DNA from: Anthoceros angustus
Lineage: Eukaryota > Plantae > Anthocerotophyta
DNA length: 64,000 nucleotides
Assembly (NCBI GenBank): GCA_010909165.1
Contig: MU008183.1
Coordinates: 806,001 to 870,000 of the forward strand
Reading direction: 5' to 3'
Positions 1 to 64,000 of this stretch are shown piece by piece (position 1 is the stretch's first letter; every line of letters begins with the position of its first letter). A program made the position numbers and the translations under genes. The notes beneath the pieces were generated by a model. The model made no database searches, was not told where the DNA came from, and worked only from the letters and a program-made list of their open reading frames with translations.

Positions 1-280
1 ATGAGAATCATAGCTGCTCTAAGTAGCAAAACATAGAAGGCAGATAGTAGAAAGCTTTGCACAAAAGAGTTGTATGCATTGATTATAATAGAAAGTACAA
101 AGCCTTTATATAGGCTAGGTGGTTATAACCATAAGGTGGTTGTAACCATAAGTAGTTCTAACCTCTAGGTGGTTGAAACAACTAACTACTAAATAAACTA
201 CCTAAAGCCCTAAGAACTAAATTAAATAATAGTCTTAGGTGCCCTAGTGAAGAGTGCCTTAAATAGGTCATATTTCATCA
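1..280 (-). mobile_element. 3' LTR of Copia element X (runs off the window start by about 2 bp)
   Basis: On the minus strand it starts TGATGAAATA at 280, directly after a PPT-like GTGAGTGGGAG (281-291). Its other end (ATGAGAATCATAGC, 1-14) is identical to the LTR remnant beside the Met PBS at 21284-21297. Confidence 0.6.
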
Positions 281-748
281 CTCCCACTCACTATGAACTA
301 GGTGTGAAGAAATAGCTTCAAAATAAGCCTAAAAAGGTTAGTTAGCTCCCACTAACTTGAAAGCTACCCGCTAACTAAGAAAACAATTAAAAACTGGCTT
401 AAGTTACATTTAAGCAGAATTTAATGTAATCAAAATTAATTACCAAAAACTTAATTAGGAAAATGGTAAATTCCTAAACAAGGTAAAAAGATAAAAGTAA
501 AACTTAAACTAGGTTAATCTTAGTAAAAACCATAGGTAAAAGTTAAAGGAAAACTTGAAAGAGGTAAAAATGAAAACCCATTAAATGGGTAACGGCCCGG
601 GCCATATGATGCCCGTCCGTATGCCCATGTGGGGGGGTCATACCGTTAATGTACCCTCCCCCATACGGTTTTATTTCTGACGCTTCCCGCTCCATCGCGC
701 TCCCCGCTCCTGTCGCCCTCCTCTCATTCTGAACCCAAAGAAAGCACC

Positions 749-1456
749 TTGCGGCCATGGCTCGAGACGGATTCGGTGCGGAAAGGGGCGCGCGCGTCCG
801 TCGGAGGGACGTGCAACCACCGGCGGGCGCCCGGCCCGCCACACATGTACCATCGCCCTGCGGTCGCACGGCGCCGATGCTGCAGGAGGATGAACGCCGA
901 CCTGCCTGCAGCGGGAAAAAGAAATTGGGAGGAGCGCCCCCGGGAGGGATCGCGCTCGAGCGAGCCCCCTCGGTGCCACAGTGATCCTCACCGCATCTGG
1001 ATTCCAACTTTTGTTGAGAGCCCACCACGATTTCGTGGTGGTAGGAAGTGGTCTGGCACTCGTGTCAATGTCGAAGTCACCTTTGGAGAGGTGGAGGTCG
1101 TCCCTGCAGGTGCTGGAGGTCGCCAATTGATGTGTGAGTGCTGCCGGATGCGGAAATACCTCACTCAGGCCGGGAAATTGGAGAAAGATGTTGCCCCCAT
1201 GTCTTGTCTCAATTTGCTGAAGGTGCCTGCTGCCAATCCCAAGCCGCCTGCTCGTACTGCAGCATCTTGCAGTTGTGTGCAGATGAGGGATCGTCGAGGA
1301 AGATTCCAGAAGGTTCTTGTGGAGAAGAAACCGCCTGAGATTGTTCTCTCATCTGATTCAACTGCCTTGGAAGAGTCTTCATGGAAGGGCTTCCCTGCTT
1401 CTGCTGATGAAGACGAGGCTGTAACCTCAAGTAAGACACCCCCTGGTTGTGTGTAG
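749..1456 (+). CDS. Possible antisense ORF in the 3' region of Copia X, unknown function
   Basis: 235-aa ORF in a GC-rich island between pol and the PPT, with a Cys cluster (MCECCRMRK, CSC). No recognisable domain; the N-terminus is probably frameshifted. Confidence 0.3.
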   Translation: MRPWLETDSVRKGARASVGGTCNHRRAPGPPHMYHRPAVARRRCCRRMNADLPAAGKRNWEERPREGSRSSEPPRCHSDPHRIWIPTFVESPPRFRGGRKWSGTRVNVEVTFGEVEVVPAGAGGRQLMCECCRMRKYLTQAGKLEKDVAPMSCLNLLKVPAANPKPPARTAASCSCVQMRDRRGRFQKVLVEKKPPEIVLSSDSTALEESSWKGFPASADEDEAVTSSKTPPGCV

Positions 1457-1965
1457 CAAGGTATTCCCCCCCTGTCGTGAAGGGGAGGTACCTTGGAGCA
1501 GGATGTAGGATGCCTCCCCTTCTTTCGTGAGGGAGAGGCACCGAGTTGTAAGCCCGTTTGTGGGCATGTTTAAGTGACCATTTTCCAGTTCCAAAAATAT
1601 AAATTGTAATGAATTTTCTGATACTATTTTCGCAGATTTATGTATGGAAAATTGTGGGAAAAAGGAAAATGAAGTGGAAAATGAAGAAAATGAGAAAAAT
1701 GAAAAAGGTAGACATGCCTTTTGTGATTCTAAAAAGGTGTTCTAACTTATTTTTCTCTTGCTAAAAACTTGCCCATTTTTAGATTTCTTTTCTGGCCCCG
1801 AAGGAAGACATAGGATAGGAAACATAGGGTTCTGGAAGCCCGGCATATATCCCAAGGGTGATGATGTGAAGCTCATCTATATAATCACTAATATGAAAGG
1901 GGAGAGCGGGCCAGACGTACCACCATGCTCCTATGTTTGCCAGGAAACTAAGATACACATATGGG

Positions 1966-2030
1966 TTATGTATGTTGTCTATGAAGAATTTCCCGGAGTT
2001 ATGTATGTTGTCTGTGAAGAATTTCCCGGA
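1966..2030. repeat. 33-bp tandem duplication
   Basis: TTATGTATGTTGTCT(A/G)TGAAGAATTTCCCGGA occurs twice back to back. Confidence 0.85.
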
Positions 2031-2294
2031 CATATGATCCATGTCTATCGTAAGTATTCCTGAGGCTAAGAAAATATGGAAAAGTTTTAATTAGCAAAAT
2101 ATTATTTAATATTTTAATATTATTTTTCAGAGAGCTCCTCAACTATGTATGAAGGAGAGGACGTAGGCTACGAGGCCTATGTTGAGATTGAGGATGATTG
2201 TTCAGAAGACTTTGAATAAAATATTGGACTAGTTTTTTTTTTTTTTTTTAAGGTTACCTCAAGTAGACCAATTTAGCTGCTAGGATGAACTCTA

Positions 2295-2555
2295 TGAAGG
2301 ATCGTGTGGCAACACATGATGGTGGAAAGAGGAGAGGAGAGGAGGAGGCAAGTGTAACTCTCTCACATTGAGATGAGGCTTGGAGGGTATTTATACCCTC
2401 CAATAGGGCTCCCTAGGAAGCTCCACAAGAAGCCCTAGGAAGGAGCACAAGAAGCTTCCTAGTGATTAGCTTCAGCTAAACTAATGATACTTAACTGACA
2501 CCTAACTTAGACTAAGTGTATTAGTCTAAGTACATTGGGCTTTAATACCCTTACA
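2295..2555 (-). repeat. Copia-1 3' LTR (TGTAAGGG...CCTTCA)
   Basis: TG...CA ends, TATA in the palindromic context GGAGGGTATAAATACCCTCC, near-identical to the solo LTR at 21767-22028. Confidence 0.9.
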
Positions 2556-5551
2556 ACCTCCCACTTAAAGGCCAATTTACCTTCAGAGAGAATGGACTAT
2601 CTCATGCCCATCTGTCCGAGCTTGTGCAAATTGCTCGTAGAGAGTCCCTTGGTAAGAATATCGGGTTCGGCCGGTGTGAACCTTGACAAGTTGTACCCTC
2701 TTGTCATCCAACACCTCTCGAATGAAGTGATACTTCACATCCACATGTTTAGTCTTCGCATGAAACATCGGATTCTTTGCCAATTGATAGCACTGCTATC
2801 ACAATGCAACACCGGCAGCTCAACCTTGATCCCCAAGTCTCCCACTAAACGAGCAAGCCATATGGCTTCCTTGCAAGCCTGTCGCAACATATACCGTGGT
2901 AGATAGCGAATGCACGATCGCAAACGAGATCGCCATGAGATCGCCTCCAAAGGCACATGAAGACATAACTCGATGTGGACCTCCTTTTGTCCATATCCTC
3001 GATAATCAGATCTGTACCCAACCACACATGCATCTTCACTACCAAAACATATGCACAAAGCTTTTGTACCATTCGGATACCTCATAACTCCTTTTATCGC
3101 CTCCCAATGCTTCTTGCTGTGGTTTGACATAAACTCGCTAACCACTCCCACCGCAAAGGCAATGTCGACGTAGCAATCATTGCATACATCAAACTCCCAC
3201 ACGATGAGTATGGGACCTTCTCCATTTCAGCTTTGTCCTCCTCGAGCTTGGGCAATCCGCTTGAAAGTTTCACATATGGAGGCAATGGAGTACCCAATGG
3301 CTTCCCTTCTCCATGTTGAAACGTTGAAGCACCTGTTAATGTATTCCGTGAGACAAATAAAGCGCTTATGTCTGCTTCGACGAATACGCATGCCAAGTAT
3401 ATGGCTCGCCTCCCAAGTCTCGCTATTTCAAAGTGAGCATTCAACTTTGACTTCAACAAATCTCATCAAGATCGCTCCAAAGAATTAGCATATCATCCAC
3501 ATAGAGGATCAAAATGAGCAAGCTTTGATCCTTAGCTTGCTTCAGATAGAGGCAATGATCCTCATCGCCACGCTTGTAGCCTTGAGAAAGCATAAATGAG
3601 TGGAACTTGTGATACCACTGGTGCCTGCTTCAAACCATAAAGGCTCTTCCTCAACCTCGCACACCGATTCTCTTTGCCCTTCTCAACAAAACCTTCGTTC
3701 GCATGTAGACTCTTGAAGGTCACCATGCAAGAATGCCGCCTTGACATCCATCCGCATAAGTTCCATATCATTCCCCGCAACCAAAGCAAGAACACATCGC
3801 AAAGTTGTCATTTTGACTCGGTGAGAAAATCTCATCAAAGTCAATGCCTGTTGTTGCTTGAAACCCTTAGCAACCAATCGTGCCTTGTACTTTGGTTTGC
3901 CATCAAGGTATGACCTTCATCTTGTACACCCATTTGCACCAGAGTGCCTTCTTATCCTTAGGCAACCAACTCCCAAGTTTGGTTCTTATGCAATTCATTT
4001 CGATCGCATGGCCTTCTCCCACTTCTCTTTGTTACTCATTGACATGGCCTCTTTGTAAGAAGAGGGTTCCCCACAACTCCGCAAGATAACATAATCCGTA
4101 GATGGATCATACGCCGTGAGGTCGTAATCCGCCTCGACCCACGGGCACGTGCACCTCTATAGGTGCTTGTTCGACTCTTGGTTCATCTATCGGTGGAGGA
4201 ATGTGCTCGCACATTACCACGTATCAACCGCCCATGATGATCATGTCCATCTTCTTGGAAGATCACCCTTCGCACCTCCACAGCTTGGAGTAGGCTTCCG
4301 TGCATCTTGTTCTCATTGAAGAACACGTTAGTACGAACAACCTTTCTAGCCTCGATCCCACAAACGGTATCCCATCTCACCGTAATCACCATAGCCAAGA
4401 AAAATACATTTCTTGGACTTAGGTGCCAACTTGTCCCAAACTCTTTTGGAACATGGCAAGATGCCTCACCAAACACTCGCAGATGCTTGTAGGATGGTTT
4501 CTTTCCGCACCATAGCTCCTCGAACCCGCCATCAACAAATTTTATTAGGAGATCTGTTAATAAGATGAACTGCAGAGACATCGCTCGCCCAAAACCCATT
4601 AGGCAATCCGTAGTTTGACAACAACCACGATCCTCTCCTCGAATGGTTCTGCTCATCCGCCCCACACCATTTTGTGGAGGAGATACGGCATAATTCTTTT
4701 GATTCCTTGGAATCACGAATGACTGAAAGCTAAACATACTTCCACCATTATCTCCTTAGACACTTCAATCGGCTGATCGATTCTCTACAAGGGTGACAAA
4801 TTTCAAACACCCGTAACTTCATCCTTTTTCCTCAAAGGATAAACCCACACCTTGCATGAGAAATCATCTATGAAAGTGACAAAATAGGTGGCACCGCCTA
4901 ATGATGCAGAGGCATAGGTCCACATACATCATGAACCAACTCAAGAGGTTTACTCTACTTTTACCTCGTGTTCGATGTGATGATTTTGTCTGCTTCCCAT
5001 ATAAACAAAGGCTCACACATCGAGAGATCGAGAAGTTAAGAACAGGATATAACCGTAACGAGATAAAACCTTCATTCCCTTCTCGAGACATATGTCCTAA
5101 CCGCAATGCCACAAGGAAACATTTGGCCGCTCACACGATCACATGATCTTTGACAGGTTTACTCAAGTGAGTACAAAGTGCCACACTTCGATCCACGAGC
5201 TAACACAAGAGAACCTTTGAGATCTTCCAAGAGTGATCCCCAAACCAAGAAGTGGTAACCAAAGATCATCCAACCCCCGCGCTAATCATGCTCTTTGTCA
5301 ACTTCGAACATGCCTAACGCCCTTCAAAGATGAATGAAGATCCGTTGTCAAACTTGAGTTGCACATCACCTACGCCTGCGATCTGGCATGCGTAGTTATT
5401 TCCAAGCCTAACGCATCCTTTCCTTGTAGCATCATACGTGCTAAACCACTCTCTATGAGGAGTAACATGGAAAGATGCACCAAAGTCACTAGGTCACCTG
5501 CATAGTCACAAGAAGCCCCTAGGAAGGAGCACAAGAAGCTTCCTAGTGATT
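2295..5551 (-). mobile_element. Copia-1: 5'-deleted Ty1/copia LTR retrotransposon nested in X
   Basis: 3' LTR 2295-2555 with PPT AAGTGGGAGGT. Frameshifted pol has RNase H (NPMFHAKTKHVDVKYHF, 2583-2783), RT (LKKSLYGLKQAP-like, ~3100-3900), integrase (PPQNGV, KPSYKHLRVFG, 4183-4737) and protease (DFGASFHVTPHREWF, ~5440-5490). Only a 45-bp internal LTR piece remains at 5507-5551. Confidence 0.85.
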
Positions 5552-8433
5552 GGCTGGAGGCTTAGAAAATGTGTCCAATATACCTAAACATTTCATGTGT
5601 TTCCTGTGCAGTTCAATGCCTAATGACTTTGTTAATAAATCAGCTGCGTTATCTAAAGTTTGAACATAACTAATATCTATAGTTTTATCCTCTATTTTCT
5701 CTCTGATGTAATGATATTCGATAGCAATATGTTTAGTTCTAGAGTGGAAGACAGGGTTCCTTGACAAGGCTATAGCTCCCTGACTATCACTCAACAACAA
5801 GGTGGGCTTTTCCTGCTTATGAAGAAGTTCAGCAAAGGGTGTAGGTGCAGATTTCGCATCTTCAAGTCCAAATTTGGTTAAACTCTCTTTGATGTACTTG
5901 GTTTGAACAATACTCAGAGTCTTGTTTGCTCGATCTCTAATAATGTTGACACCAAGTGCATATGTCATTTCTCCTAAATCAGACATTTCATAAAAGTCTT
6001 GAGCCTTTTGATCTCGGCTAGGAGAGTAAGGAGTTTGTGGCCATGAATACGTCCGACGAGAGCAATAAGTAAAAGATATCATTGCCTGATATTAGGATAT
6101 ACATGCATGCATCGGCATCACTTTGCCGGAAGCCTCTTTTGATGAGTTTCACATGTATGTCCATATTCCAATTTTTACCAGATTGCTTGAGACCATACAA
6201 GCCTTTAATTAGTCTGCATACCCAATCTTCCTTGCCTTTAACCTCATAACCTTCGGGCTGTTTCATGTAGATTTCTTCTTGAAGACGGCCATAGAGATAT
6301 GTTGTCTTCACATCCATCATATGAAGCTCAAGATCATGATGGGCTGTTAAGGCGAAGATTATTCTAAGGGAAGCAAACTTTGCTACTGGAGCGAATGTGG
6401 CCCATGGGAGGTAATCTAAACCCGTATCGGGTGAATCCTCGCCACAAGGCGTGCTTTGTATCTCTCAATGGAACCATCTCCTTTTCTCTTAATTTTGAAT
6501 ACCCATTTGCTGGTGACTATCTTCCTACCCTTAGGTGGCTTAACCAATTCCCATGTAGAGTTGCTAATGAGAGAGTTATATTAATCTCTACCTTCCATAA
6601 GGCTTTTCGTGAGAAGAGAAAGCTTGTTTTAAGGTAAGAGGTTCTTACGGATCTATGGTTGCCTTGTATACTTTGTGAGTAAAGTGACAGGGGAATAGGA
6701 TCATCAAAACAGCTAGATATCCTAAAGGAGGTTCCTTCCATCCTGCGGGTCCGGGATTGCGTGACGGGTTCTTAAGTTGTACCTTTGTGTAGGTTCCGTG
6801 CATCTTCCATCGGAGCAGAACATCAATAGGATCATGGTGCTCCATGTCATTCACGGAGGGTCATCATGCTCTTCATAAGAGTGTCAACCGGCTCCTCGAC
6901 TTGAATGTTGTCGCCATCCGGTGGTGTTTCATGTGGAATAGATGCTAACTCCTCCTCCTCCTGCGTAGAGGTTCAACCATGGGAACACGAGAGGTGAACT
7001 GGAAATTGAGTGATATAATGATTATCATCAAATGAGGAGGTATCCGGGCTCTTCTAAGAGACGTCCTCGTGGCCGGATGGACCAGCTCCCACTGGGGAAA
7101 AGAGGTAAGACTCATGAAAAGTAACACTCGGCATATATAAGCTTCCGTGGTGGGTTCAAATAGCTTGTAACCTTTGATGCCTTGATTGTAGCCAATGAAT
7201 AGATATTTGGCAGCTTTTGGATCTAACTTCGTTGTACTTTAGGGATAAAGACATATGCAGAGATCCAAAAATTCAAGGTGATCTATGGAAGGCTTGTTGC
7301 CGGTGAATGCTTCATATGGAGTCATACCGGGAACTGATGAAGTCGGAAGGCGATTCATGAGATAGGTTGTAAGGAGGGCCTCAAATAAGCTTTGGATAAG
7401 TTAGCTTGTGTTAGGCAACTGTGATCTCTTGGAGGCGGAGATTCTTATTTTCTGCGACGCCATTTTGCTGAGGAGTGTATACTACACTTAGTTGTTGAGC
7501 TACGCCTTCAGCTCGACAAAATTCAGCAAATCTATGAGATGTAAACTCTCCACCGTTGTCGGAACGTAAGGTCTTGAGTTTGTGATCTGTAAGCCTTTCT
7601 GCCCATGCCATGTAATCCTTGAAAAACTGATAAGTTTCACTCTTTTGGGTGAGGATGTAGGAGAGGCAGAAACGGGAATAGTCGTCGGTGAAAGTCAAGA
7701 AGTATCTACTACCACTAAAGGAGGGTGTAGAGAGGGGTCCACAAATGTCTGTGTGTACTATCTCTAAAGGTGACTTGGCCCTTTGTGGAGATGGATTTTT
7801 GAAAGGTTCCTGGTGACGTTTTGTGAGGACACAGGTTTCGCACCAATCTAAGTTGTGAACCTTGGAGAGACAGGGTGTTCTATACAGGTTGTCTCTAGAC
7901 ATTTGGAGTAACTTCTGACTATTAGGATGACCTAATCTACAATGCCAGAGCATCGTGTGTGTGGTAATGTTGGGAGGCTACATTGACGGAATGTGGCTCC
8001 TACTTTAATCGACAATCTATAGAGTCCATCTTCTAAGATGCCAGTGCAGATATTGTGTGTTCTATTCTTGAGGTAGGAAAGGAACAACTATCGCATATAA
8101 AAGGACCTGCATGTTGTGTTCTTTGCAAAGACTAGCGACACTAGGTTTTGCACATGGCGAACATGGAGGACTTGGTGAAGATGAAGAGTCCGACCGAATC
8201 ACATCCGAGTGTAACCTAGGCCGCTATGGAAGGTGTGATCATCGCCTGTGAGAACAATGATGTCCTGTGGTCGGGTGTATGACTCAAGGAGTCTTTGTTG
8301 TAGCAGATATGTGATGTTGCTCCACCGTCTGTACCAATAAGCTGGCCGGCTTAGAGGATGCAAGGCAAATAGTGAGCACACGTGTTGTTGATGAAGAGTG
8401 TTTCTTGAAGCAACATGAGCTTGCAATGGGCTC
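5543..8433 (-). pseudogene. Copia X pol, 3' part (PR, GAG-pre-integrase, integrase, RT, RNase H), frameshifted
   Basis: Protease WY.DGGATSHIC (~8290-8340), LWHCRLGHP and HTDICGP..FTDDYSR..LRSDNGGEF..PQQNGVAE (7411-7953), RT LIKGLYGLKQSG (6018-6320), RNase H NPVFHSRTKHIAIEYHYIRE (5543-5800). Confidence 0.85.
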
Positions 8434-8600
8434 TGCCAAGAATGCTGGGTCTGGCTGCAGACTCCTTCGTCGCAATAAAGAAAATTGCCCTGGCCTTTGG
8501 CCAAGGACACTAAGTTCTTCCTTGGCCTTTGGCCAGGCAAGAAAGTTCCCGGCCTTAGCCAGGAACAAGGCAAAGGAGGCATAAATAGCCTCCGACATGA
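8434..8600 (+). repeat. Repeat B, copy 1 (LTR-like; left end of the insertion that splits Copia X)
   Basis: Begins TGCCAAGAATG, contains GGAGGCATAAATAGCCTCC (TATA-like motif inside an inverted repeat), and is homologous to 9208-9388. Confidence 0.6.
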
Positions 8601-8605
8601 ATCAG

Positions 8606-9171
8606 TGAAATCAAGTTGGTTGCCCGAGGCTCCCACTTGATCTGCAGTTCCCAAAAGTCACAAGAGAGAAATAAGACAAGTTGTAGGGACGAAGTATGGC
8701 TGCCTTTCCATTCAGACAAACATCTACAATCCAAGAATCCATGGTCGGGCCCACATATATAGGCAAAACCCTGTGAGTTCTCGATGAAGTGCCTCCTCGC
8801 TCGATGGTAGGCACTTTAGGTATATATATAATCCTACTTTCCTTGGCCTTCGAATAAATAATAATGTTTATGAGTTCAACCATCTATTCGCCCTTTTCCT
8901 TGATTTACGATTTTTATGTGTTTTTCAATATAGTTCCGATGCCTATATATGCGTCATGCCACCGCGCCTTACATACATAACCATGTATATAGATTGCATG
9001 TGTCATGACACATCGTCCGTTAACATGTCCACATACATCACATGTCATCCATCCGTCATGCATACATACCATGTGCATGCCATCCATGGGCGATGCACAT
9101 GCCATCACATGCACGCATCCAAATCAAGTGGCTTATGCCAAATGGGATGCCAATCGATCGTCGTTGTTTCA
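8606..9171 (-). repeat. 3' LTR of the gypsy-MTase element
   Basis: About 566 bp, TGAAACA...ATTTCA on the minus strand; aligns along its length with 18950-19503. Confidence 0.8.
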
Positions 9172-9207
9172 TCCTCTTGCTCGTCTTTCACAAAGAATAA
9201 GATGATA

Positions 9208-9388
9208 TGTCAAGAATGGCCGCATAGCCGCATGCCGCGGCTCGACCGCAGACTCCTTCTGCCTGCAGCAAAGTGTCCTTGGCCTTTGGCAAGGACACTA
9301 AGTTCTTCCTTGGCCTTTGGCCAAAGAAAGTTCCCGGCCTTAGCCAAGGAACAAGGCAAAGGAGGCATAAATAGCCTCCGACATGACA
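9208..9388 (+). repeat. Repeat B, copy 2 (TGTCA...TGACA), just inside the PPT
   Basis: Shares CAAGGACACTAAGTTCTTCCTTGGCCTTTGGCCA...GGCATAAATAGCCTCCGACATGA with 8434-8600. Confidence 0.6.
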
Positions 9389-10431
9389 CTGAAAACTGGG
9401 GTGAAAACCCACTTTTCCACACTGTCACAATCCAAAAAAAAAGAACTTACCAAAGGCCAAACCATCCTTTCTCGCAGCGCTCAGGTGTGAGGTTAGGTGG
9501 AGGATCTGCATCACTCTCTAAGTCCTCATCATCCGATTCTTCAACAGTTCGGGCTTGATCTCCTCAGCTTGACTCCAAGTGCAAGAAACTCAAAAATAGG
9601 ACTGTCAGAGCTACCCTCCCGCTCGGATAATCAAAACAGTTTGGGGCAATGAATGTCATGTGCGGTGCTGCTGAAAAATGCCCCTCTCCGAATCCCATCT
9701 TTGTTTGCTCAATGTAAGGGATCTTCAATGCGTGACGCGATAAATTGCCTAGGCCATCCAACAACGGTGTGGCCTGTCTTGAGGTGATGGAAGAATAGCC
9801 GCCTTTCGGTAGACTAACCTTTCTCGCACCCCTGCCTCCCACATGATCGCTCCTTGGGCAACCTCAAGCCATCAAACACTTGATGCATGAAGAAGTTGCT
9901 GGATTTGCGCCATTCACAGAGGCTGTCCATGTCCAAGACATGGCACGGAGTCCTATGCAACTCAAACAATCACGGTGATCTGTGGGGTAAAACTCCACTC
10001 GACACCGCTCATGGTGTGTTTCCACATACAGCAGGAACTCGCCGAGCTCCCTAAAACTCACTGGGGGAATTCCCCTCTCGGGCTGATATGCCCGCTGCAG
10101 TGACAAATCCCATTTGCTTGCGCCCTCGTTATTCAGAGTCGGAGGAACGCGTGCTGGGAGATGCTGCACCAAGTTGCCGCACCTGCACACCTTTGGTGGC
10201 ACTACTTCAAGAACAGCAACTCTGGACGACTGCACTCGGCCGCTCATGCTCTTGTGTGTCTCAGAGGAGCAAACCGCCCTCCGCCTCCCGAGCCCCTTGT
10301 CCTAGTAGGCACTGCTCCTTCTCACGCCGTGGCGTTGCATCACGACAGGTGCCCCTGCGCCTGGTTCCGAGGCTTCTTCCCCATCTCGCTGCCGTGCTTC
10401 GCCGCCCACGCCAAGCTGAGCCTCCATCTCC

Positions 10432-10989
10432 TCACCGCCGCTGCTTTCGTGGCCTCCCTCTGCGCGCTTGGGTGCTTGCACCAAACACCACCGCACCTTC
10501 TTCGCTAATTGGTGCTAGGCTTGCCTCCGCTCGCATATGGTTCGTAACTCGCTCCATCCAACTTGAACCAACTTTGCACATAAGAAGGCGAGCACTTGCT
10601 CGTGATTGTCGAGCCCCCACCGAGGAAGACTCCTCCACGCAAGACTGAATTTCGCGCGTGCTCTCTTCCACACCTGGCCTTGGTGTCACTAAATTCCTCG
10701 AGGAACCGGACAATCGCCAGAACGGTGAGTGGCTCTGAAAGGCACTCTCAAGAATAGCAGCACTCGAGTTGCCTTGTTGGCTTCTAGCCTTGGCAACAAG
10801 GAATTTGTTGGCAAGATACGCCGCACGAACTTTCCTCTTTTGCAACTCTACCGCTATTTCGCCTCGTCCTCTTGTACCCATTCCAACACGAGCAGCTGGA
10901 GTGTTACTCTCCAACTCGCTCGTGCATGAAGGTACTTCTTCTTCATTACTCGATAGATAGAGCCATGGTCGCATGCAAACTTGTTGAAT
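10432..10989 (-). CDS. C-terminal pol extension ending in an AT-hook-like motif
   Basis: ORF 10432-11040 continues from the PHD finger and ends QARRGRPRKQRR* (RRGRPRK at 10444-10464). Confidence 0.5.
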   Translation of the reverse strand: MQQVCMRPWLYLSSNEEEVPSCTSELESNTPAARVGMGTRGRGEIAVELQKRKVRAAYLANKFLVAKARSQQGNSSAAILESAFQSHSPFWRLSGSSRNLVTPRPGVEESTREIQSCVEESSSVGARQSRASARLLMCKVGSSWMERVTNHMRAEASLAPISEEGAVVFGASTQARRGRPRKQRR

Positions 10990-11111
10990 CACACGGTGTT
11001 CACATAGCCACCCTTCCGAATTTCCATCTGGTGTTAGCAAAATATGATAGCCTCTGCACTGTCACATAAGAGCATAAGCTCTTCATCCGTGGTGTGCCCG
11101 CATGCCTCACA
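10990..11111 (-). CDS. PHD finger at the integrase C-terminus
   Basis: LPCEACGHTTDEELMLLCDS, then across a frameshift GYH..C LTP..PEG.WLCEH; this fits the C4HC3 PHD spacing. Confidence 0.8.
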
Positions 11112-13460
11112 AGGCAAGTCCGCTGGTGGTACCCACGTTTGGGGAACAATCCTTACATCAAGATTCGGCAAGTGACATGGAGCTAAATGTTTCATATGCT
11201 CCTTGCACCTTCTGCCATCCCGTCCTTCGAGTTCCACTACTCCTTGCTCACCCACATTTACCACCCTGAGAATCAACCTGCCAGTGCTGACATCTAATGT
11301 GCTTGCTGGTCTGTGTTGTAGGTACACATAATCTCCTGGTGCGAATTTCCTGGCCTTGGGCTTCCATGAGCCCCCCCGCGTGTGAGCATATCTCAACTGG
11401 TCTCTGTGCTGTGCAATCGCAAGATTGTCCATAGCCATGGGCAGAATCCTTCGGAACATTTCTGCTCTAGCTTGCACTTGCTGTAAGCACACCTCCATAT
11501 TCCTACTCCAATCTACAGGAGTAGAATATTTGTCTTGCACCACATTGGGCAAAACTGCATTCCTTCCGAACAACAGTGAAGCTTCCCAATGCTGCCTGCA
11601 CACTCACTCTATAACCCAACACAATATAGGGAAGTAATTCATCCCAGCACTTGGGTTCCACAGTGATCGATGCTTCGAGGCGTCCTTGAATGTCCGAACC
11701 AACCTTTCGCGGACCATCGCCTTGAGGATGATCCTGGGCGTTCTCCGTGATCAATCGACTTCATCCCGGCAAAGATTCTCCTCTGAATTCATTGCCTTGA
11801 TCGGTGAGCACCTCGCACAACTTCCAAATCTAGTACACACCGCAGAAAGGCTCACTGGTGTAATATGAGGTTCTTTGAGGCGTAAATGCTACCTCCACCC
11901 ACTTGAGAAGTGCTCAATCATCACCATACGGTGTGATTTCCTTGCTTTGTCAATGGTAGTTCCGGCATCAAGTCCACCGACCACCTGAAAAACAAACCCG
12001 GATTGGTAAAGAGTGTAACACAACATCTTGTGTGTTAAACCCCTTCATGCATCACTGCACTGCGACTAGCCACCACTCTTTCCACATCTCATACATGCCG
12101 GACCAAAATATGTGGTCTTGACATGTGGTGTGTCCTTTTACACCAAAGTGACCTAGTGTTTCATGCACTTTAATCACAATCCTGTCCTTTCTTCAGGACT
12201 TGGCACTTTCCTTACAACCTCTCCTTCCTGTGGCAACTCTCCATCCCGCCATGAGTGTCGGCCACTCGTCTCGTAGTCAGCGCTTGGTCTTGACATTAGG
12301 TCTGTACCTTCTTTGCGGTACCAGCTTGCTTGAATGCCTCGGATGTCCCAGCGGACTCTGTTAAGATCGGCTCTCCTCCTGTTCACCTTCGATTGCCATG
12401 AGTGCCATGAAACCGCTGGGCACATTTTCCATGTGTCCTAGGTCTGTCGTGCAATCGCAAGATTGTCCATAGCCATGGGCGAGAATCCTTGAACATTTCG
12501 CTCTAGCTTGCACTTCGTAAGCACACCTCCATATTCCTACTCCAATCTACGGAGTAGAATATTTGTCTTGCACCACATTGGGCAAAGCGCATTCCTTCCA
12601 ACAATGTAAAATAAGGATCAAGCTTCCCAATGCTGCACTCACTCTATAACCCAACACAATATAGGAAGTAATTCATCCCAAAGACTTGGGTTCCACGGTG
12701 ATGCGATTTCGAGAGCGCCCTTGAATGTCCGAACCAACCTTTCGCGGACCATCGCCTTGAGGATGATCCACGGACGTTCTCCGTGATCAATCATTCGAAC
12801 GCCCTGAATTCTCCTCTGAATTCGTTGCCTTGATCAGTGAGCACCTCCGCACAGCTTCCAAATCTACTCAGCACACACTGCAGAAAGGCTCTGCTGGTGT
12901 AATATGAGGTCCTCTGAGGCGGAAACGCTACCTCCACCCACTTGGAGAAGTGCTCAATCATCACCATACAGTGACGATTTCCTTGTTTTGTCAATGGTAG
13001 CTCCGGCATCAAATCCACCGACCACCTAAAGAACAAACCTCGGATTGGTAAGGAGTGCAACACAACATCTTGTGTGTTAAACGCCTTCAACGCATCACGC
13101 TGACTAGCCACCACTCTTTCCACATCTCGCATACATGCGGACAAAATATGTGGTCTTCGATGTGGTGTGTCCTTTTACACCAAAGTGACCTAGTGTTTCA
13201 TGCACTTTAATCACAATCCTCGTTCTTTCTTGAGGACTTGGCACCTTCTTTACAACCTCTCCTTCCTGTAGCAGCAACTCTCCATCCCGCCATGATCGCC
13301 ACTGCCTCGTAGTCCGCCGCATCGACATTAGGTACAGACCTTCTTTGAGCGGTAACGCTTGTGAATGCCTCGGATGTCCTGACTGTTAAGATCCGCCTCC
13401 TCCTGCTCACCTTCGATCGCCATGAGTGCCATGAAACCGCTGGGCACATTTTCCATGTGT
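11112..13460 (-). CDS. Gypsy integrase (H2C2 + DDE + GPY/F region), present as a ~1-kb tandem duplication
   Basis: VHETLGHFGVK; WSVDLMPELP..GNRHCMVMIEHFSKWVE..VLTDQGNEF (12791-13144); HPQ.DG..ER; WDELLPYIVLGYR; FAPGDYVYL. Confidence 0.9.
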
Positions 13461-13499
13461 CCTAGGTCTCGTGTGGGCATCACAAGATTTCGCATGGAT

Positions 13500-14760
13500 T
13501 CCTACTCAAACCATCCGCATTGTGGTGCACCTTGCCTGCCCTATGCACAATCTCCATGTCATATTCGAGAGCAATGCCCACCGGCCAGCTTTCCGCTCAA
13601 CTTCATGTCAGTCATGAGCCAATGAAGTGGTTGATGATCCGTCACCAACTGGAAACGCCTTCCAAGAGCAAATTAAATGCAACACTGCATCGCAGAAGAC
13701 ACTCTCCTTCATATGAGGAGTAGTTTACCTCTGAATTGTTGGATCGCTTGCATAAGCCACAACTCGCTCCATTCCTTGCGTCGTGACAAGATCGCTCCTA
13801 TCCCCGCAACTCCAATGTATGAACAAACGGCTTCTCAAAGTCCGGTCTAACCATGGGGCTTCTCACCAATTGATCCCTTAGATCTTGCCGGCTAGCTCAT
13901 TCTTGATCCCATTTTCCAAGTTACCCTTCTTCAAAGATCTCATACAAGGGTTTGCATGTGGAACGAGGTCTTTCATAAACCTCCGTAGTAGTTCACCAAC
14001 CCGAAATGCTCTAAGGCTGCCACATCCTTGGGCCTAGGCATCCGCATCACGGCTGCACCTTAGCCAAGCTGGCATGATTCCTCCCGCACAATTTCATGTC
14101 CAAGATACTCAATCCGCTTGAATGCAAATTTGCACTTTTTCGGATGAGCTTTCAAGCTGATTTGGACAATCTTTGCAAAGAGTCTCCGGATGATCCATAT
14201 GTTCCTCGATGGTGTCACGAAAACTAGGATGTCGCCAATGTAACAACGCAAACGGCGGATCCTGCACTCCAAGTCCGCAATTTCATGTCCAAGATACTCA
14301 ATCCGCTTGAATGCAAATTTGCACTTTTGGATGAGCTTTCAAGCCCGATTTGGACAATCTTTGCAAAGAGTCTCCGGATGATCCATATGTTCCTCGATGG
14401 TGTCGCTGAAAACTAGGATGTCAATGTAACAACGCACAACAGATCCTGCAGCCCAAGTCCGCAATTCTGGAAATATATGGAAGCATTTTTCAGCCCGAAG
14501 GGCATAGTCTCCCATTCCCAAAGCTGATCCTTTCCCCAGAAAGCCGTTTTGCTCTTGTCCTGCTCCTCAATCACAATCTGATTGAAACCTGAGCGGAAAT
14601 CCAAAGTGGTAAAGTACTTTGCCTTACCAATTGCATCAAAAATCTCATCTGGAGTAGGCATGGGATACCGCTCCATCAACGTTACTTCGTTGAGAGGTCG
14701 ATAGTCCCCACACATTCGCCTATCTTTCCACTCGCCATTTTCGTCCTTCTTCAGTGGGAA
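13500..14760 (-). CDS. Gypsy reverse transcriptase and RNase H, frameshifted, with an internal 189-bp duplication
   Basis: CGDYRPLN..YPMPTPDEIFD..YFTTLDFRSGFNQI..KTAFW..MPFGLKNA (14413-14715); YID(D)ILVFS; KCKFAFKRIEYLGH; RNase H SSYEGECL and LVTDHQPL.WLM. Confidence 0.9.
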
Positions 14761-15404
14761 CAGACATTCGAGCTTGATTTCGAATCAATCGCTTCACCTC
14801 CTCGACAACGCTTGTCCACAATTTCCCACTACCGGACTCAACCTATGCCTTCTTAAGATAGGCTCGAGCTAGTGGTAACAATCTTGAACTTGATCTTTTC
14901 TTCCTAGCTCATTCCATGAGCAAAAGCACCTCTGTTTTCTCGAGCATGTCGATGATCTTTTGTTTGTCCTCCTCGATGGCGTCTTCATCAATCTTCCGAC
15001 GTGAACCTCCTTGGTGACACTCTTGGTTACAAACTCTGTTTCCACAGTGACCATGCCAAACATGTCTTGGGTTCCTTCCCTTTCATCCGCCTCTGCTTTC
15101 CATCTTCCTAGGCTGCGATGGCTCTTTTCCTAGCTCATTCCATGAGCAAAAGCACCTCTGTTTTCTCGAGCATGTCGATGATCTTTTGTTTGTCCTCTGG
15201 ACTGACGTCTTCATCAATCTTCCAGACGTGAACCTCCTTGGTGACACTCTTGGTTACAAACTCTGTTTCCACAGCAGCCATGCCAAACATGTCTTGGGTT
15301 CCTTCCCTTTCATCCGCCTCTGCAGGCTTTCCATCTTCTGCTAGCTGCAAGTGATGGCTCTTTTTTCCTTCACCTCCTGCCAACTGAAATGCCAATCCGG
15401 TACT

Positions 15405-16322
15405 CACTAACCACCTTAAGTCATAGATCGAATGCCCTGTCCCAAAGAACTTGTGTTTGGACGCCTCACTCACACCCATGGTCTGCGACTTCTTGGCAAA
15501 TCCCATGGCTTGTTCGCGTTCCTCCACATTGAGCTCTCCTAGCTCCTCTCCCTTTGAGTCCAGGATCACGCCATCTCCTCCTCGCCTGAATGCGTAGGAT
15601 TGTGGCGTGCTTACCAAAGTCGGCCACGCCCTCCTGGCTTCGCCAACTCTGTTCACTGGATAAAACGGAAGTTTGTCCATTTTCTTGACTTGCTGCGAGT
15701 ACCTTTCTGGTTCCATGATTTCACTCACAGTCTTCCGTGATGGAATCATGAGTGTTCTGTGCTGTCTCAGTGTCTCAAGTCCTGCAACGTTGGTCCAGTA
15801 GCTGCGAATCCTGTGTGCGTAAGAGCCACACTGCACAGCATCAATGACCAGCTCATTGCCGAACCATGATCGAACCTCCTCATACATCGCTCGACGGACG
15901 CTTGTCCAACGCTCCACACACGTTTTCCAAGATGTACCAAAGATCCGGGATTCACAAGTTGAACCTCCACGACAACTCCGACCTCGGCAAGGGAAACACC
16001 TTCGCCTTTCCCTCTTCCTGCCACTGAGAAGGTCTTACATTCCCATCCTGCGATGATCATATCCATCGGGCAGAGCGTGCAGCTGCTTCCTTCCCACAAG
16101 CTTCAGATCCGTGGGCAGCCTGCTCTGACAACCTCTCACTGCGTCTTCTCTTAGAGATGGAAATAACTTGCACAACTCGAGAATTATTGCCACGACTCTA
16201 GCCTTCTCGTCCTTTTCCACATGTGTGTAGCGCAAACCTTGATGCCACATTGAAGCACCGCCCAATCCGCCGATTCTCGAGCACAATTCCAACAAGTGAA
16301 TTCCTTCGAACTTGCTCTCCAT
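15405..16322 (-). CDS. C5 cytosine DNA methyltransferase domain inserted between protease and RT
   Basis: Motifs occur in canonical order across small frameshifts: I LLELCSRIGG, II THVEKD, IV DMIIAGWECKTFSVAG, VI YILENV (15919-15936), VIII IDAVQCGSYAHRIRSYWTN, IX EEREQAMGF, X LGQGI (after a 1-nt shift) followed by LRWL. Confidence 0.88.
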
Positions 16323-16739
16323 CGCACTACCGAATCATTGATTCGCCTTCCCTCCGTCTTGGCGGGCTTCATGTTTAGTATGGATCTCTCCGGACATGTG
16401 TCGGTGAGATTCCAGGCGATTCTCCTTTCGTGATTTTCTCGAACCCTTGCCTCCTCAAGGTGCTCGAGCGCGATCTTCAAGACTCCCTTTCCGCTCTGCG
16501 GGTTTGGTGCTTCCCGAGAGGACAATTCCTCCCTCCTCCCACATCTCGGTCTCGTGCTCAATTTGAGCACCGGAAGCCATCCGTCTCGACCATCTCGCAC
16601 TGGCCTTTTCGCCTCTTCATCGCTCCTTCTACCACTTTGCTCATGTTCAAGGGAATAGTTGCATGAAAATCCCTTGCTTCCACATGGTCGATAGAAGGCT
16701 TCTTCATACTGGATCAACTCCCATGGCGGGGCCATGTGT

Positions 16740-17030
16740 AGCATCCGCCTCTAACAAAGACATCGTAGGACGTGGCAGTCACCAAACACGAACCTCCATT
16801 GTGGTCGCATCCTCTGGCTCGGCTTCAACTCGATCTTGATCGGTTTCGGTCATCCCCATCACCATTTCCTTCTGCTGAAGTAGTGATGCTTACATCGCTT
16901 GGTACCAGCTTGCGCCATATAGCTTGAGAGCGCAGAGCTCCCAACAATCCGGATCTCGCTTCCGGTCCACCAAAGACATCGATCGGTGCAAATCCAAAGG
17001 TAATTTCCGGTTTGTTGTCAATCATGGCAA
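16740..17030 (-). CDS. Gypsy aspartic protease, degraded by indels
   Basis: C-terminal motif VTATSYDVFV.G (a YDVLLG equivalent) at the expected position. The catalytic DSG is not cleanly readable. Confidence 0.5.
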
Positions 17031-17269
17031 CACCTCCTTTACCCCGACGCTGTTTTTAGATGGTCTCCTCGCAGTACATCAAGCTGTTGGACTTCTCGGT
17101 TCTATCTCTTCCGATCCATTCCCTCATGATCTTCTTGAAATGTGAACTCTTGAGTCCAAGTTCCAGCAAATTGACCACAGGAACCTCCATGGCCTTCTCC
17201 AACAGTGCTTCTACATCCACCTCCGGGTTAGAAGCCACCTGCGCAATAGTACCATCATCCACTTGCCTA

Positions 17270-18485
17270 AAACTTTCGGGCATTTTGCTTTGCTCTCGCT
17301 CGACGCGTGTCCTTGGCGAACCCTTCTCCGAGGTCAAGTGCGGTCTTCTTCTTCTTGCGAATCGCCATGCCATACACTTCTTCATCCGAGTCGAGAAAGA
17401 ATGCGTGACTGACCACCGCCATGTTAGCCATCCGCCGCATCTCTTCAACTTGCGCAAGAAGAGCCTTGCGACTAGGGCCTTTGCCCTTCTCCTTTTCACG
17501 CCCATTACCTTGGGCTTGAGCTCTGGATGAGCCTCCCAACATGCGGCTTCTATGTGGCCCCATCGACCACAAGCCTTGCAAACCTCCTTGCCCTTCGGCC
17601 TGTGTCCAAGTCACATTCAAATGACTTGTGTGCACCACGGCACCTACATTTGATGGCACCGACTGCGTTGTTCACGGTCTCTCCTTCGAATGGTGATTGT
17701 TTGGCCGAGGATCGCTGCCCAAATCGCCGCTACCGACCCTTATGAATCTGGATCCTCCTTGTCGAGCCGTAAGAAGTGCCGCTCGATCAAATTGTGATCC
17801 TCCGTATGCTTGATGACAGATCCCCTTTAGCACCTTCTCCGCAATCTTGTAGGCGTCGGTCAAACCATACTTTTCTCCATGAGCACCATGAAGAGCATCC
17901 ATTACCTTCCTTGCATCGGCATGCCATGAAAATTTCAGCAGCCTCCCGCATGGTCTTCACATCCGTATCCTCCACCAGGATCTTCAGCCTGATGTATGCA
18001 GCGTCTCATTGGACTTGAAACTAAAACGAGTCAGCTCTTGAATCTTCTCCAAGGATGATGTTGGAAACATGTCCTTCAATCTTTCGAACATGAGATCAAC
18101 CAAATACTCAAGCTCGTCCTCCTTGGACGGAGTGAGTGGTTTGCCAGCAACTCCTGCTGCAAGATCTGCTGTCCTCGTTCTCTGCCGATGCCAAGATGTC
18201 CTTCTTCTCGTCTCTGTAGTACATCAACGCCTCACCTGCCAGATATTCTGACATCTTCATGAGTGCCATTCTCTGGGTGAACTGATCCTTGTACTTCATC
18301 TTGTTTTCTGCCATTCCCCAGCGGAACTTCTCCTCAAAATCCGCCAGTGACATGCTCCCATGTTTTCCGGTGAAAACATCATTCTTGCTGGGCGTATTCT
18401 CCAGCTCCATTTGAATCGGCTCTTCGCTCCAGTCTCCAAACTGAGATCTCGTGATGGGCGTGTTGTCCCTGTCTTGGTCAGGCAT
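17270..18485 (-). CDS. Gag of the gypsy-MTase element with two zinc knuckles, frameshifted
   Basis: ORF from 18485 has VFTGKHGSMSLADFEEKF...YLAGEALMYY; CRCRGAHKSFEC and CKACGRWGHIEAAC-like knuckles lie at ~17540-17670. Confidence 0.7.
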
Positions 18486-18934
18486 CTTTTTGAAAGGTGA
18501 TCCGTAGATCTTCTGTCCCTTTCTAGACGATGACGAGCGGTGTCCCTCGTTACTCCGACCTCAAAAATACCTCAAAAATACCATCACGCCGAACTCTATG
18601 ACGATAACTGAGGAATGTTGTCAAACGGCAATCCTCGCCAACCGCCCAACTAGCTAAGAAAAGAGTGTCTGCTTTCTATCCAGAGACGCTCCCACACATA
18701 TGCAGGACCCCGGTGAGCCTAGCCAACTCGCAATGGTCGATTCGGACTACAACGGTCGAAATCGATGGTAGAATTCCTATCCATCGAAGTCATTCACTTA
18801 TCCGTGGAGCCTGCTTCGCTCCCCGCCATGGACCGTAGTCGCCCCTCGGGCTGGAAGATGATCGATTTCCGCCTCCTCCGGTCTCGGCGCCACAATGTCC
18901 TCCAATGCAGCCTGCCTCGCCTCCAAGCAATGAG

Positions 18935-18947
18935 GGATTGTAGATGT
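18935..18947 (-). promoter_or_regulatory. Self-priming primer-binding site (Tf1 type)
   Basis: ACATCTACAATCC on the minus strand, 2 nt inside the 5' LTR, is the exact reverse complement of GGATTGTAGATGT (19074-19062), which lies 25 nt downstream of the LTR TATA box. Confidence 0.75.
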
Positions 18948-18949
18948 GG

Positions 18950-19503
18950 TGAGATCAAGTTGGTTGCCCGAGGCTCCCACTTGATACTGCGGTTCCCAAA
19001 AGTCACAAGAGAAATGAGACAAGTGTAGGGACGAGTATGGCTGCCTTTTCCATTCATACAAACATCTACAATCCAAGAATCCATGGCGCCACATATATAG
19101 GCAAAACTGTGAGTTCTCGATGAAGTGCCTCCTCGTTCTCGATGGTAGGCACTTTAGGTATATTATAATCCTACTTTCCTTGGCCTTGAATAAATAATAA
19201 TGTTTATGAGTTCAACCATCTATTCGCCTTTTTCCTTGATTTACGATTTTTATGTGTTTTCAATATAGTTCCGATGCCTATATATGCGTCATGCCACCGC
19301 GCCTTACATACATAACCATGTATATAGATTGCATGTGTCATGACACATCGTCCGTTAACATGTCCACATACATCACATGTCATCCATCCGTCATGCATAC
19401 ATACCATGTGCATGCCATCCATGGCGCACATGCCATCACATGCACTTCGCATCCAAATCAAGTGGCTTATGCCAAATGGGATGCCAATCACCGCTGTGTT
19501 TCA
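18950..19503 (-). repeat. 5' LTR of the gypsy-MTase element
   Basis: About 554 bp direct repeat of 8606-9171, with a TATATAT box at 19093-19099. Confidence 0.8.
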
Positions 19504-19531
19504 TTTGCTCATTCATCTGTTACAGATGACA

Positions 19532-20415
19532 GGCCTCCTCGATCTTGGTTCCCCATTCTTTTTCTTTCTACTTTTTCCATGTGATTAGGAATTCGCACCA
19601 CCACAAATAATTCCACTTTTGTTACCCCGGAAGGTGTGGAAGAGTTGGATTCGCCATGAGATTTGTTTGGTGTGGAATAAGGTGTCCATTGGAAGGAGAA
19701 CTTTTGCCGCGGCCCTTCTTCCTCGCCTCTTCCAAAGATACATCACCGCCGGCCGGACTTGGGCTCATGGCGACTCGACTCCTCCGAATCATGGCCCGGC
19801 GAGTTCGCGACACCGATGTCGAGGTCGTCCTCGCATCAAGCCGCCTCAATTCTTTTGGCTTGTCAACCATGCCTGTGGTGAGAAATGGTCCAGAGGAGGG
19901 TGGGAGGGATATCAAGAGAACAAGGAATGCAACAAGTTCGAGACGGAGGTGTTGGTGGCGCTTCATATTGAGATCTAGCTTGCCGGAAAAGTGTTGATAT
20001 GGTGTTCGACAGTCGATTCCTTCATCTTTAGATTGAAGAGGTTACATCGCGTCATCATACTCATCACATCTCTTGAAGAATATAACTGAGCAAGGTGATC
20101 CCACATCTGTTTAGAAGTTTTTGCTTGACTGCATTATCTTACCATGTTCAAGTCTAGTCCACCGATCGAGGTCTTGAGCTTTTTCATCCTCGGCCCCTGT
20201 GTTTCTTTGCTTGAGCCCCATTGTGGTCCGGGTGTGGACCCACTTACAACGTCCCATAGATCTCGATTGCGGAAAAGTGCACGCATTCGCAAGCGCCAAA
20301 CGCCGTCACGCCCGCCCATTGAATCCTTCTCCTTAAACTGCCACCATAGTTGTGATTCACCACCAAGGTCGATTCATCTTTGGGTGGATCCTTCCTCCTC
20401 TCTCTTGTCGTCATG
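19532..20415 (-). pseudogene. Copia X gag (UBN2-type) with zinc knuckle
   Basis: FNGRDGVWRLRMRALFRNRDLWDVVSG, MWDHLAQLYS, C.WCRIPNHMEK knuckle at ~19560-19610. It rejoins the pol at 8433 in frame (GEPRSRSPLQAHVAS) if one extra base is removed. Confidence 0.75.
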
Positions 20416-20501
20416 TTGTTGTTTCTCCTTGTCCACGCTAACCAGCCATTGCGGTGGTCACATTGCAATTAAAGAGTCAAGCGCCACGCATTTCCTCATC
20501 A

Positions 20502-21080
20502 TCATGCATGAAATCTGCAAGGAGCAAGGCAAGGAGAAACCTTTTCTATCCTGGCATGTTTGTCAGGATGACAAGCAGCAGTAAGGGAAAGTTTGTGATG
20601 AAGACAGCTCAGCATGTGTGGATCAGTAAGCTCAAGGAGGCACTCATTGAGATCACGCACTTCTCTTGCTAACTCCTCTATGCTTGTTCTGCGTAGGGTG
20701 TGTTGATGGCGTGGTTCTCTGGTGAGAGTCTTTATCGAACTGAAGATTTCTTGCTTGCGTTGTTGTGAACCTGCATTGGAGACAGAAGGAAGAGGACCTG
20801 CTTGTAGATTTGGGATATGATCAAGAGCGAGTTCTATTGCTTTCACTTGACTTGAACTAAAGATAGTAAGCAAGTTTCTTCTAGCAATTTCTATTTGCCT
20901 CCCTTGATCTTCTACTTTGATTAGAATAGAGCCAATGAAGTTAGCAATAAGTATGGAATCTCCTACTATCTGGCTATACTTCCTAGCAATTCTAATCTTT
21001 GCATTCCTATATTCTATATCTTGTCTTGCAGCCTTAATCTTCTTCCAATAGCCTTGCTTGCGAGGATTAAAAGAATCCAT
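20502..21080 (-). CDS. Extra ORF upstream of gag in Copia X (coiled-coil-like, Cys/His-rich C-terminus)
   Basis: 192-aa uninterrupted ORF starting ~190 nt after the PBS and ending ~85 nt before gag. Confidence 0.55.
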   Translation of the reverse strand: MDSFNPRKQGYWKKIKAARQDIEYRNAKIRIARKYSQIVGDSILIANFIGSILIKVEDQGRQIEIARRNLLTIFSSSQVKAIELALDHIPNLQAGPLPSVSNAGSQQRKQEIFSSIKTLTREPRHQHTLRRTSIEELAREVRDLNECLLELTDPHMLSCLHHKLSLTAACHPDKHARIEKVSPCLAPCRFHA

Positions 21081-21269
21081 CGCGTTGGAGCAAGGATTGG
21101 ATGCACTGAGTGTGCATTATTGAAGATTAGGGAACCTACAAACATGACAGCAATCTTTGGCATGCAATCTAAAGAATCTATACATCATCTAAAAAGAAAT
21201 GAAGAAGAAGATGAAGAAGAAGAGTAGATCAGCATGTCAAGTTGCCCAATGCAAATAGAGAGCAACAAT

Positions 21270-21297
21270 GCTCTGATACCATGATGAGAATCATAGC
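21270..21297 (-). promoter_or_regulatory. tRNA-iMet PBS plus a 16-bp remnant of the Copia X 5' LTR
   Basis: TGGTATCAGAGC on the minus strand (21270-21281), abutting TGATGAGAATCATAGC, which matches positions 1-14. Confidence 0.8.
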
Positions 21298-21766
21298 CTT
21301 CACTCACAAAGGTTTTCTGACCACCTTTAGACAGGCCTCTAGGCAAATAGTGAAGTTGTTCTATCCCCAAAATGGTAAGTTGTTTTATGTGGCTTCAGGC
21401 ATCTTGCCAGAATCCCTAAGTTCAACGCACACCACGCACAGTTTGGTAGCTTCCAATATAGAAGCTACAACTACTTTATGGCACTTGCGCTTGGCCCACT
21501 TACACTTGCAGGGCATGTAGGGGATGTCAACCAACAATCTGGTCTTATGTTTACCTTCCAAGTTGGGCGCTTTACCTCTATGCCCCGGCTGTGTCGTAGG
21601 CAAGCACGCTAGCAAGTCCTACCCTAGATCACACTCTCAAACATCCCGTATCCTTGAGTTGGTGCATGCTGACCTTTGCGGACCTATGCACACAGCAAGG
21701 TTGTCAGGGAAACTATACATGTTTGTCCTGCTCGATGATTTTAGTCACTGGGCATACCTTTATTTC

Positions 21767-22028
21767 TGAAGGATCGTGTGGCAGCACATGATGGTGGAAA
21801 GAGAAGAAGAGAGGAGGAGGCAAGTGTAGCTCTCTCACATTGAGATGAGGCTTGGAGGGTATTTATACCCTTCAATAGGGCTCCCTAGGAAGCTCCACAA
21901 GAAGCCCCTAGGAAGGAGCACAAGAAGCTTCCTAGTGATTAGCTTCAGCTAAACTAATGATACTTAACTGACACCTAACTTAGACTAAGTGTATTAGTCT
22001 AAGTACATTGGGCTTTAATACCCTTACA
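21767..22028 (-). mobile_element. Solo LTR of the Copia-1 family with 5-bp TSD
   Basis: Flanked by ATTTC at 21762-21766 and 22029-22033. Removing it restores the Copia-3 integrase frame. Confidence 0.93.
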
Positions 22029-22349
22029 ATTTCCTCAAACACAAACCCGAGGCATTTCCTTGTTTCAAGATGTTTCAAGCTTATGTGGAGAACCACACTG
22101 GACAGAAGATCAAAATTTTTTGCATTAACAATGCAGGAGAACTTACATCACCACTTTTTGAGGGACATCTCCTCTCGCACGGGATACAACACCAGAAAAT
22201 TGTCCCGTATTCGCACCAACAATTGGGCAAAGCAGAGCGCTGTCATCGCTCCATCATAGACGGTGTCGCAGCTCTCTTCACACTGCTGGCCTTCCAACCT
22301 ACTTGTGGGCAGAGGCTGCCACTTGTGTCTGCTCACTACTAGGAAAAGT

Positions 22350-23020
22350 ATACTTTTACCACGGACATTACTACGGACTTTACAACAGTCATTACTACTC
22401 CCGTAGTAAAACGTCAGTAGTAAACACATAGCGTTAGTATCCGTGGTAAAGTCCAGTATATCGTATATGATGGCTATACTCAGAATACGAAGTATGTACG
22501 GAGTACGTTAACGAAGTCTAGCGTATACTAGTTAATCTTTAAATTACCATACCTTTTACCACGGTATTTACTACGTTGAATAACCACGAACTTTACTACT
22601 GGCCTAATCGTGGTTAAAAATAATGGTTAGTTGACCGAGATTAGCTAACTATAATATATTAACTACAGTTAAATTAGTGGGTTTGGGTAATCATATGTTA
22701 CCATAGTTAATTAATCACGGTTAAGTAATCCGACACTCCGTTGTAAATTCTCGCTGGCTACCATTGTAAATCTCTCCGTTGTAGAAAAAGACCCTGTAGT
22801 AATATTTTATAGTAAATATTTGTAGTAAAATTCTGTAGTAAACATCGTGGTTAAAATATGTAGTAAAATTCTATAGTAATAATACGTAGTAAAATTCTAT
22901 GGTAAAAGTATGTTGTAAAATTCTATGGTAAAAAGTCTGTAGTAGAATTCTACAATAAAAGCTCGTAGTAAATTTCTTTAGTAAAAGTTCGTAGTGAAAT
23001 GTTTAGTAGTGGACTCCCTG
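22350..23020. repeat. CACTA left subterminal repeats
   Basis: Many (G/T)TAGTAAA(ATTCT) and TTTAC(C/T)ACGG motifs in both orientations; mirrored at ~35530-35970. Confidence 0.8.
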
Positions 23021-23096
23021 TAGTAAATGGAACGTAGCAAAAGATTGGCTGCAAAGTGTATGCAGATTCATAAACGGTGTTGTCAATTTCATAAGT

Positions 23097-23826
23097 GGGG
23101 AGGGAAGGGAGGGAAGGGAGGGAAGGGAGGGAAGGAGGAAGGGAGGAAGGAGGAAGGAGGAAGGGAGGAAGGAGGAAGGGAGGAAGGGAGGGAAGGGAGG
23201 GAAGGAGGAAGGGAGGGAAGGAGGAAGGGAGGGAGGAAGGAGGAAGGGAGGGAAGGAGGAAGGGAGGGGAGGAAGGAGGAAGGGAGGGAAGGGAAGGGAG
23301 GAAGGAGGGAGGGAAGGGAGGGAAGGGAGGAAGGGAGGGAAGGGAGGAAGGGAGGAAGGGAGGGAAGGGAGGGAAGGAGGAAGGGAGGGAAGGGAGGAAG
23401 GGAGGGAAGGGAGGAGGAAGGGAGGGAAGGGAGGAAGGGAGGAAGGGAGGAAGGGAGGGAAGGAGGAAGGGAGGAAGGAGGAAGGGAGGGAAGGGAGGAA
23501 GGAGGGGAGGGAAGGAGGAAGGGAGGGAAGGGAGGGAAGGGAGGGAAGGGAGGGAAGGAGGAAGGAGGGAGGAAGGGAGGGAAGGGAGGGAAGGGAGGAA
23601 GGAGGAAGGGAGGGAAGGGAGGGAAGGGAGGGAAGGGAGGGAAGGAGGGAGGGAAGGAGGAAGGGAGGAAGGGAGGGAAGGGAGGGAAGGGAGGAAGGGA
23701 GGAAGGGAGGGAAGGGAGGGAAGGGAGGGAAGGAGGAAGGGAGGGAGGGAGGAAGGGAGGAGGAGGGGACGGAGGGAGGGAGGGAAGGAGGGAGGAGGAA
23801 GGGAGGGAGGAGGAGGGAGGAAGGAG
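23097..23826. repeat. Pure G/A low-complexity tract (GGGA/GGAA units)
   Basis: About 730 bp almost entirely of purines; continues on the far side of Copia Y. Confidence 0.95.
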
Positions 23827-25748
23827 TGACAAATATTGGATTGGATTGGTGTAGACCAATTGCTATATTAAACAATTACATTATACATTTGTTAAAACAA
23901 TGAGTATATTAAGAATGACATATAAACCGAACTTAAGCTAGGTAGGGTGAATAGACACACCCTTTCATAGAGACGTAACCCTAATGAATGTACACACCTA
24001 GACTTATAATAGCTATGAACACATTCACACTATACATGTGTACCAAACGAACCCTAATGTATTTACACCCTATTCTCATCACTCCCACTTGAAAATCATT
24101 ACGGGTCTTTGCCTTCTTCCACTACTGCGCCTTGAGGAGACCGTGAGTTCACCGAGTCTTGAGATCCTTATGTACTGGCACGAAGCTCAAGATGGCGATG
24201 AATTCGCCATGTGCGCGTTCTTTATTGCTGCCATACGCCCATGCCTCGGCCATAAAGCGCTGAGGCGAGGTTGTAGCTATGGCGTCTCAGTCTCGATGAG
24301 GCTACCACGCCAAGGTGTATCGAGGGACTCATTAGGAGGTTTGCACACCGCTAGAACAATCGCCTGAGTCGGGTCAAGTCCTCCAACCAAGAAGGAGACA
24401 ACAGGGGAGCAAGCGGTGGGGAGACCGCGGGGAAGGCCGCGAGGGACAACCAAAGCTGCTTTGGAGCAAAGGCGCAAGGTTGAATCAAGACCAAGGAAAC
24501 GCTGCTTCAAGAGTCGCTGCAAGGAAGGGTGACATCGCACCATCGGGAGGGACGCAACCGTAATCCGAGGCTGTGAACACCACGTCCATGGGCGGCTTGT
24601 CCAGAGGCCGCACACCAGAAATTATGTACTTGCGCGTAAGCTCAAGAGCACCGCGATGAATTCGGCCATGTGCAGTTCGCTTCTTTATTGCTGCAGCTTA
24701 CGCCCATGCCTCCGGCCATAAAGCGTTGAGTGCAAGGCGAGGTTGTAGCTATGGCGCCCCTGTGTCCGGATGAGGCTACCACCGCCAAGCCGTGTATCGA
24801 GGGACTCATTAGGAGGTTTGCCACACACCTAGAACAATCGCCTGAGCGGGCCAAGTCCTCCAACTGCGAAGCAATCGAGACAAACACGAGGGAGCAAGCG
24901 GTGGGGAGACCATGGAAGGCCGCGAGGGACAACCAAAGCTGCTTTTGGAGCAAAGGCAAGGTTGAATCAAGACCAAGGAAACGCGGTCAAGAGCCGGGCA
25001 AGGAAGGGTGACACCGCACCAGGGGAGGGACGCAACCAATCAGGCCGTGAACACCACGTCCATGGGCGGCTTGTCCAGAGCCGCACACCAGAAATTGTGT
25101 ACTCCAGAGCTGTGGTGGAGCAGCGGCACTTCATTCTCGGTGAGTTCGAGTATGAAGGGTCTGACCAGCGTCCTCCTGTGCCTCCTAGGTTTCCTGTTCC
25201 CAGCGATGTGATGTCTGAGACCAAGGTGATCACCCCTGGAACATGGGAGGTGCCGGGCAGTCCGCTGTGGTACAAATGTCATTCTACAGGCCTGATCATG
25301 AAGCGTGTCGAGATTCAGATGTGCCGTGAATTCAAAGGGCACATGGTCAGCCTGTACAGTGAGTGTTACGTCCATCTTGTTGAAGTTCCATAACTTCTCT
25401 ATGTCTCTTGCTGCTTGTAGCTCGTGACATAGCTGTTTCCTAACCCCCTGCTGATCAGCATCACTCGTCTTTAATTCATGCTCCCACTGTCTCCTTTCAG
25501 GGTCTGAAGAGAGACTTGAGGAGGAGAACAGTTTGGAGAATAAGGATAGAATTTCCTACAAAGAGAGGAAGAAGAGGAACTCCCCTCGTACAGCAGATGA
25601 GATCTTCTCCTCTGAGTCTATTGGATATGCATCCTGGGAGAAGATTGGTGATTCTACCACCTCTGAAAGTAGGGGTTCCTTTAAATCTCCTCCTGAAGAT
25701 TCAGACGATGATGACAGCAATGATTGGGGTTGCATCTAGCTTGATAGG

Positions 25749-28700
25749 CTAGACTTTAGATGTGGCAGTGGGATTGCCTTCATGGCTTCCCATGCCAAGT
25801 ACTTTCATGTGCCTTTCGTGAAGTTCCCTGCCAATGGACTTAGTTAATATGTCTGCTGGATTTTCAGCTGTGGGCACGTACTCCAGGCTAATCTGTCCAG
25901 ATTTGATGAGATCACGTATGAAGTGATACTCAACCTCCACGTGCTTTGTCCTGGAATGAAAGACTGGATTGTGAGCTAAACTCATCGATCCTTGATTATC
26001 TGTCTTTATTGTGGTGCAGGCTGGAAGTGGGATTCCAAGTTCCTTAAACATCAACTTGCACCAAGCGATCTCTTCGCAGCACTGTAGATATATTCAAATT
26101 TCAGGCTTGATAAAGCCATTCTGTTTCTTACTAGACCAACAGATTGGTCCTCCAGCTAACATAACTATATAACCTGAGACTGACCTTCTTGTGTCTATGT
26201 CTCCGGCATAATCAGAATCTGTGAAGACATCAAGATGTAAGGGTACTCCAGGTATGTTTCTGTAATTTATACCAATGCTGTGAGTTCCCTTTAAGTATCT
26301 GAAAACTCTTTTAACACCTATCCAGTGTGTTTGTCCTGGGTTTTCCAGATACTGTGATAAGACACTAGTAGCATAGGCTACTTCCGGCCTAGTTGTGTTT
26401 GCTGCATATATGAGTTTCCCAACTGCTTGTCTGTAAGGGACTAAACTCATTTTGCCCTTTTCTAATTGTGTATCAGGACACATGGACTTACTCATTTTCA
26501 GTCCACAAGGTAAAGGGGTTGCAGAAGGTTTAGCATCCTTCAAACCAAGTTGCTCAGCACTATTGAGAAGGTAACGTGGCTGCGTAAGTGAGATTGTTCT
26601 CTTCTTTCTGTCACGTTGAATAAGAATACCAAGGCAGCTCTGTAAGGCTCCTAGGTGTGTCATCTCAAACTTGGTTGATAACATTTTATTAATGTCTTTG
26701 ATGAAGGTGGGACTGTTACAAGCCAATATAAGGTCATCAACATATACTGCCAGGTAACACACTACTTCATTTGCCCTGTACACATATAAGCTTCCATCTG
26801 AAACACATCTAACAAAATTCAAAGCTCGCAGCTCTTCGTCCAGGACAGCATTCCATTCAAGAGCTGATTGTTTCAGTCCATACAGGGTTTTAATTAAGCG
26901 TAAGACATGGTCTTCTTTCCCTTTAACCTCGTATCCTAGTGGCTGTTGCATGTAAATTTCAGTATCCAGCTTTCCATGTAAGAAAGCTGTCTTTACATCA
27001 AACATATCCAGCTCATAGTCATTGTGTGCTGCCAATGCACAGATAGTGCGAAAAGTGGCCAGCTTAACAACAGGAGCATATGTTTCAAGGTAATCGAGGC
27101 CTGGTACTTGAGAAAAACCTCTGGCAACAAGCCTGACTTTATAACGATCAAAGGTACCATCAGCCTTAACCTTTAATTTGAACACCCATTTGCAAGATAC
27201 TGGCTTGCGTCCAGGAGGTAGTTTTGCTAATTCCCATGTTCCATTTTTTATGAGGGAATCGTATTCAGATTGAATGGCCTTCTTCCATTCAACAGCATCA
27301 GGACGTCTCAAAGCTTCTTCATAAGATTGAGGCTCCATGGGATCAAGGTCAACTGCATGTGCAGAAGGTTTCCTAAAGTCTTGTGATTCATAAAAGTCTG
27401 GTGCACGTCTGTCCCGTGTAGGATAACGGCGTACAGGGAGAGGAGGTGGCTCGTCATCCTCAGGGTCACTATCAACAAGAACAGCAGGATCAGGATCAAG
27501 GTCATCAATCTGGAACAAGGGCCTGTGATCGCAACATCATGAGGAGGTTGGTCTCAAGATCATCGCAAAAATTCAAGATCGCAATCGCTGGTTGTCCTCA
27601 TTATCACTTTGCTGGTGGTCTTCCCCCCCTGCAGGAGCAAACTCCTCATGGGGGTGATCAGGGAAAACCGTGATGAGGAAGAGCAGCTAGATCAAAATCG
27701 TCTGAAGGGATGGGAGGAGCTCCCACTGGCTGCCAAACTTGTTGTTCATCAAAAGTAACACTGCGAGCATAAACTACAGTGTTCTCAGGTACATCATATA
27801 ACTTGTATGCTTTAATACCTTCAGTGTAGCCTATCATAAGGTATTTCTTGGCTTTAGCAGCTAACTTAGCACGTTTCTTCTTAGGGATGAAGGCATAAGC
27901 TATGCATCCAAAGGTTCTAAGGTGTAAGATAGCTGGTTTTCTACCAAAGAAGGCTTCATAGGGAGTTTGTCCAACAAGTGCATTAGTGGGCAGCCTGTTA
28001 TGCAAGTACACTGCTGTCATAAGGGCTTCAGCCCAATAGGAAAGAGGCAGAGAAGCTTGATGAAGCATAGAAGAAGTCATTTCCTGCAAAACAACATTCA
28101 AATGCTCTGCCACACCATTTTGCTGTGGTGTATATACAACGGTAAGTTGCCTTCCTATTCCCTCGGCTGTACAGAAAGATTGAAATTCACCAGAAGTGAA
28201 TTCACCTCCATTGTCTGATCTGAGGGTTTTTAACTGCTTGCCGGTCCAGCGCTCTGTGTACTTCATGTAATCTTTGAATAGAGAAAAGCATTCACTTTTA
28301 GCTTTGAGAATATAAGCCATGACAAACCTTGTCTTGTCATCTGTGAATGTCAGGAAGTACTTGCCGCCACCAATTGAAGGTCGGAGAGAGGTCCATGAGT
28401 CCGTGAACCAGCTCAAGAACCTCAAGCTCAGAGGAGCCTTTATTCTTGAAAGCTCGACGCTTTGGATAAGACAGTTTCACATAGAGGTAGGGTTGGCAGT
28501 GTGCCAATTTTGCCATCAGCATACAGGTCACTGGTTGCAAGTTTCTGTAACTTAGCACTATGTGGGTGACCTAGGCGAGCATGCCACAGCTTAGCTTTAT
28601 CTTCTGACTTACTAGAAGACTCTGTAGAATTAGCAGCTAAGTGTGTTTTTGCTGTATGGCTGTCTGTATGCAGACGAAAGAGGTCATGTGAGGATGACCC

Positions 28701-29968
28701 ATAAGCTAGGATCTTACGATGGTCAAAGGCATCGATGATCCTACATTCTGTAGGAGTAAACAAGATGTGAGTATGATTATCCATGTTAAGCTTCCTAACA
28801 GAGATGAGATTCCTAGTCATTTCTGGAACATAGTACACATCTTTCAAGATGAGTTATTCTAAGGACTGGAATTTCTGCCCTCGAGACACAAGTGATCCCA
28901 TCACCTAAGTAAACAAATTGATTGTCTAAGCTGTATGACAAAGCATTTTGTCAAAGCATATGTCTTGTTGCACGTGTCAAGGTACCACTCACTTCATCGT
29001 TTACCTTGTGTGTTTGCAGACAAGGTGGGGTTAACAAGAGGATATGCAAACTTCCTAATCCCTCGGGGCGTTGAGCCTTGCTTTTCACCACTACGCTGTG
29101 TCTCGAGTGGAGTTGCCCTCCTTGCGAGGTACTCCGGCCTATTTCTTTCGACATTCGTTTTCCCAATGTCCTGGAATCTGGCACCAGTGGCATTTTCCAG
29201 ATTTATTGGGTTTCTTCTGTGCTGTCCCTCGCCGTGAGGAACCAGCACCTTGAAAGGTATTTGGTTTACCTTTAAAGTTGGGTCTTGCACCCTTGTTTTT
29301 GTTTGTGGTGTAAAGAGCCTGCTGCTTGCCAGCACGCCTGTTCTGTCCTCTTGTAGCCTCTTCCTGGAGAAGAGCTCCCACTAACTCAGAAAATGTTGTG
29401 TGTGGTATTGTGACACCTGCACCCTTAGCGATCTTTGAAGCCTGTAGCTGAGAAGCATTGTAAGATGTCACAAAGTGTGACCATGAGTCAGGCAGAAACA
29501 TCATAAAATACAAGGTAAGGAGCTCATCAGTCAGAGCCTCCTGTGAAGCACTTTCCAGCTTAGAAATAAGGGATCTAAAGTGCCCAACATGTTTTTCAAC
29601 TGTCTCTCCTTCTCTCATTTTACAATTTTGTATGTTGCGAAGGGCTGTCATTTGACTTGTGGTATTACACCGCATGCCTCATGTAATCGTCCAAATCTCA
29701 AAAGATGTATTACAACTGTCAAGACATGTCGAGGTTAGTCCACTTCTCAACAAGTGTGCGCTTCATCCTCACATACCAAGCTTGTACTTTCTTTTCGAGG
29801 AAGAGGGCCTCATCGAGGCATCAAGGACGTGTCTCGCCCTGCTATTCGCCACAACCTCTTGCTTTGTAAGGCTCCTTTCATACGCATGACCCAGATGTCA
29901 TAATCAGTTCCCCCGAATCTATCTTTCTCAGTAAAAACAACACCACCAGCTCCAGTGGTGTCAGCCAT
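25749..29968 (-). CDS. Copia Y gag-pol polyprotein (few frameshifts)
   Basis: gag MADTTG..EKDRFGGTDYDIWVMRM; CHWCQIPGHWENEC; LWHARLGH; FTDDKTR..LRSDNGGEF..PQQNGVAE; RT YVDD in a 474-aa ORF (26094-27518); RNase H DSDYAGD and NPVFHSRTKH. Confidence 0.92.
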
Positions 29969-30118
29969 TTGTTAGAATGTGGTGATTCTATCCTATTAGG
30001 AAGAATGGCTATGTAAAGACTTGTAACCTATCCAGACAAGGTACAAATTGAAGAGAAAGACAGGGGAAAGGTAAGATGCTACTGTTGCATCTTAGATAGA
30101 CTGCAAGAGCAGTCCTGT

Positions 30119-30823
30119 CTACAAAGGATGAGCAAACCTACCAACTTGAGGTAAATTGGCTTGTTGATTTGCTAGTCTATTTTCTATCCTTTGATGTCTA
30201 ATCTCCCACCTGTTAAATGCATAAACAGAGCATGAAGGACAGGAATTTGGGGCATCAAAAGTATGTTGCTTATATTTCTTGTCAGCACGTTTGCAGGCAA
30301 CACCTCTGTGTGCTGGATTTGTTAGCAAAACGGGCTTGAGCAAGGTAAGCAACTTGAAGTCCAAATGTCCTATTCGCTCCTTCAATTCTTGCAAGTCAAC
30401 ACCGACTTCAGCTATCTTGTGACGGATGCTCGAAACGCCATCAACATATTGTTGATGTGTTTCTATTCTTGCATTTAATTGTGACACACTAACATGTGGT
30501 GATGTGTGTGTTGTCAGGAAACCCCTAGGGTTACCGTTTACAGCAAGTGGAAGATTGTCTTGGTTTCTAGGTGGTGGAGCAAGCAGCAGATGGCGCTGAT
30601 GTGGGAAGATTGCTTCAATCAGATTATTGAAGGAATCCCTCACAATATGTGAGCGTTCAGGCTGGTCTTGTGTTTGAAGAATCCAATCCAGGGTTTGATG
30701 GTAAAGTGATTCTGCGAACATCAGCCTGCCCTCTTGGATTTGTTGTCCTTTGTGAGCATTCCTCTGTTGGATGCGCTCAGCAGGGCGTTGTCGCCATCGC
30801 TGCCCGTCCATCAGGTTGGCCAT
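30119..30823 (-). CDS. Extra ORF upstream of gag in Copia Y (coiled-coil-like, CPSC near the C-terminus)
   Basis: 234-aa uninterrupted ORF between the PBS/leader and gag, ending ~150 nt before the gag ATG. Confidence 0.6.
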   Translation of the reverse strand: MANLMDGQRWRQRPAERIQQRNAHKGQQIQEGRLMFAESLYHQTLDWILQTQDQPERSHIVRDSFNNLIEAIFPHQRHLLLAPPPRNQDNLPLAVNGNPRGFLTTHTSPHVSVSQLNARIETHQQYVDGVSSIRHKIAEVGVDLQELKERIGHLDFKLLTLLKPVLLTNPAHRGVACKRADKKYKQHTFDAPNSCPSCSVYAFNRWEIRHQRIENRLANQQANLPQVGRFAHPL

Positions 30824-31415
30824 TCATTTGGCCAGCCTTTTTGTATTTTGTTATTTTTCAAGAAACATTTGTAGCTTTGTAAATGATTCTATAATAAAAT
30901 ATTTTGTTAGGCAGCTTGTTCTAAGCGTGCCTAGTGCCGATTGAGGTGCAATCGACAATGGATGCACTAGAACAACCTTAGAAATGCAAATCTTTTAAAA
31001 TATAAATCAAGAAAGCTATAAACCTATTTCTTGAAATTTGTTTTAAAGGTTTCTTTACAAGAAAACAACAATCAAAACATATAAACAAAATACATTGTCC
31101 CTACATCGAATGTGCATTTAATGCATTCTCACAAATGCAATCTACACCTAAACATGGCTCGATACTGACAAATATTGATTGATGTAGACCAATTGCTATA
31201 TTAAACAATTACATTATTATATTTTGTTAAAACAATGAGTATATTAAGAATGACATATAAACTCGAACTTAAGCTAGGTAGGGTGAATAGACACACCCTT
31301 TCATAGAGACGTAACCTAATGAGCAGACACCTAGACTTATAATAGCTATGAACACATTCACACTATACATGTGTACCAAACGAACCCTAATGTATTTACA
31401 CCCTATTCTCACTGT

Positions 31416-31852
31416 GGAGGGAGGGAGGGAGGAGGAAGGAGGAGGAGGGAGGGAGGAGGGAGGAAGGGAGGGAAGGGAGGGGAAGGGAGGGAAGGAGGGA
31501 AGGGAGGCGGGGAGGAGAGGGAGGCAAGGTGGAGGAGAGGAGCAAGAGGGAGGAGAGGGAGGAAGGGAGGAGAGGGAGGAGAGGGAGGAGAGGGAGGAGA
31601 CGAGGGGAGGGAAGGGAGAGGAGGGAGGTAGGGAGGGAGGAGGGAGGGAAGGGAGGAAGGGAGGGAAGGAGGAAGGGAGGGAAGGAGGAGGGAAGGGAGG
31701 AAGGGAGGGGGGAGGAGGAGGAGGAGGAGAGGGGAAGGAGGGAGGAGGAGGAGGGAAGGAGGAGAGGAGGGAAGGAGGGAAGGGAGGGAAGGAGAGGAGG
31801 GAGGGAGGGAGGGAGGGGAGGGATGTAGGGGGGAGGAGGGAGTGAGGGGAGG
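31416..31852. repeat. G/A tract inside the duplicated block
   Basis: Purine-only tract; part of the 30750-33145 tandem duplication. Confidence 0.9.
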
Positions 31853-32605
31853 ACAGTGACCAAACCACCGCGCACTCCAGTTACATCATCGAGGCCATAC
31901 ACCGCCCGCCTTCTTTGTATTCAAAAACAAGAGTTGTCCTCTGTGAGCATTCCTCCGTTGGATGCGCTCCACGCATGCCTGGCCCATCAAAGTTGGCCAT
32001 TCATTTGGCCAGCCTTTTGTATTTTGTTATTTTCAAGAAACATTTGTAGCTTTGTAAATGATTCTATAATAAAATATTTGCCAATCGCAGCTTGTTCTAG
32101 CGTGCCTAGTGCCGATTGCGAGGTGCAATCGACAATGGATGCACTAGAACACCTCCTAGAAATGCAAATCTTTTAAAATATAAATCAAGAAAGCTATAAA
32201 CTCATTTCTTGAAATTTGTTTTAAAGGTTTCTTTACAAGAAAACAACAATCAAAACATATAAACAAAATACATTGTCCTCATATCGAATGTGCAGATTTT
32301 AATAATGCATTCTCACAAATGCAATCTACACCTAAACATGGCTCGATACCATGACAAATATTGGATATTGGATTGGTAGTAGACCAATTGCTATATTAAA
32401 CAATTACATTATATATTTATATCAATGAGTATATTAAGAATGACATATAAACTCGAACTTAAGCTAGGTAGGGTGAATAGACACACCCTTTCATAGAGAC
32501 GTAACCCTAATGAATGTGACACCTAGACTTATAATAGCTATGAACACATTCACACTATACATGTGTACCAAACGAACCCTAATGTATTTACACCCTATTC
32601 TCATC

Positions 32606-33053
32606 GGGGAGGGAGGGAGGGAGGAGGGAAGGGAGGGAGGAGGGAGGGAGGAAGGGAGGGAAGGGAGGAAGGGAGGGAAGGGAGGGAAGGGAGGGAAGGA
32701 GGGTGAGGAGAGGGAGGGGTGGAGGAGAGGGAGCAGAGGGAGGAGGAGGGAAGGGAGGAGAGAGGAGGAGAGGGAGGAGAGGGAGGAGAGAGGGAGGGAA
32801 GGGAGAGGAGGGAGGTAGGGAGGGTGGAGGGAGGGAGGGAAGGGAGGGAAGGAGGGAAGGGAGGGAAGGGAGGAAGGGAGGGAAGGAGGGAAGGGAGGGA
32901 AGGGAGGGAAGGAGGAAGGGAGGGAGGAGGAGAGGGAGGAGAGGGAGGAAGGGAGGGAAGGAGGAAGGGAGGGAAGGGAGGAAGGGAGGGAAGGGAGAGG
33001 GAGGGAGGGAGGAGGGTAGGCGGGGAGGGATGTAGGGAGGAGGAGGAGGGAGG
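32606..33053. repeat. G/A tract right of the Copia Y 5' LTR
   Basis: Purine-only tract, counterpart of 23097-23826. Confidence 0.9.
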
Positions 33054-33349
33054 ACAGTTCGACCAAACCACCGCTTTGCACTCCACATCATCGAGCGCCA
33101 TACACCGCACCCGCCTTCTTTGTATTCAAAAACAAGCGTTGTCCTCCAACACTGCCAAAATCCATGGCATTGCCCTTAGAAACCGGGCATCCTACAAAAA
33201 ATTTACACCCAAAATATGAGGTCTGAACAAGAAATTTCATAAATCATGGAACATGGAAATGATGAAAGCAACAAGATCAGACTCTAACCTTAATCATGGG
33301 ACTCTCAAAGATCCTTGGCCACTTTATGGGAAGGTAGTGCCCTACCATC

Positions 33350-33999
33350 CACCCGTTATCAAGACATTTTTTTGGTGTAGCCACCATCGTGGAGTTCACT
33401 TGGTGCACCTCATACAAGTCTAGCGCCTAGTCTGCTAGATGCCCACATAGCTGTTCAAACATGTAAAGGTGGTTGTACGCAGCACCATGTTTGAACTTAA
33501 CCCGGCTGATCATGCCATTGACAGATAACTTGAAATCCCGTAAGGACAGGGTACCAGGTCTCCCTGAAAACCTCTCATGCCTGTAGGGTGCTCCTCCCTC
33601 CATGTCGTCCGAGTCCTCAAAATACTCGGCTCGTGATTGCCTGATATATGGCTGTCCTGGATGAGGGAGCCCAAGGTCTGAGTGAACTGAAGACTGTCCA
33701 CCCCAAGTTGACAAGTGGGATTGCTCCAAGGGTGTATGGCCCAAGGGCTGCTCTGGCAAGAACTCAACCTGTGACTCCTCCTCAGGTAGCTGGCTCTGAA
33801 ATGGAGCTTTCTCTCCCTCCAAATCTGAAGTCCCAGGGGTGAGGAAACTTGTAAATGGGGACCAACTTGTTGCTGGCCTTGCTGTTGAGGGTGGACTGCT
33901 GGGGTCGAAGCTGACTTCCACAAACTCCTGAGCTTGCTCCTGCCTTTTGGCTGCCCTCCTCCGTCGTGTATGCACGCGTAGGTGGGGTGCTTTGTCCAA
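33350..33999 (-). pseudogene. Gypsy gag N-terminal fragment inside the CACTA element
   Basis: ERFSGRPGTLSLRDFK...HLAD*ALDLY aligns by eye with the gag at 18108-18485 (VFTGKHGSMSLADFE...YLAGEALMYY). Confidence 0.6.
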
Positions 34000-36900
34000 G
34001 GATGTCGCGATCTCTCAGACGAGGACCGGTCTCATGCTCCTCGGGTTGCATTCCCCATGAACACACACACAACAAACAAAAGGTCAGCTAGCTAGGGAAG
34101 AGGAAAAGAAGGCAAGCTAGCACTGGCTTTGCCGCTAAAGCCAAAACTAGAGAACTGAAATGTCAAAGTCCATTGCAAAAGGACATGAGGGAGCCAAGTC
34201 TAAAAGCTAAGCTAAGAGCTAGGCTACATGTAATGAGAGACATGAAGTGCTGTCCATAAGAGCCCTAGCCCCTATGCTCGCAATAAGAGGGGTGTTGGCT
34301 GCAAATAGCCAACATTCCCCATCGAAACCCTAGATGACCAAATCCTCCAAGGCATTCACCCTTATTTCACTTGAAATTGAACAAAACTTATACCAATAGA
34401 TTTGTCTCAACGAGGCAAACAACTGGTATGTGAATCAAAGGCAACCAACCTCCTGTGCGGACGCTATGAGCTGAAGGCTGGGACATGGCCGCAGTGGAAT
34501 GCTGCCGCTAGCACGATAGGGTGTGTTGGTGATGCCGCCTTGCTAGTTGCCCGCCGCCCACCAATGTGAATCGCCCTAGCTCTTGCATGCCATGCTCCGA
34601 TTGACATTAGTTGAAGTGAAGAGATTGCCTCTGCATGCGAATCGGTGAAATGTGAGGGCTGCGCGCTATGAGCCTAAAATCACGCCATAGCCTGCACCAC
34701 GAGAAGAAATTTTGCTGAGAACATGCTCAGCTTGAACCCCAATCTCAAAAGAACATGACTTCCCAAGGTTCTCTTCCGGTATCACAGCGCTGCAAGGCGC
34801 GACTTCAACAGCTAACGACTCCTGCCCTAGCTGTCTCTTTTGTCTAGCGCCAACCATCATCTCCACGATCCAGTCTCTCGTTGAGTTGGCTTCATGCCCT
34901 TGCATCACCAACAAATTGCTCCTTTCCATGATGCCTTGCTGGGTCACCTAGGTTTTGCTATCTTCCCACGCTGGGCATCAGGGCTACACCAACAACAAGT
35001 TGGAAAATAGCCAGCATGTGTTCTTACCTAACCTGCCTAAAAACATCTAGCTTGTTCTAAACTAGTTTGCAAAATATCTAGTTCAGCTAGATTCATTCAT
35101 CCTAGCATTAATTTGGGAAATGTATTTGTTGTCCTATTCTACACAACATTGGTCAAGGCTTCTTACCTAATCGGCGGTCACCTTCATGATGTGGATGCAC
35201 GGGCTCGCGCCTAATCCTGGGAGGCCTTGGATTTCAAGAGGCGGGTGATGGAGATGGGGCGATGCTTCATGGAAATTATCGCCTCCTGAGGCTCCTGCCG
35301 AGCCGCACCTAGGTTGTGGCTTTCTTGACTAGATTGCGACAACGACACTTTTTAGAAGTCTACTATAGCCGCCCAACTGATGTGGAGATGATCCGTGGGA
35401 GGATTTTTCAAGACGTCCCGCCTCGCAGGCCCCTTTGTTCTCGCTTTTACGGCCTAGCCCAAGCCTTAAGCGATGTACACGCTATTTCCTACGCTTTGCT
35501 TTTTAGGGTAATAAGATGTGGTTTATCATCAAAACCCATTCTAAATTAGTGTTGTTGTAATACGACCGGTGTCTCGTCGTAAAGGGTCTTGTTGTAAACC
35601 CTACAGGGGTGTAGTAAACTATTGGATGTTGTAAAATACCATTGTCATGTTGTAAAAGACCCCGTTGTAATCGAGAAAGTCATGTAGTAAATTGTAGGCC
35701 CGTAGTAAACGAACATGCCATCCTTGTAACGTCCATAAGCTCTGTTGTAAATAACAAGTGCCCCGTAGTAAAGTCCATTTTGATTTGCCACGTCAGCTTT
35801 TGCGCCTTTGGCAAAACAAGCCCTGTAGTAAAGTTGGAATGAACCCTAGTAATTTTCTGGGCTATACCTGAAAATAATACATGGACTTGAAACGGTGCCT
35901 TCAATTGACATAGTAAAATGAGCGGCCGTGGTAAAATGCACCCCCGTTGTAAAACTTCAATTAGTAAAAGTATACTTTTCCTAGTAGTGGCTATGTCCAA
36001 AATCGTTGCGGAACTTCAACTCTTGCAGATAAAACACCTTTTGAGATCTGGATGGGACGGAAACAGAACGTCAGCCATCTTAGGGTCTTCGGCTGCACGG
36101 CATACAAGTATGTCCCACCGTAGATTCAAAGCTAGACCCCGCTCCATCAAGCTTACCTTCACAGGGATACGGGAAGATAACGCAGGGAAGGGTTTCAGGC
36201 TCTTCAATCGCCACAAACGAAGTTTTACGTTCGCCAAGAACGTCATTTTTTATGAAGCTTCTGTCCTAGGTGCTCCCATTCTAGATCCTCTCCAAGCAGA
36301 CCACGACATGACTTCGCCGCTTTCAATTACCACCTTTGAGGAAGATGTCTTCCACCCACCTCCAATACCGGTGCCGCTTCCCAACCCTACTGTCATTACA
36401 CCAACGGCAGCTCCAAGCCCGGTGGTCACTCTGGCCCTTCAGCTCCACCAACCCACTGGCGCTCCTCCTCCAGATCCTTACAACCTCAACGGCCCAGCGA
36501 CAAGGGGGAATGAATATGCAAGCCTTCATGCTAACCATGTGCCGCAGATGGATGAGGACATCAACCATATGAACTGCTTGATCTTGCCCGCACGGGAATA
36601 GGACGATCCCTGTTGCCGGACATGATCAACTTCAAACTACTTTTGACAACAACCCAAGATGATCTACCAAGACAAACAGAGGGATTCCTCGTGTAAAATT
36701 CCATGACCTCACTTTTGACAAATCACAAGGCCTTTCTTCTCATGCTCTCTTCAGTGCTGACATTGTACATATCAAGGAAGCACTTGAAGGACCAGAATCC
36801 AACTCCTCGAAGCAAGCAATGGAAAGTGAATATTAATCCTTGGTTTCTAACGAAACATGGACCTTGGTTGATCCACCACAAGGAAGAAACATTGTAGGCA

Positions 36901-39900
36901 ACAAATGGGTTCTGAGGAAGAAGCATAATGCAGATGGCTCCCTAGCCAGGTTCAAGGCCAGACTAGTAGCAAGGGGATTCACAGAAAAGAGTGGAGTCGA
37001 CTATTTTTAGTCCGGTAGTAAAACTCACCTCTCTTCGTGTGATGATAGCCTTAACTGCTCTGTACAGTCTCTTTATACACCAGCTAGATGTGGAGACGGC
37101 CTTTCTACATGGAATCTTAAAGGAAGAAATTTACGTACAACAGCCTCTTGGATATGAAGTGAAGGGACAAGAATCCAAGGTCCGCCTTCTAAAGAAAAAC
37201 TCTTTATGGAATGAAATGAGGTCGGTACAAACATCTTCTACTAGATTTACTCACCTGGCTATGTTAAAAGCTCAGAGACTCTAGTGTCTTCACAAGAAAC
37301 AAAGGGATTCCTCGTAAAATTCCATGACCTCACTTTTGACAAATCACAAGGCCTTTCTTCTCATGCTCTCTTCAAAGGCCGATATACATATCAAGGAAGC
37401 ACTTGAAGGACAAGAATCCAACTCCTCAAGCAAGCAATGGAAAGTGAATATTAATCCTTGGTTTCTAACGAAACATGGACCTTGGTTGATCCACCACAAG
37501 GAAGAAACATTGTAGGCAAATAAATGGGTTCCGAGGAAGAAATGCAGATGGCTCCCTAGCCAGGTTCAAGGCCAGACTAGTAGCAAGGGGATTCACAGAA
37601 AAGAGTGGAGTCGACTATTTTTAGTCCGGTAGTAAAACTCACCTCTCTTCGTGTGATGATAGCCTTAATCGCCTGATGCCTCTTTATAATTAGATGTGGA
37701 GACGGCCTTTCTACATGGAATCTTAAAGGAAGAAATTTACGTACAATAGCCTCTTGGATATGAAGTGAAGGGACAAGAATCCAAGGTCCGCCTTCAAAAA
37801 AAACTCTTTATGGAATGAAACAGCCTCCCGAGGTCAGTAATGTCTTCTACGGTATTTATCATGGCTATGTTAAAAGCTCAGAGACTCTAGTGTCTTCACA
37901 AGAAACAAAGGTAAATGCTTATGATGGGTCTTTATGTGGATGATTTGATAATGGTTTCAAATGATGAAGCCTACCTAGTTGAATGCAAGTCCGCTTCTTA
38001 GGAAAGAATTCAAGATGATGATAATGGCAAGATGACATAACGCTTGGCATACAAGTTACTCAGATCCATCTAATCATACCATCACCTTACATCGTGGAAC
38101 ATATGTTTCTAATTTACTTACCAAGTATGAGATGTCTAGTCGCAAAACATGTAGATACACCTATGCAAAAGGCCCTAGATTAAGTAAAACAATGTCACCT
38201 CAGGTAGATGTTGAAGCTGTTGAGATGCAATCATTTCGGTATGCAGGCGTAGTTGGCAGTGTTCAGCATTGAGCTCAGTACACTAGACCAGATGTAGCAT
38301 GTCCTAATGGCCATGTTTCTCAGTTCCTGTCCAATCCTGGAAAGTTACATTGGGTGGCGGCTAAGAGAATCCTTAGATATCTTCAACAGACAAGAACCCG
38401 TGGAATTCAGTACAAAGAACATCCTAATGCTCACACCAAGCTTATAGGTTGGACTGATGCAAACTATGCAGGCGATCCGGACACTAGAAAATCCACAAGT
38501 GGTTATGTCTTTATGCTTGCAGGAGGGGCTGTAAGCTAGAAATCGAAGAAATAGACTTCGATTGCTCAGAGCTCAGTTGAATCTGAATATATTGCAGCTG
38601 CCTCCGCAGCCAAAGAAGTCTATGGATAGTTCAACTCCTTCGAGACCTTGGATACCCACAGGAAGGACCTTTGGAATTAATGTGTGACAATATAGCTACC
38701 ATAGCTTTATCCAAAGATCTCGATTTCATGAACGATCAGCACATAGACGCACGTTATCACTTCCTCCGCCTCAAGGTGGACTTAGCGCACTATTGAAGTA
38801 CATATCATCAAGACCGCCGACATTTTGACAAAGCCCCGGGAAAGATCAAACATGAGGGCTTTTGCTCAAGTTAGAACTTGTAGACTTGTGATAGATCTGT
38901 GATCATCTCGCTCAAAGGGGTGTGTGAAACCAATTCATGTCATGATGCCTGCTGCTCTAAATAGAACATGGTAATCTTGTAAGGAGGTTTATATATCGAA
39001 CTCCCTGTTGTGTAACCCCTCGACGAAACCTACCTTGCACCTAAAACACATTCAAGAATCAAGGCCTCCTTACATTGACCATTCATGCCCTTCGAACTCA
39101 TAACAGTAAGACAATCAAGTATACACAATGAGACACCGGCCGGCCTATGGTCAAGGTAACAAACCATGTCACAAGGTAAGACGACGTTTTAAATGTGCAC
39201 ATTGCAAAATGGCACCGATGGACTCATGTGATACTGTAAACGATCTGGATTCAAAAGCTCCCTGTTGAATTGGGTCTTTGAGTGATTTTTTTTATTAAGT
39301 GTGGTGTTAAAGTGAGTCAGGTTGTCAGTAGGAAGGGATATTTATACTGGAAAAGGTCCTTGGCCTATGGGGTTGGGTTGTTTCTTAGGTTAAATAATAA
39401 ATGATCCTTGGACCGTAAACTCGATACTCCTTGGCCTTTGGTCTCGGAATATCTAATAGAAAGTCTATATATGTGAGAAGGGTCCTCATATTTGGTAGAG
39501 GTTGCTAAGTCCATAGGATAAAGGTCGATCCAACCAGACGGTAGTTGAATGGGTGGGGTTGGATCGTGGTGCGGGGTTAAGGCTTCGAGGATGGTAGGTG
39601 AACCGGGACAAGCGGTCGTGGAAGGAAGGAGCGCCGCCGAAAGAGAAGTGGTCGTGAAGCCGGCCAGAGGGTAGGAGAAGTCCTGGGAACTTAACCCTAA
39701 GAAAACTGGGGAAAATGGTTTATTCAAACGGGTGGAGCGAACGGGCCTGGAGCAACGCCGAGGAGTGGAGCACCGGAGTGAGAGGAGAAGAGCGAGGCGA
39801 TCGAGCGTTAAGTCAGGTGAGGCGCGAGGCGCACTCCATCGAGGGAGGCGTCAACCTCACTAGTGAAGCCATGCCGAGCTCGCGACGATGAAGGGGAAGG

Positions 39901-42900
39901 CGCCATCGGGCGCGTGCGCTGCTTGTTGAGGAGGTAGGGAACCCTAGAAGATTGACTCGCTAGGAATTTCCGAGGTAGACATCATCGATTCGAGGCGCCA
40001 AGGTAGGGAGGTCAAGAGCATGGCGCCCAAGGCCACAAAGAAATTGCGGACCCCTCACATAAACATGGACCATTGGAAGGTCCGAGCCGGGAATTGGTGA
40101 AGGGCAGCTTGGCTTCATGGAGAAGCTGGCGGAATTATGTGAGCCTGGACTGTGTGCAAGTGTGCTCGCCACCAAGGACAAGCAACCAAGCGAAGGAATT
40201 AGAGCTTAAGCCTCGTGGATTGGGACATCGAATTGGTCAGAAAGTGTAAGGGCGCAGCTGAGGAGGAAGCGGGTGGATTGGTGATTGAACCCTCCTAAGA
40301 GGAGCACAACCGTGGCGCTGGCTCGTCAAGTCGTAATTAGGGAACCCAATGGCTGGTTGACCCAAGAATTGGTATCCGACAAATCGATGGTGTGGCTTTT
40401 GCTTCCTACAAGACAAGAAGTAGATTATTTGTTCAACCATTTGTTGCTTTTTCCATGAAGTTGTCAAGGGTACAAGGATTGATCAGTCCGGATTCTTTTG
40501 ACAAGTCGTGTGAGGAGAGGTTGAATCGACCTCCCTCGTCCCCTCTCTAATGCCATCCCGGTTCACCATGCGCACTCTAATTGTCCCCGGAGGTAGAAAT
40601 TGTGGCCTCCACATGTGGAAGCCAGGGAGGTGGAAGTGGAAGCCTCAAGGAGGAGTAGAGGAAGGATCTACAAATGGGAGTCCACTAAGACGCGCCTGTA
40701 AGAGGAAAAGGAGATTGCCACAAGCAAGAAGAGAAAGGCCGGGGGAGGCAGGCGGGCCTCAACGAAGAAAGGAAGGGTGGATGCGCGCGTCACCAAATCA
40801 AAGGCGGGGGCCACGCTGCATGAAAAAGCGATGAAAATGAAGGCCAAGCGGCAGGTCAATTTGGCGGAGGAAGAGGGGCGGTCCGAGGAGGACAATTTTG
40901 CTGACCTGGATGCAGTATGACAATGTGCCCCTAAGAATTAGGTTGACCTCAAAGAACGGACCCTCCTCAAAGTTGGGAATAGATTTTCAAGGACCTCTTG
41001 GCGAGGTCGATGTAGTTGGTTGGTGCGCACTTGCCGGGAAAGAAGGATAGGGATGGCATCCGCGCCTCCTTAACAAATGGATATGGTGAACCCACCATGC
41101 CCATGATCCAAGCCCGGATTTGCTAGATCAGCGCTGGCACTCACCTGCTCAAGTGTGGGCGACGCTTGAAGAAGTGGTGAAAGCCCGATCAAGGAGGAGG
41201 AGGCTGCAAACAACTTGGAGGAAGACAAGCAGGCCCTAGAGGAGATGAGGGTAAAAATTCAGGAGGATTTGCGCAGGGCCCAAGAGGAGTTACACCATGA
41301 CAAGTCAAGATAGCGCCATGGCCCGTGATCAAGGATGCCCATGAAGCAAATCAAGAAATGCAGGGGGAATTGCTGCAGCCCAAGAGCAAGAGGCGGCCTG
41401 TGAGAAGGCCTGGTTGGCGCACTGCAGACGAGCAAGAGCGGACGAGGCACGCGGCCGAGCTAGGAAGGAGAAGGGAAAAGGGAAGGAGCAAAGAAGTCCA
41501 CGGACGGGGCCTGTAAGAGGAAAAGGAGATTGCCACAAGCAAGAAGAGAAAGGCCGGAGGCAAAGGTTCAACGAAGAGAGGAAGGGTGGACGCCACCAAA
41601 TCAGGCGCCATGCCGCAGAAAAAGCGATGAAAATGGCGCTGCCAGATCGATTTATGGAGGAAGAGGCGGTCCAGGAGGACAATTTTGCCGACTCGGATGC
41701 ATGACAATAGGCCCCTAAGAATTAGGTTGACCTCAAAGAACGGACCCTCCTCAAGATGGGAAGAGATTTTCAAGGAGCCCTTTGGACAGAGGTCGACGCA
41801 TGTAGTTGGTTAGGTGCGACTTTGGCCGGGAAAGAATTGATAGGGGATGGCATCCGCGGCCTCCTTAACAAATGGATCATGTAGAACCCACCACACCATG
41901 ATCCAAGCCTGATTTACATAGATCAGCCGTTGGCACTCACCTGCCTGCATGGCAAAGGCTACGCTTGAAGAAGTGGTGAAAGCCCATCGGAGGAGGAGGC
42001 TGGCCAGCTGAGGAAGACAAGCGCCTAGAGGAGATGAGGGTAAAAATTGGAGGATTTGCGCAGGGCCCAAGAGGAGTTACACCATGACAAGTCAAGATGA
42101 AGCGCCATGGCCCGTGATCAAGGATGCCCATGAAGCAAATCAAGAAATGGGGAATCATGAGCCCAAGAGCAAGAGGCGCCTGTGAGAGGCAAGGCCTTTG
42201 GCGACTGCAAGACGAGCAAGAGCGGACGAGGCACGGGCCGAGCTAGGAAGGAGAAGGGAAAAGGGAAGGAGCAAAGAAGTCCACGATTGGGGTAGTAGGA
42301 ACTATCGAGGAAGAGGAGAAGCAAGGGTAGTCAAACACCTACCGTGTTGCAGTAATGTACACGGTGGAGCCCGCTACTGAGTGGAAATTACCGACATTGG
42401 AGAACCCAACTTTGAAGGTGCCCATGAGCATGAGCGCAACAGTGAGGCGACGGGCCACGCGAGCGCAGGATCAGCGTGGGTAGTCTACGAGGAGGGGGTA
42501 AGCACCTCGCCCTATGCAGGAGTCCTATTATGTTGCACATGGATGAGGAAACTTATGTTCCGGTCTATATGTGAATGGGAACGCAGGCTTAACTTCACCG
42601 TCCCATGTGCGTGGTGGGAAATAGGAGGGACCAGGCTTACTCTGCAAGTGAGGACCCGGCAGATACTTTCCACCGTGCCCTGGGGATTGGCCCCCATTAT
42701 ACGGAGGCGCTTTTGGAGGAGCTTATGAGGAGGCAGCCCAAGGGTGGATAAAGAGCCCGTGAATAATCCTCAAAGATTAGACTACAGTGTGGTGGAGGAA
42801 GCCTGCAAAGGACATACCCCGATTAGATGTGAAAGGACATCCAAAGCAGGGCGCGAGGTGGAGGTCCCGTGGGAGGACTCGATCGAGGAAGGAGGGCTCA

Positions 42901-45900
42901 TGGAGGCGCATGGAAATGGAGGGGCAAAGGCCAAGCCCGAGGAGGGCCAAGATAACGTAGGCAAATGGTAGTAGCATCCTAGGAATAGAACCTTGATAGG
43001 TGCCATCCTCGACCTAAGATCGCTCGGAATTGTAGGCCTTCACGCTTAGCCGCTTTAGGACCCGAAAACTGTGGGCTATGACGCCCACTAATGTGGCATA
43101 AAAGGCGAATCGTGCCCTCACATCGATAATTCCCTAGTTGAGATCCCCACGCCTGTGGGCCTGTTGGAGACGTCCGATTGACGAGGTGGTGTGCGAGACG
43201 CCTCCTAGGGGTGGTCGAGAGCTTGCTCCGCAACCGTGAGAGGGAGGGTGAGTGAGGCCCTCGCCGGCTGGGAGGAGGAAATCGAGGGACCAGCGCGGGG
43301 CGGGTCCGGAGCTTGCTCGTTCGCCGTGACGCCACCCTTCCTCTTACCTATCTCGCTGGTTGTGTTCAAACCGAGGTGTGTGGTGTGTGGTGCCCGAGGC
43401 GAATCGAGAGCGAGAGAAAGAAGGTGCTGATAGGGGATGGCATCCGCGCGGGCCTCCTTAACAAATGGATATGTCAGAACCGACCATGCCCATGATCCAA
43501 GCTCAATGGATTTGCTAGATCAGCGTTGGCACTACTCACTGCCTGGGCGACGTGAAGAAGTGGTGAAAGCCCAGTTCGATGAGGAGGAGGCTAAGCGGAA
43601 ATACTGAGGAAGACAAGGTGCCTTGAGGAGATGAGGGTAAAAATTGAGGAGGATTTGCTAGGGCCCAAGAGGAGTTACACCATGACGAGTCAAGAAGCGC
43701 CATGGCCCGTGATCAAGGATGCCCATGAAGCAAATCAAGAAATGCAGGGGGAATTGTTGCGAGCCCAAGAGCAAGAGGCGGCCTCTGTGGAGAAGGCCCA
43801 GAAGTTGGCAGACCGGTACGAGCAAGAGCGGGACGAGGCACGTGGCCGAGCTAGGAAGGAGAAGGGAAAAGGGAAGCGGAGCAGCAAGTCCACGATTGGG
43901 GTAGTAGAGGGAACTATCGGAGGAAGAGGAGAAGCAACCGTGGTAGTCGAAACACCTACTGTGGTTGCGGAATGACGACGGTGGGAGTTGCCACCGAGTG
44001 GAAATTGCTACCGACATTGGAGAACCCAACTTTGAAGCAGCCATGAGCGGCGCAACAGGAGGCGACGTGGCCACGCGAGCGCAGGATCAAAGTGCTGTGG
44101 GTAGTCCATTGAGGAGGGGGTAAGCACCTCATATGCTAGGAGGTCCTATTATGTTGCGACATGGATGAGGAAACTTATGTTCCGGTCTATATGTGAATGG
44201 GAACGCAGGCTTAACTTCACCGTCCCATGTGCGTGGTGGGAAATAGGAGGGACCAGGCTTACTCTGCAAGTGAGGACCCGGCAGATACTTTCCACCGTGC
44301 CCTGGGGATTGGCCCCCATTATACGGAGGCGCTTTTGGAGGAGCTTATGAGGAGGCAGCCCAAGGGTGGATAAAGAGCCCGTGAATAATCCTCAAAGATT
44401 AGACTACAGTGTGGTGGAGGAAGCCTGCAAAGGACATACCCCGATTAGATGTGAAAGGACATCCAAAGCAGGGCGCGAGGTGGAGGTCCCGTGGGAGGAC
44501 TCGATCGAGGAAGGAGGGCTCATGGAGGCGCATGGAAATGGAGGGGCAAAGGCCAAGCCCGAGGAGGGCCAAGATAACGTAGGCAAATGGTAGTAGCATC
44601 CTAGGAATAGAACCTTGATAGGTGCCATCCTCGACCTAAGATCGCTCGGAATTGTAGGCCTTCACGCTTAGCCGCTTTAGGACCCGAAAACTGTGGGCTA
44701 TGACGCCCACTAATGTGGCATAAAAGGCGAATCGTGCCCTCACATCGATAATTCCCTAGTTGAGATCCCCACGCCTGTGGGCCTGTTGGAGACGTCCGAT
44801 TGACGAGGTGGTGTGCGAGACGCCTCCTAGGGGTGGTCGAGAGCTTGCTCCGCAACCGTGAGAGGGAGGGTGAGTGAGGCCCTCGCCGGCTGGGAGGAGG
44901 AAATCGAGGGACCAGCGCGGGGCGGGTCCGGAGCTTGCTCGTTCGCCGTGACGCCACCCTTCCTCTTACCTATCTCGCTGGTTGTGTTCAAACCGAGGTG
45001 TGTGGTGTGTGGTGCCCGAGGCGAATCGAGAGCGAGAGAAAGAAGGTGAGAGAAATGGGAGAAGCGAGATGCGGACGGAGGAGAAGAGGGGGTGAAGGAG
45101 TGGTCGAGCACCATATGGCGCGCAGGTGTGAAGTTGTGAAGGGAAGCGGGAAGGAGAATTAATTGAGAGGCTAACAAGGAATTTGGCGCGGATCAAAGAG
45201 GATCCAAACCGGTCATGAGGGAAGTGCCAAGGAAATAACATTTCCATGTGGAGTCAGGTGAGGTGGAGTTTTGGCATAAGAGGAGCGGAAAAGGATCTAT
45301 GGAAACCCAACTCTTGGTAGGGAGCGAGGGTCGCGGTGGTAGCTCGGAGGTGAAGGGTAGAACGAGAACCATGGTTGTAGAATAAGACGGTGGTCGAGAA
45401 CAAGATCGGTAGCTGGTAGCTAGACAAGTCGGATAGTGGATGAGCCGATGTACAAGAAGAGCGTACGAAGTAAGTCATGATTTAGGCAAAGGTCAATAGT
45501 GATAGGAGATAGCGCCTCTGGCACAAACCATTCCCTTGGGAGCGAATCTTAGCCTACAACGACATTGAGGGTGAATGTGACCCCTATGGTGTCTCTAGAC
45601 ACGGTTGCCACTCTACATTTTGGCACCGCTGTGGGAATGAAACCGGCCACAAGGACGAGGTGAACTCCAACCATAGCCTAAGTAGAGGGTCTAGATATTA
45701 ATAGATTGATAGATGGATGCCTCGGGGGAAGATAAGTGACTCTGGGCCCTGACCGCGGGGAAACGCCCTTAACAAGGCGACAACGTCAAGCAATTGAAAG
45801 GTCTCGTAGAGTCACAAGGAGGGAGCAATGGGAGGCCACACCTGCTGGACAAGGAGGAGGGACGAAGAGCACCGGAAATCAAGGCCGGATCAGTGTTCGA

Positions 45901-47784
45901 GCCAGCCCCTCCCAACTCCTGGCCACGGAAGAGGCAGGACAAGGCTCAGTACCCCAACCCGACCTCGCCGATCCCCTGCTCCATTGCCTCTACCTACTCA
46001 AATCGAACTTTGTGGGAGTGGAAGCCACTAGACGGGTAGTGGAAGGAACTAATGGAGGAAGAGGAGAAGCAACCGTGGTAGTCAAACACCTACTGTGGTT
46101 GCGGAATGACGACGGTGGGAGTTGCCACCGAGTGGAAATTGCTACCGACATTGAGAGCCCAACTTTGAAGTGGCCCATGAGCGGCGCAACAGAGGCGACG
46201 GGCCACGCGAGCGCAGGATCAAAGTGCTGTGGGTAGTCCATTGAGGAGGGGGTAAGCACCTCATATGCTAGGAGGTCCTATTATGTTGCGACATGGATGA
46301 GGAAACTTATGTTCCGGTCTATATGTGAATGGGAACGCAGGCTTAACTTCACCGGCCCATGTGCGGTGGAAATAGGAGGGACCAGGCTTACCTTCTCGCA
46401 AGTGAGGACCTGGCAGATACTTTCCACCGTGTCTGCATGGGGATTGGCCCCTGGCACGGGAGGCAGCTTTTGGAGGAGCATGAGGAGGCAGCCCAAGCTG
46501 GTGGATAAAGAGCCCGTGAATAATCCTCAAAGATTAGACGGGTGCAGGGTGGAGGAAGCTGTGGGCGTGACATACCCCCGATTAGATGTGAAAGGACATC
46601 CAAGAAAGGGCGCGAGGTGGAGGTCCTGTGGGAGGATTTGTCAGATCAGCGGCGAGGAAGGAGGGCTCATGGAGGCGGCATCGGAGGCCGGAGGGGCAAA
46701 GTGCCAAGTCGAGGAGGGCTAAGATAACGTAGGCAAATGGTAGTAGCATCCTAGGAATAGAACCTTGATAGGTGCCATCCCGACCTAAGATCGCTCGGAA
46801 TTGTAGGCGCCTTCACGCTTAGCCGCTTTAGGACCCGAAATCGGGGCAGGGCCATCGACGCCTGTACAAATGTGCTAATCGTGCCCTCACATCGAGCAAT
46901 TCCTAGTTGAGATCCCCACGCTGCCTGTGGCTGGTTGGAGACGTCCGGCTTGACAGAGGTGGTGTGCGCGAGACGCTCCTAGGGGTGGTCGAGAGCTTGC
47001 TCCGCAACTGGTGGAGAGGGAGGTGAGTGAGCGCTCCCCGCTGACAAAGGAGGAGGAAATCGAGGGACTAGCGCGGGGCGGGTCTGGAGCTTGCTCGTAA
47101 TGCTCGGCCGTGACGCCATGAATTCCTTCCTCTTATCCTGCTGGTTGTGTTCAAACCGAGGTGTGTGTGTGGTGTGTGGCCTGAAGCCCGAGGCTAATCG
47201 AGAGCGAGAGAAAGAAGTGAGAGAAATGGGAGAAGCGAGATGGACGAGGAGAAGAGGGGTGAAGGAGTGAAGGAGTGAGCACTATGGCGCGAGGTGTGAA
47301 GTTGTGAAGGGAAGTTGAGAAGGAGAATTAATTGAGAGGCTAAGGAATTTGCTGATCAAAGAGGATCCAAACCGTGTCATGAGGGAAGTGTGCTTTCGAA
47401 ATAACATTTCCATGTGGAGTCAGGTGAGTGTGGAGTTTTGGCGCAAGAGGGAGCGTGGAAAGGATCTATGGAAACCCAACCTCTTGGGGCGAGGGTCAGT
47501 GGTAGCTCGGAGGTGAAGGTGGTAGAACGAGAACCATGGTTGTAGAATAAGACGGTGGTCGTAGAACAAGATCGGTGGTAGCTAGACAAGTCGAGTAGTG
47601 GATGAGCCGATAGACAAGAAGAGCGGCGTAAGTAAGTCATGATTTAGGCAAAGGTCAATAGTGATAGGAGATAGCGCCTCTGGCACAAACCATTCCCTTG
47701 GGAGCGAATCCTAGGCCTACAACGACATTGAGGGTGAATGTGGACCTCATGGTGTCTCTAGACACGGGTTGCCACTCTACATTT

Positions 47785-47802
47785 TGGCACCGTTGCCGGG
47801 GA
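47785..47802 (+). promoter_or_regulatory. tRNA-Asp PBS of gypsy W (further copies at 45621 and 49771)
   Basis: TGGCACCGTTGCCGGGGA, a 17/18 match to the Athila-type TGGCGCCGTTGCCGGGGA, 3 nt after the LTR end CTCTACA. Confidence 0.85.
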
Positions 47803-48276
47803 ATGAAACTGCTGTCAAGGACGTAGGTGAACTAACCATAGCCTAAGTAGAGGGTCTAGATATTAATAGATTGATAGATGGATGCCTCGGGGGAAGATAA
47901 GTGACTCTGGGCCTGACCGTGGGGAAACGCCCTTAACAAGGCGACAACGTCAAGCAATTGAAAGGTCTCGTAGAGTCACAAGGAGGAGCAATGGGAGGCC
48001 ACACACGGACAAGGAGGAGGGACGCAAGAGCCGGAAATCAAGGGGCCGGATCAGATTCGAGCCAGCCTCCCAACTCCTCGGCACGGAAGAGGCATACAAG
48101 GGCTCGACCCCGACCTCGCTTTTGATCCCCAGCTCCGTGCTGGTACCCAAATGAACTTTGTGGGAGTGGAAGCCGCCTAGACGGGTAGTGGTGTCCGCCA
48201 TGAGCCTGGCCGAGAGTACTACCACGGTAGCTATGACCACTACTCCGGTAGTTGTTACCACTAAGCCATACCCCGT

Positions 48277-49092
48277 ATGGAGAGAAGAAGGGCCACAAGG
48301 ATCCCGATGGAGTTTGTCGAAGCTGCTTTGAGCAACGCTACAACCAAAGAGGTCCGGATGCACAATGGGCCCAAATGTTCTGAGTCTCTTGTGAGCGGCG
48401 GCAAAGTGGTACGAGAATATCTTGCCTCTTCCACACCTCCAGCCACCTTTGAAGTCTTGAAGAGGGCTTTTTGCGAAAGGTTTAGGGGAGTTGATGTGGA
48501 GGGATATGTCTTGTCCAAACTCGAGGGATTGCGGAGGGGGAAGAAGGAGACACTGCAGGCTTATGTGGAAAGGTTCCACAGCCTGCGTGATCGTGCTGGT
48601 CCTCACTCGGAGTTAATGGCAATCCGTTGGTTCGCAAGAGGTCTGGGCACGGAGATGGGAAAACACGTATGTCTCCAAGCTGAGAAAGACTTGGATCGAG
48701 CGATTAAGGCCGCCTTCAACTACGAGGAGTCCAACGCAGAAGGGCAAAAGAAAATGAAGAAGGGTGCACGGAAGGACAAGAGGAAATCCAGGAAGAAGAA
48801 GAAGTACTCCACATCCTCCGATGACAATTCCACGGAGGAAGATAGCTCCTCAGCAGACTACTCGGACAGTTCCACGAAAGAGGATGCCAGTGATAGCTCA
48901 GAGGAAGATTCGTCAGGAGATGAGCGCGGCCGAAGGGACAAAAAGAAAGAAACGAAAAATGATTGGGAACGAAGACGTCGCGCCCGAGGAAAGGAGCTGG
49001 TATACGCCAAAAAGGACGCGGAGCAGGTGAGAAGAGAGGTGGAAACAATACCAAAAAGGTGGAGCAACAGGGGAACAAAATGGAAGAAATGA
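48277..49092 (+). CDS. Gypsy W gag (partial duplicate at ~50260-51050)
   Basis: FEVLKRAFCERF..VLSKLEGLRRGKKETLQAYVERF..WFARGL, followed by a Ser/Asp/Lys-rich linker. Confidence 0.8.
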   Translation: MERRRATRIPMEFVEAALSNATTKEVRMHNGPKCSESLVSGGKVVREYLASSTPPATFEVLKRAFCERFRGVDVEGYVLSKLEGLRRGKKETLQAYVERFHSLRDRAGPHSELMAIRWFARGLGTEMGKHVCLQAEKDLDRAIKAAFNYEESNAEGQKKMKKGARKDKRKSRKKKKYSTSSDDNSTEEDSSSADYSDSSTKEDASDSSEEDSSGDERGRRDKKKETKNDWERRRRARGKELVYAKKDAEQVRREVETIPKRWSNRGTKWKK

Positions 49093-51146
49093 TGGCCAAA
49101 CTAGAAATTTCATCTCAATGCCATAAAAACACGATAGAAGAAGGGTCACACTTTCTGAGCGGTAGATCTCTTCCGCTCAACTTGCGGACAGGCGGACACT
49201 CAAGTCCGTTAGAGCATAAAGCACGTTACTTAGGGTTATGTTATGTTATGTTATGTTAATTAGGGTTATATATCCAAAGGTCACTTAGTGAAGGGTTGAG
49301 AAGGAGAATTAATTGAGAGGCTAATAAAGGAATTTGCGCGATCAAAGAGGATCCAAACCGGTCATGAGGGAAGTGTGCTGCTGGAAATAACATTTCCATG
49401 TGGAGTCGTGTGAGTGGAGTTTTGGCGCAAGAGGAGCGTGGAAAGGATCTATGGAAACCCAACCTCTTAGGAGCGCGAGGGTCAGCCGCGGTAGCTCGGA
49501 GGTGAAGGTGGTAGAACGAGAACCATGGTTGTAGAATAAGACGGTGGTCGAGAACAAGATCGTGTGGTAGCTAGACAAGTCGGGAGTAGGATGAGCGATA
49601 GACAAGAAGAGCGTACGAAGTAAGTCATGATTTAGGCAAAGGTCAATAGTGATAGGAGATAGCGCCTCTGGCACAAACCATTCCCTTGGGAGCGAATCCT
49701 AGGCCTACAACGACATTGAGGGTGAATGTGGACCCCATGGTGTCTCTAGACACGTTGCCACTCTACATTTTGGCACCGCTGTCGGGAATGAAATCCACAA
49801 GGACGAGGTGAACCAACCATAGCCTCAAGTAGAGGGTCTAGATATTAATAGATTGATAGATGGATGCCTCGGGGAAGATAAGTGACTGGGCCCGACTGCG
49901 GGGGAAACGCCTTAACAAGGCGACAACGCAAGCAATTGAAAGGTCTCGTAGAGTCACAAGGAGGGAGCAATGGGAGGCCACACTGGACAAGGAGGAGGAC
50001 GCAAGAGCCGGAAATCAAGGGGCCGGATCAGATTCGAGCCAGCCTCCCAACTCCTGGCTACTAAGAGGCATAAGGGCTCAGTACCCCAACCCGAACCTCG
50101 CCGATCCCCTGCTCCATTGCCTCTACCTACTCAAATCGAACTTTGTGGGAGAGTGGAAGCTAGACGGGTAGTGGTGTCTGCCATCACTGGCCGAGAGTAC
50201 TACCACGTAGCTATGACCACTACTCCGGTAGTTGTTACCACTACAAACCCATACCCACCGATGGAGAGAAGAAGGGCCACAAGGATCCCAAGGAGTTTGT
50301 CGAGCTGCTTTGAGCAGCACGCTACAACCAGAGGTCCGGATGCACAATGGGCCCAAATTGCCTACGTAGTCTGCGGAGCAAATGCAAGTGGTACAAACGA
50401 GAATATCTTGCTCTTCCACACCTCCACCCACCTTGAAGTCTTGAAGAGGGCTTTTAAAGGTTTAGGGGAGTTGATGTGGAGGATATGTCTTGTCCAAACT
50501 CGAGGGATTGTGAGGGGAAGAAGGAGACATCGCAGCTTATGTGGAAAGGTTCCACACCGCGTGATCGTGCCGGGTCCTCACTCGAGTTAATGGCAATCCG
50601 CTTGTCTGCAAGAGGTCCGGGCACGAGATGGAAAACACGTATGTCTCCAAGTCGAGAAAGACTTGGATCGAGCGACAAGGGGCCGCTTCAACTACGAGGA
50701 GTCCAACGCAAGGGCAAAAGAAAATGAAGAAGGTGCACTAAGGACAAGAGGAAATCCAGGAAGAAGAAGAAGTACTCCACATCCTCCGATGACAATTCCA
50801 CGGAAGATAGCTCTCACAGACTACCTTGACAGTTCCACGAAGAGGATGCAAGATAGCTCAGAGGAAGATTCAGAGATGAGCGTCAAGGGACAAAAAGAAA
50901 GAAACGAAAATGATTGGGAACGAAGACGTCACATGAGGAAAGGAGTGTATACGCCAAAAAGGACGCGAGTGTGTGAGAAGAGAGGTGGAAACAAACCAAA
51001 AAGGTGGAGCAAATAGGGGAACAAAATGGAAGAAATGATGGCCAAACTAGAGAAATTTCATCTCAATGCCATAAAAGAGCACGATAGAAGAAGGGTCACA
51101 TGGAGGATCGGCGACTCGCTCAACTTATGCGCAGGACACTCAAGTC

Positions 51147-54100
51147 CGTTAGAGCATAAGCTAATAAGTTGCTTAGGGTTATGTTATGTTATGTTATGTT
51201 AATTAGGGTTATATATCCAAAGGTCACTTAGTGAAGGGTTGCTTAGTTTATAAGACCAACACTTATTCAATATTTTGTATTCATTGTATATTCTCAATTT
51301 GATATATGCTTCTGTTCTCTTGCACACCGAACATGGTTCTACCCGATCATGGTATCAGAGCTCAGCTCTTGACGTTCACCTAGAGACAATGACCAGATCC
51401 GGCGCAACCACAAGATGGCGACTACGACTACGTTGCCATCGTGACATCACAATGATTGAATCGGAGAGTGTAGATAAGCTCCGATCTCAATCTAAGATCC
51501 TATGTAATTCTCACAAGAATTGCACGAGAAATTGAAGTATATTTATTAAAGGTCGATATGGTTCCGGAAGAGCACAGATTTCAGCAAGAAAATCCCATGC
51601 TTATTTTGTAAATAATCGGGAGTTTCGCCCAGTCAGCCCCGCACACAATTGTCGAAATAATAATTATGAGAAAATGCTGAGGAAATTATGACAGCACTTC
51701 TAAATTCCTAATTCTAAAAATGCCTTCTCAAAGGCGATCCGACAGGGTGAATAGACCTGCAAACGATGTAAACAAAGGCCATCCATTTCTGAGATTTCGA
51801 GGAAGGCGACGGCCCTATCTACACCCCAGCAGATCTGAGACGAGAAGAGTACCAAGAAATTGCAACATTGTTTCAGACAATTCTCCAAGATCACCGAGAT
51901 TCTTGGAGCATACAGATTAAGTGGATCGACTTGCCAAAGATAGAAGAAATCTCGCCGAGGCTCCTTGCCGATGTGGTTTAAATGTGCATGCGACATACAA
52001 GTAATCAACAGGATAGATTCCTTTTCAACAGAAACCAACGGACGACTGGAAACGCTCACCCAAGAGCTCTCTCATCTGCTGGAAGTTGTATGCAGTCTGA
52101 ATCGTCGAGACACAACAATCTCTGCTGTGCAACCTGCTGTTGCATTGTATTTGCCTACTCTGCTTCCTAATCCTGCGAGTCAGGACACAGAAAAGTGATC
52201 AATTTCCTGCAGCAGGAGCCAGTGGCAGCCCAGATGCCAAGCGGTGTAATCGATGGCTTTTCACAGGAAGAGGTGCCTCCAGGCAACGCACCTTTCCTGC
52301 CCCCGTGACACCTCGCCAACATCAACCGTCACACGGCTGGTTAGTTAGGGTTTCTTTCAAAATTCATGAAAAGAAAACTAACAGCTAGAGTAACGTTTCA
52401 TGCTTACCGTTTCGTTTTGACTTGAACAGTCTCATATAGAATGCCTGTAGGCTAGTTCAACTGTTGGTTCTTGTCCACACGCATGTCAGACAGTTCATCT
52501 ACATCTCACGAGAATGGTGATACTTTGCTCCTTAGCAGCTCTAGCTCAAAATGCATCTTCGTGGATCCTCTTGTCGATCTCCTGCATGCCAGCTCACACT
52601 TAGTATAGTGCCCGTCTGGCTCGCATAATGGGAGCTATCCCACCTCCTCCTCCTCCTCCTGGCTACAATAGCCCAACTTTCACATCTGAATTGAAAGAAA
52701 AGGACAGGTTCAATGGGCATAAGTACGAAGTCTGGAGAGTTAGAATGAAATCTACATTGCTAGCCAGAGGTGTCTGGGGCATAGTGGATGGATCTATCCC
52801 TGAACCTGATCCCTCAAAGACTAAGGGAGAGAAGGATAAATGGGCTCATGCCAATGGTATATCCATTGCACTCCTAGTAGGTGGTCTTACAGAAGACATG
52901 ATTCCTGCAATCGAGTTTCTCACAAAAGCAAGTGAGATATGGAAACAGCTGTCCAACCAATACGAAGTAAGAAATGTTCTTACCTTATGTGCACTAAGAC
53001 AGGAATTCTATGGACTGAAAATGAGGGAAGGAGATAAGGTACTTGCTCACACCAGCAAGCTCCGACATCTCCGTGCACAGCTAGCTGCTGTTGGAACTGT
53101 AATGGACGAAGTTGACGTCATTGCACAGCTCCTAACGAGTCTCCCTCCTAGTTATCAGAACTTTGTCTCCGCACATAATGTCCCCATCCGGCAGGCTCAG
53201 GCTGCTGGTAAAACATCAACTCTCACCTTAGACGAGGTGATTGGTGCCCTGTTCTAGGAAGAGCAGAGCAGACTCATGTCAGGGTCTGGGTCAAAGTCCA
53301 AAGCTGACAGAGTACTACTGCTTTCCGTGGTAGACCAGAAGTAGGGCGTTAAGGACAAAGACCACAATCAAAGCTCGCGCAATGAAGCGGGATCCTCTAA
53401 TTCCAATTCAACCAAGCATACAGGTACGTGTAATTGGTGTGGAACCCCTGGCCATTGGGCTCGTGATTGTCGAAAGAAGAAAGCTGGTGAGCCTCAAAGG
53501 CCTCCTAGATCTGCAGCCACAGCAACTGTTAAAGACAAAACTGGTGATACAAGTAAGCCAGTAGTCAAGATCCTCACAGTATGCTTGTTTACCTCTACTG
53601 GAGACAAGACAGCATGGTACCTGGATTCCGGTGCCACCTCTCACATCTGTAGAGATGTATCCTTGTTCAGTTCCCTAGTGTATTCCACCACTGTTGACAG
53701 GGTATACCTAGGTGATGAACAAAAAGTCACAAGCCTGCAGATCCAAGGCCAAGGATGCTGCGATTTTCGCTTGAGTGATGAAACAATACTGACTCTCACA
53801 GATGTGCTTTTCGTGCCACACATGGCTAAAACCTCTGCCTTGAGCAGCATCAAGCTCAAGACTTTTGAGCTCACCGAGGATGACCGCCATTGTTTCTCCA
53901 GAAAGATTCACCAGCCACTTGTGTCTTCAAGGCTATACCGGATCACGATCTATATCGTCTAGACATCATCTGTCTACCTGGTCACAAGAACAAGGCATAC
54001 TCAGCAAGTGTCGGCAACCTTACAACTAAGCAGCAATCTGTCCTATGGCATGCTCGTTTGGGGCATGTCATCAGTGGCCACAATGGTCGCTATGTCAAAG

Positions 54101-57100
54101 TCAAACCTTTTAGGAATCCTTACCACCTGGTTTGAAGGAACGCCACTGCGTGAGACCTCGTGTTGCTAAGGAGCAACCTTCTTCGCTTCCCGCCTGTGTC
54201 TTCACAACCGCCGGACCTTGTTCACTCGACATCTCCGCCGCTCTGTGTTCCGCCACTTGAGGCGTAATATTACTTGACCATTACCGATGACTATAGCCGA
54301 TATACATGGACTTTTCCCATGAAACGCAAGAATGAAACTTTTGCGTTGTTCTAGGACTGGTTGCTCCTGGTCCAGCGGTAGACAGGCCTTCTCCTTAAGA
54401 TCTTTCGATCTGATAATGGGACAGAGTTTGTCAACCACTTGTTTACCAACTACCTGGCAGAACAAGGCATTATTCATCAGCTAATAGTCCCTTACACGCA
54501 GCAGCAGAATGGAGTTGCTGAACGGAAAAACCAAACACTGATGAGCATGACTCGAGCTATGTTATTATGGGCGTGCTTACCTTCTTCCTATTAGTCGAAA
54601 GTGACCTCATACATCAATGACCGCCCACTAGCTCCCTTGCTTCGCCACACCTTTTGAGCTTGCTTGGAAACGGAAGCCAAGTCTCCTTCACCTCGTGATT
54701 TTTGGATCCAAGGCTTATGCTTACATCCCTGCAGAAGCGCAGAAGTTAGACAATCACCGCTTAACATTTATTGGTTACAGTGAGCACGTGAAAGCATACA
54801 AGCTGCTTGATCCAACATCACGACAATTGGTTCTAGCAAGAAGCGTTACCTTTGTAGAACCACTTCAACCTCGCTGATGTGAAGAGTAGACCGTCTTTAA
54901 CCGCCAATGGTGTTGATGATGAGCTTGATGAACCTACCGGATTGTTTTCCTTCTACCCTGATGACGCTGATGCTGAACCACACGTAGCAAGAGACATGGC
55001 AGATCCACCTCCAGATCCACCTGCACTCCCAAAGTGACTGATGCTGCCCGACCAACAGGAGCTTGCACCACTGTCAGATGTTGAGGATGATCTAGATGTA
55101 CATGACCAAGCAAAGGAGGCACAACAATATGTTTTCGAAGAGGCTGGCCAACCTGTAGATGAAGATGTTGGGCATGAGGTTGCCGACATCCTCATCCGTG
55201 CTATTGCCCTCCGGGGATGATGATGCCGCCCACGACGATCCGCCGCCATGCACCTCCACCTTCGAGTGGAAGGAACCACGATACGTACCCATTGATTTCC
55301 GCCATCATGGTGTTATATCTCCTGCTCCACAGAACCTATTAGTCTTACAGAAGCTTTCACTGGACCAGACAAGGAGAAATGGAAATTCGCAGTAGACGAC
55401 GAATATAACAGCCTGATCAAAAACGGAACATGGAAGCTGGTTCCTAGGCCAGCCAATAGAAAACCTATTACTTGTAAGTGGGTGTTCAAGCACAAACTCA
55501 ATGCAGAGGGCAAAATAGCAAGGTACAAAGCACGTTTGTGTGCTCTTTCACGCAAATTGTGCTTGGACCATCGTGGAGACATTCTCTCGTAGTTCGTGCA
55601 CAACCCTTAGGTCGATATTTGCTCTAGCTGAGCATGATCTCGAATCGCAGGCATGGATGTCTCGTGACCGCTCCATGGCATCCTTGAGGAAGAGCTGTTT
55701 ATGGAACAGCCTGAAGGATATGCTGATCCTGCACATCCCGATTACGTGTGTCAGTTAATCAAATGCCTATATGGGTCAAGCAAAGTGCGTAACCGTATAA
55801 GCGTTGTGACAAGGCTCAAAGGCCTTGGATTTCGCCAATACAGACTCAAAACGTGTGCGCAGCGAAAAGGGATACTTACGTGATTCTTGCCCTTTATGTA
55901 GACGACGTGATACTTGCCCAACGACACGTCCCTCGCCACACGTTAAGGATATGTTAAGGAAACATTGAGATGACCGGTTGAGACCTCCTATTCTCGCCTT
56001 GGTATTCGTGTTAAGGATCCGCCTGAGGATCGCTCATAATACACCAAAGATAAATACATTACGGTAAATTCACAAGTTCAACATGCACATCCACCGCTCC
56101 CGTGAGGGTGTCAAGCTCACGAGATATGAATGCCACGACCGGCGACACCGAAATGCGGACGCTTCCATATTGTCACTGGGTAGTCTAATCTTTGTTAGTA
56201 ATCGACACGACCCGACATCCAAGATTGCCAAGACTGCTTGTTCTTAGAGCACCGGCCGCATCGGACGGCTGAAAAGAATATTTCGATATCCGAAAGGGAC
56301 TCACCACATAGGCCTATGCTACAGAGCAAGTGGTAAGAGGCACTTATCTTTGCAAGGGTTCACCGATGTCGACGGCGATAGCGACTAAAAAGTCTCTCCG
56401 CGTATACTTTCCTCTTGTCCTGCTATCAATCGGAGTCGCAAGAAGGCATCAAGATAGCCCTCTCAAAGACCGAGGTGAATATAAGTCTCTTACAGATGCC
56501 ACAAAGGAAGTTGAATGGGCGAGCTTGAAGGATATAGGAGAGGCATGGATGGTCCCACTAACCTCTTTGTGACAACCACCGCGATCGCCTTGGTAGCTAA
56601 CCCCGCCTCCATGCACGGACAAAACACATCGAGATCCACCACCATTATGTTAGGGATGTGAGAGAGGAATTGTTAAGATCCTTTATGTTCCTACAGATGG
56701 CAACACGACATCCTAACAAAGGCCTTGCCCAAAGACAAGCATCAAACATATGGAAGGCCTTGACTTAATTGACGATTTCAAAGCACGTTGAGAGGGGCCT
56801 TACGGGTGAGGACCTAGTCCTCGATGTTGTTGTTACAGCTTGTTTTCGCTTCACTGGTGTCCCTGTCATTACATGCAACATGGGATGTGGAGGTTACACG
56901 GCGTGCTCGGTAGCAACCAATCGTTAAGCAACGAATGTAGATTCTACCGCAGCAGTGGATGAAGCTCCACGTTTTTGAACCGACCCGGACGATCACCACC
57001 TCTCTCTCCGCCTTGAGCAAGCGCCTTTTTCGCCGTGAAGTGTTTTGAGCAAGCAGGCGTTATCTCCCACGCCCGCCGGGCGGACGCAGCCTCCTCCACC

Positions 57101-57714
57101 CTCACGGGCCTGCTCCAGCATAATTTAACATCCAGGGAAATCCTCCACCCACCGAGCGTCACACTCGAGCCTGTGAGGCATGCTTCATCCCACTCCCCGT
57201 GGAACAGTCGTGCTTGTTTCTTCCGCCTCTTCCTTTCCTCCCTTGCTCATGCACAGGGCTAGCAGTTTTTCTGTTACCTGCTACGCACTTGGGAGCCATG
57301 GTGGTCAGCAGTTAGCCCCGAGGATTTGCACGCAAGTGTAAATGATTGTGATGAAGGCAGCCAGAAGTCGCCGCGATATTTATGGCCATCCCCGCCACTG
57401 GGCGACAGACAGCACTGATGGCGCTTGTTGGGCGAATCGCCACTCCCTCGCCGCCCGCCTCCTTGTGACTGTCCTTTGGATGCCTTCCTAAGCTCGTACG
57501 CTTAAGGGAGGGTGTTAGAGCATAAGCTTAAAAGTGCTTAGGGTTATGTTATGTTATGTTATGTTAATTAGGGTTATATATCCAAAGGTCACTTAGTGAA
57601 GGGTTGCTTAGTTTATAAGACCAACACTTATTCAATATTTTGTATTCATTGTATATTCTCAATTTGATATATGCTTCTGTTCTCTTGCACACCGAACATG
57701 GTTCTACCCGATCA
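51147..57714 (+). mobile_element. Copia Z: full-length Ty1/copia element with TSD
   Basis: LTRs 51147-51349 and 57513-57714, TSD AAGTC (51142-51146, 57715-57719), PBS TGGTATCAGAGC (51350-51361), PPT AAGGGAGGG. A partial extra LTR copy lies at ~49207-49298. Confidence 0.93.
52628..56790 (+). pseudogene. Copia Z gag-pol, heavily frameshifted
   Basis: gag EKDRFNGHKYEVWRVRM (52628-53257), CNWCGTPGHWARDC, WYLDSGATSHIC, LWHARLGH, FRSDNG.EF, QQNGVAERKN, RT YVDD (~55895), RNase H TKHIEIHHHYVR. Confidence 0.88.
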
Positions 57715-60260
57715 AAGTCGAACTGTCCACAAACGAAGGTGCCACTGCTGGGCTACGAGGAAGACGAGGAGGAGGTGTATTTGGAGGATACATACCAAAT
57801 TCAAGAGGCAACACCGACTTCTAGGTACCCGAAGACCTTATACCCCTCGAATTTACGAAACCCCGCTGGTATGGGCATTCGCAATCAGATGGCAAGGAAC
57901 CCCGGGCAAATGAGTGCCATTCAGTGTTACAATTGCCGAGGGTTCGCATCTCGCCAAAGAACGCCCCTCCGTGCATCTCGCTGGAATGGTGATTTTGAGA
58001 GGCTATGTGGATTGCAAGCAATGGGGACGGTGCGGTGTCCTTTGTCGACGAAAAACAGTGAGAATTGCTCAACCCCTATACAGAACCCACCCACCTATGC
58101 GCAAAATCTTAAATGATGCAAGTCAAAGATGCGCTCATGGCGGTATGGGAGGATTCCGAGGCCAACATGCTGAGAAGTTTGGAGGGATTGGAGGACATGG
58201 ACAGCGGGTACTATGAGGAGACCCCCGTCATGGCTGTTCGAACGCGGAGCAAAATGCGGAAGGCAGACACCCTGAGAAGGGGAGAACGGGGAAGAAAAGA
58301 AAGAAGGAGGATTGGAAACCTCCGTAACATCTGTGAGTGAGGAGGAAGTCACGTCTTCATCGCGAAGAAGGACGGGAGGAATGTATAACCCATGAGGGGC
58401 TGGAGGGGCCAAGCAACTGAGGGTGAGCGCGACCGCAGATGGGCCGGGAACGCACCACAGCAAATTTTGGCGGTGTACGACTCGACTTCCTTAGCCGACC
58501 TGGATTCGAGGGATGACGCGGGAAGGAGGAGTCGAAGGGGTAGAACCGAGTCGCAGATTCGCGAAAACCGCGGGGAAAAAGATGAGTTGGCATTTCCCGG
58601 ATGTTAGAAAGGAAGTTATGGAGATGATCCGAGAGGAACTGGAAGACCACGCACTGTCACACTCCCACTACCGTTTCCACCAAAACCGCCATCGGCCATC
58701 TTGTTTCAACGATCATGACAACCGAGGGAGCTACCAGCTGAAAGTGAGTGGTGCAGCACGAGGAGGGGAGAACGGGCAAAATGCCCTTTCAACTGGGCGA
58801 AGGCCATCATGGACCAAAAGTTCATGATATCATTTGGACTTCTCGAGACAACCCACTGATCGCCAAAGAACTGTGGGTGGGCCCTAAAAGCAACCCCAAG
58901 AAGAGGCGGACTCTCCCTACCCCAAGGCCAAGGCCCCTTGTCATGTGAACATGGTGGCTATGGTGGACCAAGGTCCTGAGCTGCAAATAGAAATTTCGGG
59001 ATGTATAATCAAGAACGTACTTTGGATTCAGGGTCCGGGGTCAACATCATGACGGAGGACACCGCCTAAGTCTGGAGATAGACACTCAAGGTGGCCTCGT
59101 CACAAGATGGCACGTAGGGGAGCTAACGGGGTCTTAACCCATATAGGTACCATCTGCCTTATGGACTATATGGTCATCAAATGTAAAGCCCCGGTATGAC
59201 ATTTTGATTGGCCGAACGTGGATGTATGGGCGCTACCTTCAAGTGGGCAAGAAAGGAAATGGGGTTCAAACCTCGGATTGGGACCCCAAAATTAGAAGGG
59301 AGGATACGTTTGACTTGGAGCCGGACACGAGGGGAGACGCCCACGGAAACAAAAGGATACACCTCTGCAGTAAGACACCTCTAGGGAGGAGGATGAGAAA
59401 GAGTTTGCTCGCACATTTCTTGGTGGATGAAGAGAAGGACTATCGGAGAGACATTCCTCACTCCATCAGCCTAGTGGGTTGTTATGGGGTCAGCTGATCA
59501 GCGTGTGGAAGCAATTAAGAAGGAAGGCAACGTTATGAATGTGATGTGACGCCGCCGAACCAAAGGTGACCCATCCGATCAAACCTCCGAGGAACTTGAG
59601 GAAGGCCGCTGCTTCACCTCGATGATTTGTTTCGGAATGGGAATGCGTGAGGAGAACCATGACCGGAGGAAGGTTCGTGAGTTACATCCGTGCTCGGAAA
59701 GGGAATGGGTGCAAACAGATGAAATCAAAGACGTGGAGGTGCTGCCTGGGAAGGTTCTTAAGTTTTCAAACCGGATGGATGCCGAATTGGAAAAGGGGAT
59801 GAAGCAGCTGCTGGCAGAATTCATTCATGTTTTCGCTTTCGACGTCACGGATATGAAGGGATACCTAAGGAGTGGGGGGAGCACAAAATTGATCTCGAGC
59901 CCTTGAGTCGTTCTCCAGATACCACAATACTGTTTGAATCAAATATTCCCTAAAGGTAAAGGAGCAGCTTGGAGCTTTACCTACGCTGGACATCATCTAC
60001 CCGATTGTATAGTCTACTAAAGCTACGCATCGCCTATCCCTCGTCCACTCATTATAATCGATGGGAAAGAAGATGAAGAAATCTTTTTACTATAGTCTAC
60101 TAAAGACAGATGACTAAAGCTTTATCATGGTTTAGGAGTTAAGAAGACTCGAAGAATTAGGAAGACCCCAGAAACTATTATCAGAAATAGGCTATAATTG
60201 GTGGGAAAGGTGAGTCCAATTACAGCTTGTCATGGCCCAATGTTGAAGTTTACGAGAGAA

Positions 60261-60376
60261 TTTGAAAGAAGCACTATCCCCTATGCATGCGCTTAGGACA
60301 ACCTATCATTTTGGCCGGCTATTTGAAAGAAGCACTATCCCTTAAGCATGCGTAGGGCAAGTCGTCATTTTGGCCG
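60261..60376. repeat. ~61-bp tandem repeat, 2 copies
   Basis: TTTGAAAGAAGCACTATCCC...TCATTTTGGCCG occurs twice. Confidence 0.75.
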
Positions 60377-60739
60377 ACCACTCCCGGACCGGACCAGCCT
60401 ATATTCATGACCCTCGGTTTTAGAGCGGACAGGGACCGGTATTTTTTACGACATTCGATCATCTACATTAAGTACCTGAATGGGACGCGGTCGAAATGGG
60501 TTTAGGTCCTCCCTTCATACATGAGTTCATTGGAACTCCACAATTAAGTGGGCTGAGGACGGATGAGTAGTTGGATGGGGTTTCACCTATTCCCAACTTC
60601 ATGGCCCTACAAACCATCTTATAATCGTGGTGCAAGATCACTTGCCATAAATTTTCGTCCTAAACTTTGCCATAGGACCCATCTCTATAAACTTTGCGCC
60701 TTCGTCTCTACAATGCGGGGCAAATTGTTAGTGTCCTCT

Positions 60740-60890
60740 GGGTTACTCGGATCAAAACCCCATTGCAAGACTTGGATGCATACTTTCAAATATTTAGGCA
60801 TTGCAAGACTTGAATACATACTTTGAAATATTTAGGGTTACTTCGCATCAAAAGCCCATTGTAGGACTTGGATGCATACCTTGAAATATT
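60740..60890. repeat. Short tandem repeats, 3 copies of a ~36-bp core
   Basis: CATTG(C/T)A(A/G)GACTTG(G/A)AT(G/A)CATAC(T/C)TT(C/G)AAATATT occurs three times. Confidence 0.75.
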
Positions 60891-61443
60891 TATTAAATCT
60901 CCGAATTCGTCAAAAAAAACAACTTTGGGGCCTGTCAGAAGTTAGCATGCGGCGGTGGGAACGAGCAGGACATTTTAATAATTCTAAATTAAAAACTCAA
61001 AGAATATTACACTCCAGAACAAAATCTGAATGTGTATCCATTTGGCCTAAGAAATGTGTGCCCCCAATGGCTTAGGCCAAATGAACACACATTTTGAAGA
61101 ACATTGCTGCTAGGCATCCTACGCCGCCATCCCTACTTGGATGGGGTGTCTAGAGGGAATGGATGCCCTTGATGCTAGTAGCTTAGGCACAGCCTTACTA
61201 AGGGGCCCAAGCTACAAGAGGAGGCAGACCCTTACTTCAATTTAGAAGGGGTAGGCTTCAGTCCATGGGATCGGCTTGCTAACTCCCGTGAAACAGATGA
61301 GAGATATACAACGTGGGCCGGGTCTCCTCCGGCCTCATACGTTACTCTGGCAAACTTGGGTGAATGCGCGTGCAGGGATCCTCGCTCACCTCCACAAAGT
61401 AATTCTAATGTACACTCAAGCTTTATGTCCATCAAAGCTAGAA

Positions 61444-64000
61444 CTATCTAGTCCCGCGGCCCACGACTCCTGACTCGGGCTTGGAAGCTTGTACCTTGTC
61501 GGCATACTCCTTCATACGCGACTTCAGGCGGGAAAGCTCTTTGTGCAAACCAAGGAACGTACTGCATGCGCTTGAACTGTTCCCTGGCGTCGTAAAAGGC
61601 GTCAGTTAAATCCCCGTAGACCGCCGCAAGCTTTATCTTGTCCTCGGCAGCCTTTGCCTGATCGACGCCCGCCCGGAACTCGTCAAAGGAGCGTGCATAT
61701 CTCTGCAGAGCTGTGTTCAGGCGGAGATAAACTTCATACTTCTCCCCGTATTCCGTGAGGCACCTTTTGTACTCGTCCATATTCCCAATCGGACCTTGAA
61801 TAACTACCTCTTCAGACGACTTCTCGTAGGGAGCAAACCACTGGTCCTCCAGGGATCTTTGCAAGAGTCCTCTTTTTCGCGGAGGGGCCTTCTCCAGAGC
61901 TCTCTTTCCTCTTCACGCCCACCTTAGCAGGAACAGGCACAGAATCTGATGATGGCCTTGCCTGCTGATGGTCCATCTGCCTGTTTGCACTCTCCTGTTT
62001 ATGTGACACAACTCCCCCACCAGCTCTCTCAGCTTTGGACTTCACAATTGGGTTACTTGTCACACCTGGCGTGTTTAATCCCTTCTTGGCAGCCTTCCTT
62101 GCCTCCATCTGCCCATCTGCAACATCCGCTGTTCTCTTGGTGCCTCTTCCACTGACCTTACCCTTCGCAGTATCTGCACTCTTGCCAACTGCAGTCTCAG
62201 CTTTTCCTGTAACCGCAGGCTCCATTCTGACGGGTGTTAAGTCAGACCTCTGTACATCTTTCCTACCACCGGGACTTCTCTTGGCTGGAGAGTCTCTCCT
62301 CACATCCTTGACCCTGCCTGCCATCTTACTCAAAGCCTCGCCAGCAGCTGCGTGCTTCACCGCCTCATTAGTGTCCTTGACCATTTGCTTCCCACTCGAT
62401 GACCATATCATCTAGTTCGCCTGATTCCCTGTCGGACCGCAGTTTGCCTCTATCTTCAACCCCTTCTCTAATCTCCCCGTCGCTCAGCATCCCACTTTCT
62501 TCTGCTTGCTCGGCCCCAGAAGACTTCAGTATTTTCCCTCCTTTCGCTTGAAGATCTGCACCTGGCATTGCCCTGTCCGGAAAATCCAGCCTTTTTGTAG
62601 ACTCTAATTCACGACTCCGCCGTCTGATCTGATCTGGATTGTTAGGCCACCCATGCATTTCATACTGATCCCTACCAGTGACAGGAAACATTTCAACATT
62701 AGGCCCAGGTTTCCCCAACAGACTCGGCTCGCAATTGTTCTTCCTGTAAACTTCTGACACCCCAACTGCTGGTGTATCAGCTGCTTTCAATGGTAGCTCT
62801 GCCCTGGAGTCGTTGCCTTCTGCACATTCTTCAATGGCTTCCTTCCACCAGGAGCATTGCTAGCTGCTGGCTTTTGGCCCTTTGGTTTTCCACCAGCCAC
62901 ACGTGGGGCTTCATTTCCCGCAACGGAGACATCTGTTGCTGTAACTTTCCTCCTGCTGAACTGGAGTTTTGGCTCAAGTGAAACCCCGTCTGCTCCACAG
63001 CGCTATCAGTCGGAGGAGGAACACCAAGTTCCTGGGAACCATCTGCAGATGGAGGGGAAGACTTTTTGGCAGTCTCTGCTGATACATGTATTTTCCCAGA
63101 TGAACCCTCTCCTCTAACGTTCATTCCAACTCCTAGTCCTGTTCCCTCTGAGATGTCCTTGCTAGAAGCTTTAGCCTCCTTTGCAACAGCAGGCCCCCGT
63201 CTATCCTTTGCAATAGCAGGCCCCCGTCTGGCCCTCTGTTCTGAGCTTTCATCTCCAATGCTTCTATGCTGTTGTCAGACTCAGAGCTCCTGCACTTAGA
63301 ATCGTCTGTAGACCTGTCAACTGCATTCGCAGCCTTTAGTGCAGCCTCACCGATCATTCATGTCCACTAAGGCCGTCAGCAACCACCTTCTGGTTATCAG
63401 TCAAGGAGGCCACCTGGGTGAAGGTGGGGCTCCTTCTGAGGACACAACATCAATTTCCTCATCATCCTCATCATCCCCAGCCAGGGCTGGTCTCTCAGTT
63501 CCAGCCAGATTCTCGGCACCCAGTTGTTCGGCATTCCAGGGGTGTTGGCTCCAGTCTCTGGACATGAGGAGAAGGTTCCCTGTTTTCCCCTCTTGGTTTC
63601 TCGTTCTCATCGTCACTTACAATATTTACATCCTCGTCCCCACCCTCGTCTGCACTCTCATCCTCCCCACTGCTGCTGGAAGAGTCGCTATCACTGTCAC
63701 TCCCACTACCACTCTCACTTCCGCTCCCGCTTCCGCTGTCGCTGTCACTTCCACTGCCAGAGCTGCTACTTTCACCGCCATCACTGTTGTCGGATGTTTT
63801 CAAAAGCGCCTCCTGAGCACTAGAGGGTGTGTTATCTGCAGAAACGCCATCTTCCCTGATTTGGTTAACCCCGGGGACCACTGCTATTCTATCAGGGCTT
63901 GCAAAAGCCTGAGAACTTTTCTGCTGAACATCAGGACGAACAGCAGACACAGTTTTCTGGGCTTCCTCCGTTTTACTGTTAGCCTTCCTAATTGGAGGCC
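61444..64000 (-). CDS. 3' part of a probable host gene: low-complexity protein with a C-terminal Occludin/ELL domain (plant dentin-sialophosphoprotein-like / ELL-related)
   Basis: The consecutive minus-strand ORFs from 63950 to 61448 join across indels. They include a Ser/Asp tract (SGSGSDSDSG..DEDVNIVSDDE) and the C-terminus YEK..QGPIGNMDEYK..EYGEKYEVY..LN..., which after a shift reads LHKELSRLKSRMKEYA..* at 61444. This resembles the plant Occludin_ELL C-terminus from memory. Confidence 0.72.

Follow-up and report, generated by a model that had tools for sequence, protein, structure and literature searches.

A decayed Ty3/gypsy retrotransposon copy with the remains of a DNMT3-type cytosine methyltransferase domain upstream of its reverse transcriptase

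Cytosine methylation is the main weapon of the host against transposons, and a transposon with a de novo methyltransferase of its own inverts this logic. Transposon-borne methyltransferases have so far been documented in dinoflagellates and in one streptophyte alga. The 64-kb stretch of DNA analysed here (hereafter the window) raises the question of whether such an element is also present in a likely land-plant host, because a first-pass annotation had claimed an LTR retrotransposon with a C5-cytosine methyltransferase (DNMT) inside its pol region. Besides the host, the points of interest are the two domain layouts found among the relatives, a Glu-Cys catalytic loop and a PHD finger as partner of the enzyme. 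The claim itself is upheld by a pair of LTRs, by four colinear pieces of the domain that are matched by a profile HMM and by the location of the DNMT upstream of the reverse transcriptase (RT). The element and its terminal repeats are as follows:

8457-19504, minus strand: whole element, a decayed Ty3/gypsy LTR retrotransposon copy
18949..19504, minus strand: 5' LTR (A1) with TG...CA ends, matching 8605-9172
8605..9172, minus strand: 3' LTR (A2), preceded by a purine-rich tract (self-comparison)
9248..9386, minus strand: repeat B1, shortly before the 3' LTR, 89.7% identical to 8457-8600
8457..8600, minus strand: repeat B2, directly after the 3' LTR (self-comparison)

The two LTRs, about 560 bp each and both with TG...CA ends, show a gapped identity of 94% and a K2P distance of 0.024 when only substitutions are counted. 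They differ by 13 substitutions and about 13 indel events, an unusual proportion that suggests an indel-prone assembly or a mutational bias; because the indels equal the substitutions in number, some of the frameshifts described below might be assembly errors. The terminal repeats are laid out as A1 ... B1, 75 bp, A2, 4 bp, B2. Since B1 and B2 diverge by 10%, four times more than A1 and A2 (2.4%), the B repeat is perhaps an older duplication and not a replicative repeat. Upstream of A1, some 45 nt resemble the purine-rich tract that precedes A2. A target-site duplication was not found (AGCGG upstream of A1, CTGAT after A2), no tRNA-type primer-binding site was recognised next to A1, and neither an Rfam nor a tRNA scan of the window yielded a hint of a primer or of the taxon. 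Just one methyltransferase-bearing copy was found in the window by self-BLAST. The element is surrounded by copia-type elements at 4183-7953, 20502-28425, and 52628-53257 (matches to RVT_2, gag_pre-integrs, and Retrotran_gag_2), and the copia RT in the window has its closest likeness in Streptophyta clusters. No host gene was seen among the window ORFs tested.

Read inward from the 5' LTR, the element holds a zinc knuckle, the DNMT, the RT, an RNase H, an integrase (IN), and the start of a PHD finger, and every domain is spread over several frames:

17539..17580, minus strand: gag zinc knuckle CX2CX4HX4C (CKACGRWGHIEAAC), seen in the translated frame
16335..17538, minus strand: stretch of about 1.2 kb that holds the aspartic protease (PR) in relatives, with no recognisable domain here
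16322-15345, minus strand: C5-cytosine methyltransferase domain, complete and with the standard order of motifs
14901..15364, minus strand: 230-bp tandem duplication at the DNMT/RT junction (self-BLAST, 92% identity; K2P 0.074)
13985..14865, minus strand: RT in several frames (Pfam RVT_1, E 1.4e-10; tblastn with the relatives P0175, P0171, and P0215)
14089-14466, minus strand: 190-bp tandem duplication inside the RT (K2P 0.039)
13483..13962, minus strand: RNase H (tblastn), colinear with the RNase H of relatives
11403..13489, minus strand: integrase region (Pfam rve, E 3.7e-10), doubled by a tandem duplication of about 1 kb (12443-13489 and 11403-12464; self-BLAST, 87% identity; K2P 0.156)
11049..11110, minus strand: beginning of a C-terminal PHD finger that a frame break interrupts (tblastn and the Cys pattern in the translation)

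The methyltransferase had been placed between protease and RT. Its location upstream of the RT is correct, but neither Pfam nor a profile made from the sequence that precedes the DNMT in relatives detected the protease in the window copy, and the position of the protease is known from intact relatives: P0215 and P0171 carry a PR at the position corresponding to window 16335-17538, and the zf-CCHC of the relatives lies upstream of both PR and DNMT. At the other end of the element, the tblastn alignments of P0215, P0014, and P0062 extend into their own PHD domains at window 11049-11110, and the PHD start after the integrase matches the PHD finger of most relatives. All three internal tandem duplications (K2P 0.039-0.156) are more diverged than the LTR pair, which indicates that the window copy was probably defective before its insertion, and it was probably mobilised in trans. 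As the first-pass annotation had suspected, the copy is inert: three frameshifts and a TGA in frame interrupt the DNMT, and the other parts of the element are broken as well and internally duplicated.

The first-pass annotation had given the methyltransferase a span of 15405-16322, which is right as to the start and the motifs; the domain continues, however, to about 15345 and is split into four frame pieces. Motifs I, II, IV, VI, VIII, IX, and X could all be placed on the minus strand, in the canonical order that had been described. A family HMM made from 75 full-length domains of relatives matched four colinear pieces of the window, a similarity well beyond chance:

16068..16322, minus strand: piece 1, motifs I-III, with motif I CSRIGG at 16283-16266 and motif II (VEKDEKA) in the same piece; family HMM match 16334-16038, profile positions 2-86, E 2e-5
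16004..16063, minus strand: piece 2, after frameshift 1, with motif IV AGWECKTFSVAG (AGWEC; catalytic Cys codon 16039-16037, Glu-Cys dipeptide 16042-16037); family HMM match 16102-15770, profile positions 93-112, E 8e-6; Pfam PF00145 positions 62-83, E 0.28
15898..15990, minus strand: piece 3, after frameshift 2, motif V-VI region, with the TGA at 15954-15952 and ENV at 15927-15919; family HMM match 15951-15883, profile positions 140-154, E 0.3
15345..15905, minus strand: piece 4, after frameshift 3, with motif VIII (GSYAHRIRSYWTN) at 15827-15789, the target-recognition region, and motifs IX and X before 15345; family HMM match 16034-15138, profile positions 156-344, E 2e-56; best phmmer match 7e-29

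The frameshifts lie near 16068-16063, 16004-15990, and 15905-15898. A PF00145 search, which had been proposed as a check of the domain, reached at best 11 bits on the separate pieces against a gathering cut-off of 22, because the domain is split by the frame breaks; it was the family HMM that recovered the domain. PF00145 scores above the cut-off in P0215, P0171, P0174, P0170, P0009, P0013, P0014, and P0020, the intact relatives reaching 32-46 bits. Of 20 columns without variation in 53 relatives, 18-19 are preserved by the window, among them those of the catalytic Cys, the ENV Glu, and RxR. Motif I was rightly described as deviant, since its CSRIG departs from the LFSGIG or LFAGLG of the nearest subfamily; by the register of the HMM its invariant Gly is replaced by Arg, a point that is not firm in that MAFFT shifts the register. 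With the 260-aa ORF as query, a PDB sequence search gave no match and a word-based homologue search gave nothing within the allowed length range. A phmmer search with the same ORF among 1.84 billion protein representatives returned 463 clusters with E<=1e-3, and 245 passed E<=1e-10. Identities were 31-44%; the matches lie mostly within Ty3/gypsy polyproteins, and many are in proteins of 1,000-3,400 aa.

To which class of methyltransferase does the domain belong? A profile of 45 relatives' domains, compared with the PDB, matched DNMT3A best (4e-23), with DNMT3C and DNMT3B next; plant DRM (about 1e-13 to 1e-11), M.HhaI (about 1e-10), and DNMT2 (about 2.5e-5) followed. An AlphaFold2 model of the domain of an intact relative (P0215:949-1287) was obtained with pLDDT 95.4 and pTM 0.92, and in a Foldseek search of the PDB with this model all of the top 50 matches were DNMT3A/B/C catalytic domains (E 1e-20, TM 0.70/0.82). 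Judging from both the sequence profile and the modelled fold, the gypsy-borne domain is of the DNMT3 type. Like the host enzymes DNMT3A/3B/3C, it has an FxGxxxG-style motif I, an AHRxRxxW motif VIII, and the motif IX-X region. Unlike them, it comes without PWWP or ADD, it has Trp-Glu/Pro-Cys in place of their Ser-Pro-Cys, and its target-recognition segment is longer and family-specific, with an invariant LPT.

The Pro-Cys catalytic dipeptide, whose Pro is nearly universal, is absent from the window copy, which has Glu-Cys instead. The GWEC context that had been singled out is thus real; it is not, however, peculiar to this copy. Among 75 relatives, 45 have Glu before the catalytic Cys, against 22 with Pro, three with Asp, and two with Ser, so that the Glu-Cys loop is a trait of the family and not a mutation of the window copy. 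The Pro, Asp, and Ser variants are interspersed among the Glu-Cys members of the retrotransposon DNMT3 family. The 53 sequences have a mean identity of about 40%, and none of them departs from the catalytic Cys, the ENV Glu, RxR, or the Gly of motif I.

The relatives fall into two layouts. The majority layout, RT-RNaseH-DNMT-IN-PHD, includes proteins of Scenedesmus sp. PABB004 (annotated "pol"), Haematococcus lacustris, and Monoraphidium neglectum. The minority layout, gag zinc knuckle-PR-DNMT-RT-RNaseH-IN(-PHD), has two Closterium sp. NIES-53 proteins as its named members and further includes P0058, P0165-P0169, P0171, P0175, P0215, P0226, and P0229. P0215 (2358 aa, one ORF) has exactly the order of the window, PHD finger included; P0175 has its PHD in the next ORF; and P0171 is an intact ORF of 2352 aa (locus L007) with flanking repeats that are 98-100% identical, in a complex repeat layout. 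The DNMT3-type domain and the gypsy Pol domains stand in one ORF in P0215, P0171, and P0058, and the PR-DNMT-RT layout is represented both by single intact ORFs of at least 2,350 aa and by the streptophyte alga Closterium. By tblastn the window is colinear with P0171, P0175, P0058, and P0215 from the DNMT through the IN. No LTRs were seen within the Closterium locus L005. The contig of P0215 (L008:1-16272), whose name ends in "_c", is an exact repeat with a period of 8262 bp and may represent tandem copies or an assembled circular form of the element. P0208, a complete gypsy RT-RNaseH-DNMT-IN-PHD polyprotein, is assigned by NCBI to a bacterial MAG (Minisyncoccia) and probably derives from a eukaryotic contig that was binned into a bacterial genome. 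No named land-plant protein was found among the relatives, transposon proteins being seldom annotated.

A maximum-likelihood tree of the retrotransposon domains, computed without an outgroup and with the unrepaired window sequence (X at each break), separates the two layouts with support 100/99 (98 in a tree of 75 rows) and places the window within the PR-DNMT-RT clan. Within the clan the window occupies a long branch, with about 36-37% identity to the sequences closest to it, and the tree does not fix where that branch attaches. Both layouts share the GW(E/P)C loop, GSxAHRxRxxWTN in motif VIII, and the family-specific target-recognition segment; these common signatures, read with a tree that has no outgroup, point to one origin of the DNMT, which would later have been relocated within pol. 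DNMT-bearing gypsy elements are a very large family of the green lineage with two fixed layouts, one of which reaches Closterium and the genome of the window. The DNMT3-type module itself is heritable, with a fixed position in the polyprotein and catalytic residues that are conserved over deep divergence. Between the two Closterium copies, dN/dS is 0.49 for the DNMT and 0.41 for RT-RNaseH-IN; this one pair is weak evidence for a similar degree of constraint on the DNMT and on the essential domains. For P0215 versus P0001 no dN/dS value was obtained, the synonymous sites being saturated.

One sublineage bears on how much of the enzyme would be made. In P0170 (L010:4459-4480) a TAG closes the gag-PR-DNMT frame, and RT-RNaseH-IN-PHD lies beyond it without a change of frame. 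The leaky stop of tobamoviruses has the context UAG CAR YYA, and the TAG CAG TTA of L010 fits this type. With the DNMT at the end of the gag-PR frame, the enzyme would be produced in Gag-like amounts in this sublineage. In about a dozen other relatives, too, the protein stops a short way past the DNMT domain.

The annotation had suggested that the lineage may be unrecognised, which does not wholly hold. De Mendoza et al. (2018; PMC5890265) described a gypsy element from Klebsormidium nitens whose Pol ORF contains DNMT3-type domains, and the window element, which is of this kind, belongs to the very large green-lineage family described above, including Closterium with its PR-DNMT-RT order. KnitGypsy-Dnmt3 resembles the window element in having a DNMT3-type, non-rearranged domain in the Pol ORF of a Ty3/gypsy element of the streptophyte lineage. 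Its terminal repeats, published as A-coding-B-A-B with a Ka/Ks below 0.2 for the element (PMC5890265), recall the A1...B1-A2-B2 of the window, a likeness drawn from the published description; in the window, B1 and B2 are four times more diverged than A1 and A2. The two differ in host, an alga for KnitGypsy-Dnmt3 and a likely land plant for the window. Closest in organisation are P0174 and P0278, each an "unnamed protein product" of Closterium sp. NIES-53, and the metagenomic P0215, P0171, and P0175, which share the order of the window and belong to the same DNMT clan; a PHD finger is present in P0215 and P0175, as at the end of the window element. These relatives are intact or nearly so, whereas the window copy is broken. 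The chlorophyte RT-RNaseH-DNMT-IN-PHD polyproteins share with the minority layout the loop, the motif VIII signature, and the PHD after the integrase, but carry the DNMT after the RNase H and not before the RT, and they stand on the opposite side of the 100/99 branch. SymbioDIRS-Dnmt3 of Symbiodinium is likewise a DNMT3-type domain in a retrotransposon Pol, but it belongs to DIRS elements with a tyrosine recombinase in a dinoflagellate and was acquired independently. By these likenesses the window element counts as a fossil of the Gypsy-DNMT3 kind, which was already known. According to a 2019 review, land plants are without transposons that encode DNA methylases (PMC6338049), and two later works, a survey of 2025 and a preprint of 2026, still mention only "streptophytes," with de Mendoza et al. 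(2018) as their source. In the literature covered, which was incomplete, we found no report of a DNMT-bearing gypsy element in a land plant and no description of the chlorophyte RT-RNaseH-DNMT-IN-PHD family.

We consider it very likely that window 8457-19504 is a decayed Ty3/gypsy copy of a family that encodes a DNMT3-type domain in the order gag-PR-DNMT-RT-RNaseH-IN-PHD. It might be objected that a fragment of a host DNMT3 was captured by, or merely adjoins, a single gypsy element, or that the locus is misassembled, given the single copy in the window and the Pfam scores of the separate pieces, which lie below significance. We give hardly any credence to this, for Closterium and intact single ORFs of independent origin show the order DNMT-RT-RNaseH-IN, in some cases with PHD; tblastn aligns the window colinearly with these relatives, and the tree groups its domain with the retrotransposon clan. 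Only slightly less improbable is the proposal that the window copy is intact or nearly so and that its frame breaks are indel errors of the assembly. The balance of indels and substitutions in the LTR pair and the retention of nearly all invariant residues speak for it, but the TGA within the domain is a substitution, the invariant Gly of motif I reads as Arg in the HMM register, RT, RNase H, and IN are each broken up among several frames, and the element also carries three tandem duplications.

The main functional rival to the reading of the family as encoding a DNA methyltransferase accepts the element and its family but holds that the DNMT3-like domain, though conserved, no longer writes 5mC on DNA; it might instead serve in DNA binding, integration targeting, or RNA methylation, or act only with a host partner. 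The predominance of Glu over Pro before the catalytic Cys is in line with such a loss, as is the finding that, in the only published assay of a gypsy DNMT3 domain, that of Klebsormidium produced no methylation in yeast (PMC5890265). The authors of that work call the result inconclusive, however, because human DNMT3B failed in the same assay (PMC5890265). The invariance of the catalytic Cys, the ENV Glu, RxR, and the motif I Gly, the confidently predicted full DNMT3 catalytic fold, and the mixture of Pro-Cys and Glu-Cys members in one family also argue against a loss of activity, which we consider unlikely, at perhaps one chance in a few. The only retrotransposon DNMTs with a demonstrated de novo CG activity are the DIRS-borne enzymes of Symbiodinium (PMC5890265).

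If the family does encode an active methyltransferase, the enzyme would be made in its intact members as part of the Gag-Pol polyprotein, and may methylate the element's own new DNA, as was proposed for new cDNA by de Mendoza et al. (2018; PMC5890265), or the integration site. The PHD finger of the integrase may read chromatin or histone tails, and the DNMT and PHD together would allow the element to choose or to set its own epigenetic state. We suggest, tentatively and at somewhat less than even chances, that the genome is that of an embryophyte and harbours a deep-branching, multi-copy, and fairly recently mobile (as judged from the LTR divergence) gypsy-DNMT3 lineage with the PR-DNMT-RT order and an integrase PHD, and that Glu-Cys is a working variant of the active site. 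If this is true, transposon-encoded cytosine methyltransferases were not lost en route to land plants, contrary to the 2019 review (PMC6338049). A land-plant host with intact copies would then offer a tractable system for learning what use the element makes of the enzyme, be it self-marking of new DNA, camouflage, or target choice, and would also provide a test of DNA methylation by a Glu-Cys active site.
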